From a virus (taxonomy: Duplodnaviria; Caudoviricetes), in the IMG/VR virus record IMGVR_UViG_3300027805_000006: 64,000 bases of DNA; one strand, written 5' to 3'. The translations under genes and the position numbers were made by a program. The notes beneath the pieces were generated by a model. That model was not told the DNA's origin. It saw only the letters and a list, made by a program, of their open reading frames with translations, and searched no databases. Of this stretch, positions 1-64,000 are shown in pieces (within the stretch, counting starts at the first letter, position 1; each line of letters opens with the position of its first letter).

Positions 1-9757: not shown

Positions 9758-9860
9758 TTCTAAAGCCTTTCAAGATTACATCTAACCTGTGTTAATACAT
9801 AACTAGATATGTTTCAACTTATAAATTTCTCTGTATATTTATGTCAAACAAGCAAAGAAA

Positions 9861-9883
9861 AAGGGAACTTAATAAGTTCCCTT
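9861..9883 (-). terminator. intrinsic terminator
   Basis: AAGGGAACTT-AAT-AAGTTCCCTT with a T-rich tail on the minus strand. Confidence 0.65.
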
Positions 9884-9926
9884 CTGCGAGCGCTATTTGT
9901 GCGCTAATGCTATAATTCCGCCGCCT

Positions 9927-10616
9927 CTACTGCTTTAAGCAGTAGAAGTAGTTTAAGAAGTCATCATATACCTTGATTGGTTCTCTTGGTTCTTCAAAAA
10001 GTTGAAGAGTTGTCATATCAAGTTTGATTGTTCGTGACCAGTTTGAGCCTCGACTTTTTATCAGGTGATAGGCTTCGATGGTCAGGGCTACCTGGTCAGC
10101 CCACTTTATGAAAAGTTCATAGACCGGCTTTTGATCCGGCATATTAAAACTGCTTCTGATGGCTGTCATCATCTTATCTTCAAGTTGAAGATAGACATTC
10201 CTGAAGGCTTCAGCCATCTTAAGAGGTGTTGGAACATCTACAATGTAGGCTTCAGTAGCATCGTGAAGCAGTGTTTCGAGCAGAAGGTCATTTGGGCAGT
10301 GCTTCTTGAGAAGCGAGTATGCTTCTTCCTGAAGGCTATCATTTGCCCGCTGTGTTATGAACTGGTCAAATGAGGTTTTAAGCCCCTGAGGGGAGACCTT
10401 TGCTTCTGTTGTTGGCAGAAATAGTTTTGTAACTAAGTCTGCCGTGTAGATTGAATGCTGACCAATCGTGTAGGGAATGGCTGATACTGTATGACCGACA
10501 TACCTTGGCATTCGACTTATTGCCCAGGCAATATCCTCGATGCAAATAGTTTTTGGGTCTGGATTTACCAAATCAACGAAGTACCCAGATACAGTTTCAA
10601 TTGCGGTTGCTGACAT
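9927..10616 (-). CDS. HD-domain phosphohydrolase (YfbR-like 5'-deoxynucleotidase)
   Basis: IEDIAWAISRMPRYVGHT...YTIGQHS...LLHDATEAY..DVPTPLK. Confidence 0.85.
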   Translation of the reverse strand: MSATAIETVSGYFVDLVNPDPKTICIEDIAWAISRMPRYVGHTVSAIPYTIGQHSIYTADLVTKLFLPTTEAKVSPQGLKTSFDQFITQRANDSLQEEAYSLLKKHCPNDLLLETLLHDATEAYIVDVPTPLKMAEAFRNVYLQLEDKMMTAIRSSFNMPDQKPVYELFIKWADQVALTIEAYHLIKSRGSNWSRTIKLDMTTLQLFEEPREPIKVYDDFLNYFYCLKQ

Positions 10617-11151
10617 TTTTGATTGCTAGAAAACGAATATCTGTTTTGGCACTTTCACGTGAAGAAGACTTTGAATAGATCGGGAGATCACTTTCAATTG
10701 CATCTTCTTCAACGCTATACTCTACTAAACTAACGCTGGAAAGATTTTTAAAGTCTTGTGCCCAAACGTTGAAAAGTTTCTTCTTTAGAAAGTTTTTCCA
10801 AAGTGCCTGTGAATATTGAGTGTGCAGATTTCCAGAGGCAAGCAGGATGCCATCATCATTAATTGCTGCCTTGTAAAGTTGCTTTGCTAGACCTTTTCCA
10901 CGATGCTCGGGGAAAGTCCAAATTTGATAGACTTCCCAAGCCTTCCAGTTTGGCTTTCGATAAAGATATAGCCAAGAAATTGGCTCTTTGTTTTCATCAA
11001 GAACGAAATAGATCTTATAACTCTTTCCCGAGTTTATAAGTTGAACTTTATTCTTTAACTTGATTGATTTTAACCGTTTAATTCGGTTGCAAACATAATG
11101 GTACATTGACGTCCAATGAGGACGAGTAACTGCATTTCTTAATACTAGCAT
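10597..11151 (-). CDS. GNAT-family acetyltransferase
   Basis: acetyl-CoA-binding motif A (FPEHRGKGLAKQLY). Confidence 0.7.
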   Translation of the reverse strand: MLVLRNAVTRPHWTSMYHYVCNRIKRLKSIKLKNKVQLINSGKSYKIYFVLDENKEPISWLYLYRKPNWKAWEVYQIWTFPEHRGKGLAKQLYKAAINDDGILLASGNLHTQYSQALWKNFLKKKLFNVWAQDFKNLSSVSLVEYSVEEDAIESDLPIYSKSSSRESAKTDIRFLAIKNVSNRN

Positions 11152-11159
11152 TTCTCAAT

Positions 11160-11180
11160 GGGAGGGGATTATCCCCTCCC
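11160..11180 (-). terminator. terminator-like hairpin after hsp20
   Basis: GGGAGGGGA-TTA-TCCCCTCCC. Confidence 0.55.
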
Positions 11181-11194
11181 GTGTGTTTAAAGCC

Positions 11195-11641
11195 TTACTT
11201 GACTGAAATCAGAAGAGGCTTATCCTCTTCACGTTCAACCACCTCAAGCGCAATAGACAAAAGCCCATCTTGCATTTCTGCTGATTTTACCACAACATTG
11301 TCTGCTACAGTAAAGTTTCGGATGAATGAGCGCTTCGCAATTCCAATTCTTACGAGTTCACGACCATCAGGCTGCGGATAGTCTTCTTGACTACCTTCGG
11401 AAGAAATTGATAGAACATTATTCTTACGATCATGGGAGATCTTAATGTCTTCCTTTCGATAACCTGCAAGAGCTATTTCGATGGTATATCCATCCTTTTC
11501 CTTGAATAGGTTAAATGGAGGAAATCCATTTACTTGGTGCGTGGAATGGTTGGTTTCAAGCAGCCTTTCAATATCGCTGAAAAGGCGGTCAAAACCTAGG
11601 AAAGAAGTTTCAAGGGGCTTGTAAAAAGCAACACGGTTCAT
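11195..11641 (-). CDS. hsp20: small heat-shock protein (Hsp20/IbpA family)
   Basis: FPPFNL, IEIALAGY, GIAKRSFIRNF, AEMQDGLLSI; start at MNRVAF behind AAGGAG. Confidence 0.93.
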   Translation of the reverse strand: MNRVAFYKPLETSFLGFDRLFSDIERLLETNHSTHQVNGFPPFNLFKEKDGYTIEIALAGYRKEDIKISHDRKNNVLSISSEGSQEDYPQPDGRELVRIGIAKRSFIRNFTVADNVVVKSAEMQDGLLSIALEVVEREEDKPLLISVK

Positions 11642-11726
11642 AGTCATCTCCTTCAATAGAAGCAAGTTGATAAAAAGGGTTCCTAACGGCAACCCACTAA
11701 ATTGAAGACCCGTATGGCATCTTCAA
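11642..11726 (-). promoter_or_regulatory. ROSE-like RNA thermometer leader
   Basis: two hairpins, then CUUGCUU pairing with the AAGGAG Shine-Dalgarno with a bulged G (ROSE UYGCU hallmark). Confidence 0.6.
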
Positions 11727-11736
11727 ATCTTATATA

Positions 11737-11940
11737 TTAATTTTCAGAAAATTCCTGCATCCACTTTTCAGGATATTCACCAGTATCAATAAACTTTACC
11801 TCTTCTTCTGTGAGGTCTGGGGCAAGTTTGGCTAAGTCTGCTCCCATGTTCCATGCAGCGAGTTGCTGCCGAGTCACGGCTATTTCCCGTGCATTTATGC
11901 TACCAGTTTTTAAGCAGCGTCTAATAACTTTCATGAGCAT
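11737..11940 (-). CDS. hypothetical protein
   Basis: 67-aa ORF in operon context. Confidence 0.6.
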   Translation of the reverse strand: MLMKVIRRCLKTGSINAREIAVTRQQLAAWNMGADLAKLAPDLTEEEVKFIDTGEYPEKWMQEFSEN

Positions 11941-11946
11941 CTTTCA

Positions 11947-12363
11947 TCAATTTCTACGACGAGTCGCACCGCTTTGGATATCCTTTAACGCTTCTTCAGT
12001 AATAAGTTGCGACCCACCTTTATTATATAGCGGCGCCGATATGAACTTACGATCTCGTGCCCGCAATTCGCGCTCAAGCATCTCAGGATTTTCACGATAG
12101 GTATGTTCAGGTCTAATAACAGACTTTGTACCACCGCCCTTGAATGCATCAAATGATTTCTTGATAAATGCACTTGATACCCCTGCCGAAGATGTTGTCT
12201 TTTCAGGCGCCTTCACTACTTTGGTACGATTCTTGCTGCTAAAATTGGTACTCATGGAGTTTATATTATTAAGCCACTGCTGATATTCTTGTGCCTTCTT
12301 TTGCCAACCTGGCTTGTTCTTTGTTTTAGAGCGTTGATGTGTGTAAATGATAGCCATATTCAC
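11947..12363 (-). CDS. basic hypothetical phage protein
   Basis: 138-aa ORF with GAGGTG RBS; APLYNKGG motif. Confidence 0.6.
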   Translation of the reverse strand: MNMAIIYTHQRSKTKNKPGWQKKAQEYQQWLNNINSMSTNFSSKNRTKVVKAPEKTTSSAGVSSAFIKKSFDAFKGGGTKSVIRPEHTYRENPEMLERELRARDRKFISAPLYNKGGSQLITEEALKDIQSGATRRRN

Positions 12364-12507
12364 CTCGTAGATGAAATAATAACCTTTTTAGGCTCGAGAG
12401 TACACCGTCAAATACAGGTTAGATGTATGGATTGTTCTTCTTAACAATCTTCCAGAAGCAAAAAAACACTGCTGGAAGTAAAACTAGAATAAACAGAAAA
12501 AATGCAA

Positions 12508-13545
12508 TCATCTAATTATTAGATATGCTATTACAAGAACACACAATACTTCAGCCAGAAAGTAGATAAACTTCTTATTTTTTACGGCAGTATCAAATAA
12601 TGTATTTTGCACCGGCTCAGGCTCTTCAGGTGGTGGAGATACGTCATCACTTATCTGTGCGGGAGCAGTGGATGGTGCAGACCATGTTCCAGGCGCAGGT
12701 GCTTCTGTTAGAGTACCTGCGTTAAACCCCCATGGCTTCAAGAATGATTGGTCATATAGTGAAGGATGTCCATCAAGTTGAGGACGCTGTGTAAAACCGT
12801 TCGCAGCCATAAACTTATTCATATATGTTGCAACATCACGATAAGAAGAAAGACCAAGAGATAGGGACTTTAACAGTGAATATGTAGCGGCGCCCTGAAA
12901 CTGGTTATTAATGAATGCATCTGCTGATGTTTGGTGTGACTGGCAACCAGAGATTAGAAGAGCAGAACGATTTACGTCGCGTGATGTCTTAAATTCTCTG
13001 ACTTGCAGTTTATTTTCTGTAATTTCAGTTTGGATGTATTCTGGCATTGGAAGAAATCGATTTCCCTGCTTTTGACTAGATTCAACAAGCGGCGCAGTAA
13101 TTTCACGCGTTAACTCAAGAGAATCTTCTTGATCTAGTGCATTTCCGGAGTGGCAGCAATCTAGGACAACTGTAACGTTTACTCCATTTGGCACTTTATT
13201 AAATACCTGCTTCATGTAATCGTCTGTCACTACATTATCACGCCAATCTAAGTCAATAGGACAGATAATTTCGTCCAGACCGTCTGGCTCTACTGTTGAG
13301 CGCATTTGGGATCCATGACCAGAGAAGTGGAAAAAAATAACATCTCCCGGAATAGCACCTGTTACGAGCCATTCAAGACCCCTCTTGATTCCAGCAGCAG
13401 TTGCATCCTTTTCTAGGATGACTTTAATTTCATCAAAACCTTCTTTTGATAGAAGATTTTGTACATTATTCACGTCATTTATGCAACCACGCAGATCATT
13501 TCCAGTGCCTGCATAGTTTATTCCAACCAAAAGTGCCTTTTTCAT
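12508..13545 (-). CDS. caspase-family (C14, metacaspase-like) protease with C-terminal TM anchor
   Basis: KKALLVGINY..LRGCINDV, FHFSGHG (catalytic His), LDCCHSG (catalytic Cys), GCQSHQTSAD; Pro-rich linker then a hydrophobic C-terminus. Confidence 0.9.
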   Translation of the reverse strand: MKKALLVGINYAGTGNDLRGCINDVNNVQNLLSKEGFDEIKVILEKDATAAGIKRGLEWLVTGAIPGDVIFFHFSGHGSQMRSTVEPDGLDEIICPIDLDWRDNVVTDDYMKQVFNKVPNGVNVTVVLDCCHSGNALDQEDSLELTREITAPLVESSQKQGNRFLPMPEYIQTEITENKLQVREFKTSRDVNRSALLISGCQSHQTSADAFINNQFQGAATYSLLKSLSLGLSSYRDVATYMNKFMAANGFTQRPQLDGHPSLYDQSFLKPWGFNAGTLTEAPAPGTWSAPSTAPAQISDDVSPPPEEPEPVQNTLFDTAVKNKKFIYFLAEVLCVLVIAYLIIR

Positions 13546-13632
13546 TTTCTGTCTCCAGCATATTCAACCTGCTTTATTTACAGGTTGAGTGACCGGAGAC
13601 AGATTAAATGTTTGGCACTCTATTGGATTATG

Positions 13633-13827
13633 TTACGTGCCTTCAGCCTCTTTCTGCTTCTTGTTGCCTCGCATAAATGCTCCGTAAGTTGTAAATTTCT
13701 GCCACCAAGCATTCTTCTTTTCATGCTTAGGTGTGGTCTTTGCTGGACCAGCACCTCCGCCTTGACGCATCTTGGACATTTCCTTCCGGCGGGCGATGTT
13801 GCGGGCATTCTTTGATTGGCGTGACAT
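13633..13827 (-). CDS. small basic hypothetical protein
   Basis: 64-aa ORF with AAGGA RBS. Confidence 0.55.
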   Translation of the reverse strand: MSRQSKNARNIARRKEMSKMRQGGGAGPAKTTPKHEKKNAWWQKFTTYGAFMRGNKKQKEAEGT

Positions 13828-13850
13828 ATAGTTCCTTTCTATTACGGGTG

Positions 13851-14963
13851 TTAAACATTAACTTGATTGACTAGAATATGCTTGATTGTGCTCAAGCGAT
13901 ACTTATTGATTTTCTTTTTTATTTTTTCACCATCATCATTATCAACTAGTTCTCGTGGAACTGATTGAAGCGCAGAATTTATTTGCTTAAGGGTGGTGCT
14001 GCTCACACACATACTATTACCAGCAAGTTCTTGAATCTTTACCAGCATAATTAATTCACCTAGGTGATAGTTTTTATGCTCAAATGCTCTAGCAGATGAG
14101 AGTACATTCAGTAGTTTGACAGGAGTAATTTTCTTTGCATCCTTCAGTTTGCAGAAGGCAGAATGAAGATTCTTAGATGCAAATGTGTGCAGACTCTTTG
14201 AGTCTTCTGGACAAATAGACATGGTAAAATAAATTACCTTTGATGATTCCATGTAATATTCACATACTTGATTTACGGCGCTTGCAACATCAACAAGACG
14301 AAGAATATCACTCTTCTTTTTAATAAGACCAGAGAAAAACTTTGAGTGCGAAAAAACACCAAGATCCTTTAAACACTTGATAAAAATATTGAAATTAGGC
14401 TCTTCAACAGTTTTTGCAAGTATTAGCCAGAAGCGAACATACTGAAGTTCGTCAAGCATCTTTTGCTTTACCATCTTTTTACACAACTTGAAAGTTTTTG
14501 TATGGATAGTAAAACCAAATTGGCTAAGTCTAGCATACAGATTCGCCACACGAATTACACGCAGGGCATCTTCTGAAAAAGCACTAGACGTGTGGCGTAG
14601 CACTTTGTCTTCAATGTCTCTCTTACCGCCAAATGGATCAATGACTTCACCTGTAGAGAGGTCTTTAGCCATGCTATTGATAGTTAAATCTCTGCGTCTA
14701 AGGTCATCAACGAGTGAAATTTTTGAATCAGCATCTACAGTAAATCCAGAATATCCTTTTCCAGATTTTACCTCAGTACGTGCGAGAGCATACTGCTCAT
14801 ATGTTTCTGGGTGAATAAAAATTGGAAATGAAAGACCTACCTTTTCAAATCCTTGTGCTAGCATTTCTTCTTCTGAAGAACCTACAACTACGTAGTCTCT
14901 ATCCTTCGGCTCAATGCCAAGAATTTCGTCTCTTACTGCCCCGCCGACCAAATAAATCTGCAT
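13851..14963 (-). CDS. cca: tRNA nucleotidyltransferase (CCA-adding enzyme)
   Basis: YLVGGAVRD..DRDYVV, ALARTE..GY.GF loop, DLRRRDLTINSMA, EDALR. Confidence 0.9.
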   Translation of the reverse strand: MQIYLVGGAVRDEILGIEPKDRDYVVVGSSEEEMLAQGFEKVGLSFPIFIHPETYEQYALARTEVKSGKGYSGFTVDADSKISLVDDLRRRDLTINSMAKDLSTGEVIDPFGGKRDIEDKVLRHTSSAFSEDALRVIRVANLYARLSQFGFTIHTKTFKLCKKMVKQKMLDELQYVRFWLILAKTVEEPNFNIFIKCLKDLGVFSHSKFFSGLIKKKSDILRLVDVASAVNQVCEYYMESSKVIYFTMSICPEDSKSLHTFASKNLHSAFCKLKDAKKITPVKLLNVLSSARAFEHKNYHLGELIMLVKIQELAGNSMCVSSTTLKQINSALQSVPRELVDNDDGEKIKKKINKYRLSTIKHILVNQVNV

Positions 14964-14968
14964 TCAGA

Positions 14969-15397
14969 TTACCATGCCAGCAGTTGTTGTACATCCACAT
15001 TGAATGAAATATAGTCCTTACCCTGCAAACTCAATTTTGCATTTGTGAGTGTATCCTTGGCAATTTCTTGTTCCTTTAGCAACTGCTCTATGTTAATCTG
15101 CAGGTTCATGTCAGTGATGGCATGTCCTGTTACTTCAGAATTATAGTTGTCTAGAAAAATTCTAAAGACCGCTATAATTTCACAAGCATCATCGCTAAAA
15201 GCCTCAAACTCAAGGTCATAGCACGTGATCCTGCATGTAATGGGATAAACGCACTGACCGTACTTTCCATTGCCATCCTCACCAAAAAAGGTAAGTGACT
15301 TGCCATAAAACGCCCTGTCTAGCAGTACTAGACATTCATCCTTGACGTAATCAGCAGTTCCCTTCATCGGAACATCTCTTCCCCGGCTTCTTTCCAA
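14969..15397 (-). CDS. hypothetical protein
   Basis: ORF abutting cca; start uncertain (MKGTADY is likely). Confidence 0.6.
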   Translation of the reverse strand: MERSRGRDVPMKGTADYVKDECLVLLDRAFYGKSLTFFGEDGNGKYGQCVYPITCRITCYDLEFEAFSDDACEIIAVFRIFLDNYNSEVTGHAITDMNLQINIEQLLKEQEIAKDTLTNAKLSLQGKDYISFNVDVQQLLAW

Positions 15398-15554
15398 CGC
15401 ACCTGAGCCAACTTGCGCTTTCGCGTATCCCGCTTGTCATGCTCTCCTGCTTTCCTAAGCATAGAAGGAACAACAAAAGGGTTACGCGGCTTACGAGTAC
15501 GAACAGTAATCTTTTCCATTTTAGAAAGTCACAGAAAGTTGTTTAGATGATGGT

Positions 15555-15583
15555 ATTATACACTGCGGCTGGTAAATGTACAC
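15555..15583 (-). promoter_or_regulatory. early-type promoter GTGTAC-N17-TATAAT
   Basis: read on the minus strand; resembles the T4 early consensus GTTTAC-N17-TATAAT. Confidence 0.6.
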
Positions 15584-15593
15584 TAAAAGTGTG

Positions 15594-15815
15594 TTATAAA
15601 TGTAACAGTTCAGGAGAAATATCTACATCTATTTCCCACCGTGTATTTTCCATATCAAGGTTAACGCTTTTAATTTTGGCGCCGGGATACTTTTTAGAAA
15701 CAAAATTTACTATTCTGCTCTTCTCAGTTGGCACCATTACTAGTTGTTTTTCTAGCAGCAAATGGTCGGCAATAATTTCTTCCTGCTCAATTGAGCATTC
15801 CAAAAACTGCATCAT
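15594..15815 (-). CDS. hypothetical protein
   Basis: 73-aa ORF overlapping the upstream stop. Confidence 0.5.
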   Translation of the reverse strand: MMQFLECSIEQEEIIADHLLLEKQLVMVPTEKSRIVNFVSKKYPGAKIKSVNLDMENTRWEIDVDISPELLHL

Positions 15816-16045
15816 AGTTTATTTTGGTCCCTCAAAATCTGTATCTTGTCATAGATTGAAAGTAGATCTCTTGATGCCTGATTTACTTGAGAAACTTGTG
15901 ACACGACTGGAATATGACCTAAGTCCCTAAAATCTTCTAGAAGTGAATTCAAGTCAATTATGCTTTTCTGCATTTTGCCTAAGGTCTTTGCAAACTTGTC
16001 ATCAAGTTGAATTCCGCGGTGTAGTTTCTTATCTCTTTCATCCAT
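15812..16045 (-). CDS. hypothetical protein
   Basis: 77-aa ORF, operon-coupled. Confidence 0.55.
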   Translation of the reverse strand: MDERDKKLHRGIQLDDKFAKTLGKMQKSIIDLNSLLEDFRDLGHIPVVSQVSQVNQASRDLLSIYDKIQILRDQNKL

Positions 16046-16047
16046 TT

Positions 16048-16419
16048 TTATTCTCCGTCTGAAATACTATTTATTTTGCAGGATCGCGTCAGGCACTTTC
16101 CGCCACTTAGAACTACAAAGTTACTCGTATAAATTGGTTCTCCGTCTAACATAAAACAATTATTCTTGTAAGGATTATACTTTACTTCGGTGAGTGGCTG
16201 ACCAGAAATATCAATATCTGCCTTCAATACGTCACGTGCAACTGCAAATGCATGCACATTTTTTACATTTTCAGAAATTACACGTTGCCTTCCCTTTTCA
16301 TTTACCACAAATTTCACACCGAAAAGGACAGCTTCCTGTACTCGGTCAATTACTTTTCCTCGATACCTAACACTAAATCCCTTTGTTCTTAGATTTCTAT
16401 ATATGAAATAGTTTGCCAT
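16048..16419 (-). CDS. hypothetical phage protein
   Basis: 123-aa ORF with AAGGG RBS. Confidence 0.6.
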   Translation of the reverse strand: MANYFIYRNLRTKGFSVRYRGKVIDRVQEAVLFGVKFVVNEKGRQRVISENVKNVHAFAVARDVLKADIDISGQPLTEVKYNPYKNNCFMLDGEPIYTSNFVVLSGGKCLTRSCKINSISDGE

Positions 16420-16482
16420 TTTTATCCCTTTTGATGTATTTTACACATTTTTTGCTTATCTTAATCTAAATAGATTGGTTGA

Positions 16483-17544
16483 ATGGAGACCCATATGTCA
16501 AAAAGCATCTTTTTGCTCAAAAGAAGAGACGATTACAATCAGGATCCCAGTTATAGCGGATCATATCAGATTGCCACTGGTATGTGGAATTCTGCCAACT
16601 TTGTCAGCGAAATGCTGGTAGAAAATAATCGAGATTCATTTGTGGAGATGGTAATTGACTCTAATGCAATTGATGCATCAGTTACATCATATAACCCAAA
16701 CTTTGTTTTTATTGAGGGGCTGTGGGTTACACCAGCAAAGATGCTTGAATTGATTTCAATTCCACGTCACTCTACTCGCACCTGGGTAGTACGAATCCAC
16801 TCTGAGATTCCATTTCTTTCAACAGAAGGAATTGCAATGGAGTGGATTGCAGAATATCTAAGACTTGGGATTGTTGTTGCACCAAATGCTCCTAGGGCTC
16901 ATCAGCAGTTGAAGTGGTTTGCGGAAAGACTGGGTCTTTCCTCTTTGCAAGTAGAACAGCAGGTAGTCTACCTACCAAATTCATATCCAACAGATTTTGA
17001 CCCTATTTCTGGTCTCAATACCTCTTCAAAGTCACACATCGACGTTGCATGCTTTGGTGCATTTAGACCACTTAAGAATCACCTTCAGCAGGTCTTTATC
17101 GCTAGTAGATTTGCTGATTCCATTGGAAAGCCACTAAGATTCCATGTCAATAATCGACTCGACAGTGGCGGGTCACCTATCTCAAAGAACGTCAAAGAGA
17201 CAGTTGAGGAAATGGGTCACATAGTCGTAGAACATCCATGGGAAGATAGAAGTACCTTTCTGCAGAGCCTAAGAGATTGTGACCTTCTACTTCAAGTATC
17301 AATGTCAGAAACGTTTAACATTGTGGCTGCAGATGCTACCTATGTCGGGCGCCCCATACTTGTTTCAAATGAGATTCCTTGGGTACATCCACTATTTGCA
17401 GACCCACAGAATGTAGATAAGTCTTTGAAGGCACTAGAAGCCATCTGGTCAAACAAGTCATACTATGTGCAAAACAACCGAAGAGGTCTGCAGAAGTACG
17501 TAACATCAAGCAAAGTTGTCTGGACAAACTACATCCCACAGTAA
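16483..17544 (+). CDS. glycosyltransferase-like protein (GT-B/GT4-like)
   Basis: C-terminal DLLLQVSMSETFNIVAADA..GRPIL resembles the GT4 nucleotide-sugar motif; CTAAATA upstream. Confidence 0.55.
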   Translation: METHMSKSIFLLKRRDDYNQDPSYSGSYQIATGMWNSANFVSEMLVENNRDSFVEMVIDSNAIDASVTSYNPNFVFIEGLWVTPAKMLELISIPRHSTRTWVVRIHSEIPFLSTEGIAMEWIAEYLRLGIVVAPNAPRAHQQLKWFAERLGLSSLQVEQQVVYLPNSYPTDFDPISGLNTSSKSHIDVACFGAFRPLKNHLQQVFIASRFADSIGKPLRFHVNNRLDSGGSPISKNVKETVEEMGHIVVEHPWEDRSTFLQSLRDCDLLLQVSMSETFNIVAADATYVGRPILVSNEIPWVHPLFADPQNVDKSLKALEAIWSNKSYYVQNNRRGLQKYVTSSKVVWTNYIPQ

Positions 17545-17548
17545 AAAT

Positions 17549-17572
17549 AAAGGGCTCTTTAAGAGCCCTTTT
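17549..17572. terminator. bidirectional intrinsic terminator
   Basis: AAGGGCTCT-TTA-AGAGCCCTT with A and T tails, between convergent genes. Confidence 0.75.
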
Positions 17573-17588
17573 CGTTATTGTTAAAAGA

Positions 17589-17843
17589 TTAGCGAATAAC
17601 CTTCAACTTTGGATCAAGGTGCGAGAGGGCAAAATTTCCCATTCCAAGCACCAACTGGCGGATGCTGTTGGAGCCCATAATCATTGCCATTGCCTTTCGC
17701 ACATTTTCGGGGCGGGCACCTTCAGTTGCATTCACACGGTCAATTGCCATACCCTTGGCAACCATAAGATTGGCGGCCTTTTCAATCTGACCCATAAAAG
17801 CAAAATCAAAGAAACCAGTTCCACGATCAACAGCCATTTTCAC
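17589..17843 (-). CDS. hypothetical protein
   Basis: 84-aa ORF with AAGGAG RBS and an upstream promoter-like motif. Confidence 0.65.
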   Translation of the reverse strand: MKMAVDRGTGFFDFAFMGQIEKAANLMVAKGMAIDRVNATEGARPENVRKAMAMIMGSNSIRQLVLGMGNFALSHLDPKLKVIR

Positions 17844-17957
17844 TTCTCCTTTAGCGTGTCTAGTTATTTAGACAACTTTTATATCTTAACACCATCTAGA
17901 TTAAATGTACACCGCCAAATTGTAACAAATTGTATCATTAATGTTACACGGTGTAAT

Positions 17958-18032
17958 ACTAAGTAACATTTATGTTACTTTTACTAAGTAACATTTATGT
18001 TACTTTTACTAAGTAACATTTATGTTACTTTT
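17958..18032. repeat. three perfect tandem copies of a 25-bp palindromic unit
   Basis: ACTAAGTAACATTTATGTTACTTTT x3; core AAGTAACAT-TT-ATGTTACTT. Confidence 0.95.
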
Positions 18033-18783
18033 TTCTTTGTTTTACTACTTTTGTCACTTTTACTGGCACATAAAAGTTGGTATCTCCCAGCATCTTTCTC
18101 AGTTTGATTAGGTCATTCCAACGTTCTCTAGTATTCTGAGATCCTAGAATTACTATTGTTACCATATTGTAGTTGACTTCCATCACCGTAACTAGACAGC
18201 CACCCGCCCTTTTAATAAATCCTGTCTTTGAAAGGTAGAACTTCCAGCCCTCTTTGTTTAAGAACGGATTGGTGTTTATTCTTTCGCCTATGGTTGTTTT
18301 ATCCCGAACTGAGATGCTTGCGAGTTCTGTTCGATAAAGTTCTCTTGCGCTTTCAGCAATCTTTCTAGCGGTTGATTGGTTCAATTCATCTAGACCACTT
18401 CCTTCAACGAGCGTAGCATTTGCAACCGATGAAAGTTCAGTAACACGCCCAAGTGCCTTGGCAGCGGCATTGTCAGAAGAAACTAAAGACAATTCAGTAA
18501 GTTCTCTTCGCGTATAAAACTGACCTGCTTTAAGAGGTGTAAATGTTCTTCCACCATTTCTTATATCTTCTTTAGTGACCTCGATCATTTCATTTTGGTC
18601 AAGAGAGGCGCTCTGCTGCGCAACAAACATCTTGGTGATGCTTGCGATAGGGCGAACATCATCGATATTTTTCTGCAGCAGAATATTTCCCTGCATATCC
18701 GTCACAATAAACGATGATGCAGAAATTGAAAAAGCAGAACTGGAAAATATTAGGCAGAAGAGCCAGAAGATGGCTTTGAACAC
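18025..18783 (-). CDS. D-Ala-D-Ala carboxy/endopeptidase (peptidase S11, PBP7-like)
   Basis: signal peptide; SxxK (ASITKM), SxN (SDN) and KTG motifs. Confidence 0.88.
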   Translation of the reverse strand: MFKAIFWLFCLIFSSSAFSISASSFIVTDMQGNILLQKNIDDVRPIASITKMFVAQQSASLDQNEMIEVTKEDIRNGGRTFTPLKAGQFYTRRELTELSLVSSDNAAAKALGRVTELSSVANATLVEGSGLDELNQSTARKIAESARELYRTELASISVRDKTTIGERINTNPFLNKEGWKFYLSKTGFIKRAGGCLVTVMEVNYNMVTIVILGSQNTRERWNDLIKLRKMLGDTNFYVPVKVTKVVKQRKK

Positions 18784-18906
18784 TTTTCTTGTTGTGGTTT
18801 AGACTTTTCAGTAGAAGAAGGTTCCTGCTTCTTTGCAAAAATTCTTTCCCAGCCAGTTCTATATTGGTCTGTGCTCTGTTTTGTTTTTAAAGCATCACCG
18901 GTAATG

Positions 18907-19680
18907 TCATTTTTTGCAGTCATTCGACTTTACTAGTTTTTCATTGTACTTAAGAAGGGCATTTGTTGCTTCAGGATTTATTCCAACACTTTCTGCCCAA
19001 GCACACCACGCGTATACATCCTTTGGAATACACTTGCTATTTGCACCTCTTTTATCAGGGTAAACGAATGTCCACCATAAATTCATTCTAGGATCGTCTC
19101 CATACACTGCGTCGCGTACGGTGTAATAATCAACTCCTGCGGCCTCACACGCGTCATACAGTTCCTGACACTGCATTACTTTGTAGAAAATTGCACGATT
19201 TTCACTAAACTTGATTACTTCTGCTTCAAGTCTAGATACCTGTCTAATTCTAACATTCGCATTATAAACTGTAGCATAGCAATCAATTACTTTACGTCTA
19301 TCTTCAGGATCTCCGCCTAAAATCATAAATTGACGGCTGTCCATCTGCAGCATTGGATGTGCAGGGGTTTCTCCCAAATATTCAGGCTGAACAACTATTC
19401 TCTTGTTATACTTTTTTGCCATCTTGTCTGCAAAGCCAGGTTGAGTTGCAGATCTAATAACAACAAAGTCACAATTACAGTTTGCAATTGCATCTTCTAC
19501 AGCAGAACAATCAAGTTCTGGACCACCAGTCCAGGGCGTAGGAACAGCCAAAAAGCAAATATCACAATTTTCTAGCGGTCTAGAATATTCATCAATAAAC
19601 TTATCATAAATCTGTGCATGTGGAAAAAGCCGTTCTGTTGCTTTACCAATCCATCCATAACCAACAATTCCTACTTTCAT
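18907..19680 (-). CDS. UDP-glucose/GDP-mannose dehydrogenase family protein
   Basis: GIVGYGWIG Rossmann motif, AVPTP, PEYL, SKCIPKD catalytic-Cys motif. Confidence 0.8.
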   Translation of the reverse strand: MKVGIVGYGWIGKATERLFPHAQIYDKFIDEYSRPLENCDICFLAVPTPWTGGPELDCSAVEDAIANCNCDFVVIRSATQPGFADKMAKKYNKRIVVQPEYLGETPAHPMLQMDSRQFMILGGDPEDRRKVIDCYATVYNANVRIRQVSRLEAEVIKFSENRAIFYKVMQCQELYDACEAAGVDYYTVRDAVYGDDPRMNLWWTFVYPDKRGANSKCIPKDVYAWCAWAESVGINPEATNALLKYNEKLVKSNDCKK

Positions 19681-19701
19681 AGTGGTAACCTATCTATGTG
19701 T

Positions 19702-21006
19702 TTATTTTTTGGGTGAAAAACCGATTTTTTCTCCAGGAACAAATGGAAAATTATTCTTTTCAAGATATTCATGAAGAACGCTTTTATATTTACTATTCTT
19801 AACTGAGGCTTTCAACCATAAAAATTCCTGTACGAGAGCAGTATCTAAAAATGGATATCGCGTTTCTATTCCATAATGACCCGCAACATATTCCTCTTTG
19901 TTTAGATATTGAATTTGCGTTCCATCCCAAAAACTGTGCCAAGGAAAAAAGCCTTCCAAACGCTCTGGAAATAATCCGCCAAATGAACTATGATCATATA
20001 TTTTTCTGCCCGCAAAACCATAATCGCTAATAATTTCATCAGCACCTTGTCCAGAAAAATATATTCTCCTCTTTTCATTATTTGCTCTTGTACAAATTGC
20101 TGCTAGACCAACTGATGCATTGTCCGCTTTTATGTCATAGTCCTTAAACCTATCTTTATACTTAAAGTCTTCACAGTATGACATTAATTCAGAAAGATGA
20201 AAATTGTATTCTTCCCTACTTATATCAATTAATTCTGTATCCTCTAAAATATGAGTTCTTTGTTCAAGTATATTCATATTTTCTTTATTGATAATAGAAT
20301 ATGCTTTAAATGGAACTTTTTGTTTATGAAGTTCACAAGATATTGCACCGCTATCATAACCAGAACTTAATCCCAAGAACATAGTGTACGGGGTATTTGC
20401 TGTTCTTTTTCTGATACTTTCTGAAAAAGCAACTAACCAGTCATCACAATTTGACTTGTGCTGATTTAAATCAAAAGAAATATTTTTTATTTCTTGCTTT
20501 AACCTAAGGGTTTTTAAATCATAGATCCTCGTGGTATTAGCGCTTAACTTTTTTGAATTTTCAAATCCAAGTCCAGTTAATTGACTTTGATAAGAAGAAA
20601 CACCAAAGTGATCTTGGTCAAAAGCATACCATAATGGTTTACAGGAAAAAGTATCTGTCGCTATCAACACTATATTATTTGTAAAGTCTATTAAACAAAG
20701 AGCAAATTCACCATCGAGGTGTTTTACGAACGAAATACCCTTATCTTTGTACTGATCAATTATGCAAAATCCATCACTCTTATAATCACCAAATTTTTTA
20801 TAATTGTATATCTCGCCATTAAACACACATACTATATCACCATCAATGAATGGTTGCGGGGTAATTTCTCCGGTAATATGCAGAAGATTGTGCAGAAATT
20901 CTACATTGTTTACAACTTTTACAGAAGTTAAATCTGGCCCCCGCTTTATGCAGAAGCGATTTGTCTTTTCAAGACCGATCTTATTCGTTACTCCAAAACC
21001 ACACAT
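19702..21006 (-). CDS. asparagine synthetase-like glutamine amidotransferase
   Basis: N-terminal MCG, FNGEIYNY, LSSGYDSG, FSGQGADEI. Confidence 0.85.
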   Translation of the reverse strand: MCGFGVTNKIGLEKTNRFCIKRGPDLTSVKVVNNVEFLHNLLHITGEITPQPFIDGDIVCVFNGEIYNYKKFGDYKSDGFCIIDQYKDKGISFVKHLDGEFALCLIDFTNNIVLIATDTFSCKPLWYAFDQDHFGVSSYQSQLTGLGFENSKKLSANTTRIYDLKTLRLKQEIKNISFDLNQHKSNCDDWLVAFSESIRKRTANTPYTMFLGLSSGYDSGAISCELHKQKVPFKAYSIINKENMNILEQRTHILEDTELIDISREEYNFHLSELMSYCEDFKYKDRFKDYDIKADNASVGLAAICTRANNEKRRIYFSGQGADEIISDYGFAGRKIYDHSSFGGLFPERLEGFFPWHSFWDGTQIQYLNKEEYVAGHYGIETRYPFLDTALVQEFLWLKASVKNSKYKSVLHEYLEKNNFPFVPGEKIGFSPKK

Positions 21007-21013
21007 ATTTTTC

Positions 21014-21964
21014 CTAATAACAACCTGAATAGATTTTATGTCTACTCAACGTGTTCTCAAGTTCATTAATAACAAAAGGTTTGAAATCATCTGTAGAAAA
21101 ATCTAACATTTTTCCAGCAATTTTTTGACCTTCACCACTTAAAAAACCGCCTAACGGGAAAAAGGTAAGTTCACCCACAAAAATTCTAGAATGTGTTTGG
21201 TACATATCAACACGCAAATACTTCCAACCGGCTGAAAGTTTTTCCGCAATATCCTTCATTTCTTCCCACTTGTGTGGAATATTAAATTCATTTGTTCTGC
21301 CAAGAAGTGTATTGAAATGAAAATCCAGATTTTTTCCGTTAATATCTACGTTTATTTCCTTTGATACCGAGTTACCTCTTCCTTCAATATATTGAATCCA
21401 TTTTATTTTACCATTCACACAGTGAAATTTAAAATCAGCAGGTGGGATATTTGAAACAGGTCCGATATATTCTTCTGCGAATATCTGTGGTTGAATGTAA
21501 GAATACATCCATTCTCCATATTTCCAACCATACGCAAGGTTTATTGCCTGTTCAAGTTGACTTTTTATGCTTGATAAATTGAACATACTTCCGTCTTTAA
21601 TTAAAAAAACGGTGCCTGAATTATTATTAACTTTTAAAACATAAGACGTTGGTAGGTTACAATTAGCAATTTCACTTGCCCTTTTAAATTTTGCAAAAAT
21701 TGTTGGGGTAAAACCTGCACCAATTCTGGTTTCAATATAGTGTCTAACAACAACTTTATCAGATAGACTTACGTGAAGTTTAGACTGATCAAATAATTTT
21801 AACCACTGTATTTTAGAATTAAAATCTTGAGGTTTAACTAAATCGGGAAAGCATTTTAGTTTTGAGAAATAGAAAGTATGAATATTTTCATATATTTCCT
21901 GAATTTCGCCAGTTAATGGTACAATTTTACTATCTTCTTGCCATTTTTCTTTAAGTTTAGTCAT
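21014..21964 (-). CDS. TupA-like ATP-grasp protein
   Basis: FNSKIQWLKL, DKVVVR.YI, LKVNNNSG, DFKFHC.NG, LRVDMY, VGELTFFP. Confidence 0.8.
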   Translation of the reverse strand: MTKLKEKWQEDSKIVPLTGEIQEIYENIHTFYFSKLKCFPDLVKPQDFNSKIQWLKLFDQSKLHVSLSDKVVVRHYIETRIGAGFTPTIFAKFKRASEIANCNLPTSYVLKVNNNSGTVFLIKDGSMFNLSSIKSQLEQAINLAYGWKYGEWMYSYIQPQIFAEEYIGPVSNIPPADFKFHCVNGKIKWIQYIEGRGNSVSKEINVDINGKNLDFHFNTLLGRTNEFNIPHKWEEMKDIAEKLSAGWKYLRVDMYQTHSRIFVGELTFFPLGGFLSGEGQKIAGKMLDFSTDDFKPFVINELENTLSRHKIYSGCY

Positions 21965-21965
21965 A

Positions 21966-22769
21966 TCAATTCTTTTTCAGAATCATTATGAAATTACCAC
22001 CCTCATTCCAATCTTTAAAATAGACGGAAGAAAAATCTGGCAAGAATGAAACAAGTTGCTTGGGGTCACAAACTTCATATGGTAGACCGCCAAGCCAATC
22101 AAGAGCATCATGAAAAATATTCATCCCTCTTTCATCAGTATCTTTTGACAAAATATTTCTACCATGATTTCTGAGCATATATTCATAAAGCATTTTGATC
22201 TTATCATCACGATCCAAAGATGCGAATTTTTGTTTCTCTGCTAGATGTCTTGGGAAACTCGGGCCGGAACGATAAAGCGCTATATGAAAATAACCACCTG
22301 ACTTTACATAAGCAGCGGCGTTTTTAATTGCTTTCCACATATCACCAGTATGATGTAGAACACCCCAAGAATAAACAAAATCATGTTGCTGAATTTCTGT
22401 TTGCTCTAAAATAGAAGCCTTTTTAATTTCCCAGTCAATTTCATTAAAGAAGAACTTTTGTTTTGTTAATGCCGTAGCCTGCACAGAATATTCATCAATA
22501 TCAAATGATGTTAACTTTGAAGCACCTAATTTAGCAAAAGACAAAGATGACAAACCTGAACCACAACCAATATCTAAAACGCTCTTCCCTTGAATATCGA
22601 TATTTATCGATGAATATAGTCGTTCAAGATTTTGTTTATGTTTTTCTATAATTTCTTCATTAAGTCGTGTTTTGACGTAATCAAACCAATTAAACCCAAA
22701 CGAAAAATTTCCACTCTCATTTAAGTTATTAAGATGCTCTTTGAACTGATCTAATGTTACGATTGACAT
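21966..22769 (-). CDS. class I SAM-dependent methyltransferase
   Basis: VLDIGCGSG and YSWGVLHHTGD motifs. Confidence 0.88.
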   Translation of the reverse strand: MSIVTLDQFKEHLNNLNESGNFSFGFNWFDYVKTRLNEEIIEKHKQNLERLYSSINIDIQGKSVLDIGCGSGLSSLSFAKLGASKLTSFDIDEYSVQATALTKQKFFFNEIDWEIKKASILEQTEIQQHDFVYSWGVLHHTGDMWKAIKNAAAYVKSGGYFHIALYRSGPSFPRHLAEKQKFASLDRDDKIKMLYEYMLRNHGRNILSKDTDERGMNIFHDALDWLGGLPYEVCDPKQLVSFLPDFSSVYFKDWNEGGNFIMILKKN

Positions 22770-22778
22770 ATTATTTCC

Positions 22779-23492
22779 TTATTTCCAGTTATCTTTTACC
22801 CAGCTAACAGATGAGTGCCAAGGTTTATGATTACCATTGAATTGAATTATTTTTGCGTTAGCAGGATTTTTACCGTCATATCTGTTAAACAAGTAAATCC
22901 CATCTTCGTGTTTAAACTTCTCTTCTTTTTTAAAAAGTTTATAACTTATCCATGCCTGATCACTTCCTCTAAAACCTGCGCCTCGAGCGTCAGAAATTGC
23001 CTTTTTTGGATCTTTTACAAAATCATCCCACACTTGCGTTCTTGATCCAGTTCTAAGTTGCCATAGACAACCAACGAAAAAATTAGAACCCCAAGAATTT
23101 GAACCACCAGGCGCCTGCCACCCAACAAAATCTGAATTTTTATTAAACACAGAGTCAACATTGTTAACAAGCACTATATCTAGATCAGTAAGAAAAATTC
23201 TGCTGCCTAATACTCTTGCCTGTTCGCTAAAGAGCCACAATCTTCTATAGCACGTTGGAAAACCATTTCCTTCTGGTGTTTGCAGATCATTTAATTTTCT
23301 AGCTTCATCTGGAGTAGGTAATATTATCACATTTGATGTAAATGAAGAAGCAGGTTCATCGGTTATGCAAACAATTTGATGTGGTATAGTCAAGTGCCTT
23401 TTAAACATTGACGTCAAGACATCAACATACTCTGGTTTATATGTATAGGAAAGTTTTGAATTTTTCCATAGCCAGCAAACTATAGTTATCAT
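22779..23492 (-). CDS. glycosyltransferase (GT-A-like, DxD)
   Basis: LTDLDIVL DxD motif, SDQAWI, C-terminal FNGNHKPW; paralogue of the C-terminal half of 24190-25662. Confidence 0.7.
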   Translation of the reverse strand: MITIVCWLWKNSKLSYTYKPEYVDVLTSMFKRHLTIPHQIVCITDEPASSFTSNVIILPTPDEARKLNDLQTPEGNGFPTCYRRLWLFSEQARVLGSRIFLTDLDIVLVNNVDSVFNKNSDFVGWQAPGGSNSWGSNFFVGCLWQLRTGSRTQVWDDFVKDPKKAISDARGAGFRGSDQAWISYKLFKKEEKFKHEDGIYLFNRYDGKNPANAKIIQFNGNHKPWHSSVSWVKDNWK

Positions 23493-24188
23493 TTATTTCA
23501 ACAATTTTGAAATTAGCGAATTAGGAGGGAATTTTCCAGAAATATCTACACCTGCCCTTTTCCATGTTTCATTGTAAAGATGTACAAATCTTGTATTTGC
23601 CGGAATTTCACCATCAGCAATAAACTTCGCTGGACTTTCTTGCCAACCTATTGGATTTGCAAATTCAGGAGCAAATACTGTAAAGCCGTGATTCGGATTC
23701 ATTGTTACGAGACCTGTCAAAAGCCAAGGACCAATTTCTGACCAAGTAATTTTATCCTTTGGGAATTTTTCTGTATATGCTAATGCTAGACTTATCAAAT
23801 TTCCTTCAGATGGTGTAGGATTAAAAAGAACATTTCCGTTAATCTGAACCGCATTACCATTTTTTTCAGTTACTAAAAACGGTGTGGTGGGAAGTTTATC
23901 AGGAGATACTAAACAAACGACATCGGTGTCTGAATATAAACCGCCAATTTTATCCAATACAACATATCTAAAGAGATCTGAAAAGCCAGCATATGATCCT
24001 TGTTTATTAAGAAAGATCTTGTCTTCTGACAGCATTTCTCTTGCATCTCTAACCATACTAGAAGGTAAGTCCTGTATTGTTCCATATGTCCATACATTAC
24101 AATCATACCCTTTTTCAGCAAATGACAGAATACATTTGCTGAAAGCAGTTCCTACATTTCCATATGCCCAGAAAAAATGTGTTTTCAT
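23493..24188 (-). CDS. glycosyltransferase with DXD sugar-binding region (GT32-like)
   Basis: FSDLFRY.VL...GGLYSDTDV, IGPWLLT. Confidence 0.8.
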   Translation of the reverse strand: MKTHFFWAYGNVGTAFSKCILSFAEKGYDCNVWTYGTIQDLPSSMVRDAREMLSEDKIFLNKQGSYAGFSDLFRYVVLDKIGGLYSDTDVVCLVSPDKLPTTPFLVTEKNGNAVQINGNVLFNPTPSEGNLISLALAYTEKFPKDKITWSEIGPWLLTGLVTMNPNHGFTVFAPEFANPIGWQESPAKFIADGEIPANTRFVHLYNETWKRAGVDISGKFPPNSLISKLLK

Positions 24189-24189
24189 A

Positions 24190-25662
24190 TTACTTCCAAT
24201 TTTCCTTTATCCACGGATAGTTAAGAGACCAGGGTTTATCTGGTCCATTAAACTGAATCAATTTTGCATTTGCCGGTATTTTTGTTTTATGGTCAAGAAT
24301 TGAATAAATTCCATCTTCACCAGAGAACATCTTTTCTTTGCCATACAGATTATAACTTATCCATGCTTGGTCACTACCTCTGAAACCAGCGCTGCGAGCA
24401 TCTGAAATTGCTTTTTCTGGATTAGTAATAAAATTGTCCCATAGGTGCGTTCTGGTGCCTGTTCTGTGAAGCCACAAACAGCCGATAAAATAGTTTGTGC
24501 CCCAAGCCCAAGGAGTTGGATTTTGCCAACCGACAAAGTCATCTGTGTAACCAACTATATGATCAATATTTCCAGTAATAACGAAGTCAATATCAATCAT
24601 CAGAATTTTACTTCCCAGTGATTTAGCCTCTTCACTAAACAGCCACAATCTTCTGTAGCACGATGGTTTTTCTTTACCTTCAGGCGTTTTTACAGAAAGA
24701 AAAGGCTTAACAGATTCTGGTATTGGAATAACTTTTACATCAGAATTGAATCCAGAAGCATCTATATCAGTAATACACACTAACTGATGTGGTACAGTTA
24801 AATTTCTACTTAGCATTGAAGCCAAGGTATTAACGTATTCTGGCTTAAAAGCATATGGTAAATTAGGATCATTCCATAACCAACACACAACAGTTACCGG
24901 TTCTTTAGATTCTGATCTCATAGCAATCTCTTGTTTTTTTGCTGCCTTGTTCTTCTCCTGTTCAACGAGAATTCTTTTATACGCCTCATATGGAATTGCG
25001 CGTGTTTCATTGTTGATGGTAATGAAGATTTTAGACATTGGTGGTGGCTCTTCGCCAATACCAATATAGTGATTTGCAAAAGTCGTAACGTAATTTACGG
25101 TTGCTCTAATGCTTCTTCCGCGTGGTACCTTCGCCTTAACAATGAAATCCCAAAGCGCACGGTCTCCAAACATTGCCTGCTTCTTTGTTTTGAACAACCA
25201 CAGGCGAAGGAACGTAAATGCCTGAGCAATGAAAAGGTAGCAGTTCGTGTCACAGAAATTTTCACCATCCGATTCATCATCTACCCGCATAAACAGGTTA
25301 TTGGGTCGGTATAGGTTTCGAGCACAGGTGATGACAGGAGCACCGGTCCGCTTTTGTGCGGCAATCATTTCTTCGAGGTGATCCGGATCGTACCAGCAGT
25401 CGGCATCCAGGAAGCAGATAGCATCATAGCCCTGGATTGATGCGATTGCAGCACCAATACCACGAGGTGTATCACCATAGTCACCGCTGTTAGGGATCTT
25501 AATGTGGTCGCAGTCCCACGTATCCACGTCAGCATTCGGGTGACCGTCAGATACAATTATGTGACGAACCTCCTTGTGTGTCTGGTTTAAAACGCTGCGG
25601 TGGCACTGCAGTAGTTGCTTGGTTGTTTCCTTGTAGTAAGGGGTGATTACTGCTACTCTCAC
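24190..25662 (-). CDS. two-domain glycosyltransferase (GT2 fused to a second GT-A domain)
   Basis: VAVITPYY..SVLNQT..FLDADCW at the N-terminus; C-terminal domain duplicates 22779-23492. Confidence 0.8.
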   Translation of the reverse strand: MRVAVITPYYKETTKQLLQCHRSVLNQTHKEVRHIIVSDGHPNADVDTWDCDHIKIPNSGDYGDTPRGIGAAIASIQGYDAICFLDADCWYDPDHLEEMIAAQKRTGAPVITCARNLYRPNNLFMRVDDESDGENFCDTNCYLFIAQAFTFLRLWLFKTKKQAMFGDRALWDFIVKAKVPRGRSIRATVNYVTTFANHYIGIGEEPPPMSKIFITINNETRAIPYEAYKRILVEQEKNKAAKKQEIAMRSESKEPVTVVCWLWNDPNLPYAFKPEYVNTLASMLSRNLTVPHQLVCITDIDASGFNSDVKVIPIPESVKPFLSVKTPEGKEKPSCYRRLWLFSEEAKSLGSKILMIDIDFVITGNIDHIVGYTDDFVGWQNPTPWAWGTNYFIGCLWLHRTGTRTHLWDNFITNPEKAISDARSAGFRGSDQAWISYNLYGKEKMFSGEDGIYSILDHKTKIPANAKLIQFNGPDKPWSLNYPWIKENWK

Positions 25663-26810
25663 TCTGTTCTCTCTTCCTTTGAAGTTTCTGGTTTTACGGC
25701 ACTTTCAGCAGCCTGACCAAATTTTGACTTGAACACCCCCAAATTTTTCTTCAGGCGCTCAATGGTTTCTGGCTTTTCGCTGTGCTTAAGAGCAGTCTCA
25801 AGCGCTAGTTCTCCATACTTCAGAGCATCTTCCTTGAAGCCAATGAAGTGCGCACCGACAGCAGCGTAGTCATAGGGGCCAAAGCCCCAGGCGGTAGGAT
25901 CAGCAATGTACCTCTCGCCCTGCTTTCCGTTTGAGAGCGCGTTTGTGGCGGCGAAGTAAAGCGTTCGATAGTCCTTTGAGGTGTGGGCAACATTTGCCAG
26001 TTCCCACCAGGGTTCTCTTTCAAAAGGAGTTTCAGCGCAAGCCTTTAGCGCCCATACTCGTGCCTCATAGAAGTTCTTGAGGCGAAGATTGCTTCGCGCA
26101 ATGTAACGCATAGAAGCGGCTCGCTCAACGTCCCATATTGCAGATGGAAGGGTAAGGTGACGCTTAAGTTCAGCAATCGCCTCTTCATTCTTCCCGTACA
26201 ACATATACTCTCTTCCGAGGTAGTGACTATTACGGTCATTCTCGGGTGTTTCTTTTACTGCAAGTTCAAGCAGCGGCAGGTATGATTTGCGGCTCTTCGT
26301 ATTATCAGGATAGTGATGAACCTCAAGTGTCTCACAGCGAGTAACATAAGGATCCATTCCGGTAACTTCAATGATTTCATGAACTGGGTGGATCCAGCGA
26401 ACATTGTGACGCTGGTGGATCTTGCTTATCCAGAAACTAACTGCGGCAGAACCATCGGAGTTGTGGCTCCAGATGTAGTTGTAGTGGAGGTTGGTAGTTT
26501 TTTCTGTCCAGGTTTTCTCTACTGCGGCTCTCCAACCTGGTGTAATAACCTCGTCGATATCAATACAGACGCAGATATCAACATCTTCAGGAACCATTTG
26601 CAGCGATAGGTTTCTAGCAACATCAAAGCGCCAGGGATCCACGATTTTGGTCTGAACAATGGCTCCTAAGCCTTCAAGTAGTTCTACAGTTTTATCAGTG
26701 GATCCAGTATCAAGCACATAAACTGCGTCTGCTTCACCCTTAACGGAGTTCATAAAGCGCTCAACGTGCTTTTCTTCATTCTTTGCGATTGTGTATATAA
26801 TTACTTTCAT
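25659..26810 (-). CDS. GT2 glycosyltransferase with TPR-like repeats
   Basis: IAKNEEKH..VLDTGSTD, FDVARN, IDIDE, then helical YLGREY repeats. Confidence 0.85.
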   Translation of the reverse strand: MKVIIYTIAKNEEKHVERFMNSVKGEADAVYVLDTGSTDKTVELLEGLGAIVQTKIVDPWRFDVARNLSLQMVPEDVDICVCIDIDEVITPGWRAAVEKTWTEKTTNLHYNYIWSHNSDGSAAVSFWISKIHQRHNVRWIHPVHEIIEVTGMDPYVTRCETLEVHHYPDNTKSRKSYLPLLELAVKETPENDRNSHYLGREYMLYGKNEEAIAELKRHLTLPSAIWDVERAASMRYIARSNLRLKNFYEARVWALKACAETPFEREPWWELANVAHTSKDYRTLYFAATNALSNGKQGERYIADPTAWGFGPYDYAAVGAHFIGFKEDALKYGELALETALKHSEKPETIERLKKNLGVFKSKFGQAAESAVKPETSKEERTE

Positions 26811-26828
26811 CTTTTATATCTGTATAAG

Positions 26829-26854
26829 AATACTGGTGCTATAGCACCAGTATT
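26829..26854. terminator. hairpin (terminator-like)
   Basis: AATACTGGTGCT-AT-AGCACCAGTATT. Confidence 0.5.
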
Positions 26855-26876
26855 TAGTGTTTCTAATAACCTGTTT

Positions 26877-27167
26877 TTACCTAACCTTCAGGTGCCAAAA
26901 CGCCTCAACAATTCTTTTTTCCTTTTCCTGAAGCGGAATAGGTGCATTTGAATGTGCGTTGCTCCATGCTCTAATTTTTTCATTTAGCACAGTAACTGCC
27001 TGACTGTTCCATGTGACTGTACGGTGATAGTTCAGGTCGTGTAGAAGTTGCTCATATACTTCTACTTTTTGTTTCAGCGTTGGCTTCTTAGACTGATTGA
27101 TCACTGGCTGCCTTTTTACGTTCTTCGTACGTGGTGTTGATGATTTGCGAACTGCCTGCATCTTCAT
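26877..27167 (-). CDS. hypothetical protein
   Basis: ORF in operon; start uncertain. Confidence 0.5.
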   Translation of the reverse strand: MKMQAVRKSSTPRTKNVKRQPVINQSKKPTLKQKVEVYEQLLHDLNYHRTVTWNSQAVTVLNEKIRAWSNAHSNAPIPLQEKEKRIVEAFWHLKVR

Positions 27168-27345
27168 TTATCTCAAATCGAAGCACATCACCAGCCTGCC
27201 AATCTGATTCTTCGAGCCACTTGTCGCTAAAGGAAATAATTAAATCTCCGTTACTTGCTTCATGCATTTGGATGTCATTGCCATCAGGGTCATGCTGAGG
27301 AATATCATCTCCGCATTTGTCAAGTGATAAATGAAAAGTTTTCAT
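27088..27345 (-). CDS. AbrB/MazE-like small DNA-binding protein
   Basis: LIISFSDKWLEESDWQAGDVLRFEI resembles the swapped-hairpin pattern. Confidence 0.45.
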   Translation of the reverse strand: MKTFHLSLDKCGDDIPQHDPDGNDIQMHEASNGDLIISFSDKWLEESDWQAGDVLRFEINEDAGSSQIINTTYEERKKAASDQSV

Positions 27346-27432
27346 CTTATTTCCTTCTATAAGTATAGATGTATTTTATTTCTATAGTAAGCAGCGCCAA
27401 ATAAAAATTAAGGTTGAGTGTACATTTTCAAT

Positions 27433-27810
27433 CTACCAGCGATCAATGAATAGCCTCCAATGATCTGCGTGTTTTTTAAGAAATACTTTTTTGTTCTCAA
27501 TTAGTTTAGGTTCAACTTTAGAAGTTGCTTTCTTCTGGCTTTGGGTATATACTATCCAAAGATCGCGGCCGGTGTGGCCCAAATACTTAGATTCTAAAAG
27601 ATCACCAGCGTAGCGCCAGCTAAACTCACTGTCAATCTCTATGATCTCTTCAGGTGGTATGTCGGCTATCTCTTCAGAGGCTCGCAATAAATTTGTATTT
27701 GATTTAAACCAGACCTGTACAGTTTTTTGCTTATCAAGAAGCTTATTAAGCAGCGTACTTAATAATTCTGTTTCGTCAGAATGATTTATTTCATCGAGTC
27801 TCATTGTCAA
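27433..27810 (-). CDS. hypothetical protein (one copy of a repeated module)
   Basis: LLNKLLDKQKTVQV module start shared with the two upstream genes. Confidence 0.6.
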   Translation of the reverse strand: MTMRLDEINHSDETELLSTLLNKLLDKQKTVQVWFKSNTNLLRASEEIADIPPEEIIEIDSEFSWRYAGDLLESKYLGHTGRDLWIVYTQSQKKATSKVEPKLIENKKVFLKKHADHWRLFIDRW

Positions 27811-28864
27811 TCACCACAAAATAATCGTCATTTGGCTGCTTCTTAAGTTTCATCTTACTAAACATGTCTTCATAATAGACACGTATCTTTACTGCCTTTC
27901 CCTTTGGATAATTGTATTCAACAAAAAAGTCTATTGATGACGGGTTTACACTTAAGCCGGTTATTGGTTTTTCTGAATCATAGAATTCATCATCCAACAA
28001 CCAGAATTTTTTACCGGCTTTTCGCAGGCGCTCGATCATTGATTTCAGCGTATCGGCATAAATGGAATCAAAGTCCTTATCTTCCTGCATTTCTTCAAGG
28101 CTGTCTTGTTTTTTACCAGCAGCTATTTCTTCTTCATGCTGCTTAAATCTTTCCCAAACGTGGCTGTGCGCAACTCCCCATCCACCACCAGGAATGCGAC
28201 CGATAACAACACTTCCATCGGCGACATCTTCATTTCTAAGCGTTGCGATTGATGTTCCGCCTGATTTTTCAAGTGATATCCACCCTTCTTTTTTTTCTTG
28301 TCCTAAACCACCAACATATGTCAAATCAACATCTGTAAAAGGTTCTACTCTATAGTTATGAACAAGAGGTCCGCGCGAGATACTTCTATCTTTTCTTTCA
28401 CGAATATAATAGACGTCATTTGACTTTTTCAGAAGTTTCTGAAGCATTGAAACAAAAAAGTCAAACTGCTTTTCATCAAATACTTCATCTTCAGCGAGGG
28501 AGTTAGATAAATTCTCTTCTTCAGATACTTTATCTTGCATATTTTTTGCATTTTCGTTCTGCAAAAAGCGCCGAATTCCCCACATAGAGGCAAACACCCA
28601 ATGTCCAAATGGCGATGGAAGTTTCTTTAACGCCACCAGACCAGCATCGATGTCTTCTATGTTGTAAGTCTTTGAAGTAGGAACTGGAAATACGGGCTCT
28701 AGGTATAAAGTCACAACACCTACCTGAGGCTTTAATTTAATAGTGTGTATCTTTGATAGTTCGTAAGTATTTTCTGAAATAGTATAGACTTCTTTACCTG
28801 CTTTTAACAGACGCTGGATGGTTGCTGACGTAAATTCTGCATCTGCAAGTTCTTGCTTTTCCAT
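27791..28864 (-). CDS. hypothetical protein with three repeated modules
   Basis: QRLLKAGKEVY / QKLLKKSNDVY / ERLRKAGKKFW separated by acidic linkers. Confidence 0.65.
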   Translation of the reverse strand: MEKQELADAEFTSATIQRLLKAGKEVYTISENTYELSKIHTIKLKPQVGVVTLYLEPVFPVPTSKTYNIEDIDAGLVALKKLPSPFGHWVFASMWGIRRFLQNENAKNMQDKVSEEENLSNSLAEDEVFDEKQFDFFVSMLQKLLKKSNDVYYIRERKDRSISRGPLVHNYRVEPFTDVDLTYVGGLGQEKKEGWISLEKSGGTSIATLRNEDVADGSVVIGRIPGGGWGVAHSHVWERFKQHEEEIAAGKKQDSLEEMQEDKDFDSIYADTLKSMIERLRKAGKKFWLLDDEFYDSEKPITGLSVNPSSIDFFVEYNYPKGKAVKIRVYYEDMFSKMKLKKQPNDDYFVVIDNETR

Positions 28865-29547
28865 TATTTTTCCTGAAGTTCTAGACCTTTTTTGGTCTTC
28901 CTAAGAGTGTATCTGTCAGCGCTTCTTTCATTGAAGTACATATCATGATAGTGTTTCCACCCAACACCTTGACGTTTAGATAGCCTTAATAACCAAACCT
29001 TTATAACTCCGTCGGTGTCTTTCATACCTACCCTCGCATCTGACACAATTCCTTTTGTTTCCCGCCCGAGGTAATTCAAACTAAAATAAACGGCGTTTCC
29101 CTTCTTTAATTGATTATCGACAAGGGTCCATATCAGAGGAGGTTTTTGCTGCTCTGCTTGTTCTTCACGGAGTTTATCTTCTTCGGGTTCCTGTTTATTT
29201 TGTTTTGAAACCAAAGTGACGCGTGTTTCCCCATCTACCTTGATGGTTTTTAGTGTATAGAAATTCTCTGAGCCGTCTCCAGTTAAGACAGCTCTTTTTC
29301 GCGCGCCCGTATTTTCATCTTTATAGAAGACTTCCCAGTCATCATGCCTACTATTTCCAAATAGGTTCAAGGCTTGAACGGGATAAATTTCTTGTGTAAT
29401 AAGACCCTTTAGCTTCGTGAATGAATGAACACCCACGTCAATATAAACCTTCTCACCTTTCTTTATTCTCTGGTTAATAATAGAAACTATAAGAGGAGGC
29501 TTTGAGTTTTCTAAAAGAATATCAGTAATCTTCATCTGCACCACCAA
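28864..29547 (-). CDS. hypothetical protein with two repeated modules (head-internal type)
   Basis: MKITDILLE start, KPPLI...KKG..VY twice, CATAAATA at 29559-29566. Confidence 0.65.
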   Translation of the reverse strand: MVVQMKITDILLENSKPPLIVSIINQRIKKGEKVYIDVGVHSFTKLKGLITQEIYPVQALNLFGNSRHDDWEVFYKDENTGARKRAVLTGDGSENFYTLKTIKVDGETRVTLVSKQNKQEPEEDKLREEQAEQQKPPLIWTLVDNQLKKGNAVYFSLNYLGRETKGIVSDARVGMKDTDGVIKVWLLRLSKRQGVGWKHYHDMYFNERSADRYTLRKTKKGLELQEK

Positions 29548-29594
29548 AAAACATATGCTATTTATGCCTTAAGCCGTTGCAGAATGTTTCTTTG

Positions 29595-30410
29595 CTATTG
29601 AACTTTACATGAAGCAGTCTTAATAGTAGATATTGACTTAGAATTATTTGGCCATACCTGCGTAGAAAATGCTGGTTGCTTAGGTAGAGCAAATTGAATG
29701 CCCGTCCGGCGCTGGACCTCGTAAAAATCGGTCACAAACTGTGATGGGTCGCCTGCTGTTGCTCCGGCCGGATAAATGAATGATAGTACTTGATTATTTT
29801 TTTGGTCGATTACTACTTTAAAGAATGCATCGGGAACAACAACTCTACCACGCCCAATGGTATTAGATGACTTTCTATTGTAGATGGGGCCAACATGGAT
29901 AAGAAGTGGTGTATTTCGTTCCACCGCCCAAACTCTTACGAGTTCTTCAAGTTGCTTCCAGGGTCCGCGATTCAATGCAGGTAGTTGAGGTGCTGCATTA
30001 CTCAGTACATTACTTTCAATTTCTACCTGTGGTGACCAGCGCATATCTGCATTTCCAGCCATGTGCCCAATGTCGTAGCCACTCTTTGCATAATCGCTTA
30101 CTTCTGCTCTAATAAATGGAGGAAAACTTATTTCTGGATCAAAATCATTTGTACGCTTCGCACATCCAAAAACTCTTTTAGATGTTAATGTGTATGAAAC
30201 CCAAACCGGAATCTTTGCTTTATTGTCATGCTCAAGCGCATATCCTTCTCTGCAGATGCGAGAAACATCCATCTTTTTTACATCTGGAATTCCATAAGGT
30301 ACATGTTCTTTACACTCAGAAATATGTTTTGATTCCCTAGGTGTGCCAGCAAACACATTCGCCCAAAAGAACAAAAATGATAGAGTGCATATTAACAGAA
30401 ATTTTTTCAT
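29595..30410 (-). CDS. secreted DNA/RNA non-specific endonuclease (NucA/EndA family)
   Basis: signal peptide MKKFLLIC; GYDIGHMA, NAAPQ...NRGPW.QLE, VPDAFFKVV. Confidence 0.88.
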   Translation of the reverse strand: MKKFLLICTLSFLFFWANVFAGTPRESKHISECKEHVPYGIPDVKKMDVSRICREGYALEHDNKAKIPVWVSYTLTSKRVFGCAKRTNDFDPEISFPPFIRAEVSDYAKSGYDIGHMAGNADMRWSPQVEIESNVLSNAAPQLPALNRGPWKQLEELVRVWAVERNTPLLIHVGPIYNRKSSNTIGRGRVVVPDAFFKVVIDQKNNQVLSFIYPAGATAGDPSQFVTDFYEVQRRTGIQFALPKQPAFSTQVWPNNSKSISTIKTASCKVQ

Positions 30411-30583
30411 TTTACCTACTCCTATTCTTATCAATTGACTGGAGAGGCGTTGTTTTTGCTGCAGACTTAAGAAACGCCCGAATAGCACCCTGCCTAAGCA
30501 TTATGCGGTTTCAAGAGCCAATAGACAGAAAATGCATTTCTGCTACCGGAAAATCAAGGCACCAGTCAATTGAATAGTATTAT

Positions 30584-30850
30584 TTATTGTCTGCTTTCAG
30601 ACTTATCAATTGCTGCCATAAGATCAGCAGCAAAACCAGGATTGGTATTGCGAATACTATTAGCGTATTGCCTCAGTTGCTCTGTGGTTTCACACCCTTC
30701 TGGTCCATAAACTGACGGTGCCGTAATATTCTTCCAAACATTAGCAATTTTTTCTGAATAAAAAACAAAGGCTTCGGCCATCCATTCAGCACCCCTTGGT
30801 TTTTGCGCAGTTGCTTGGTAATCCATTTTAAATCTCCCTAATAAAAACAA
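30584..30850 (-). CDS. hypothetical protein
   Basis: ORF; start probably MDYQ. Confidence 0.55.
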   Translation of the reverse strand: MFLLGRFKMDYQATAQKPRGAEWMAEAFVFYSEKIANVWKNITAPSVYGPEGCETTEQLRQYANSIRNTNPGFAADLMAAIDKSESRQ

Positions 30851-30851
30851 A

Positions 30852-30873
30852 GCATCCTGCCTAGGCAGGATGC
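30852..30873 (-). terminator. intrinsic terminator
   Basis: GCATCCTGCC-TA-GGCAGGATGC with a T tract on the minus strand. Confidence 0.65.
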
Positions 30874-30893
30874 CGTTCGGTTAAACTAATTAA

Positions 30894-31151
30894 TTAGTCC
30901 TTCTTCTGTACGAAGCCATAGAGTTCGTTTGCCTTCTTGACAACTTCCTCGATGGAGTACATCTTAGGCATTAGTTTTCCAGCCTCTTCCAGCGTAGCCT
31001 TCTGGGTGCTGATAAGATGATCAGCCATCTTATTAGCCATATCCAGTTGGATGGCAGTTTGTGCCTGCAGATAGTCTTGCGCCATCTGAAGAAGAGTTAG
31101 CCTGATTTCGTAGGGTGATTTGCTAGAACTAGCATTTGTTTTGGTAGTCAT
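30894..31151 (-). CDS. hypothetical phage protein
   Basis: 85 aa, GGAGG RBS. Confidence 0.65.
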   Translation of the reverse strand: MTTKTNASSSKSPYEIRLTLLQMAQDYLQAQTAIQLDMANKMADHLISTQKATLEEAGKLMPKMYSIEEVVKKANELYGFVQKKD

Positions 31152-31255
31152 AATGACCTCCTGTGTGTAGTGTGTTTTACAGCATTTGAGGCCGCTGTAA
31201 GAAGCCTATACTCTATATATACCGGGAGCATTACGCTCCCAGTATAATCTTAAAA

Positions 31256-31402
31256 TCAAGCAGAACGTTGGCGCTGCGGAATGCGAACGGTAGTTACAGC
31301 AGTCGTGGTAGGACGACGCTTGGCAACTGCCATCTTTACAAAGCGACCAGTCTTTAGGTCACGGGCAACGGTTTGCTTAACATACTTGGTCTTTGAAGCC
31401 AT
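31256..31402 (-). CDS. small basic protein (RDLKTGRFV motif)
   Basis: 48-aa ORF behind AAGGAG; higher GC. Confidence 0.6.
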   Translation of the reverse strand: MASKTKYVKQTVARDLKTGRFVKMAVAKRRPTTTAVTTVRIPQRQRSA

Positions 31403-31504
31403 AAGTTTCTCCTTTGAGTTACAAAAGTTGCTGAACCTTGTTTGTTCAACACTGTTATAATAACACAAATTAAACCTGTAGTAAGATAAGTTTAGGTTAG
31501 AAAT

Positions 31505-31532
31505 AGAAATGGGCTCGTAAGAGCCCATTTCT
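31505..31532 (-). terminator. intrinsic terminator
   Basis: AGAAATGGGCTC-GTAA-GAGCCCATTTCT. Confidence 0.7.
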
Positions 31533-31547
31533 TATGCTAGGAAAGAA

Positions 31548-31772
31548 TTACTTCTTTGCTGGCTCAGCCTTGGCAGCAGGTGCTGCTGGAGTAGCAGGCT
31601 TGGCTGCTGGAGCAGATGCCTTAGGTGCGCCGGGCTTGGCAGCAGGTGCTGAAGCCTTAGGTGCAGGAGCAGCAGGCTTTGCTGGCTCAGCCTTGGCAGC
31701 AGGTGCTGCTGGGGCTTGCGCAAATGCACTTGCACTGAAAGCCACTAGGGCGGCGAGTACTACGTTCTTCAT
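31548..31772 (-). CDS. small secreted Ala/Pro/Lys-repeat protein
   Basis: signal peptide (..SASAFA) followed by PAAKAEPAKPAAP repeats. Confidence 0.75.
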   Translation of the reverse strand: MKNVVLAALVAFSASAFAQAPAAPAAKAEPAKPAAPAPKASAPAAKPGAPKASAPAAKPATPAAPAAKAEPAKK

Positions 31773-31848
31773 TTGGTTCTCCTTTAGAGAGTTAGTTGTG
31801 GATTAATGTTTATAACACAAGTGCCAACATTTTTAGGCATCTTTTAGG

Positions 31849-32166
31849 TTAAAACTTTCTTGTGGTTTTGCGTACAGCCCGCTGCTTCGGTGCAGCCTTG
31901 ACTGCGGTTTTTGGCTCAACGGGCTCTGGACCTGGTTGGACCAAAGGAAGTTGTTCTACTTCTACTGGCTTTTGCTCTCCAGCAACATCAACACTTCCAT
32001 CCATCTTATATAGACGACGGCTAGTCATTCGGCGAGACAGTTCTTCAGCACCAGCAACTGCTTGGCTGGACTTATTTGCTGCCTTCCATGAAAAATATAA
32101 ACTAATTGGTCCGCCAATTAGCCCGACCAGACTTGAAGCAACACTCATCATTTGGGTAGCATCCAT
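31849..32166 (-). CDS. membrane-anchored hypothetical protein
   Basis: MDATQ start behind AAGGAG; N-terminal TM helix. Confidence 0.55.
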   Translation of the reverse strand: MDATQMMSVASSLVGLIGGPISLYFSWKAANKSSQAVAGAEELSRRMTSRRLYKMDGSVDVAGEQKPVEVEQLPLVQPGPEPVEPKTAVKAAPKQRAVRKTTRKF

Positions 32167-32378
32167 TTTTATCTCCTTTTTGAGAAGTACGCTAGTATTT
32201 AGCAATAAACACTAGTTAGCAAGGTTTTTTGACCTGCTGTTCTACTGCTTCCTGTAGATGCTCTTCTGGAGCAAGCTTTTTATCGAGGTCAGTGAGGTCT
32301 CTTCCTAAGATCACTTCCCAACGATTTTCATATTCGCGCTCGAGCGCTTCTTTTATCTGTTGTATTATGTTTCTCACT

Positions 32379-32576
32379 TTACTTCCAGTCTGTATCCCTC
32401 CGCTGATGTCTATTTAGGAGTACTCGCAGGGTAACTGCTATTGGTACATCATTTTCCTTGAGAAAGGAGAGTGCTTTGTTGAATGAATTTTCTAAATGCA
32501 GAAACGCTATGCCCTTATTCACAGTGGCTTCTAGTTCCTTGTTATCGCGTGTAAAAGGTGTCACTTGAGTGTGCAT
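32379..32576 (-). CDS. hypothetical protein
   Basis: 65-aa ORF. Confidence 0.5.
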   Translation of the reverse strand: MHTQVTPFTRDNKELEATVNKGIAFLHLENSFNKALSFLKENDVPIAVTLRVLLNRHQRRDTDWK

Positions 32577-32633
32577 TAAATTCTCAGGTTGGCTAAATAT
32601 TATATTTAATCAATCTAAATGGTTAATTGAGTT

Positions 32634-32909
32634 TTATACTACAGTCTCTAGTGGGAGATGACTTTCATCAGCTTCGCCTGGTAATGTGTCCTTTGGAATC
32701 TTCATCAACCAATCCTGTGGCATATGACCTGTTTTACTTCTTTTACCATTCTCAGTCATAAGTTCCGTAGGTGCCTCTACTAACCACACGACTCCGTACT
32801 TTGAATGTGTGCCGGCAATTTCAATACACGTAATAATCTTCCCAACTGACGCCCCAGTAACGCTCTTTATAATAAGAGCCAAATCACCAGGCTGTAGTCT
32901 TTTATCCAT
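32634..32909 (-). CDS. hypothetical protein (SH3-like beta fold possible)
   Basis: LQPGDLALII..VG..V pattern. Confidence 0.55.
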   Translation of the reverse strand: MDKRLQPGDLALIIKSVTGASVGKIITCIEIAGTHSKYGVVWLVEAPTELMTENGKRSKTGHMPQDWLMKIPKDTLPGEADESHLPLETVV

Positions 32910-33309
32910 ACCTTGCGCCAGACCTTAAAAATTCTTCTACCACCTCAGGAGTGGACGTGACGCCTAGATAATTTGCAAATGCTAGCATGAGCCGCTTTTC
33001 TTCACTGGGTGACATAATTAAATTATGAATATCTAGGTAGTTTGCATATTGCGCAAGAGCATACGCTGATGTATCAAAGCCGAAGGTAGTGTAAAGAACT
33101 CCACGATATGAGCGACCTTCTTCAATCTCACCCTTGTAGATGCGCCTAGAAACAGCACAAAAGAGACTTATTTGGTCCTCCATAGAAAGAGAATTCCACA
33201 GTTTTTCCTGCGCTTCCTCTTCTTGCTTCATTACGCGGTTAAACACTTCTGAAATTTCGTCCAATGATTTAAGGGCTTCTTCTCTTTTTTTAGTATCTTG
33301 CTCTTCCAT
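32902..33309 (-). CDS. hypothetical protein
   Basis: 135-aa ORF directly after a tRNA. Confidence 0.6.
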   Translation of the reverse strand: MEEQDTKKREEALKSLDEISEVFNRVMKQEEEAQEKLWNSLSMEDQISLFCAVSRRIYKGEIEEGRSYRGVLYTTFGFDTSAYALAQYANYLDIHNLIMSPSEEKRLMLAFANYLGVTSTPEVVEEFLRSGARYG

Positions 33310-33329
33310 TATTTACACCTATTTTAGTT

Positions 33330-33419
33330 TGGTCCCGCCGTGTGGAATCGAACCACATCCTGGACCTTATCTAGATTAAGGGCTTATAAGACCCCCTGCT
33401 CTCCTTGAGCTACGGCGGG
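33330..33419 (-). tRNA. tRNA-Ile: tRNA-Ile(UAU), atypical: 90 nt with a long variable region
   Basis: acceptor CCCGCCG/CGGCGGG-A-CCA, T arm TGTGG-TTCGATT-CCACA, loop CT-TAT-AA, 21-nt variable region. Confidence 0.75.
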
Positions 33420-33498
33420 AAATAATCTTTTAATATTTTCAAAGGTTATTTATTCATAACAATTATAACACAGCCTCAACCTTCATCGCCAGTTTATT

Positions 33499-33996
33499 TC
33501 AAACTGCACCAATAGCAACTGCCTCTTCGTACAATTGTTGATAGGTATGCTGCTCAAAATCTAGTGTAAGTAAAAATCTAGGCTTTTCATCAAAGTTTAT
33601 AACTGTGTGGTAGCAAGTTGTGTCAAAAAGCACTGGCTTTCCAACTTCATAATTTACAACATCAAAAGATATTATCCCGTTGAGGGGTTTCTCAAGTTTT
33701 TTACCATGAAGCGTATAACTATTACTATATTCAAGCAACACGTTTATGCCACATTTTCTATGTTTATCGCAGTGCCATTCTAGTGTAGTTTTAGGCTCTA
33801 ACATTAGAATTGTGCCATTAGGAAAGAATTTTTCTATAATACGACAAACTTCACCAGAAAAGCGGACGTGTTGATGTGTAATAGGAATTACATAAAGCCC
33901 TTTATCTGCAATCCATTTTTCCTTCGTCAGATTTTTGCATAGGTGGAGAAGCGTTGCTTTGTTTATTAATTCACCTTTCAGCGTTACCCAACTCAC
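33499..33996 (-). CDS. putative Fe(II)/2OG-oxygenase-like protein
   Basis: LEWHCD..CGINV...FDTTCYHTV (HxD..H). Confidence 0.5.
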   Translation of the reverse strand: MSWVTLKGELINKATLLHLCKNLTKEKWIADKGLYVIPITHQHVRFSGEVCRIIEKFFPNGTILMLEPKTTLEWHCDKHRKCGINVLLEYSNSYTLHGKKLEKPLNGIISFDVVNYEVGKPVLFDTTCYHTVINFDEKPRFLLTLDFEQHTYQQLYEEAVAIGAV

Positions 33997-35639
33997 GATT
34001 TCTTCTTAGCTAGTTTCTTAAGTTGAGGCATCTCAAGTAAAACAGGTTTCTTACTTCGTGTAGATTCAGCTTTGATTCCACCAGCATCTAACCACATCTG
34101 CTTGATGAGCCTTCGCATATCTGGCGGAGCATTTTTTCCTGAATCGGTCCAAGCGTCCCATAGCTTCTTCAATTCACGCAGTGCTTCATCAGCTGACATA
34201 CCTGCTACTGGTTTCTTTTCATCTTCTGACTTTTTCTCGCCCTCGCCAGCTTTTTCTGTTGGCTTTTTCTCGCCCTCGCCAGATAATGCTTCCTCCGGTG
34301 GAGCAACTCCAACTTTTCCAAATGCACCACTGATTGATTCTGGCTTTGCACCAGCACCTACCAGCACCTTAGTCACAGCTTCTACATCAGTAGGTGAACC
34401 AGCTTTCTTCCACGCTGCATTCAGTTTATCAGCGGTAATTTTAGTAGTTAGATTTGCAGCTGCAGTCTTTACTTTTCCTGCTACCTTCTTAATGAAATCT
34501 AATGGTCCTTCAAGAAGAATCTGCTTTTCTACTTCTTCAAACAATGAATTAATTTGAGCATGAGATAGACTCTCTGTTTTCGGCTTTGCTGCACCACCTC
34601 CTGCGGCAGCAACAGCGCCTTGACTTGCTGCTGATAAGCCTTTACCAAGTGCATTTATCCATTGTAGCAAACTATCATTTTGTTTTGCAGCGGCCCAAGC
34701 ACCTTTCATTGCGCCTTCCATCGCCTGCATATACTCTTTAGAGTTTATTTCCTTGCTAACAGCTACTAATGCGTCAAATGCTTTTCCAGCACCTTCCCCG
34801 CCCTTTTTAATAGTTGCAATGGCATTACGCACTGTCTCTGCATCTTCTGATGTCATCAGCGCATCGACAGACTTAATCGGCCGCACGTACTCCAAACCAG
34901 GAGCATTGATTTGACGTGATGCATCGAAACTTACACGCTCAAGACCTGCGTCCTTAGGACCAAATGGAATATATTTTTCTCTTATTCCAGCAACATATTG
35001 ACCTGCGAGATCAAATAGTTTTCCGGCAATAAAACCGTACGCAGCGGTTTTGATGCCCTTGCCGATAGCAGTAGAGAGTTTCTCACCCTTCAGAAGTTCT
35101 GCTGCTCCACGAAGAATCTGACCTGCCACTGCACCACCAACTGGACCACCAGCGATTGAAGCGATAGCAGTTAGAACACCGATAATGGCCGCGGTTTTAC
35201 CTGGGTTTTCTTTAGCCCAAGTACCCATTGCTGTAAGGTTCTTCTCTAGCGCAGGAAACTTTTCGCCTATCTTCTTCTTTAGGTCTTCAAACTTCTGGTC
35301 AAATGCCTGAACAGGTCTGGTGTCTTGCAGCCATTTACCGACGTTGTTAATTACGTCGTTTGCTTTTACGACTGTGTCTTTTGCTTTTCCAAGTACGGTG
35401 CGGTTTGTACCTGCTGCAGTCTCAGCATCCTCGATGTGTTTGAACATCTGGGTAAGTTGGTCAACCGTGACCGCTGCTTCAATTAGCGGTAGAAGTTCAC
35501 CATGAATACCCCTAACGACGCGAGACTGCTCTTCAGATAGGTCAAGACAAACAGACTCTAAGAGAGCCTGAGATTCTAACAGGTGTTGCTCAAGCAGTAT
35601 TTTTTGACGGTTAAGTGCGTGAAGTTCTAGAATATTCAT
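33993..35639 (-). CDS. probable virion/prohead-associated protein
   Basis: multiple (I/L)LLE motifs typical of prohead-protease substrates; CATAAATA at 35666-35673. Confidence 0.55.
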   Translation of the reverse strand: MNILELHALNRQKILLEQHLLESQALLESVCLDLSEEQSRVVRGIHGELLPLIEAAVTVDQLTQMFKHIEDAETAAGTNRTVLGKAKDTVVKANDVINNVGKWLQDTRPVQAFDQKFEDLKKKIGEKFPALEKNLTAMGTWAKENPGKTAAIIGVLTAIASIAGGPVGGAVAGQILRGAAELLKGEKLSTAIGKGIKTAAYGFIAGKLFDLAGQYVAGIREKYIPFGPKDAGLERVSFDASRQINAPGLEYVRPIKSVDALMTSEDAETVRNAIATIKKGGEGAGKAFDALVAVSKEINSKEYMQAMEGAMKGAWAAAKQNDSLLQWINALGKGLSAASQGAVAAAGGGAAKPKTESLSHAQINSLFEEVEKQILLEGPLDFIKKVAGKVKTAAANLTTKITADKLNAAWKKAGSPTDVEAVTKVLVGAGAKPESISGAFGKVGVAPPEEALSGEGEKKPTEKAGEGEKKSEDEKKPVAGMSADEALRELKKLWDAWTDSGKNAPPDMRRLIKQMWLDAGGIKAESTRSKKPVLLEMPQLKKLAKKKS

Positions 35640-35784
35640 AGTTTTGCGCTTTAAAAATACAGAACTATTTATGTGGAAACTATATTTAGTGCTTCAAGTA
35701 TGCTCAATAACCTTAATGGCAGTGTGTTCGTCTATCGCCTTTTGATAGATGGTGTATATTTTATTCTTTACAGACTGAGTAAAT

Positions 35785-36096
35785 TTATCCAACAGTATAC
35801 TCAACAAACTTAATACCTGCTTCTTTTATTGCCATCTCACAGATAGGGCACGGCTTTGATAGTTTTGGATTTCCGCTTGCGTCATATCTTTCAATTTTTA
35901 TTTTGTGTATTTCTTTGCCCTTTGCACGAATAATACAGGATATTTCTGCGTGCAAAGATTGTTTTTTATCCAACCCAACGTGTTTGGCGTATTTAGCCTG
36001 CAACGGATGTGTGCGAAAATAATTATTTTGCGCAGAAGAAATCTTTTTGCCTCTTTTATCAAGAGCAGTGGCAGTAATAAGAAATTTTCTTCCCAT
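35785..36096 (-). CDS. cytidine/deoxycytidylate deaminase-family protein
   Basis: HAE and KPCPIC zinc motifs. Confidence 0.8.
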   Translation of the reverse strand: MGRKFLITATALDKRGKKISSAQNNYFRTHPLQAKYAKHVGLDKKQSLHAEISCIIRAKGKEIHKIKIERYDASGNPKLSKPCPICEMAIKEAGIKFVEYTVG

Positions 36097-36201
36097 GATA
36101 TTTGCTTGAAATATACCACCTAGATAATTGCAGTGATGTCGATACCCCGTGTCATACTGCTATTATAACACATATTTCAACCTGAGTTTTACTGTAACAC
36201 A

Positions 36202-36276
36202 TGGAGCAGGTGGTGAGGTTCGAACTCACGACATTCTCGTTGGCAACGAGACATTCTACCACTGAATTACACCTGC
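36202..36276 (-). tRNA. tRNA-Gly: tRNA-Gly(GCC)
   Basis: canonical cloverleaf, loop TT-GCC-AA, CCA encoded. Confidence 0.95.
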
Positions 36277-36301
36277 ATAGAGTTATTTATTGGAGCCAAA
36301 A

Positions 36302-36347
36302 AGGAAACTCCCCGAGATTCTATTTCTAAAATCTCGGGGAGTTTCCT
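36302..36347. terminator. 18-bp perfect inverted repeat (terminator or processing hairpin)
   Basis: AGGAAACTCCCCGAGATT-N10-AATCTCGGGGAGTTTCCT. Confidence 0.65.
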
Positions 36348-36361
36348 GCGCCTAGTTTTTA

Positions 36362-36574
36362 TTATACTTCTGGATGTGTGATTTTTACAAATTTCAAAAA
36401 GTGGTCATGAAGCGTTTTCCTAAATGCTTGACGACTATGGATAAAATTGTCATATCCATGTGCATTAAACATTGAGGCGGCGGCCGCCATATTATCTGCC
36501 AAACTCATTAATTTTTCTTCTTCATTTTCTCCGTGCGGTGATAACGACATATCCGGGTATGCTAACTGTTTCAT
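36362..36574 (-). CDS. hypothetical protein
   Basis: 70-aa ORF with GGGGAG RBS. Confidence 0.55.
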   Translation of the reverse strand: MKQLAYPDMSLSPHGENEEEKLMSLADNMAAAASMFNAHGYDNFIHSRQAFRKTLHDHFLKFVKITHPEV

Positions 36575-36608
36575 AATATTTCTCCCCCATTTTGATTATG
36601 TAATTAAT

Positions 36609-37268
36609 TTATTGCCTCGATACTATGTGCCATGCATTTCCTCTGTAGAGCAATTGCAAACATTCAAATGGTTCTTGTAGAGTAACTTGAGTTAAGTTAT
36701 CTATTTTTGCACCATCTGAAGTTACTATTTTAATCTTTCGGGAGCCTATAGGGGCACTCATTTCTGATTTAATTATTAAAATAAAGCAATCAAGTAAGAC
36801 AGTGGGCAAAGTGATAGTAACTGGTCCTGTGCTGTTTACCCCTACATAGAGGTCATCTGCCTGAACCTCATAATCTTCGCTCACCACAACGGCTTTACAG
36901 CCATCATGAGAACAACTTCCTGGGTCTCCCTTAGGGCCGGTTGGGCCGGTTGGTCCAGTAGACCCCATTTCTCCAGGTAACCCCATAGGTCCCGTGGGTC
37001 CAGTCGGGCCATCTTTTCCAGGTAACCCCATCGGTCCTGTAGGTCCAGGTGGGCCTGTAGGTCCAGGTGGACAGTCACAATCATTATCATTGTCTTGATT
37101 GTTTATTATTACTGTATCATTGCCAGAGCCAGTATCAACTGAAGGCAAACCCCCAGATAATACCTGTATAGCCTGCTGAAGAAGAGTATCTGATATTGGT
37201 TCTTTTCGGCTGCTTAACTTTAATAGCGCATCATTTAGTTGAATCAATCTTGCTTCTAGCGTGTTCAT
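36609..37268 (-). CDS. collagen-like repeat protein
   Basis: about 16 Gly-X-Y triplets ([18 protein letters not shown]) flanked by Cys; C-terminal beta domain. Confidence 0.85.
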
Positions 37269-37346
37269 CTTGTCTCCTTTCTTAGGAAAAGCAAGCCCTT
37301 ACGGGCCTGCTTTTAGCCTAGCCTCACTGTTATGTGAACGAACGGA

Positions 37347-37973
37347 TTAGCGAACGTTATTGCTTGTGCTAGATTGACCAACGCCGGCCATTGTGCCGAA
37401 ATTGACCATGCCTTGACGAGTTTCTTGCAGTTGGCTTTGGAAGGCTTGTAGTTGGCTTGTTACGGCTGACCACTGACCTTGTTCTGCCATATGACGCCAG
37501 TGACGACGTCCAAAACGCTCATCGACTAGTTCAGCATTACGCTCAACTAGCGCGCGATTTAGATCATGATACTTGAGATCATTGATTAGATCGCGGGTCT
37601 TTTGACCATCAGCAAAGATTTCTTTGCTTAGGGTTGCTTGACCAAGAGCAACTGCTGTAGCAACCTTTTGGCTTTCTAGCGCCGCGGCTGCGGCTCCTGC
37701 TGCAACCGCCGCCTGAATCTCGTTTGTTGTACGAGACATATTGGCATCTGTCAAGACTTTTAGACTTGCTAGATCACGCGCAGCCTCATTGGCATTTTGT
37801 TGTGATGCAATATAAAATGCTACTGCTTGACCATCTAATCTATCTGCTTGACGATCAACTTCTGAAATGACGTCATGACGTGTGTCTTTGACATCACCAC
37901 GCGTTGCGTAGAAATGAGCATCTGCATTTCGCTCGAATGAATTTAGATCGACTTGTGTTACTGGATCTGCCAT
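37347..37973 (-). CDS. helical/coiled-coil hypothetical protein
   Basis: MADPVTQ start behind AAAGGGG; higher GC. Confidence 0.65.
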   Translation of the reverse strand: MADPVTQVDLNSFERNADAHFYATRGDVKDTRHDVISEVDRQADRLDGQAVAFYIASQQNANEAARDLASLKVLTDANMSRTTNEIQAAVAAGAAAAALESQKVATAVALGQATLSKEIFADGQKTRDLINDLKYHDLNRALVERNAELVDERFGRRHWRHMAEQGQWSAVTSQLQAFQSQLQETRQGMVNFGTMAGVGQSSTSNNVR

Positions 37974-38190
37974 TTTAATTTCCCCTTTTTCTTTTTCTTT
38001 TTGGAAATAAATGGCGGTGAGCATATTGAAACGTATATTCACCGCCTGCTCTTACGCTCATCTAGTATTTCTAGATAAGACTAACGGTGTTCGTCGCCGC
38101 TACCGATACGGGTTGGTTCCCATATTCATTGTGGTTCTCTTTGGAACCTTTTGCTTATTACTATTTATAGAGAATTGTGCAATTTCATCT

Positions 38191-38391
38191 TTATTCAGAT
38201 TCAACTTTTGTAAGGTCCTCAACTGGATAACAATTGCCTTCTCGCGTATAAACCCTTAAATCGTGGTTTTTTACACTTGTATAATCTACAGTTTCAAGAG
38301 TTCCTTTCCGAACATTATGAACCTTACTGCCTGGAAAAAAGATAATTACCTTCTGAAGTTCGCTGAGTGCCTTCTCTCGCATACTATCCAT
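38191..38391 (-). CDS. hypothetical protein
   Basis: 66-aa ORF behind AAGGAG. Confidence 0.55.
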   Translation of the reverse strand: MDSMREKALSELQKVIIFFPGSKVHNVRKGTLETVDYTSVKNHDLRVYTREGNCYPVEDLTKVESE

Positions 38392-38579
38392 CTTATACTC
38401 CTTGAAAGGGTTATAGAGACATTATATACTAATCATCAACCCTCGTATAATTTAAAACATTTCCAGTACCATACTGTGCCTCGCCCAACATCTTTGCTTC
38501 TAGGTCATTGCTTGCCCAGATAATGGTATGTGCTGTTTGATAATTTCCAATTTTTACCCACAGTTCATACTTGTACATT

Positions 38580-39434
38580 TTAAAACTCCATTTTCAATTT
38601 TAACTCTGCAAAACGATACTCAAACCCGCCGGCTAATCCATAGTCTCTTCCGACGTTTACTGACATAGATGTTGTCTTTGCTAGTTTAGTGTCTGCCTGT
38701 AGTTTCCAAGCAACTGCATCTTCAATGCTTCCACCTGAATCAATTTTAGTATTTTCAACTGTTGCTGATACCCGTGTATTACCAAAGGTTTGACGGATCA
38801 AAATACCAAGTCCTCGACGGCTGTATTCATCAGGAGAAAAATAGTTTGGTGAAAATGATATAGAATTGGTATATCCATGATACTTTGCAAAAACTATAAC
38901 GCCGTTAGCAATTGATGTCCACGCCCTTACCCTATATCCTTGCTGTGTGTTGTTATCAGCATAGCGAATACTTCTAGCCCCAATAACAATTCCTGTGACG
39001 TCGTTTGACAATTCAGTATTCGTCATTATGCCATAGTATGGAGTCTTTACAGGTGAAGAATTTGAAATAATTGTATCTCCAAAAACTGTTATCTCTGTAG
39101 TTATATCCTTAAGAGGAGAGAAGCGCGCGGTGGTATCTCCAACAAAATATGTCCTACCGTCAATTTCGCCAACTCCAAGATTTCCTGTAAATGACACATT
39201 GCTTATACCATAATCAAGTACAAGAAATGCTTCCTTTGAATCAACTTTCCCAAATGCGGTTCGATGTGTTGAGTATGCTATTCCAACACCCAGCGGCGAA
39301 CCTAAAAACAATACTGAATTTTTTCGCGTCAAAATGCCATCATCATCTGCTTGAAATGATTTATATTCAACTGTTTCTGCAGATGCAACAGAAAAAACAA
39401 ATATAAGTGCCAATAATGTAAAGATCTTTTTCAT
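38580..39434 (-). CDS. outer-membrane beta-barrel protein (PgaA/BcsC porin-like)
   Basis: signal peptide, alternating amphipathic strands, NYFSPDEY motif, terminal Phe; overlaps the GT2 stop. Confidence 0.6.
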   Translation of the reverse strand: MKKIFTLLALIFVFSVASAETVEYKSFQADDDGILTRKNSVLFLGSPLGVGIAYSTHRTAFGKVDSKEAFLVLDYGISNVSFTGNLGVGEIDGRTYFVGDTTARFSPLKDITTEITVFGDTIISNSSPVKTPYYGIMTNTELSNDVTGIVIGARSIRYADNNTQQGYRVRAWTSIANGVIVFAKYHGYTNSISFSPNYFSPDEYSRRGLGILIRQTFGNTRVSATVENTKIDSGGSIEDAVAWKLQADTKLAKTTSMSVNVGRDYGLAGGFEYRFAELKLKMEF

Positions 39435-40900
39435 TTAGTTCCCCATGTTTTTTTGCTACCAACAACAAGTTCCTTTAGATAACCAAGCACACACGCTGGT
39501 TGAAGTATCATTCCATATAGCAGTGAGTAAAACATAAACCCAATTAGGTTCTTTCTTACTCTTAATCCCTGCTTTCTAAACATCTCAGCCTGTGCGTCAT
39601 ACATTATATAATTGACAATCATCGCAAGTGGCAGCACGAACAGCGTAAGTGGGCCTGCAATCCAGTAAATTCCAAACAACGCAAGAATAATTCCTGGAAT
39701 AAACACAAACGTGTATGTCAAGTCAAGTAGGAAGAATAGAGCATTCCACCAGATAAACAGAGTGGTCATCCGCACCTTGAATAGAAGTTGCCAATTTTCC
39801 TTGAATGCCTCCACAAGACCACGGCTCCACCTTTGACGCTGTCTAATAAATTGCTTCCAGGTATCTGGTGCATTTGTGAATAGACAGGCGTCTTCAGCAA
39901 AGCCAATGCGGTAGCCCTTATTGAGCATTGACCACGTCAAAACAATATCCTCACCGACACACGCCGGCCATTGACATATCTCCTTTAGAACACGAGTTTC
40001 ATATAGGCTAAAGGCGCCCTGCGCAACAAGTGTTCCCTGGTATAGACTTTGAATTCTCTTTACCGCAGCAATACCATGGAAGTAGTCCCATTCCTGTGTC
40101 TTCGTTACCAGATTTTTTCTTGAGTTTCGCACAAGAACAGCACCAGCAACTGCAGCAGTGTTTTGGGGGTCGCTGAGGTAGCGCTCTACAATGTGCTTCA
40201 GCGCGTCCTTGAAGAGGTAACTATCAGCATCGATAGTAATCGTGAGCGCCGATTTTACCTTCGTCATACCAAGATTTAGAGCGCTACTCTTCCCGCGGTT
40301 CATACTTTCATTAATGAAGTACAGCCACGGGTATTGGTGCATTACTCCCATCACGCGCTGTGCAGTTCGGTCCTTGCTGCCGTCATTTATCAAGATAGTG
40401 GTCATCTGACCTGGATAATCTTGCCTATCGATACTTTCGAGCGTACTGAGGATATTGTCCTCTTCGTTATACGCTGCAACCAGTATTGTAATTGCTGGGT
40501 ATTCATCTACCTTAGGTCGACGCGTAGGTCTCCTATCTAGAAGAAGGCTGCTAACCATGAACGCGTTCATGAAGCCAGGAAGAATTGCAATTCCGAATAT
40601 AGAGATAAGAGAGATAGGATAGGTGACAATCTGCGCAAACTCATCGATCCACCGCTCAGCAACAATGTATGAGAATATCATCCATGCTGTAGCCGCAGAA
40701 AGTGAGATGATGAACTTTTCTCGTGTTGTGATGTAGAAGTTTGTAAAGACAACGCAGAGAATAAAGAAGGTAAAGATTGCTACAGTCACGGCAGAAGTAA
40801 CTACTTCTGCCTTAAAGATATAAACAAGCAGTACCGTGATAAATGCCAGCACTGCTCCAATCTTTATCTTATACTTCAAATTTTCATCAGAAAACAACAT
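39431..40900 (-). CDS. processive GT2 polysaccharide synthase (PgaC/IcaA-like)
   Basis: N- and C-terminal TM helices; D (NDGS), DxD (IDADS), GED and QRQRW motifs. Confidence 0.88.
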   Translation of the reverse strand: MLFSDENLKYKIKIGAVLAFITVLLVYIFKAEVVTSAVTVAIFTFFILCVVFTNFYITTREKFIISLSAATAWMIFSYIVAERWIDEFAQIVTYPISLISIFGIAILPGFMNAFMVSSLLLDRRPTRRPKVDEYPAITILVAAYNEEDNILSTLESIDRQDYPGQMTTILINDGSKDRTAQRVMGVMHQYPWLYFINESMNRGKSSALNLGMTKVKSALTITIDADSYLFKDALKHIVERYLSDPQNTAAVAGAVLVRNSRKNLVTKTQEWDYFHGIAAVKRIQSLYQGTLVAQGAFSLYETRVLKEICQWPACVGEDIVLTWSMLNKGYRIGFAEDACLFTNAPDTWKQFIRQRQRWSRGLVEAFKENWQLLFKVRMTTLFIWWNALFFLLDLTYTFVFIPGIILALFGIYWIAGPLTLFVLPLAMIVNYIMYDAQAEMFRKQGLRVRKNLIGFMFYSLLYGMILQPACVLGYLKELVVGSKKTWGTK

Positions 40901-41001
40901 AATGTGCCAACCAACGGGCTATTTTCCATTAGTCTAATAACAGTCTAATATAACACGCCAGACTAACTTAAATAATTCTTATTTTGATTGAAGGCGGGTT
41001 G

Positions 41002-41409
41002 TTATTGAAGTGCTAGAAGCCTAGCAGTGGCAGAAAATTTCCCTGCAAGTGTATTTAGCCCATTAAGGTGAAACTTGCGTTCATCTTCTGGCAAACCATT
41101 TAGTTGCCCAAGCAGTTGCTCAATCTTCACTGCATCGGTTATCCATAAAACTATCTGCTGCTTTTGCTGCTCAGAGATCTTTCCATTTAGAAAAGTTTCA
41201 AGCGCTTGCATGTAGATTTCCATCTGTGCGCACTTATTTGCAGGATACATACCACTGCTTAGATCTAGCGCTACCTCTTTCAGCAGGTCACCAATGTCCT
41301 TAAGAAGGGCACACATATTTTCTCTTTCTTCTTGATTTAGTTTTTTTGCTAAATCAAAGCACTTTGAGAAAATGTTTATAAGCGCTGAAATTGTTGCAAG
41401 TGCTTCCAT
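41002..41409 (-). CDS. helical hypothetical protein
   Basis: MEALATI start; the longer track start lies inside tRNA-Thr. Confidence 0.6.
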   Translation of the reverse strand: MEALATISALINIFSKCFDLAKKLNQEERENMCALLKDIGDLLKEVALDLSSGMYPANKCAQMEIYMQALETFLNGKISEQQKQQIVLWITDAVKIEQLLGQLNGLPEDERKFHLNGLNTLAGKFSATARLLALQ

Positions 41410-41430
41410 AATTAAAATACCTAGGAAAGG

Positions 41431-41506
41431 TGGTGCTGGATGTCGGATTCGAACTGACGACCCCCGCATTACAAGTGCGGTGCTCTACCAACTGAGCTAA
41501 TCCAGC
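41431..41506 (-). tRNA. tRNA-Thr: tRNA-Thr(UGU)
   Basis: canonical cloverleaf, CT-TGT-AA, CCA. Confidence 0.95.
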
Positions 41507-41512
41507 GTATTC

Positions 41513-41588
41513 TGGTGGAGGTGAACGGGATCGAACCGATGACCCCCTGCTTGCAAAGCAGGTGCTCTCCCAGCTGAGCTACACCCCC
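41513..41588 (-). tRNA. tRNA-Ala: tRNA-Ala(UGC)
   Basis: canonical cloverleaf, G3:U70, CCA. Confidence 0.96.
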
Positions 41589-41638
41589 ATAAATTTATTT
41601 ATGACCAAAAAAGCGCTGTTTTTCAACCACTGCGAGGT

Positions 41639-42064
41639 TCAGTGATATGGTGCAGTCCAGATATTAGTGGTCTCAGTAATAGCAAGTTCGAGTGCTTCCT
41701 GCAAAACCTCCCGTGATATTACTTGACACGCATTATCTGCTAAGACCCACTCTATTGTTGCCAATGGCTGTAGTGCTGAAATTGCTCTTACCATACGATC
41801 TTGTGAAACTTCATCTGCGTCAAACACGAGACCTCCCGCGGTAGTCACTTTTAGAACGGCAATTTGTGCCGGGCGCACCGCCTTTGCTTCATTTACTATG
41901 ACTTCTTGCGGCTTAGTGCTATCAATGCTAGGAGAGTTTCCAGCCTCACACCACTGCTTATACGCAGTAACGTCGGCGCTGGTAGCACTTTGAGAAGGCA
42001 AGATTTGAACGCTGTCACTTACACGAATGACAGTGCCTGTGTAAAGATTAATAGTGTAGCTCAT
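41639..42064 (-). CDS. tail-fibre assembly-like protein (DUF4376-like)
   Basis: VFDADEVSQDRM...EWVLADN pattern; position after a fibre gene. Confidence 0.6.
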   Translation of the reverse strand: MSYTINLYTGTVIRVSDSVQILPSQSATSADVTAYKQWCEAGNSPSIDSTKPQEVIVNEAKAVRPAQIAVLKVTTAGGLVFDADEVSQDRMVRAISALQPLATIEWVLADNACQVISREVLQEALELAITETTNIWTAPYH

Positions 42065-43971
42065 TCATCTGTCTCTATGTAAATTGACGAAATATCAATG
42101 CCTACGCGCTGAGCCGTAGTGTTATTACAGCGCCATAGCGATGGCGCCAATAATATTGTTTTTGCTGGTGTTATAGTACTACCACCAGTTACCGTACCAT
42201 CAACAGACGCGTTAGACGTTAAATTAGTGGCCTTCCAATACATAATTCCCTCAGCACCTTGCGGAGCAAATATTGCGAATTCAAATGCAGCTCCGATGGT
42301 GGGAGCAAAATTAGTTGCACCAAGTGCAACAGGAGTTTGTGGAATTGTTCCACCAAATACGACATAGAGCTGCGTATTACTAGACGCAAGTTGTGCCATC
42401 CCCAAGCAATTCGTCAGCGTACTTGGTTCAACGTTAGTGGGAGATATAACGCTTGACGATATACCTACAAATTGACGAGCATCAGTTATTACGGCTTCAT
42501 CTGATATGCCAAATCGAGCAACAAAGAAAAAACCGCCGGGGCCAGTTGCGTCACCTGTGGTAAACTGCGCTGCTGTTGAAAAGACTCCTGCAAAGCTCGA
42601 TGTAGCGCTGTTGCCGCGATATCCTAATCGGCGCATTCTACCTAGGTACGTGGCAGCAGTTACATTTCGGGTTGTAGGACTACCAAGGTCAGAGAATGAG
42701 CCAAGACCAAAAAGTGCGCCTGTTGCTGTATTGTTTCCAGGTGGGCTCCAAAGACCCGTTTTGTTTCTAGCAAGTAGAGGTTGAAGCGCTGTTTCAACGC
42801 CGACAGGACCAACGAAGGTTGGCATAAAACGGTTTGCAATGTCATCACAGAACAGACGAGCAGTGTCGGCAATCGGCGCACCTGCTGCATCTGTGAAACC
42901 TAGGTCAAGGTAGTCGACCTTAAATCTGGCTGGTGCATAGTCACGGTCAATTGCAACTACAGCCTCTAGTGAAACTTTTCCAGTTGTCGTATAGGTTGAA
43001 TTAACTGCAAATGTTAGGCGATAAATTGGGGCAGCTTCTAAAACTGGAAATCCAGTAAATGACATATTAGAAAATGGTTCATACAGTGCATCACCAAGTT
43101 CATTGTGCAGAGTTTGACCAACAACAAGGAAAGTTCTATTTGCTTCAACCAATGCAGTTGTTGCAAATAACCAATAATTTACGAATTTTCCTGATACTGC
43201 CTCAGTAGGAGTTCCAGCATCATCATACTTGATATAAGTGGTTGCAATCTCATACGGCTCAGTCCTAGTAGTAGAATATGTCCAAGCTGAACCATTTCTA
43301 CACCATATCATATATGGTCCACCAGAAGTTACTGCTGGAATACTTACCGCGATGTCTTCATCATTTACAGTACCTGAAGAAAGCGCGTATCGTACATAAG
43401 TATTATCTGTACCGTTTTCAATGGTATATCCTGAAATATTTAGACCGACGTTTGCCTTTCGTGTTCCTCGTGTTGAGTGCAGATAGGCATGGTACTTTGG
43501 GTCTCTCTGAGATGCGTGTCTCTCTTCCCAAGCCACTCCCTTTGTTCCGTCCCAGTAAATGTACGCAACGCACACGTGGTCCTCAAGGCTCCACGGTGTT
43601 GTAGTTATGGTAAATGTTGGTGTGGTACTATTGAAGTAGAAAAAGTATGACCCTGCAGTTGTTCCGTGAGTGGCAGTAATTGTCGCAGCACCAGTTACTT
43701 GAATTCCATTGTACCAGTACTTCACACCACCGGTCTGAGACAGCGTGACTGTTCTGGTGGCGCTATCATAGGTAAGAGTTGAATCGGTTCTATTGTCAAA
43801 ACCTTGAAGTTCTTGAGTACCAGTCTTGAATGATTTTATTTCATCAGCAGAATTTTTGTAGTACAGTTGACCATCAAGGTAGTTGATTGCCAGTTCACCA
43901 TAACTTAGGTCATTTGTTGTTGGTGCTCTATCTGCAACGGCTGATTTTTTAAGAAGAATTTTATTTGACAT
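42061..43971 (-). CDS. tail fibre/virion structural protein
   Basis: N-terminal ILLKKS...PT..DL.YGELAINY.DG.LYYK module; Thr/Gly-rich beta content. Confidence 0.7.
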   Translation of the reverse strand: MSNKILLKKSAVADRAPTTNDLSYGELAINYLDGQLYYKNSADEIKSFKTGTQELQGFDNRTDSTLTYDSATRTVTLSQTGGVKYWYNGIQVTGAATITATHGTTAGSYFFYFNSTTPTFTITTTPWSLEDHVCVAYIYWDGTKGVAWEERHASQRDPKYHAYLHSTRGTRKANVGLNISGYTIENGTDNTYVRYALSSGTVNDEDIAVSIPAVTSGGPYMIWCRNGSAWTYSTTRTEPYEIATTYIKYDDAGTPTEAVSGKFVNYWLFATTALVEANRTFLVVGQTLHNELGDALYEPFSNMSFTGFPVLEAAPIYRLTFAVNSTYTTTGKVSLEAVVAIDRDYAPARFKVDYLDLGFTDAAGAPIADTARLFCDDIANRFMPTFVGPVGVETALQPLLARNKTGLWSPPGNNTATGALFGLGSFSDLGSPTTRNVTAATYLGRMRRLGYRGNSATSSFAGVFSTAAQFTTGDATGPGGFFFVARFGISDEAVITDARQFVGISSSVISPTNVEPSTLTNCLGMAQLASSNTQLYVVFGGTIPQTPVALGATNFAPTIGAAFEFAIFAPQGAEGIMYWKATNLTSNASVDGTVTGGSTITPAKTILLAPSLWRCNNTTAQRVGIDISSIYIETDE

Positions 43972-43979
43972 ACATCACC

Positions 43980-44891
43980 TTAGTATGTTCCACCATCAAT
44001 GTCGGCGTAAACAAGCGTAGTACCATTTGATTGAAGAATTTTTCCATCTGCCCCAATTGTCAACTTATTGAGGCTTGTTGAAGCGTTGCCGATGAGGATA
44101 TCACCTTGCGCATATGTTGATTGACCAGTACCACCAACAGATACAGCAACATCTCCATAAACAAGAGTTGTTCCATTTGATTGGAGTACTTGGTTTGTCG
44201 TGCCCCTAGTAAGTTTGCTAAGACCACTCGATACATTTCCAATAAGGATATCACCTTGGGCGTAGGTTATTTGTCCTGTTCCGCCAGCAGATGCAACTAC
44301 CGCACCATATACCAGTGTATTTCCATTTGACTGAAGTACATACCCATTTTGACCAATTGCTATCTTTGAAAGAGATGACGTATTATTGCCAACTATCAAA
44401 TCACCCTCTGTGTATGATGTAAAACCAGTACCGCCCACATTCACTGCAACATTGCCATATACCAGTGTGTTGCCATTTGACTGAAGAACTTGGTTTTGGG
44501 TACCTCTTGAAAGTCTAGAAAGACCCACGCCTGTCGTACCAACAAGCAAGTCACCTGAAGAATATGTTGTCTGACCAGTACCTCCATTTGCAACTGCTAA
44601 AGTTCCACTAAGTGTAATTGTTCCAGTTGACGTAATAGGGCTACCAGAAACCGTTAAACCTGTAGTGCCAGTTGAGAAAGCAACTGATGTAACGCCACCA
44701 CCCTCAGAGGAGGATACTGCTATCCAACTTGAAGTTTTATAGACATAAAGTATGTCATTTGACGTATTAAAAAATAGTTCGCCTTTGTCAGGCTGGCTAG
44801 GGAATTGTGAGCCAGATGCAATAACTAAATTAGATAGTGCTGTACCTTCTGTTAGCTGAGGCGAGGCGAGTTCTGCAGAGTAAATGCGCAT
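43980..44891 (-). CDS. tail-fibre-type protein with four ~50-aa GGTG repeats
   Basis: GGTG.T.Y..GD.L.G...L..L..G....VLQSNG.TLVY x4, terminal IDGGTY; CATAAATA at 44917-44924. Confidence 0.75.
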   Translation of the reverse strand: MRIYSAELASPQLTEGTALSNLVIASGSQFPSQPDKGELFFNTSNDILYVYKTSSWIAVSSSEGGGVTSVAFSTGTTGLTVSGSPITSTGTITLSGTLAVANGGTGQTTYSSGDLLVGTTGVGLSRLSRGTQNQVLQSNGNTLVYGNVAVNVGGTGFTSYTEGDLIVGNNTSSLSKIAIGQNGYVLQSNGNTLVYGAVVASAGGTGQITYAQGDILIGNVSSGLSKLTRGTTNQVLQSNGTTLVYGDVAVSVGGTGQSTYAQGDILIGNASTSLNKLTIGADGKILQSNGTTLVYADIDGGTY

Positions 44892-44969
44892 AGCAGTTTT
44901 TAGAATTACTACTGGCTATTTATGAGTATACAACTATTATGGCAGCAAAACAACTGGTACTCTTAGGAA

Positions 44970-45044
44970 TGGTTGCGGACCCTGGAGTCGCACCAGGTAT
45001 CTCTTGGTTATGAGCCAAGCGGATTACTGTCTTCCTCGCCCGCA
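44970..45044 (-). tRNA. tRNA-Met: tRNA-Met(CAU), atypical D and T loops
   Basis: acceptor TGCGGGC/GTCCGCA-A-CCA, CTTGG-CTCATAA-CCAAG, T loop TGCGACT. Confidence 0.75.
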
Positions 45045-45058
45045 CTTGTATTTATACT

Positions 45059-45592
45059 CTAATCCTCAAGGTACTTTACAGGGTCTTCCTCTAGATTAAG
45101 TGTCAATGATATTCTAGGAAAAACACCCCCACAGAATACGGTATGTGGTGATGAAACTCTTAGTATGGTAGGTTTGTCAAGCACCACTGAATCTACAGGT
45201 GTAAAAAACTCTCTGTTCTGCCACACTCGAGTTCCATCTTTGTTCACAGAGGTTAAATGGAAAAAGTGCGAAGGTATCTTAAAGAAGGTAGTGGTAGATG
45301 ATTCACAATTGAGAATTGGGATGTTGAGTCGAGCCTTCTGCCCCCTCTGCCCCACGATATGATCTGTATGCAGCGTAGAACTATCGCGAGTAAGCACAAG
45401 TGCTGCTGCTAACCATATTTTTGTGCCAAGTGCTTTCTCAACCGCCTCATTAAGTTCTGGAACAAGTGCATTGTCAAACTCATTCCAAAAAACCCCGCTG
45501 TAAATGAAGTGCTTCTCAATGCACAGGGCATGAAGTTTCTTTTGAATAATTCGAATATCACCAAGATCAACTTGACGGTAGTAGGCGCTCAT
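45059..45592 (-). CDS. putative Fe(II)/2OG-oxygenase-like protein
   Basis: TLHTDH..RLNIPI...PHTV...RISL. Confidence 0.5.
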   Translation of the reverse strand: MSAYYRQVDLGDIRIIQKKLHALCIEKHFIYSGVFWNEFDNALVPELNEAVEKALGTKIWLAAALVLTRDSSTLHTDHIVGQRGQKARLNIPILNCESSTTTFFKIPSHFFHLTSVNKDGTRVWQNREFFTPVDSVVLDKPTILRVSSPHTVFCGGVFPRISLTLNLEEDPVKYLED

Positions 45593-45640
45593 CTAAAGGT
45601 AGGTATGAGTAGGGATAAGTTATTTACACGACATAAAATT

Positions 45641-45716
45641 TGGTCAGCCCACCCTGAGTCGAACAGGGAACACAAATTTAGAAGAATTGTATCATTTCCA
45701 GTTTCACCATGGGCTG
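45641..45716 (-). tRNA. tRNA-Arg: tRNA-Arg(UCU), degenerate
   Basis: acceptor CAGCCCA/TGGGCTG-A-CCA and T arm intact; weak D stem, T-T mismatch in the anticodon stem. Confidence 0.6.
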
Positions 45717-45732
45717 ATGAAGAATTACATAA

Positions 45733-45770
45733 TAGAAGCCGCTGCTCTAACCAACGTGAGCTACCGGGCC
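45733..45770 (-). pseudogene. orphan tRNA 5' half (ends at CT-TCT-A)
   Basis: GGCCCGG-TA-GCTC-ACGTTGGTTA-GAGC then truncation; no 3' half follows. Confidence 0.6.
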
Positions 45771-45775
45771 GTAAT

Positions 45776-45851
45776 TGGTCTCCCTGCCCAGATTCGAACT
45801 GGGACCCCATGAACCCAAATCATGAATGCCACCTGGTAACACTTCAGAGAG
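45776..45851 (-). tRNA. tRNA-Pro: tRNA-Pro(UGG)
   Basis: CATGA-TTTGGGT-TCATG, T arm, CCA. Confidence 0.8.
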
Positions 45852-45913
45852 ACTGTATTTTGTAATTATATATTGACCACCAAGCAAGTAAACTATAGAC
45901 TTGCTTGTAATTC

Positions 45914-45988
45914 TGGTCAGAGCACCTGGAGTTGAACCCGGACGACTCCGCTCCAAACGGAATTGGCTACAATACGCCTCCTACCCTG
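45914..45988 (-). tRNA. tRNA-Pro: second tRNA-Pro(UGG), divergent
   Basis: TTCCG-TTTGGAG-CGGAG, acceptor CAGGGTA/TGCTCTG-A-CCA. Confidence 0.7.
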
Positions 45989-46070
45989 TTGATAAATATG
46001 GGCCCCAAGTACTTATAGACGGTGTCTATGTTCCCATTCACGTTCCAAGCTTTCGCTCCGAAATTTTGTG

Positions 46071-46157
46071 CTCCGTCCCGAGGTTACGATCCTCGCATGC
46101 ATTCCTGCATCCTTCCGGTTAACAGCCGGAGGCCTTCACCAAGCCAGCCCGGACGGA
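46071..46157 (-). tRNA. tRNA-Asn: tRNA-Asn(GUU) with long variable arm; CCA not encoded
   Basis: TCCGG-CTGTTAA-CCGGA, variable hairpin ATGCA-GGAA-TGCAT, T loop ATCGTAA. Confidence 0.75.
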
Positions 46158-46190
46158 ATAACTTTATATTTCAACAAAAATAGAACCGTG

Positions 46191-46261
46191 AGCGGGATAC
46201 CGGGAACGATCCGGTCTCACTAGCTTGGAAGGCTAGGGCACAGCCACTATACCAATCCCGC
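46191..46261 (-). tRNA. tRNA-Gly: tRNA-Gly(UCC); CCA not encoded
   Basis: GCGGGAT/ATCCCGC-T, CTAGC-CTTCCAA-GCTAG. Confidence 0.85.
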
Positions 46262-46264
46262 GTG

Positions 46265-46287
46265 TATTGGCGGCTAAGCCGCCAATA
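46265..46287 (-). terminator. hairpin downstream of the small lipoprotein gene
   Basis: TATTGGCGGC-TAA-GCCGCCAATA. Confidence 0.6.
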
Positions 46288-46308
46288 GTACTGCTTCAAC
46301 TGATTTTA

Positions 46309-46476
46309 TCAGTCTCCACCGCCAGCCTTCTTCTGCTTGCACTCTTCCTTTTCAGGATTCTTTGCGCAGTCCTTGTTGGCCTGAATTGCTTCCTTTTGGG
46401 CTGGTGTTTCTTGGCAGCCAGCTAGACCTAGGGTTGCAAAAGCTGCGATGACGATTGCTACATAAAGCTTTGACAT
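46309..46476 (-). CDS. 55-aa lipoprotein (absent from the ORF track)
   Basis: MSKLYVAIVIAAFATLGLAGC lipobox; AAGGAGG RBS; two further Cys. Confidence 0.8.
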   Translation of the reverse strand: MSKLYVAIVIAAFATLGLAGCQETPAQKEAIQANKDCAKNPEKEECKQKKAGGGD

Positions 46477-46634
46477 AATAACCTCCTTTTGAGTAAAAAC
46501 TGGGCTTTTGTAAAACCCATATTATTTAGGTATTTCAATGCAATGTTAGATGCATTGTGAATATTTAGCGTTCCTGCACAGCACAGCAGCGGTGCCTCGA
46601 CCTGGACGCTGACCAAGTGTGCAAAAATGAATAG

Positions 46635-46713
46635 TGGTAGGCGCACTGGGACTCGAACCCCTGGCCTTCTGCGTGACAGGCAGACGATCTAACCAACTGA
46701 TCTAACGGTGCCC
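46635..46713 (-). tRNA. tRNA-Asp: tRNA-Asp(GUC) with irregular acceptor/T stems
   Basis: canonical D arm and TCTGC-CTGTCAC-GCAGA, CCA present; acceptor pairing is out of register. Confidence 0.65.
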
Positions 46714-46776
46714 TTATAAAGGAATAGTTTAAACCAACTCCAATAAATACTTATATCTAACAGGCGAGAGTTTGCT

Positions 46777-47280
46777 ATGATTTTTGATGGAATTTCTCTA
46801 AGTGAAGGTTCAGTGTTTCAGAACCCAACTATTATTTCTGGCACGTCATTTCCAGGAAGTGCATCTGCGGGTGAATTGTTCTACAAGTCTGATACTGAAG
46901 CGCTAAGCATCTACACCGGTACTGCGTGGAAAGAAATAAGCAGCGCTAATCTGTATGACATCGCGCTGACGATTGAAGGAAAACCAACTGCCGACTCGGT
47001 GGTATTCTACTTCCCAGTGCCAAGAGGATTTGTAATTCCAAGTTCATTTACTGGTTCTCTTGCAAAGGCAGCAGTTGCCTCAGGTGATTCAGCACAGTTT
47101 GTAGTAAGCAAGAATGGAACGCAGATAGGAACAATTACCTTCAGCACCAGCGCAACAGGAACCTTCTCAGGAGCAGGTGGTTCTTTCGCTGCAAGTGATG
47201 TTCTTTCAATTCGTGCACCTGTTACTCAGGACTCTACGCTTGAGACCGTAGGCATCACGATTGTAACAGTTATTTCATAA
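46777..47280 (+). CDS. virion structural-type protein
   Basis: N-terminal SGTSFP...GELFY..D...IYTG.AW module shared with 43980-44891; AATAAATA at 46742-46749. Confidence 0.65.
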   Translation: MIFDGISLSEGSVFQNPTIISGTSFPGSASAGELFYKSDTEALSIYTGTAWKEISSANLYDIALTIEGKPTADSVVFYFPVPRGFVIPSSFTGSLAKAAVASGDSAQFVVSKNGTQIGTITFSTSATGTFSGAGGSFAASDVLSIRAPVTQDSTLETVGITIVTVIS

Positions 47281-47289
47281 GGAAATTGT

Positions 47290-47748
47290 ATGGCTATTTC
47301 TTTTCACCAAAGTATACGCGTTCCATTTGCAGAGCAAGTAGTGCGCCAGGGTTTAGGAGGCGGTATTTCAGTTTACAGCGGTGCCCAGCCCTCTCCACAG
47401 ACAATCATTGACAACTGGTCAACAACTTACAACGCCAATCAGTCTGCATTTCTATGGACAAGCACTGGTGCAGTATGGTCCATATTTTCAAACATTACGG
47501 TATATGCAAGCACCCTGCCAACATCTGCTCTTCCGGTAAGAAACGGTACTGCAGCTTGGGCAATCCTTTGGTCAACAGCGCCGACTCTTGCAAACCAACA
47601 GACATCTACAATCCCTACTACAAAGTTCATAGTAGTGAATGTATCTTCAAGCACCGGTACAGGTGTTGTACGGTTCTTAAACAATGTTCTGAGTACCGCA
47701 ACCTCTGTTACACCACAAGACATTGGTATTACTATTACTGTTATCTAA
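47290..47748 (+). CDS. virion structural-type protein, paralogue of 47758-48291
   Basis: ISVYSGAQP...GTAAW pattern; Thr/Ser-rich. Confidence 0.6.
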   Translation: MAISFHQSIRVPFAEQVVRQGLGGGISVYSGAQPSPQTIIDNWSTTYNANQSAFLWTSTGAVWSIFSNITVYASTLPTSALPVRNGTAAWAILWSTAPTLANQQTSTIPTTKFIVVNVSSSTGTGVVRFLNNVLSTATSVTPQDIGITITVI

Positions 47749-47757
47749 GGAACGACT

Positions 47758-48291
47758 ATGCCAACAATTAGCTTAAGCAACGATTTTATGTTTGGTGCAA
47801 CGCCAAATGGTTTATCGCGTTTCACTCAGATTGGTTCTAACTCCTTCGTCATCACCAACCCGTCATGCCCAATTATTGGTCGAGTCAGCTCGTCAGGCAT
47901 TAATGCAAGTTCATCTGACATTACCCTTATGGGCGGAACTATGCCAGCAGTTTCATCATTGTCAACAACTGGGAACCCCGTTGGTACTACCATCTTGGCA
48001 ACTTTTTCAGCATATGATGGCAATACATTCGGTGCATCTATTTCTGGATCTACACTAACTTTCTCAGGCACATATGTTGCTGCGACAGCATCAGGAACTG
48101 CAACTTGGTTCTGGTTTAAAACACGAAGCGCAGTCCTTTCTACCTTCATTGCTTACAATCATACAATTGGTACCGTCGGGCTCCCTGGATCGGGAGCCGA
48201 TCTGGAAATTGCTACAACATCTATTGTGTCTGGAAATTTATACAAGATAGCACGCTTAAGATTTACTCTTCCAACAACATTTACATATTGA
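47758..48291 (+). CDS. virion structural-type protein
   Basis: ITLMGGTMP...AATASGTATWF...GTVG..GSGADL pattern. Confidence 0.6.
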   Translation: MPTISLSNDFMFGATPNGLSRFTQIGSNSFVITNPSCPIIGRVSSSGINASSSDITLMGGTMPAVSSLSTTGNPVGTTILATFSAYDGNTFGASISGSTLTFSGTYVAATASGTATWFWFKTRSAVLSTFIAYNHTIGTVGLPGSGADLEIATTSIVSGNLYKIARLRFTLPTTFTY

Positions 48292-48292
48292 T

Positions 48293-48607
48293 ATGGCACT
48301 CATAAGTGTTTTCATAAAAAAATCCGCAAGTGTTGTACAGACATTTGACGCCGAAGACACGCAAATAACAACTTTTGGTGTCTTCGCAACAAATGCAGTT
48401 ACATCAGATACATTATTAGGTTCCGGAACTACACCCTTCGGTGTAGGTGCAACCACACAATCTAATGTCTACACGATTGAAGCAGAAAATACGCCAGAAG
48501 CAACATTCACTCTAGGTGCAACAACAAATACATCTGTCTACACCCTTGACGGAGAAACAATAGGTGTTGCTACCTTCGGCGTAGGAGCACAGGCTCAATA
48601 CGCGTAA
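48293..48607 (+). CDS. Thr-rich protein with internal repeats
   Basis: FGVGATT.SNVYT repeats; coupled to the upstream stop. Confidence 0.55.
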   Translation: MALISVFIKKSASVVQTFDAEDTQITTFGVFATNAVTSDTLLGSGTTPFGVGATTQSNVYTIEAENTPEATFTLGATTNTSVYTLDGETIGVATFGVGAQAQYA

Positions 48608-48613
48608 TTAATG

Positions 48614-48651
48614 TAGGCCGTGTTGGTTTCGAACCAACGACCAAGATTTTA
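48614..48651 (-). pseudogene. orphan tRNA 3' half (variable loop, T arm, acceptor strand)
   Basis: TGGTC-GTTGG-TTCGAAA-CCAAC-ACGGCCT-A. Confidence 0.7.
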
Positions 48652-48669
48652 CACTAGTAAAAATAATTT

Positions 48670-48744
48670 TGGTAGGCCCAGTTGGAATCGAACCAACACT
48701 CCGGGCATTATGAGTACCACGCTTTACCATTAAGCTATAGGCCC
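48670..48744 (-). tRNA. tRNA with CAU anticodon (Ile2- or Met-type)
   Basis: GGGCCTA/TGGGCCT-A-CCA, loop CT-CAT-AA, T arm intact. Confidence 0.85.
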
Positions 48745-49054
48745 ACAAAAATTATCTCTACGAATACTTTCGATATGCTCTTTACGAATTACTATCAGTT
48801 TTTTTGGAAAATACTTCCATTTTGCTTTATCTCGTTCTGTTTCGTATCCTTTTACTTCAATGTAAGCATCTAAATTGGGCAAATAGAAATCTGGAAAATA
48901 TTTACGAATGCCATTCCATTCATATTCAAACCATTCGTTTGAACGAATTATTGGTATTGATTTTTGAACACAATATTGATAGAATTCAAGTTCCCATTTT
49001 CCTTGAAATTTTATTCCATCGTATATTATTTGTTTAGTTCTACCTCTATTAGAT
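48730..49054 (-). pseudogene. 5'-truncated PD-(D/E)XK-type (homing-like) endonuclease
   Basis: FQGKWELEF...YFPDFYL...YIEVKG; no credible start codon outside the upstream tRNAs. Confidence 0.6.
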
Positions 49055-49097
49055 GAGGTTTTTAGAGTCCTCTGCTCTCCCACTGAGCTAACGGCCC
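49055..49097 (-). pseudogene. orphan tRNA 5' portion with CUA at the anticodon position
   Basis: GGGCCGT-TA-GCTC-AGTGGGA-GAGC-A-GAGGA-CTCTAAA-AACCTC. Confidence 0.7.
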
Positions 49098-49104
49098 GAA
49101 ATAA

Positions 49105-49180
49105 TGGCGCGACTGGAGCGATTCGAACGCCCGACATACCGGGTAGAAGCCGGTTATTCTATCCCCTGAATTACAGTCGC
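49105..49180 (-). tRNA. tRNA-Arg: tRNA-Arg(UCU)
   Basis: canonical cloverleaf, CT-TCT-AC, CCA. Confidence 0.92.
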
Positions 49181-49187
49181 GTTGTGA

Positions 49188-49262
49188 TGGTAGGACCAGA
49201 GGGATTCGAACCCTCGACCAACGGATTAAAAGTCCGCTGCGCTACCGCTGCGCCATAGTCCC
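49188..49262 (-). tRNA. tRNA-Lys: tRNA-Lys(UUU)
   Basis: canonical cloverleaf, CT-TTT-AA, CCA. Confidence 0.95.
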
Positions 49263-49270
49263 GTTTATTC

Positions 49271-49744
49271 TTACCGCAGCAGCATCTTTAACGCATCTAC
49301 TGCTACCTCAAAAAACTCAGTTTCTACTGCCACTGCCTTCGAGATCATTAGGTTCTGCTTTAGTCCAAATGGCTCAGGAAGAAAGTCGCTTCCTTCAGCC
49401 GGGTACTTATCTAGGAACTCCTCTATTCGCTGTTTGTACGAAGAGAAGACAGGATTTGAATATGTCACAATAATTTTGTTAAGTGCCTTAGCGTATCCAA
49501 TTTCAAATACTGTTCCACTGTCGGGCTCGGTGCCGTGAAATGGAGAGACATTTGCAAGAACAGCATCGCACCTTTGGATGAGTTCAATATTTGCAGCGTA
49601 AATTTCTCCTGCATCAGATAAGGCAGTATCGAGCGGGCTGAGAGGAATCATCCCGTGTGCACGTACCACCTTGGCTTTCTTTGCGAGCACCTCTGCTGCA
49701 TTTTCAAGAAAGACATCCGGGCCAGCGAGATAAACAGTCTTCAA
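49271..49744 (-). CDS. nucleoside 2-deoxyribosyltransferase-family protein
   Basis: VYLAGPDVF, DAVLAN..PF.G...DSGTVFEIGYA.AL. Confidence 0.88.
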   Translation of the reverse strand: MKTVYLAGPDVFLENAAEVLAKKAKVVRAHGMIPLSPLDTALSDAGEIYAANIELIQRCDAVLANVSPFHGTEPDSGTVFEIGYAKALNKIIVTYSNPVFSSYKQRIEEFLDKYPAEGSDFLPEPFGLKQNLMISKAVAVETEFFEVAVDALKMLLR

Positions 49745-49824
49745 TTTATTCTCCTTCAGGGGTGCAAAAACAGAGTACTACCTGCTGCAGGCAGAACTGA
49801 CGAGAGTAGTTTGACTTAGATAAC

Positions 49825-50091
49825 TTATTTGGTATCTTTTAGGTCAGATGGCTTGCTTTCTCTGTTAGAAGAATTTGCTCGGCTGTTTAGAGAAAGACCA
49901 CCTAGAAGACCAACGAAGGCACCTACGATGGTGTTGAATGCGGGTGAGATAACTTCAAAAATGTCCTTGTTGTCAACTCCTTCATTGAAGAGTCCAACTA
50001 GCAGAACACAAACAGTAGCAAAACAGATGGTGGCAAGAGTGCCTACTGTTATCTTTAAAATCCAAGTAATAAGTTTTTCATAGTCACTCAT
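49825..50091 (-). CDS. small two-TM membrane protein
   Basis: two hydrophobic helices. Confidence 0.6.
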   Translation of the reverse strand: MSDYEKLITWILKITVGTLATICFATVCVLLVGLFNEGVDNKDIFEVISPAFNTIVGAFVGLLGGLSLNSRANSSNRESKPSDLKDTK

Positions 50092-50135
50092 CTTAGACTC
50101 CTCGGCTTCAATATATTTAGCAAAAGTTCGTAAAA

Positions 50136-50222
50136 TGGAGTGAGCGACAGGGCTCGAACCTGCATTACCTTTCGGTTTTTACGGATTTGCAATCCGTTGC
50201 GTAACCATTCCGCCACGCTCAC
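50136..50222 (-). tRNA. tRNA-Cys: tRNA-Cys(GCA) with long variable arm
   Basis: GTGAGCG/CGCTCAC-T-CCA, ACGGA-TTGCAAA-TCCGT, variable hairpin ACC-GAAA-GGT. Confidence 0.85.
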
Positions 50223-50248
50223 ATTGGACCGCTCTGCCACCTGTGCGA

Positions 50249-50325
50249 TGGTACCCACGGTTGGATTTGAACCAACGACTTCCACCTTATCAAGATGGCA
50301 CTCTAACCAACTGAGTTACGCGGGT
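50249..50325 (-). tRNA. tRNA-Ile: tRNA-Ile(GAU)
   Basis: canonical cloverleaf, CCA. Confidence 0.95.
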
Positions 50326-50341
50326 ATAATTGAAATTTGTG

Positions 50342-50419
50342 TGCCCTAGGCGAGACTCGAACTCGCACCCGAAGACTGGCTTCTAAGACCAGCGTGTCTA
50401 CCAATTCCACCACCAGGGC
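50342..50419 (-). tRNA. tRNA-Leu: tRNA-Leu(UAG); CCA not encoded
   Basis: GCCCTGG/CTAGGGC-A, CTGGT-CTTAGAA-GCCAG. Confidence 0.9.
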
Positions 50420-50420
50420 T

Positions 50421-50672
50421 TGTAAATGCCGGTTACGTAGTTCCGGCACCCTCCATTCGCCAAGGGCCGTCAGCGGCCAGTTACGCATCTGGCTTGCTGG
50501 GATTAAGCAACGCCTGCCTTGCGGCTAGTCTTCCCCCAGGTCCCACTGGGTATATCGCCGGTTACGCGATCCGGCTTAGGGTACATCACCATATGGACTG
50601 ATCAGGTCCGCCCCGGTCACCTAACGCTTATATACGGGATGGTGGATTGACATACCTGGCCAATCAGCAGGT
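50421..50672 (-). ncRNA. unassigned structured ncRNA (~250 nt)
   Basis: GC-rich island with many stems, a GNRA loop and three A..CGUAA hairpins; no credible ORF. Confidence 0.7.
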
Positions 50673-50690
50673 TATTAAATTTATCTATAC

Positions 50691-50755
50691 CATATTGAAG
50701 CACACTGGGGGATTCGAACCACCTATCTGTCGGCATCAATCATTTAGTGCCTCAT
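50691..50755 (-). ncRNA. tRNA-like mini element (T arm plus closing stem)
   Basis: GGTGG-TTCGAAT-CCCCC and TGAGGCAC/GTGCTTCA; 3' end GTGTGCTTCAATATG. Confidence 0.45.
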
Positions 50756-51162
50756 GATTCTTCTCTATTGCTAGTCATGCTATGATTACCCTTGTTTACT
50801 GTTACCTTGTCTTTATCGACAACAACAGTCATGGGTTCATTCGCCTCGTCTAGACGCTGAATAAGTTCATTTATAACCTTAAATTCAGGTTTTTCTTCTT
50901 TTTCTTTTGATCCAGTAATGCTTGCTAACATTGTAATCAATGCCATTACCGCGGTAGAAACTAATCCTATAACAGCAGGCAAACTATCGCTTGGAAGAAA
51001 CGCACTAGAAACAACACCTACAATGACTAGTAATACTATCCATGGTATAGCAGTTTTGCCTATAATTTTGCTACTTACTTCCTTAGCAGTGTTTTGCTGC
51101 TCCATCTTCCTAAGTTCTATTATTGCTTGTGTTTTTAATAATTGCAATTCTTTGTCAGCCAT
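50752..51162 (-). CDS. two-TM membrane protein
   Basis: two hydrophobic helices, charged C-terminus, TAAATA upstream. Confidence 0.65.
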   Translation of the reverse strand: MADKELQLLKTQAIIELRKMEQQNTAKEVSSKIIGKTAIPWIVLLVIVGVVSSAFLPSDSLPAVIGLVSTAVMALITMLASITGSKEKEEKPEFKVINELIQRLDEANEPMTVVVDKDKVTVNKGNHSMTSNREES

Positions 51163-51227
51163 AATAAACTCCTAAATACTCTCTTATATTTATTTAGTTT
51201 TTAGGAAAATTATCTACTGATATAAAC

Positions 51228-51298
51228 ATATTGAAACACACTACCGCAAACTTCCAATGCACGATGCAGTCTATGGCATCCGTAATGTGCGTCAATAT
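51228..51298 (-). ncRNA. tRNA-sized stem-closed element
   Basis: ATATTGACGCAC.../...GTGTGTTTCAATAT closing stem with an internal GATGC/GCATC hairpin, right after tRNA-Glu. Confidence 0.5.
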
Positions 51299-51300
51299 TG

Positions 51301-51373
51301 CGCCCCAGACCGGATTCGAACCGATGTGAACGCCGTGAAAGGGCGCTATCCTTGGCCACTAGATGACTGGGGC
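51301..51373 (-). tRNA. tRNA-Glu: tRNA-Glu(UUC); CCA not encoded
   Basis: GCCCCAG/CTGGGGC-G, GCGCC-CTTTCAC-GGCGT. Confidence 0.92.
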
Positions 51374-51431
51374 AATATTGTATGTTTATTTTTAAAGAGC
51401 GTGCAGACTTTTTAAATCTGCGTTAGAGGCT

Positions 51432-51461
51432 ATTATACAACAACCTCTAACTAATGTAAAC
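51432..51461 (-). promoter_or_regulatory. early-type promoter GTTTAC-N18-TATAAT heading the tRNA array
   Basis: read on the minus strand ~60 nt upstream of tRNA-Glu. Confidence 0.6.
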
Positions 51462-51622
51462 AACTTTCAGAAAGAATTTGCAGTCTCGGTGCCTACTTCA
51501 TTTCTGAAGAGCACGTTTGTGGTCTCATCAATCTGAAAGTTTTACTATAATATCACAGTGGTAGCAAATATACACACCTGAAGGTGTAACAGTTGTAATG
51601 GTTTACAACTTGCTGTCGGGAG

Positions 51623-52009
51623 TTAGTCTCTCAAGACCTCGGCTAGATTTTCTAGGTCTGACGTTCTAATCTGGTGTGCAGCATCTATGTCGATGGTTCT
51701 TGTTACTACTCGTGGAAAGCGGAGCCCGCCGCCAACGTCGTGCCAGGTTCTGAAGAAAAGCACCTTTGAGTAGTGTTGTTTGTCCCACCAAACCTGAGGT
51801 GGGTCAATTCGAAAGTCTCCCTGAAAAGAAGATACTCTAAAGGAATTTCCTGAAAAAGTCCAGCCTTCCTTGAAGAGCCGCTTACAAAAAGTCCGTAGAA
51901 CTTCATTGTGCTCTTCTGGAACAGGACAGGACTGTAGGAACACAAAGAAATCAGACAACTGGCTTCCCATATTTTCCTGCTTGGGTGGGAAGCCAGTTGG
52001 ATGTAGCAC
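51623..52009 (-). CDS. hypothetical protein
   Basis: 128-aa ORF in operon. Confidence 0.55.
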   Translation of the reverse strand: MLHPTGFPPKQENMGSQLSDFFVFLQSCPVPEEHNEVLRTFCKRLFKEGWTFSGNSFRVSSFQGDFRIDPPQVWWDKQHYSKVLFFRTWHDVGGGLRFPRVVTRTIDIDAAHQIRTSDLENLAEVLRD

Positions 52010-52017
52010 GCTAATCG

Positions 52018-52245
52018 TCAGAAAAGTTCAGAGGCGGTCGAGGGCAGTTGGTCAAGTAGCGCCTCTTCATCAGGCTTTAGGTCACCAGTGCGCTGAAGTT
52101 CTTGTTTTACCTGTTGAACAACTGCATTCATCGCTTCGGTAATTTCCTCCGGAGTGGGTGAAGGAGAAATATCATAAGCATCTAGCACCTGATAAACTAG
52201 GTCCTTAGTTCCTTCTGAAAGTTGGCTAACGATTTTATGAAACAT
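52018..52245 (-). CDS. acidic hypothetical protein
   Basis: 75-aa ORF. Confidence 0.6.
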   Translation of the reverse strand: MFHKIVSQLSEGTKDLVYQVLDAYDISPSPTPEEITEAMNAVVQQVKQELQRTGDLKPDEEALLDQLPSTASELF

Positions 52246-52247
52246 TT

Positions 52248-52562
52248 TTACCCCTGAAGAATTTGACCAGAAGACGCAGATGGGAGAGCAATCCCAGTCA
52301 CCTGCTGCATATAGCTAGTTGCAACTTGTTCAATGACCTTAGCTGGTGCAGTCAAAAGTGCATGTGGAAGAAGCATAATTTCATGATCAGTATCAACGAT
52401 CATTGACCAAAACCCAAACCCAATGTGCGGTTGACCATCTGCTCCTCGCATTGGTGCAACTAGCAATGGGCGCTTAATCACATGCTCTCCAGTTTTACTG
52501 ATACGAACTAATTCAGCAACTAATTCGCTGCCATCGGATAATTTAAAGGAGCGGACGTCCAT
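52248..52562 (-). CDS. hypothetical phage protein (possible Sm/SH3-like fold)
   Basis: FKLSDGSELVAEL...IKRPL pattern. Confidence 0.55.
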   Translation of the reverse strand: MDVRSFKLSDGSELVAELVRISKTGEHVIKRPLLVAPMRGADGQPHIGFGFWSMIVDTDHEIMLLPHALLTAPAKVIEQVATSYMQQVTGIALPSASSGQILQG

Positions 52563-52565
52563 AAT

Positions 52566-53153
52566 TTAAAACTTGTAGTTAATGCTAGAAACTAGACCAT
52601 TAAAAGTTTGGTCTGCCTGGCGAGTGTGTGAGTAACCTAGGCGAACACTGGTGTTCTTGCCTAGAGCCATTTGACCACCGATGGCATAGCGGTTAGCGTA
52701 TGCAGGAGCATCTGCATTTAGACCGTTACGGTGACGGAAACTTACAAAGCCGGTCACATTCTTCATAATAGCCGTAGAGGCTTCAGCAGAAAGGCTGTAG
52801 TACTGCGCATTGCCAGCGAAGCCGCCGCCAGTTGTATCAACTTGGTTCATGCGACCGAAGGCAGCACGACCAACAACATTGATTTTACCGAGATTCATTC
52901 CATTGCTGTAGCCTACCTCAAAACCAACAGTGTCGTCACGCCCAATGGAATTGAGTTGAGTACCCATCAAAGCAGCATCAAATGCACCAAGCTTCGTTGG
53001 CAGCGAGGCACCAACAGTTAGTTCGTACTGTGACTGAAACGCCTGACCGCTGTTTGCACGGTCATAGTTTAGACCAGTAAACGCAGTGACGTTACCAGCA
53101 ACGGCTGAATAAGATGCCGCTGCAAAAATGGTTGCTACTAGAACTTTCTTCAT
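52566..53153 (-). CDS. small outer-membrane beta-barrel protein
   Basis: signal peptide, about 10 amphipathic strands, C-terminal INYKF. Confidence 0.75.
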   Translation of the reverse strand: MKKVLVATIFAAASYSAVAGNVTAFTGLNYDRANSGQAFQSQYELTVGASLPTKLGAFDAALMGTQLNSIGRDDTVGFEVGYSNGMNLGKINVVGRAAFGRMNQVDTTGGGFAGNAQYYSLSAEASTAIMKNVTGFVSFRHRNGLNADAPAYANRYAIGGQMALGKNTSVRLGYSHTRQADQTFNGLVSSINYKF

Positions 53154-53233
53154 ATTCTTCCTTATCTATTTTTGATGCCTATCTCTAGGCGGTTACGAAT
53201 TATAGAATTTTCTGCCCGTCTTGGTACCAGAAT

Positions 53234-53491
53234 TTACAGGTTATCTGGTGAACGGTACAGTTTGATAACATTGGCAACCCGAAAGGAGCGCCAACCTTGT
53301 CGGTCAAGTGAATACACCCGCAGAGTGCCTTCATTGTCCGCAATCCTACTCTTCTCTTGCTTTTCTTCAGACACCGGAATGAACTTAGAATCAAGTGTGC
53401 ATTCCATCGTGGATTTAGAACCATCTACCTTGGTGAATTCTACCATCCACTTGCCAAAGGAAATCTTTTCACGAACTTCTTGCTTTTGCAT
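53234..53491 (-). CDS. WYL_2/DUF2693-like phage protein
   Basis: VEFTKVDGSK.TMECTL...VYSLDRQGWRSFR. Confidence 0.65.
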   Translation of the reverse strand: MQKQEVREKISFGKWMVEFTKVDGSKSTMECTLDSKFIPVSEEKQEKSRIADNEGTLRVYSLDRQGWRSFRVANVIKLYRSPDNL

Positions 53492-53492
53492 A

Positions 53493-53798
53493 TTACATCT
53501 TCAGTTTAGTTGCGAGAACATTTAGCATTTGCATATCTGCCTTAGATGCCTTGTTTAGTGGTATTAGACATTTCTGTGCAAGTTCCTGTGTCATCATCCG
53601 TAATCCATTTTCAGCCATCTTAGATGCGATGATAACTTTACGCGCAGACGGTGTAACATCTTCCTGTGTAAAGAAAACATACTGTGCGCCAGTTCGCTTC
53701 TTCGGGTCAGGATAAAATGCCTCAGTAAAAATACCTTGAGCCATCGGTGATAATAGTGCTTTATACCAAAGTCGTTGTGTTGTTTTTTGTGGTGTCAT
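53493..53798 (-). CDS. hypothetical protein
   Basis: MTPQK start preferred. Confidence 0.55.
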   Translation of the reverse strand: MTPQKTTQRLWYKALLSPMAQGIFTEAFYPDPKKRTGAQYVFFTQEDVTPSARKVIIASKMAENGLRMMTQELAQKCLIPLNKASKADMQMLNVLATKLKM

Positions 53799-53907
53799 TT
53801 TATTAAAGCCATAGGTTAGTGGGCTTCTTGGCACCAATGATGTTATTATAGCACCAACAAGAAAATAAGGATACGTATAAAACAGGTTGAAATTGAACCT
53901 GTTTTGT

Positions 53908-54417
53908 TTATACGAGCTTTGCAACTGCAGTCATTACAGCCGCAATTCTTCCAACGTCCTGAAGTTGCTTCACTGTCCAACCATGACCTTTGAGAATGTC
54001 ATAGTGGGATTTTACGCAGAAGTGGCACTTCCCGACGATGGAGGCTGCAAGCGCATATGCTTCAAAGCGGTCCTTTGTCGTGCCACCTGACGTAGAATAA
54101 ACATTCATCCTTAGCCCTGCCGGAAGACCCTTTAGTTCTGCATCACCTGTCATCTCGACATACGGGTACCAAACGTTGTTCATTCCCATTAGCGCAGCAG
54201 CCGAGAGTGACGCAGTGCGCTCGGTGTCATCAGCGACGCCAGCGCTCACGACCTTCAGGAGTGACTGATTACCAGTAGCAAATGTCGCAGCAAGTGCCAC
54301 AGCTTCTGCAACTACTGGGTCAAGTGAACTCCTCTTGACAACCGCGTCTAGGTTTAGCCTGATATCCTTAGCAAAGTCTGGAACTAAGTCTTTTACTTCA
54401 TCAACCCACTGTGTCAT
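53908..54417 (-). CDS. ahpD: alkyl hydroperoxide reductase AhpD
   Basis: PDFAKDIRLNL, MGMNNVWY, GKCHFC (CxxC) and H. Confidence 0.9.
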   Translation of the reverse strand: MTQWVDEVKDLVPDFAKDIRLNLDAVVKRSSLDPVVAEAVALAATFATGNQSLLKVVSAGVADDTERTASLSAAALMGMNNVWYPYVEMTGDAELKGLPAGLRMNVYSTSGGTTKDRFEAYALAASIVGKCHFCVKSHYDILKGHGWTVKQLQDVGRIAAVMTAVAKLV

Positions 54418-54544
54418 TTTGAATATCCTTCTTGAATAGTTTGTTGAGCCGTACTGTACGCTCCTGATACTCTTCATCACTTAGCCAATGACTACCATCG
54501 CACATTGGTGGTCTGGTAGTCTTGCCGCATGTACAGTTACTCAT
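54401..54544 (-). CDS. CDGSH iron-sulfur domain protein (47 aa)
   Basis: CTCGKTTRPPMCDGSH motif. Confidence 0.88.
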   Translation of the reverse strand: MSNCTCGKTTRPPMCDGSHWLSDEEYQERTVRLNKLFKKDIQNDTVG

Positions 54545-55235
54545 GCTGTTTTCTTTTGTATGGTCTGGTAGTTTTTCTGACATACGGTGTTGCCCTACCA
54601 GATGTTCCATTTGAATTTGTTCTCCTGAGTGTAATCTCTGATGAACCTCTGCCAAGACTCCAACCTTGTGTAATATGCAATTCTAGTTCATCCTGATATA
54701 TCATCTTACTAGACGAACTGTTGTTTATCCAAAGTCTTCCCCTTGACACACTAGACTTGCCGCAATTTTCACCATGATATCTAGAATAGTTTGACATTCC
54801 CTTGCCGGTGTTATTACAAACTTCGCAAGTCCATACCCTGTCAACTGACCTATTGCCCTTCAATTTTGCTTGTTGTGCCATATACTTTTGAAATTCTAAG
54901 TCTTGAAATGGATGTGTGCCATTTTTACTAGAAATTTGACTCCAATGGGTGCCACGTTTGGCATTAGCAATATTCATTTGACGAGTAATCTCTGCCTTTT
55001 CTTCATAAGTAATACCAAAGCGTTTTGATATCGCCCACGCAGCACCCCAATCTTCTTGTTTTTTATGAAGTTCATAGTGTTCCTTGATAGACAGGGCAAC
55101 TAAATTAGATGGGTCATTGTTTGTGTAATCGCCGTCGATGTGATGTATGTCATATGATACTCCATACTCATCTTTTGGAATGTCTCCGTAATGTTGCTTA
55201 TACACTTTGATATACTTTCTTGATCTTTTATTCAT
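54537..55235 (-). CDS. HNH homing endonuclease
   Basis: DIHHIDGDYTNNDPSNL..LS..EH..LH; second NYSRYHGENC zinc-like motif. Confidence 0.85.
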   Translation of the reverse strand: MNKRSRKYIKVYKQHYGDIPKDEYGVSYDIHHIDGDYTNNDPSNLVALSIKEHYELHKKQEDWGAAWAISKRFGITYEEKAEITRQMNIANAKRGTHWSQISSKNGTHPFQDLEFQKYMAQQAKLKGNRSVDRVWTCEVCNNTGKGMSNYSRYHGENCGKSSVSRGRLWINNSSSSKMIYQDELELHITQGWSLGRGSSEITLRRTNSNGTSGRATPYVRKTTRPYKRKQHE

Positions 55236-55284
55236 AACTTATGCTCATTTGATAATATATATCTCTTGAGCATAAGTGTAAGAT

Positions 55285-55887
55285 TTATTTCATCCCTGCT
55301 AGCACGATACGGCAACAATGTTCCAAACGTTCTGCATGCTCAAACGCGCGCCATGGGCTCGTATCAACTGAAACTACACCGTGTCGATCCATGCCCACTA
55401 TGTTATACTGGAGTTCACCTGTTTCAGATTTTAACCTAAGACTCTTAACGCATGCATCAGCCAACTCTTGTGTGATAGGCGGAATCATTGGCACAGTTGG
55501 TGCAACGCTTGTATATCTGCTTAACTCGGGAAACTCTTTTAGCAAGTTTTGCAGGTCAACTCCCGCATACATTGCCGCAACGGTATATGTTGGATGAAGA
55601 TGCAGAACCACCCTAACATCCGTTGTGATTTTCTTTTGTAGGGCTAAATGCATCGGAAATTCACCACTTGGCTGAAGCTCTTTACTGATTGCAGTGTAGT
55701 CAAGCATCTTTCCATTTAGATCGGACTTTTTGAACATTTCTGGCTGAAGAGTCTGCTTTCTGACTCCGCTTGGTGTCACATAGAAATGATCCCGATCTTG
55801 CCAACGAATACTGGCGTTTCCATCTCTAGCAGTGATCCAGTTTCGCTTGTATGCTTCTTCAAAAATTTCGCTTAATGTTTCTAACAT
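55285..55887 (-). CDS. class II aldolase/adducin-family protein
   Basis: DGNAS, VTPSG, PSGE..MH, HLH, RHG metal motifs. Confidence 0.85.
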   Translation of the reverse strand: MLETLSEIFEEAYKRNWITARDGNASIRWQDRDHFYVTPSGVRKQTLQPEMFKKSDLNGKMLDYTAISKELQPSGEFPMHLALQKKITTDVRVVLHLHPTYTVAAMYAGVDLQNLLKEFPELSRYTSVAPTVPMIPPITQELADACVKSLRLKSETGELQYNIVGMDRHGVVSVDTSPWRAFEHAERLEHCCRIVLAGMK

Positions 55888-56319
55888 TTATTGATTCCTT
55901 ATAGTGCTTGCAAGGAACTGGTACCCCTTGCCAAGTGGGTGAATTCCATCTGCACTCACGTGCTGGGCGGCTAGTCCAATAACCTTGTCGCCATTTTTGA
56001 TGGCTATGTCCATGATTGTCTGGCGAATGGTCTGAATATCAACTCCACCCGCCTTTAAATTTCCAGAAGGCAGTATCCATACTACCTTTTGAGTAGCAAG
56101 GATACGCCTTCTGAGTTTTTCAAGTTCTTCACGTGTCTTGACATACTTATGGTCATTTGAGCCTAAACTAATAATTACATATTCACTAAAGACCTCATTT
56201 GGATATTGCTTGTTGAACTGCCAGGTGTTGATGCCACCTTTCGCGTAGGCTACACACTCTGGCATAGGCTTAGATAAGCCTACAGCAATGCTATCGCCCA
56301 ATATTATGCATTCAAACAT
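55888..56319 (-). CDS. SGNH/GDSL hydrolase
   Basis: GDSI, GSND and DGIHP blocks. Confidence 0.8.
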   Translation of the reverse strand: MFECIILGDSIAVGLSKPMPECVAYAKGGINTWQFNKQYPNEVFSEYVIISLGSNDHKYVKTREELEKLRRRILATQKVVWILPSGNLKAGGVDIQTIRQTIMDIAIKNGDKVIGLAAQHVSADGIHPLGKGYQFLASTIRNQ

Positions 56320-56879
56320 TATAGTGTCTCGCCGCCTACTGTGCGATTACAGGCACAAAGTTCGCCAGTTTGAAGAGCGTCTAGCACTCGAAGGGTTTCT
56401 TCTGGGCTACGTCCAACATCAAGATTATTAACCGTAACATGCTGGATAATGCCTTCTGGATCAACAATAAATGTAGCACGTAAAGCAGCGCCAGCTCGGT
56501 GATCAAAACAACCAAGTTGTTCAATTAGACTTTCGGCACCACGTGGTGTACCTGGCGCGTGACGATGACGGTCAGCAAACTGAATATGGCGGATCTTACG
56601 TAGATCGTCATGTGATTTTTGCCAGGCTACCTTACAGAATTCGTTATCTGTACTACCAGTTAGTAGCACTGCATCACGGTCTTCAAAGTCCTGGAACAAC
56701 TTATCATAGGCTATAATTTCTGTAGGGCAAACGAATGTAAAGTCCTTGGGGTAGTAAACAATAACCTTCCACTTACCTTCGAAACTCTTTTCTGTAATAT
56801 TAAAGAAAGCGTCTTCGGGTTGTCCTGGCTTAACTCCAATAACAACGAACGGCTCAATCTTATCTCCTACGGTTTTCAT
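56319..56879 (-). CDS. ahpC: peroxiredoxin AhpC
   Basis: YPKDFTFVCPTEI, GRSPEETLRVLDALQTGELC; start MKTVGD behind AAGGA. Confidence 0.93.
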   Translation of the reverse strand: MKTVGDKIEPFVVIGVKPGQPEDAFFNITEKSFEGKWKVIVYYPKDFTFVCPTEIIAYDKLFQDFEDRDAVLLTGSTDNEFCKVAWQKSHDDLRKIRHIQFADRHRHAPGTPRGAESLIEQLGCFDHRAGAALRATFIVDPEGIIQHVTVNNLDVGRSPEETLRVLDALQTGELCACNRTVGGETL

Positions 56880-57027
56880 TTTAATTTCCTTTCGGCGGAA
56901 TATTTTTAAAAAGCAAAATTGCTCAATCACTAATAGTATTTTATTGCGAAAAGAGCGCTCCCGCGATTAGTTATTTTAATCTCGATAATAAATGAATTAT
57001 ATCAATAATAATCTATTGATAAATATC

Positions 57028-57636
57028 TTAAATTGAGATTGAACTGCTGGTTTTTGTATTTTTTCGTGAACACAACAATAGGTACTGTGTTCTAGAAGTA
57101 GAAGGTGTGGACATTTTTACATCCACTGTAGTTTCAGCTAAGTTAAAAAGAAATTTCCCGGCATGGTCAAATGCTTCGGTATGAAGAACATACAATTTTT
57201 TGTATTCACATGCAGCAACTATTGCAGTTATTACAGAACCTAGTACATATCCATTTACGACTGGTCGCTGATTATTAAACACTATCCTGAACTTTGCACC
57301 CACTAGAACTTCCCCATGAATGTTCTCGGTATCATAGAGTGTCGTGCGGTCATAATAAACAGAATGTGCACCTACATTTGATACTAAATCGAAATTTTGC
57401 AGATTTTCTTTTTTCGGCGATGGAGTGGGCGATGGAGTGGGCGATGGTATGACTTCAGTAAGAATTGGTAAAACCTCGTTTTTAACTTCAGCGTATTGAG
57501 TTAGATAATAAGCCCCTTCATTAATTGCTGCTTTTATACCAAATACCGTAAAAAAAGACAATAGAAATACAGATAGGCAAACACAAATTTTATATAATGA
57601 TAGCGGCATATGTAATCTATTATGGTGTTTTAGCAA
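57028..57636 (-). CDS. membrane-anchored periplasmic protein
   Basis: N-terminal TM helix, PSPTPSPTP linker, two Cys. Confidence 0.6.
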   Translation of the reverse strand: MLKHHNRLHMPLSLYKICVCLSVFLLSFFTVFGIKAAINEGAYYLTQYAEVKNEVLPILTEVIPSPTPSPTPSPKKENLQNFDLVSNVGAHSVYYDRTTLYDTENIHGEVLVGAKFRIVFNNQRPVVNGYVLGSVITAIVAACEYKKLYVLHTEAFDHAGKFLFNLAETTVDVKMSTPSTSRTQYLLLCSRKNTKTSSSISI

Positions 57637-57681
57637 ATGGACGAAGACATGCCAAAATAAAAGATGTAACTGCTAAAATCA

Positions 57682-57885
57682 TTAGCGGTACCACCCATCG
57701 TCTAACACTTTTCCAATTTCCTCAAGTTTTTTTCTTAATTCCCTAATTGCCTTCTCTGCGCGCTCTCGCTCTTCTGTAGTCATAGCGCCAGGTTGCAGAA
57801 TAATACTAATCTCACCGATGTCAGCACTTACATTGCCTTCATCATCCTTTATAAAACTACGGCCGCGCTTTGAGATAATTTTCAT
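57682..57885 (-). CDS. hypothetical protein
   Basis: 67-aa ORF behind CATAAATA (57893-57900). Confidence 0.55.
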   Translation of the reverse strand: MKIISKRGRSFIKDDEGNVSADIGEISIILQPGAMTTEERERAEKAIRELRKKLEEIGKVLDDGWYR

Positions 57886-57904
57886 ACTTGCATATTTATG
57901 TGTA

Positions 57905-59122
57905 TTAAGAAATAATTTTTTCGGCTAACTGCTTTGCAGTTGCAGCACCAAGTGTCCAGCCCAAATGACCATGACCCCCGTGGTACCATACACCCTTAAC
58001 AGATGACTGTTTAACAATTGGCATCATATCACTTGACATAGGCCTTAAGCAGGCCCATGGGAAATAAGATGCAATATCAAGTTTAGGAAAGTTACTAGCA
58101 ACCCAACTCAGAAGCGGTTGAATTCGGTTCATTTTTATGTCCAGGTTTTCACCATCCAGTTCTGCGGTGCCTGCCACTCTCAGCGTTAATCCAAGAAGCG
58201 AACATACTATTTTTCGTTCATCATCAAGCAGTGACAGTTTAGGAGCAGCGTGAAGAGCATCTTCTGGCAGGTCAATGCTAATAGAGTATCCCTTTACAGG
58301 ATAAATGTTAAGGAAATCTCCAAACTTACTTGCCATTTTTCTCATTTCATGCCCGTTAGCAAGTACTACAGCATCATATCCGCCAGTTAAGACCTTTTCA
58401 CTGCCGGTAGAACCATAAATGAAGACAAAACCATGTTTACGCTCTATCTCTTCTACATCCATACGCGCAAACTTTACGCCCTCTTGTTGAAGTTTTATAC
58501 CCAGCATCTTACAGAAAAGATGACAGTCACCAATAAAATCAGATGGGGTGTGTAAGCCTCCAATTAGGCCCTTAAAATTAGAAAGAGTTGGATCAATCTT
58601 TAGGATCTGCTCAGGCGCAACAGGGAAAATTTCTAATCCGGCGTCAGAAAGAACTTCGGCATTCTTAACTGCTGCAATCATAGTTGCATTATCAGTATAA
58701 AGGTTTAGAAGACCACAAACACTTTGATTGTAAAAAAGCATCTCATCATGAGCAATCTGCTTGTACAGTTCGCGTGACTGTAACCCCAATTTTACAGTTT
58801 CAATTGTATTAGATCGATGTGTTGAATTGATGGTGTGGCGCATAAAGCCCGCAATCCACGTCAATTTTTGAAGAGACGGACTTGGTTTAATAAGAAATGG
58901 CGCTGATGGGCTGAGCATCCACTTAAGTCCCTTACCAACGTTTCCCCATGTATTCCAAGTTGCTGAATTGCAGACGCTTATTTGACCACCGTTTGCCCTA
59001 GAACATTGCATTGCAACTCCGGGCTGCTTCTCAAAAATAGTAACTTCAAACCCGGCTTTTTTAAGATAATATGCAGATAGAATACCGCTTATTCCTGCAC
59101 CTACAACTGCTGCTCGTTTCAT
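57905..59122 (-). CDS. dadA: D-amino acid dehydrogenase (DadA-like)
   Basis: VVGAGISG FAD motif, SRANGGQIS, PVKGYSIS, WACLRP, GHGHLGWT. Confidence 0.85.
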   Translation of the reverse strand: MKRAAVVGAGISGILSAYYLKKAGFEVTIFEKQPGVAMQCSRANGGQISVCNSATWNTWGNVGKGLKWMLSPSAPFLIKPSPSLQKLTWIAGFMRHTINSTHRSNTIETVKLGLQSRELYKQIAHDEMLFYNQSVCGLLNLYTDNATMIAAVKNAEVLSDAGLEIFPVAPEQILKIDPTLSNFKGLIGGLHTPSDFIGDCHLFCKMLGIKLQQEGVKFARMDVEEIERKHGFVFIYGSTGSEKVLTGGYDAVVLANGHEMRKMASKFGDFLNIYPVKGYSISIDLPEDALHAAPKLSLLDDERKIVCSLLGLTLRVAGTAELDGENLDIKMNRIQPLLSWVASNFPKLDIASYFPWACLRPMSSDMMPIVKQSSVKGVWYHGGHGHLGWTLGAATAKQLAEKIIS

Positions 59123-59160
59123 GTGTGGTGTTCTCTTAGATAGTTGCTATACGCTGCTAT

Positions 59161-60168
59161 TTAATTCTTAATTTGACTCCATACCCTCTCACGAATTTGT
59201 ACAGTAAGGCTGACTGGTAAAGGAACATAGTCTAATTCTACAGCCATGTTCTTGCCATTCTTAAATGCCCAATCAAAAAACTTTAGCACTTCTCGACTTG
59301 CTGTCTTGTCAGAAGGGTCTTTATACATAATAATAAAACTAGCCGTTGCGATTGGCCAAACAAGATCGCCACGTTGATCAACGATGCTTAGCCCCATCCC
59401 CGGCACGCTAAACCAGTCTGCGCCGGCGGCGGCAGCGGCAAACGTCATATCATCTGGACTAACCCATTTTCCATTTTTATTTTGAAGCTGAAGAAACACG
59501 AGATTATTCTTCTTCACATAGGCGTATTCAACATAGCCAATACTTCCCTTAACTCGCTGAACATTGGCAGCAACGCCTTCATTGCCTTTGCCGCCGACTG
59601 AACTTGCTGCTGGCCACTTCACTGCAGCACCTCGACCAACTCGCCGTGCCCATTCAGCGCTAGTAGTAGTTAGATAATCTGTGAAGTTAAATGTGGTACC
59701 ACTACCATCGGCCCGATGAATAACTGTGATGTTTAAGTCTGGTAGCTTCTTTCCAGGATTTAGGGCAGCAAGCTTAGGATCATTCCACTTAACAACATCT
59801 CCCATGAAGACCTCAGCAAGAATTTTTCCTGTAATACGAAGTTCTCCTGGCTTAAAGCCTTCAAGATTTACAATAGGAACCGTTCCACCAATAACTGCAG
59901 GAAACTGCACCTGTTGATTTTTATCCAGGTCTTCTCCCTTTACAGGTGCGTCAGTAGCACCAAAGGTCACCGTCTTGCTGTTGATTTGACGAATGCCACC
60001 ACTTGATCCAATGCTCTGGTAGTTAAGACCTACTCCAGTTTCTTTCTTGTATGCTTCTGCCCATTTTGCATAGATTGGGTACGGGAACGTGGCGCCGGCG
60101 CCGGTTAAATCAGCGGCTGATACCGAAATGCTGATGCTCGCCAGTAAAAGTGCAACAAGTTTCTTCAT
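59161..60168 (-). CDS. pstS: phosphate ABC transporter substrate-binding protein PstS
   Basis: GAGATFPYP.Y.KWA, YQSIGSSGG, HRADGSGTT, GKGNEGV. Confidence 0.95.
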   Translation of the reverse strand: MKKLVALLLASISISVSAADLTGAGATFPYPIYAKWAEAYKKETGVGLNYQSIGSSGGIRQINSKTVTFGATDAPVKGEDLDKNQQVQFPAVIGGTVPIVNLEGFKPGELRITGKILAEVFMGDVVKWNDPKLAALNPGKKLPDLNITVIHRADGSGTTFNFTDYLTTTSAEWARRVGRGAAVKWPAASSVGGKGNEGVAANVQRVKGSIGYVEYAYVKKNNLVFLQLQNKNGKWVSPDDMTFAAAAAGADWFSVPGMGLSIVDQRGDLVWPIATASFIIMYKDPSDKTASREVLKFFDWAFKNGKNMAVELDYVPLPVSLTVQIRERVWSQIKN

Positions 60169-60253
60169 GAAAAATCCTCCAAGTAATGATAATATTTATC
60201 ATAAATTTTATCATAGAGAAAGCAATGTTCTTCTATGCTACCTAGAAATAAAA

Positions 60254-60273
60254 GGGGCTACTTGCGTAGCCCC
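60254..60273 (-). terminator. intrinsic terminator ending the tmRNA gene
   Basis: GGGGCTAC-GCAA-GTAGCCCC-TTTTATTT on the minus strand. Confidence 0.8.
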
Positions 60274-60640
60274 AGTGGTTTGTTGGGTAATAAGGCCTTT
60301 CCTGCCCCAGGTGGTTTACGCTACTAAGCGAAGTTCCCCACCGAAAAATGCATCGTTTGCATTTATGGATTTTGCTTCATTTACGTCGATCGCCTGACGT
60401 GCTGTCCATGCGCCTACTCTTTACCCCGTCGAAACCTTGTCACCCCCATCAGAGAATATACTATCTTGGCTCCTGCTGTTACGCTATCAACACACAAGTT
60501 CTGCCCTCATCATCGTTTAAGCTTCAGGTCAGACCATAATATATTCTCTGGTGGAGGTGGGCGGAATCGAACCGCCGTCCGGAACACTTTTCGGTTTACT
60601 TCTTTCCTTTCGGTCTTTACAGCAATATCTCTATTATATT
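60274..60640 (-). ncRNA. ssrA: circularly permuted (two-piece) tmRNA
   Basis: T arm and CACCTCC-A-CCA (ends 60549) come before GGGGGTG...TTCGAC (starts 60447); G3:U70; tag ANDAFFGGELRLVA* at 60360-60316; upstream boundary approximate. Confidence 0.88.
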
Positions 60641-60673
60641 TTATTTGATAACCAGTTTTAAAGATAATCCTGA

Positions 60674-61357
60674 TTACTTTACCTTAGCATTAAACCATGG
60701 GTCTGTGATAACGATAGTGTCTCCACGCATCATTGCATTTTCGGTATGTAGATCCCAATCTAACTTGTTTATTCTTCCCTTGTAGTAGAGAAGCACCATC
60801 AGTTTGTAGATAACCTCGTACTCAAGTAGTTCGCGCCGACTTAGCCCCCGTATCATTTCTACTGTTTCTTCGGCAGTACCTAATCGGTCAAAGCCCTTCC
60901 ACGTATCAACATTCATTAGGAACTTCTTTGCCTTTGCCCAACTTAGACGATTAATTGTGCAGTCGCTTAGAGCCCATATCATGGCTTCTTCAAGGCTTTT
61001 TTCAGGTATAGCCGATAACTTTTCCATCGTCACCATTATGTATTCTTTGTCATCAGCATCAAATACTTCGACTTCTTTTCCAATAAATCTTGGCAAATGG
61101 TCAAGGTTGTCGTTGTCCTTGCAAAACTTATAGAATTTCATAAAGGTATCGCCAGCCTCTCCAGCACCCTCGCCATCATCTGGCATAATAATCTTTATGA
61201 CTTCCTTATCGCTTTTTGCCCACACTGTTGCATCAGCCCCGGTGCCAAGAAGTTTATAACCACCTTTACGTAGTGTGCTTCTAATTTCTTTGCTTGCTAA
61301 TGTGCGTGTTTCTGCTTCAAAAAATGAATTGGCAAGAAATATTTCATTTAATTGCAT
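60674..61357 (-). CDS. atypical protein-kinase-like protein
   Basis: Gly loop LGTGADATV, VIK, catalytic DLHTEN, then ITDPW. Confidence 0.7.
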   Translation of the reverse strand: MQLNEIFLANSFFEAETRTLASKEIRSTLRKGGYKLLGTGADATVWAKSDKEVIKIIMPDDGEGAGEAGDTFMKFYKFCKDNDNLDHLPRFIGKEVEVFDADDKEYIMVTMEKLSAIPEKSLEEAMIWALSDCTINRLSWAKAKKFLMNVDTWKGFDRLGTAEETVEMIRGLSRRELLEYEVIYKLMVLLYYKGRINKLDWDLHTENAMMRGDTIVITDPWFNAKVK

Positions 61358-61684
61358 TTGGCTGCCGTATCGACATTAAAGTTATACGACTTTATTTATG
61401 AGTGCGGTGAGATAAAACGTTAATTATCGTCTTTTGAATTACAGCATCTTTTATCTTCGTTTTTCTTTTCGCCCGCAAGGAATCCTAAAGCAGTACTTGC
61501 TAAAGATAACATTGCAGCCAACCATTCTCCAGGCGGATCAACATTTATTCCCATACTTTTAAAAAGAAGTACATTTCCATATTATTTCTCCTCTTGACCA
61601 TTTTTGATTTAGGTCTAAGAAAGGGGTTTCTTTCTATATTCTATTTAGAAGTAGGCCGCAATTTTACTATTTTTAGACGGCAAC

Positions 61685-61993
61685 TTAGTTACTTTTTGGC
61701 TGTTCTGGTTGCTTTTCAGTTGTGAAGCCATTGCCTATATCTAGAACACAAGCAAATTCACCATCAGTTACTATAAGTGTCCAACTCCCAGTACTAGTAT
61801 TTACAACTAGAACCGTAATAAGTCCCTTATCATTTTTACCATGCCATACTGGAAGTTCATTATAATCGCGTGCAATTTTGAAAATGGCGGTGGCCTTATC
61901 GCACAACATTGTACGATTAGTTTGAAACGTTTGGGCGTTGGCTACGGTGCTGATGAAGCAAAATAGAAACGCCGCAGTTAGTTTTTTCAGCAT
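61685..61993 (-). CDS. small secreted hypothetical protein
   Basis: signal peptide, two Cys, AAGGAG RBS. Confidence 0.65.
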   Translation of the reverse strand: MLKKLTAAFLFCFISTVANAQTFQTNRTMLCDKATAIFKIARDYNELPVWHGKNDKGLITVLVVNTSTGSWTLIVTDGEFACVLDIGNGFTTEKQPEQPKSN

Positions 61994-62049
61994 GTTTGCG
62001 GCTCCTTTAATAGTTTTAGGTAAGGTAATTCTACTTACCTAAATTCTAT

Positions 62050-62487
62050 TTACCATTTATCACGCGTATTATCCCAAATAGGATTGCCTTCAAGACCAAA
62101 TGCAATGCTGTGAAAATCGGCTATAATAAACAGCGCCTTGTAGACATCATTTGGCCATCCCTTTCGCCCATCTTGGTCGGTAAGCAACCACCTGGCAAAG
62201 CGATTTTGTAATTCCTGTGTTCCCCACATTACCTCTATCGTTTGCATTATGCGAGGGTATGCAGTTTTTACAGTATTTGCAATATCTTCTGGCAGATGAG
62301 AAACGTCCTTAAAAAAGCGCGGATCGAGAGGATCTTGCTTCTCGACCCGCACCTTATCCTTGGGAATTTCTTCTACATCTAAAATTTCATCTAACTCAAA
62401 AAGTTTTGGAAATTGTATTTCTTCTTCTTTTTCAGCAGAATTATTAGATGCAGGAGGTAACTTAAAAGGAAACTTCATTTTTCTCAA
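62050..62487 (-). CDS. hypothetical protein
   Basis: 145-aa ORF; YPRI..I...WG..E...RKGWP segment. Confidence 0.6.
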   Translation of the reverse strand: MRKMKFPFKLPPASNNSAEKEEEIQFPKLFELDEILDVEEIPKDKVRVEKQDPLDPRFFKDVSHLPEDIANTVKTAYPRIMQTIEVMWGTQELQNRFARWLLTDQDGRKGWPNDVYKALFIIADFHSIAFGLEGNPIWDNTRDKW

Positions 62488-62519
62488 TCTTTCCCATTTC
62501 AGTAGGAAAGATTATTTAG

Positions 62520-63089
62520 TTAAGCAGGTGTGCGCTGCACCGGCACGCGGCGAACCGTGGCGCCAGCTGCTGTCCTGATGATTTCAACATTGGATGGCTC
62601 AGTTGGCTTCTTCACTGCCGTCCGCTTCACTGAAGCAACTGCACCGTGTAGGGCAGCACGTGCCTTATCAAGAACGGAAACATCGACATTCATCGCCTTT
62701 CCGGACTTGGCATTTACACCCCTGAATGCCTTAGACGGGATACCATTCTTGTCAGCGAGACGACCACCTACGATGCGGCTCAATTCAATCAATTCCTTCT
62801 TGACGGAACGGAAAGTTGAGTTAGGCTTTACCTTCTGCGCCGTAGATACAAGAAGGTGCTCATTAGGCTTGATGAATTCAGGATTAACAAAGTTGTAGGT
62901 ACGTGGCACTACAAAATTTACTGGACCAAGTTGCTGGCTTTCAGATACGACTACCTCAACATCCATCCATTCTTTGTAGTGATTGGCAGGGCGATGGTCC
63001 TTCCAAAAACCATCCTTCATCTGGGGGATAAGGACAGACTTGAGTAGGGCTGCTTGAATGTTAGAAGAAACAAAAAGTTGCTTAGTCAT
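62520..63089 (-). CDS. hypothetical protein
   Basis: MTKQLF start behind GGAGAG. Confidence 0.6.
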   Translation of the reverse strand: MTKQLFVSSNIQAALLKSVLIPQMKDGFWKDHRPANHYKEWMDVEVVVSESQQLGPVNFVVPRTYNFVNPEFIKPNEHLLVSTAQKVKPNSTFRSVKKELIELSRIVGGRLADKNGIPSKAFRGVNAKSGKAMNVDVSVLDKARAALHGAVASVKRTAVKKPTEPSNVEIIRTAAGATVRRVPVQRTPA

Positions 63090-63185
63090 ATACTCTCCAG
63101 GGTGTTTACGAAACGACATACCTGCTTGCATTTTATCCTGTTTTTAGGATAAAGTAAACAGATTTTTTCAAAAATGTCAGGTTGA

Positions 63186-64000
63186 TTATTCCTTCACCTG
63201 CATTAGAAACTTATTAGAAATGCTCTTGAAACTGAACTCACCGTCCATTCTCTTGAATACTAGCCCTTCTCTCATAGGGTTGTTTAGGCTGCTGCCATCA
63301 GCAAAAGATAGAAGACCTTCTATCGAAGAAATTCCAAGGGCTTCAAGCGTTATGTCTCGAGTGACAATTGGCACGTGCTGGACTAATTCATTACGAACGC
63401 CAAGTGAAAGCATCCTCGAAATAAATTCCTCTCGTTCTAGAGGTGTGAAGTATCTACTAGCATCAAGGTCCTGCACATCAAAGATGAAGAGCCGATGACC
63501 CTTTAACTTTTCTCGATTTCCTTGAATTCCTTCTCCACAAAGTTCGCCCTGAATAGCGACATTCCCAAGTTGGGGCAGTACCTTCTCAAGACCACTTTCA
63601 ATGAGCAACTTTACAAAGGTGTTTTCTGAATTTTCTTCACTTACCTTAAGTTGAAGATTACGGCTGCAAACCCCAATCTCACCATCTCGATGGAAGAACG
63701 TGGCGCTTGAGCCATCCAACTTTATGGTAACTTCGTAAGCGCTGCCCTTATTTTCCAAGAAGATTGTGTCCTTGAGATTTTGACAGCGCTCTTGATCAGT
63801 CTTGCGGATAAACGAAGGGAACAGGCCCTTCACTTGACCTTCTAGGTGAGCAGGCACCGGTGCTTCCCACTTCTGAATACCCAGCAGGTCACCAATGTCG
63901 CGTCCTTCTTGGATGTCAATCGGTTCAATTTTTCCATATACAGCACTAATTGGAATTAGCAAACCCTGTGATACCTGACCCCGCAACTTGGCGGTACGCA
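63186..64000 (-). CDS. RNA ligase (Rnl2/DRB0094-type), 5' end outside the window
   Basis: LRGQVSQGL, nucleotidyltransferase motif I TIKLDGSS, QGELCG, FDV, EGLVFK, FKSISN. Confidence 0.88.
   Translation of the reverse strand, partial: RTAKLRGQVSQGLLIPISAVYGKIEPIDIQEGRDIGDLLGIQKWEAPVPAHLEGQVKGLFPSFIRKTDQERCQNLKDTIFLENKGSAYEVTIKLDGSSATFFHRDGEIGVCSRNLQLKVSEENSENTFVKLLIESGLEKVLPQLGNVAIQGELCGEGIQGNREKLKGHRLFIFDVQDLDASRYFTPLEREEFISRMLSLGVRNELVQHVPIVTRDITLEALGISSIEGLLSFADGSSLNNPMREGLVFKRMDGEFSFKSISNKFLMQVKE

Follow-up and report, generated by a model that had tools for sequence, protein, structure and literature searches.

The window, by which we mean the whole analysed stretch of 64,000 nucleotides, belongs to an IMG/VR viral contig of 85.8 kb with a completeness estimate of 24%. 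ARAGORN and Rfam place 16 tRNA genes in an array on the minus strand of the window, together with a permuted tmRNA. The element analysed here, from now on referred to as the leader, is located in this array between a 136-codon ORF (51162-50752, minus strand) and tRNA-Leu. Its G+C content is 0.54-0.63, compared with mostly 30-50% in the moderately AT-rich surroundings. The original prediction had described a GC-rich island directly 5' of tRNA-Leu, and the element indeed ends 8 nt before this gene. A candidate promoter is followed by tRNA-Glu, a small ORF, the leader and then tRNA-Leu, tRNA-Ile and tRNA-Cys, while no terminator-like sites were found between 49900 and 51500 (Table 1). Based on the promoter and the lack of a terminator-like site down to 49900, the stretch is most likely transcribed together with tRNAs and small ORFs as part of one polycistronic RNA, and the proposal of a non-coding structured minus-strand RNA within the tRNA transcript is supported.

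Table 1. Features of the leader and its transcription unit (window coordinates).
Feature	Position	Strand	Description
Candidate promoter	51432-51460	-	TTTACA-17-TATAAT, 11/12 positions; sigma-70-like, strong; consensus match only
5' hairpin e	50646-50664	-	AUUGGC (50664-50659)/GUCAAU (50651-50646)
Three-way junction	50587-50644	-	Helices a, c and d
Helix a	50644-50639 with 50592-50587	-	CACCAU/AUGGUG; two compensatory pairs, window vs L369/L368
Helix c	50638-50635 with 50615-50612	-	CCCG/CGGG; junction helix
Helix d	50609-50606 with 50598-50595	-	GGAC/GUCC; loop CUGAUCA; one compensatory pair, window vs L369/L368
Module 1	50557-50626	-	Pseudoknot CG 50626-50625; H1 UUAGG (50624-50620)/CCUAA (50580-50576); H2 50575-50557, GCCGG-AUCGCGUAA-CCGGC
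Spacer hairpin f	50535-50550	-	CCCAG-UGGGAC-CUGGG; 4 pairs kept in L369, no covariation
GCC-GCAA-GGC hairpin	50516-50525	-	Deleted in L369
Module 2	50473-50514	-	Pseudoknot CG 50512-50511; H1 50510-50494 (UUGCU/AGCAA); H2 50493-50476, GCCAG-AUGCGUAA-CUGGC
Module 3	50425-50471	-	Pseudoknot A-C-G 50470-50468 with loop U-G-C; H1 50467-50448; H2 50447-50428, GCCGG-AACUACGUAA-CCGGC
tRNA-Leu(UAG)	50341-50419	-	ARAGORN and Rfam; starts 8 nt past module 3; L369 arranged alike

Several further RNA elements were noted in the window. The permuted two-piece tmRNA (60225-60641, minus strand) is of the betaproteobacterial type and encodes the tag ANDAFFGGELRLVA. Rfam adds two tRNAs that are missing in ARAGORN, located at 46642-46711 and 44974-45043 (both minus strand; 38 and 36 bits). 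The 136-codon ORF is overlapped at its stop codon by a mini-helix of tRNA size (50691-50755, minus strand), which has the T-loop UUCGAAU and the closing stem GGCAC/GUGCU and is called by neither ARAGORN nor Rfam.

Three tandem modules in the tRNA-Leu leader

The untranslated leader of tRNA-Leu consists, as we hold with high confidence, of a 5' hairpin, a three-way junction and three tandem copies of a widespread phage module that is absent from Rfam. Each module contains two adjacent hairpins, H1 and H2, preceded by a short 5' pseudoknot strand. Three repeated hairpins had been predicted on the minus strand and their presence was confirmed: all three H2 hairpins fit GCC(G/A)G-A(N)n-X-GUAA-C(C/U)GGC, and the pattern GCCGGA-N1-6-CGTAACCGGC is found twice in the window against an expectation of 0.00 from 100 shuffles. 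In all three modules the CG located 5' of H1 is complementary to the C-G of the H2 loop. The same hairpins are recovered by R1, a covariance model generated from 18 instances which all originate from other phages. Modules 2 and 3 give full-length matches (50514-50473, 19.6 bits, E 0.025; 50471-50425, 29.5 bits, E 2e-4), and H2 of module 1 scores 17 bits. The predicted H1 of module 1 is 49 nt long and abuts H2, and the module is flagged by script as pseudoknot-consistent. The H1 arms cross helix a of the three-way junction, with which they may form a pseudoknot or alternative folds. The folding energy of the element is ordinary on both strands (z = -0.33 for the minus and +0.41 for the plus strand); support for the structure is comparative and has no thermodynamic part.

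Homologues of the leader were found on two metagenome contigs, referred to as L369 and L368, and additional scans of viral contigs yielded no further relatives of the 250-nt leader. L369, of freshwater origin, represents another phage whose tRNA array comprises 16 tRNAs and also contains a group I intron; it carries a complete three-module leader ahead of its tRNA-Leu, with 78% identity and compensatory changes. L368 carries the module 1 domain alone, followed by an intrinsic terminator. The H1 arms of module 1 are invariant across the three sequences. In H1 of module 3 four pairs are altered between the window and L369, every one of which still pairs, while pair 4 of module 2 H2 is A-U in the window and G-C in L369. 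The latter accounts for the predicted combination of kept loops and differing stems: GCCAG/CUGGC is a compensatory variant that reads GCCGG/CCGGC in L369 and recurs in other phages. A covariation check on homologues, as had been suggested, returned compensatory pairs against L369 and L368 in addition to the family-wide covariation of H1 and of the pseudoknot described below.

The remaining predicted helices fared unevenly. Compensatory pairs in the comparison with the two relatives back the CACCAU/AUGGUG stem and, within the junction it closes, GGAC/GUCC; CCCG/CGGG can form in the window, L369 and L368. Hairpin e is intact in all three, with one G-U to A-U change, and an alternative ACCUG/CAGGU pairing for this 5' hairpin was rejected since a C-A mismatch breaks it in L368. 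The proposed CCCAG/CUGGG hairpin is conserved in four pairs and shows no covariation, and UUGCU/AGCAA is present as H1 of module 2 and invariant in the relatives compared. By contrast, the GCC-GCAA-GGC hairpin is not conserved, and the suggested long-range UACCCU/AGGGUG pairing fails at three of six positions in L369, with AGGG pairing locally. The idea of a single ornate RNA of about 250 nt resembling GOLLD or ROOL gives way to three tandem modules of about 40-70 nt, the first of which stands alone in L368. A likeness of module 1 (UAUGG and CCUAAG) to the 11-nt tetraloop receptor was also dropped, as it is not kept in L369.

Both relatives contain additional structured RNAs. The group I intron of L369 (1974-2165, minus strand; 67.8 bits) is located within the tRNA array. 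In L368 (1190-1320) and on the minus strand of L369, the module 1 domain is preceded by a further conserved structure, about 85 nt long and with ACACACUAG/CUAGUGUGU as closing stem, which is not present in the window.

Architecture and covariation of the module family

The general architecture of the module (about 40-70 nt) is 5'-N-C-N'-[H1]-[H2: GCCGG-A(N)1-6-X-G-U-A-A-CCGGC]-A. H1 can be of any sequence and is 10-74 nt long, mostly G-C closed, typically preceded by C-G and always located directly 5' of H2. The H2 loop has 7-10 nt, mostly 8-9, with a 5' part made up of A and 1-5 nt without a fixed U. H2 is followed by A in 75% of cases, and the next 10 nt are G-poor (7-15% G). Across hosts with a GC content of 40-66%, the H2 stem and the G-U-A-A of its loop hardly vary, a conservation that is overstated in the module set since the search patterns fix most of H2. 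In about 12 independent modules, pair 4 of H2 is A-U instead of G-C.

Covariation argues for the formation of this fold at the RNA level. Among 111 R1 hits, 115 H1 cells are changed on both sides compared with 27 in shuffles; 99% of cells are paired, and H1 includes G-U pairs. N' is Watson-Crick complementary to X for all four bases (chi2 = 153, p = 2e-28): G accompanies X=C in 116 of 166 cases, U accompanies X=A in 15 of 27, C accompanies X=G in 18 of 31 and A accompanies X=U in 20 of 34. The constant C before N' faces the loop G, and pairing of C-N' with X-G of the H2 loop in a 2-bp pseudoknot is thereby established. A third pair between position -3 and the loop U was considered and rejected: the U is invariant, and position -3, most often A (57 of 144 modules, 40%), is independent of X (p 0.55). 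When the loop U was replaced in a control pattern, the CG prefix was present in 7 of 112 matches (69 with an adjacent hairpin), i.e. the architecture was lost and the result was background-like. Together, these comparative data show a real, widespread, pseudoknotted RNA module, three tandem copies of which are found here.

Distribution, genomic context and expression

Pattern searches of IMG/VR returned the relaxed H2 pattern, its stem variant GCCAG...CUGGC and variants with another base before GUAA in at least about 120 contigs each. Among the GCCAG...CUGGC matches listed, about 12 of 70 unique ones are true modules and the others are chance matches in coding sequences. Overall, 144 non-redundant, pseudoknot-consistent modules were recovered among the matches listed. 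Judged by these sequence matches, the module recurs in hundreds of unrelated phage sequences including P1, and it occurs singly in most other phages. The exact module 1 hairpin is found in 10 further viral contigs with shared upstream sequence. R1 identifies two copies in phage P1, one ending 4 nt ahead of tRNA-Asn in the ban operon, the other located about 190 nt after tRNA-Thr within the antisense hypothetical genes plp and upl. These two genes are annotated antisense to the ban-operon leader (1401-1970 of locus L130, taken from the P1 record AF234173), with the module at 1618-1658 of this locus, and may be spurious ORFs on a structured RNA. In a model search, no credible copy was found in E. 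coli K-12, T4, T5, lambda, P22 or 933W. Among 101 bacterial genomes of one family, 8 sporadically carry the module as a single copy each, as would be expected for prophage cargo.

Some loci differ in module arrangement. A family of sRNA-like sequences of about 200 nt from GC-rich (Comamonadaceae) prophages (L002-L010, L374, L375, L377 and L379) has the module at its end, with the AUCGCGUAA loop of window module 1, a tiny H1 (GGUGCAAUACC) and often a terminator next; it has no Rfam match. Two modules per non-coding stretch are found in L011 (2948-3128, minus strand), L049 (3174-3264), L076 and L104, and the L011 pair is located between two tRNA genes about 845 nt apart. A resemblance of some GC-rich homologues to RNase P RNA was taken as coincidence. 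Together with the tmRNA type, the Comamonadaceae prophage homologues of module 1 hint at a freshwater betaproteobacterial host for the window phage.

With respect to genomic position, 18 of the 144 modules lie within 500 nt of a tRNA, whereas 5.2% of bases in those loci do so, corresponding to a 2.4-fold enrichment; all 18 are on the strand of the tRNA. About 10 modules end 3-9 nt 5' of a tRNA, including those at P1 tRNA-Asn, the window tRNA-Leu and the corresponding gene of L369. A further position, 10-39 nt ahead of a start codon with a Shine-Dalgarno site, is occupied by 34 of the 144 modules. An intrinsic terminator is located within 60 nt downstream of 15 of the 144 modules compared with 1 of 144 control positions. 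The downstream genes are mixed (capsid-protease, terminase, tail tube, spike, QueC, methyltransferases and many small unknowns), and these gene families are too heterogeneous to give a functional clue of the riboswitch type.

Hints at expression come from metatranscriptomes. Three contigs of relatives covering 50557-50674 were identified in a freshwater metatranscriptome run at depths of up to 265, and an ORF of the window phage itself is present in the same run at a depth of 8.8. The contig of depth 265 is 212 nt long, is of the L369 type as judged by its loose ends and stops about 12 nt past H2 of module 1. The contig is compatible with an abundant and stable RNA that ends at module 1, bearing in mind that RNA libraries can contain DNA and that contig ends need not be RNA ends; the terminator following module 1 in L368 likewise suggests an RNA ending there. 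The P1 leader is present in RNA-seq assemblies of five studies.

Possible functions and relation to known systems

Modules are tightly spaced to RNase P sites, ribosome-binding sites and terminators and have a G-poor tail, which leads us to hypothesize a cis-acting function on polycistronic phage RNA: the module would be a compact boundary or protective element locked by its pseudoknot. It would be placed as near as possible to the next unit, whether this is a ribosome-binding site, a terminator or a tRNA with its RNase P site, and could there shield the adjoining RNA from nucleases and misfolding and define the stable products of processing. Once RNase P cuts at tRNA-Leu, the leader would be left over as a stable by-product RNA. 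This cis-acting mechanism is tentative, possible rather than probable. Modules that precede a terminator speak against it, there being no downstream unit to protect. Further, the near-invariance of H2 and G-U-A-A across hosts is not explained by generic protection and suggests a specific partner or catalysis; compact RNA motifs so conserved and widespread are usually ribozymes, riboswitches or specific factor-binding sites. Identity and mechanism taken together, our best explanation as a whole falls somewhat short of an even chance.

A specific partner is provided for if the module is released and works in trans, as a mimic or decoy of the tRNA-Thr anticodon arm on an ACN codon, directed at a conserved factor of the host. 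Possible targets include the 30S decoding site, ThrRS, enzymes of t6A37 formation and an anticodon nuclease. Three copies would raise the valency, and the originally predicted multivalent protein-binding or decoy RNA may be of this kind. With its 5-bp stem and a 3'-stacked NGU-A-A on a cis 'ACN' triplet, H2 resembles an anticodon arm, and the loop end N-G-U-A-A matches positions 34-38 of threonine tRNAs. X is free to vary while G-U-A-A is fixed, and the cis partner (A)-C-N' corresponds to a threonine codon, A being the commonest base at -3. Occurrence in tRNA operons, the enrichment near tRNAs and an invariance across hosts that favours a universal partner are also in line with mimicry. However, the loops mostly exceed the 7 nt of an anticodon loop and have no U33, position -3 shows no covariation, with A in a minority of modules, and the 'anticodon' is already paired in cis and thus hidden from enzymes that would read it. 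The loop of the E. coli thrS operator, UUUCGUGU, differs as well, and the majority of modules precede ordinary ORFs. The trans-acting role is therefore rather unlikely, and the threonine anticodon-arm likeness should be regarded as a lead rather than a finding.

Catalysis, DNA-level and regulatory roles are less likely. If the module were a new small self-cleaving ribozyme, cutting polycistronic phage transcripts at the borders of genes and tRNAs, this would be in keeping with the location between units. Some 25 positions in a stretch of about 40 nt are near-invariant, and with the 2-bp pseudoknot this is a conservation pattern of small ribozymes; the high-depth metatranscriptome contig also ends near H2. 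Improbable as it stands, this reading faces the lack of a match to any ribozyme family, permissive thresholds included, a topology unlike HDV-like, twister, pistol and hammerhead ribozymes, and the fact that RNase P already cuts a few nucleotides away at tRNAs. Slightly less probable still is a regulatory leader, either a riboswitch-like sensor or an RNA that, like put, modifies RNA polymerase for antitermination. Modules do occur in 5' leaders and ahead of long operons, and the compact conserved pseudoknot recalls small aptamers, but the downstream genes are mutually unrelated, an expression platform is missing, copies adjoin tRNAs or terminators, and R1 finds no match in the part of HK022 where put sites are expected (see below). 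Finally, a REP- or MITE-like mobile hairpin or a recombinase site without RNA function would agree with the many unrelated, at times tandem sites and with the sporadic single copies in bacteria (8 of 101 genomes of one family). It is very improbable given the shared strand of all tRNA-linked modules and their tRNAs, the precise spacing to tRNA 5' ends and start codons, and the marks of an RNA fold, namely Watson-Crick covariation between loop and flank and G-U pairs in H1.

The module bears on how phages process and stabilise polycistronic transcripts that contain tRNAs. That the module is instead a threonine-tRNA mimic docked on an ACN codon and engaging the universal decoding or modification machinery, or a new class of small ribozyme, is quite unlikely; either would amount to a new functional RNA class in hundreds of phages, P1 included. 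The absence from RNA databases, the four-combination pseudoknot covariation and the precise spacing to tRNAs and ribosome-binding sites are testable features, and the P1 copy directly 5' of tRNA-Asn makes it possible to study the module in E. coli at once.

Regarding databases, a cmscan of window 50380-50800 against Rfam 15 returned the neighbouring tRNA alone, even at E <= 10, in line with its being left unassigned originally. No overlapping Rfam match was found in 30 module-bearing loci or in L368 and L369, and blastn of the whole element against 50,697 GenBank phage records retrieved tRNA-Leu only. A literature search with sequence strings produced chance matches to tuf genes and a CRISPR spacer, while searches by topic retrieved no published description; the motif may be included in a catalogue of 10,006 candidate viral RNAs (PMC10690425). 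The Rfam families of a preprint on tRNA mimics do not match the module.

Individual known systems share some features of the leader or its modules. GOLLD (RF01998) and ROOL (RF03087) are also phage or prophage non-coding RNAs often found beside tRNA genes, but have a large multi-domain fold (about 580-800 nt), whereas the leader of about 250 nt is made of separable modules and is matched by neither in cmscan. HDV-like or theta ribozymes of phage tRNA arrays form a nested double pseudoknot 3' of the tRNA; they were rejected since cmscan gives no match, the modules lie 5' of tRNAs and the loop pairs with the upstream strand. The put antiterminator RNA of HK022 was likewise rejected as a homologue: putL and putR, not annotated in the record, presumably lie within 24000-40751, where no R1 match exceeds 8.5 bits. 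Guanidine-II (mini-ykkC) riboswitches similarly consist of tandem small hairpins with a conserved CG-containing loop, yet the module has another loop motif, H1 and a 5' pseudoknot, gives no Rfam match and is not associated with transporter genes. The E. coli thrS operator and PKI of the dicistrovirus IGR IRES resemble H2 in presenting an anticodon-like triplet in the loop of a 5-bp hairpin. In PKI this triplet is also paired in cis to a codon-like strand, and the thrS hairpin is also located directly 5' of a ribosome-binding site. The module differs from both in its loop of 7-10 nt without U33 and in a codon-like strand that lies 5' rather than 3' of the hairpin.

The T4 stable RNAs C and D (species 1 and 2) and the RNase III hairpins of T7 early RNA are processed within phage transcripts. 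Like the module, they are non-tRNA structured RNAs of phage polycistronic or tRNA transcripts; T4 gives no model match, however, and the module helices are far too short for RNase III. With xrRNAs the module has no sequence or family relation, and its pseudoknot partner is on the 3' side of the loop rather than beside the 5' arm. Nevertheless, as in xrRNAs and H-type pseudoknots, a short flank-to-loop pairing is predicted to lock the hairpin, and by analogy the module could plausibly act as a mechanical block.
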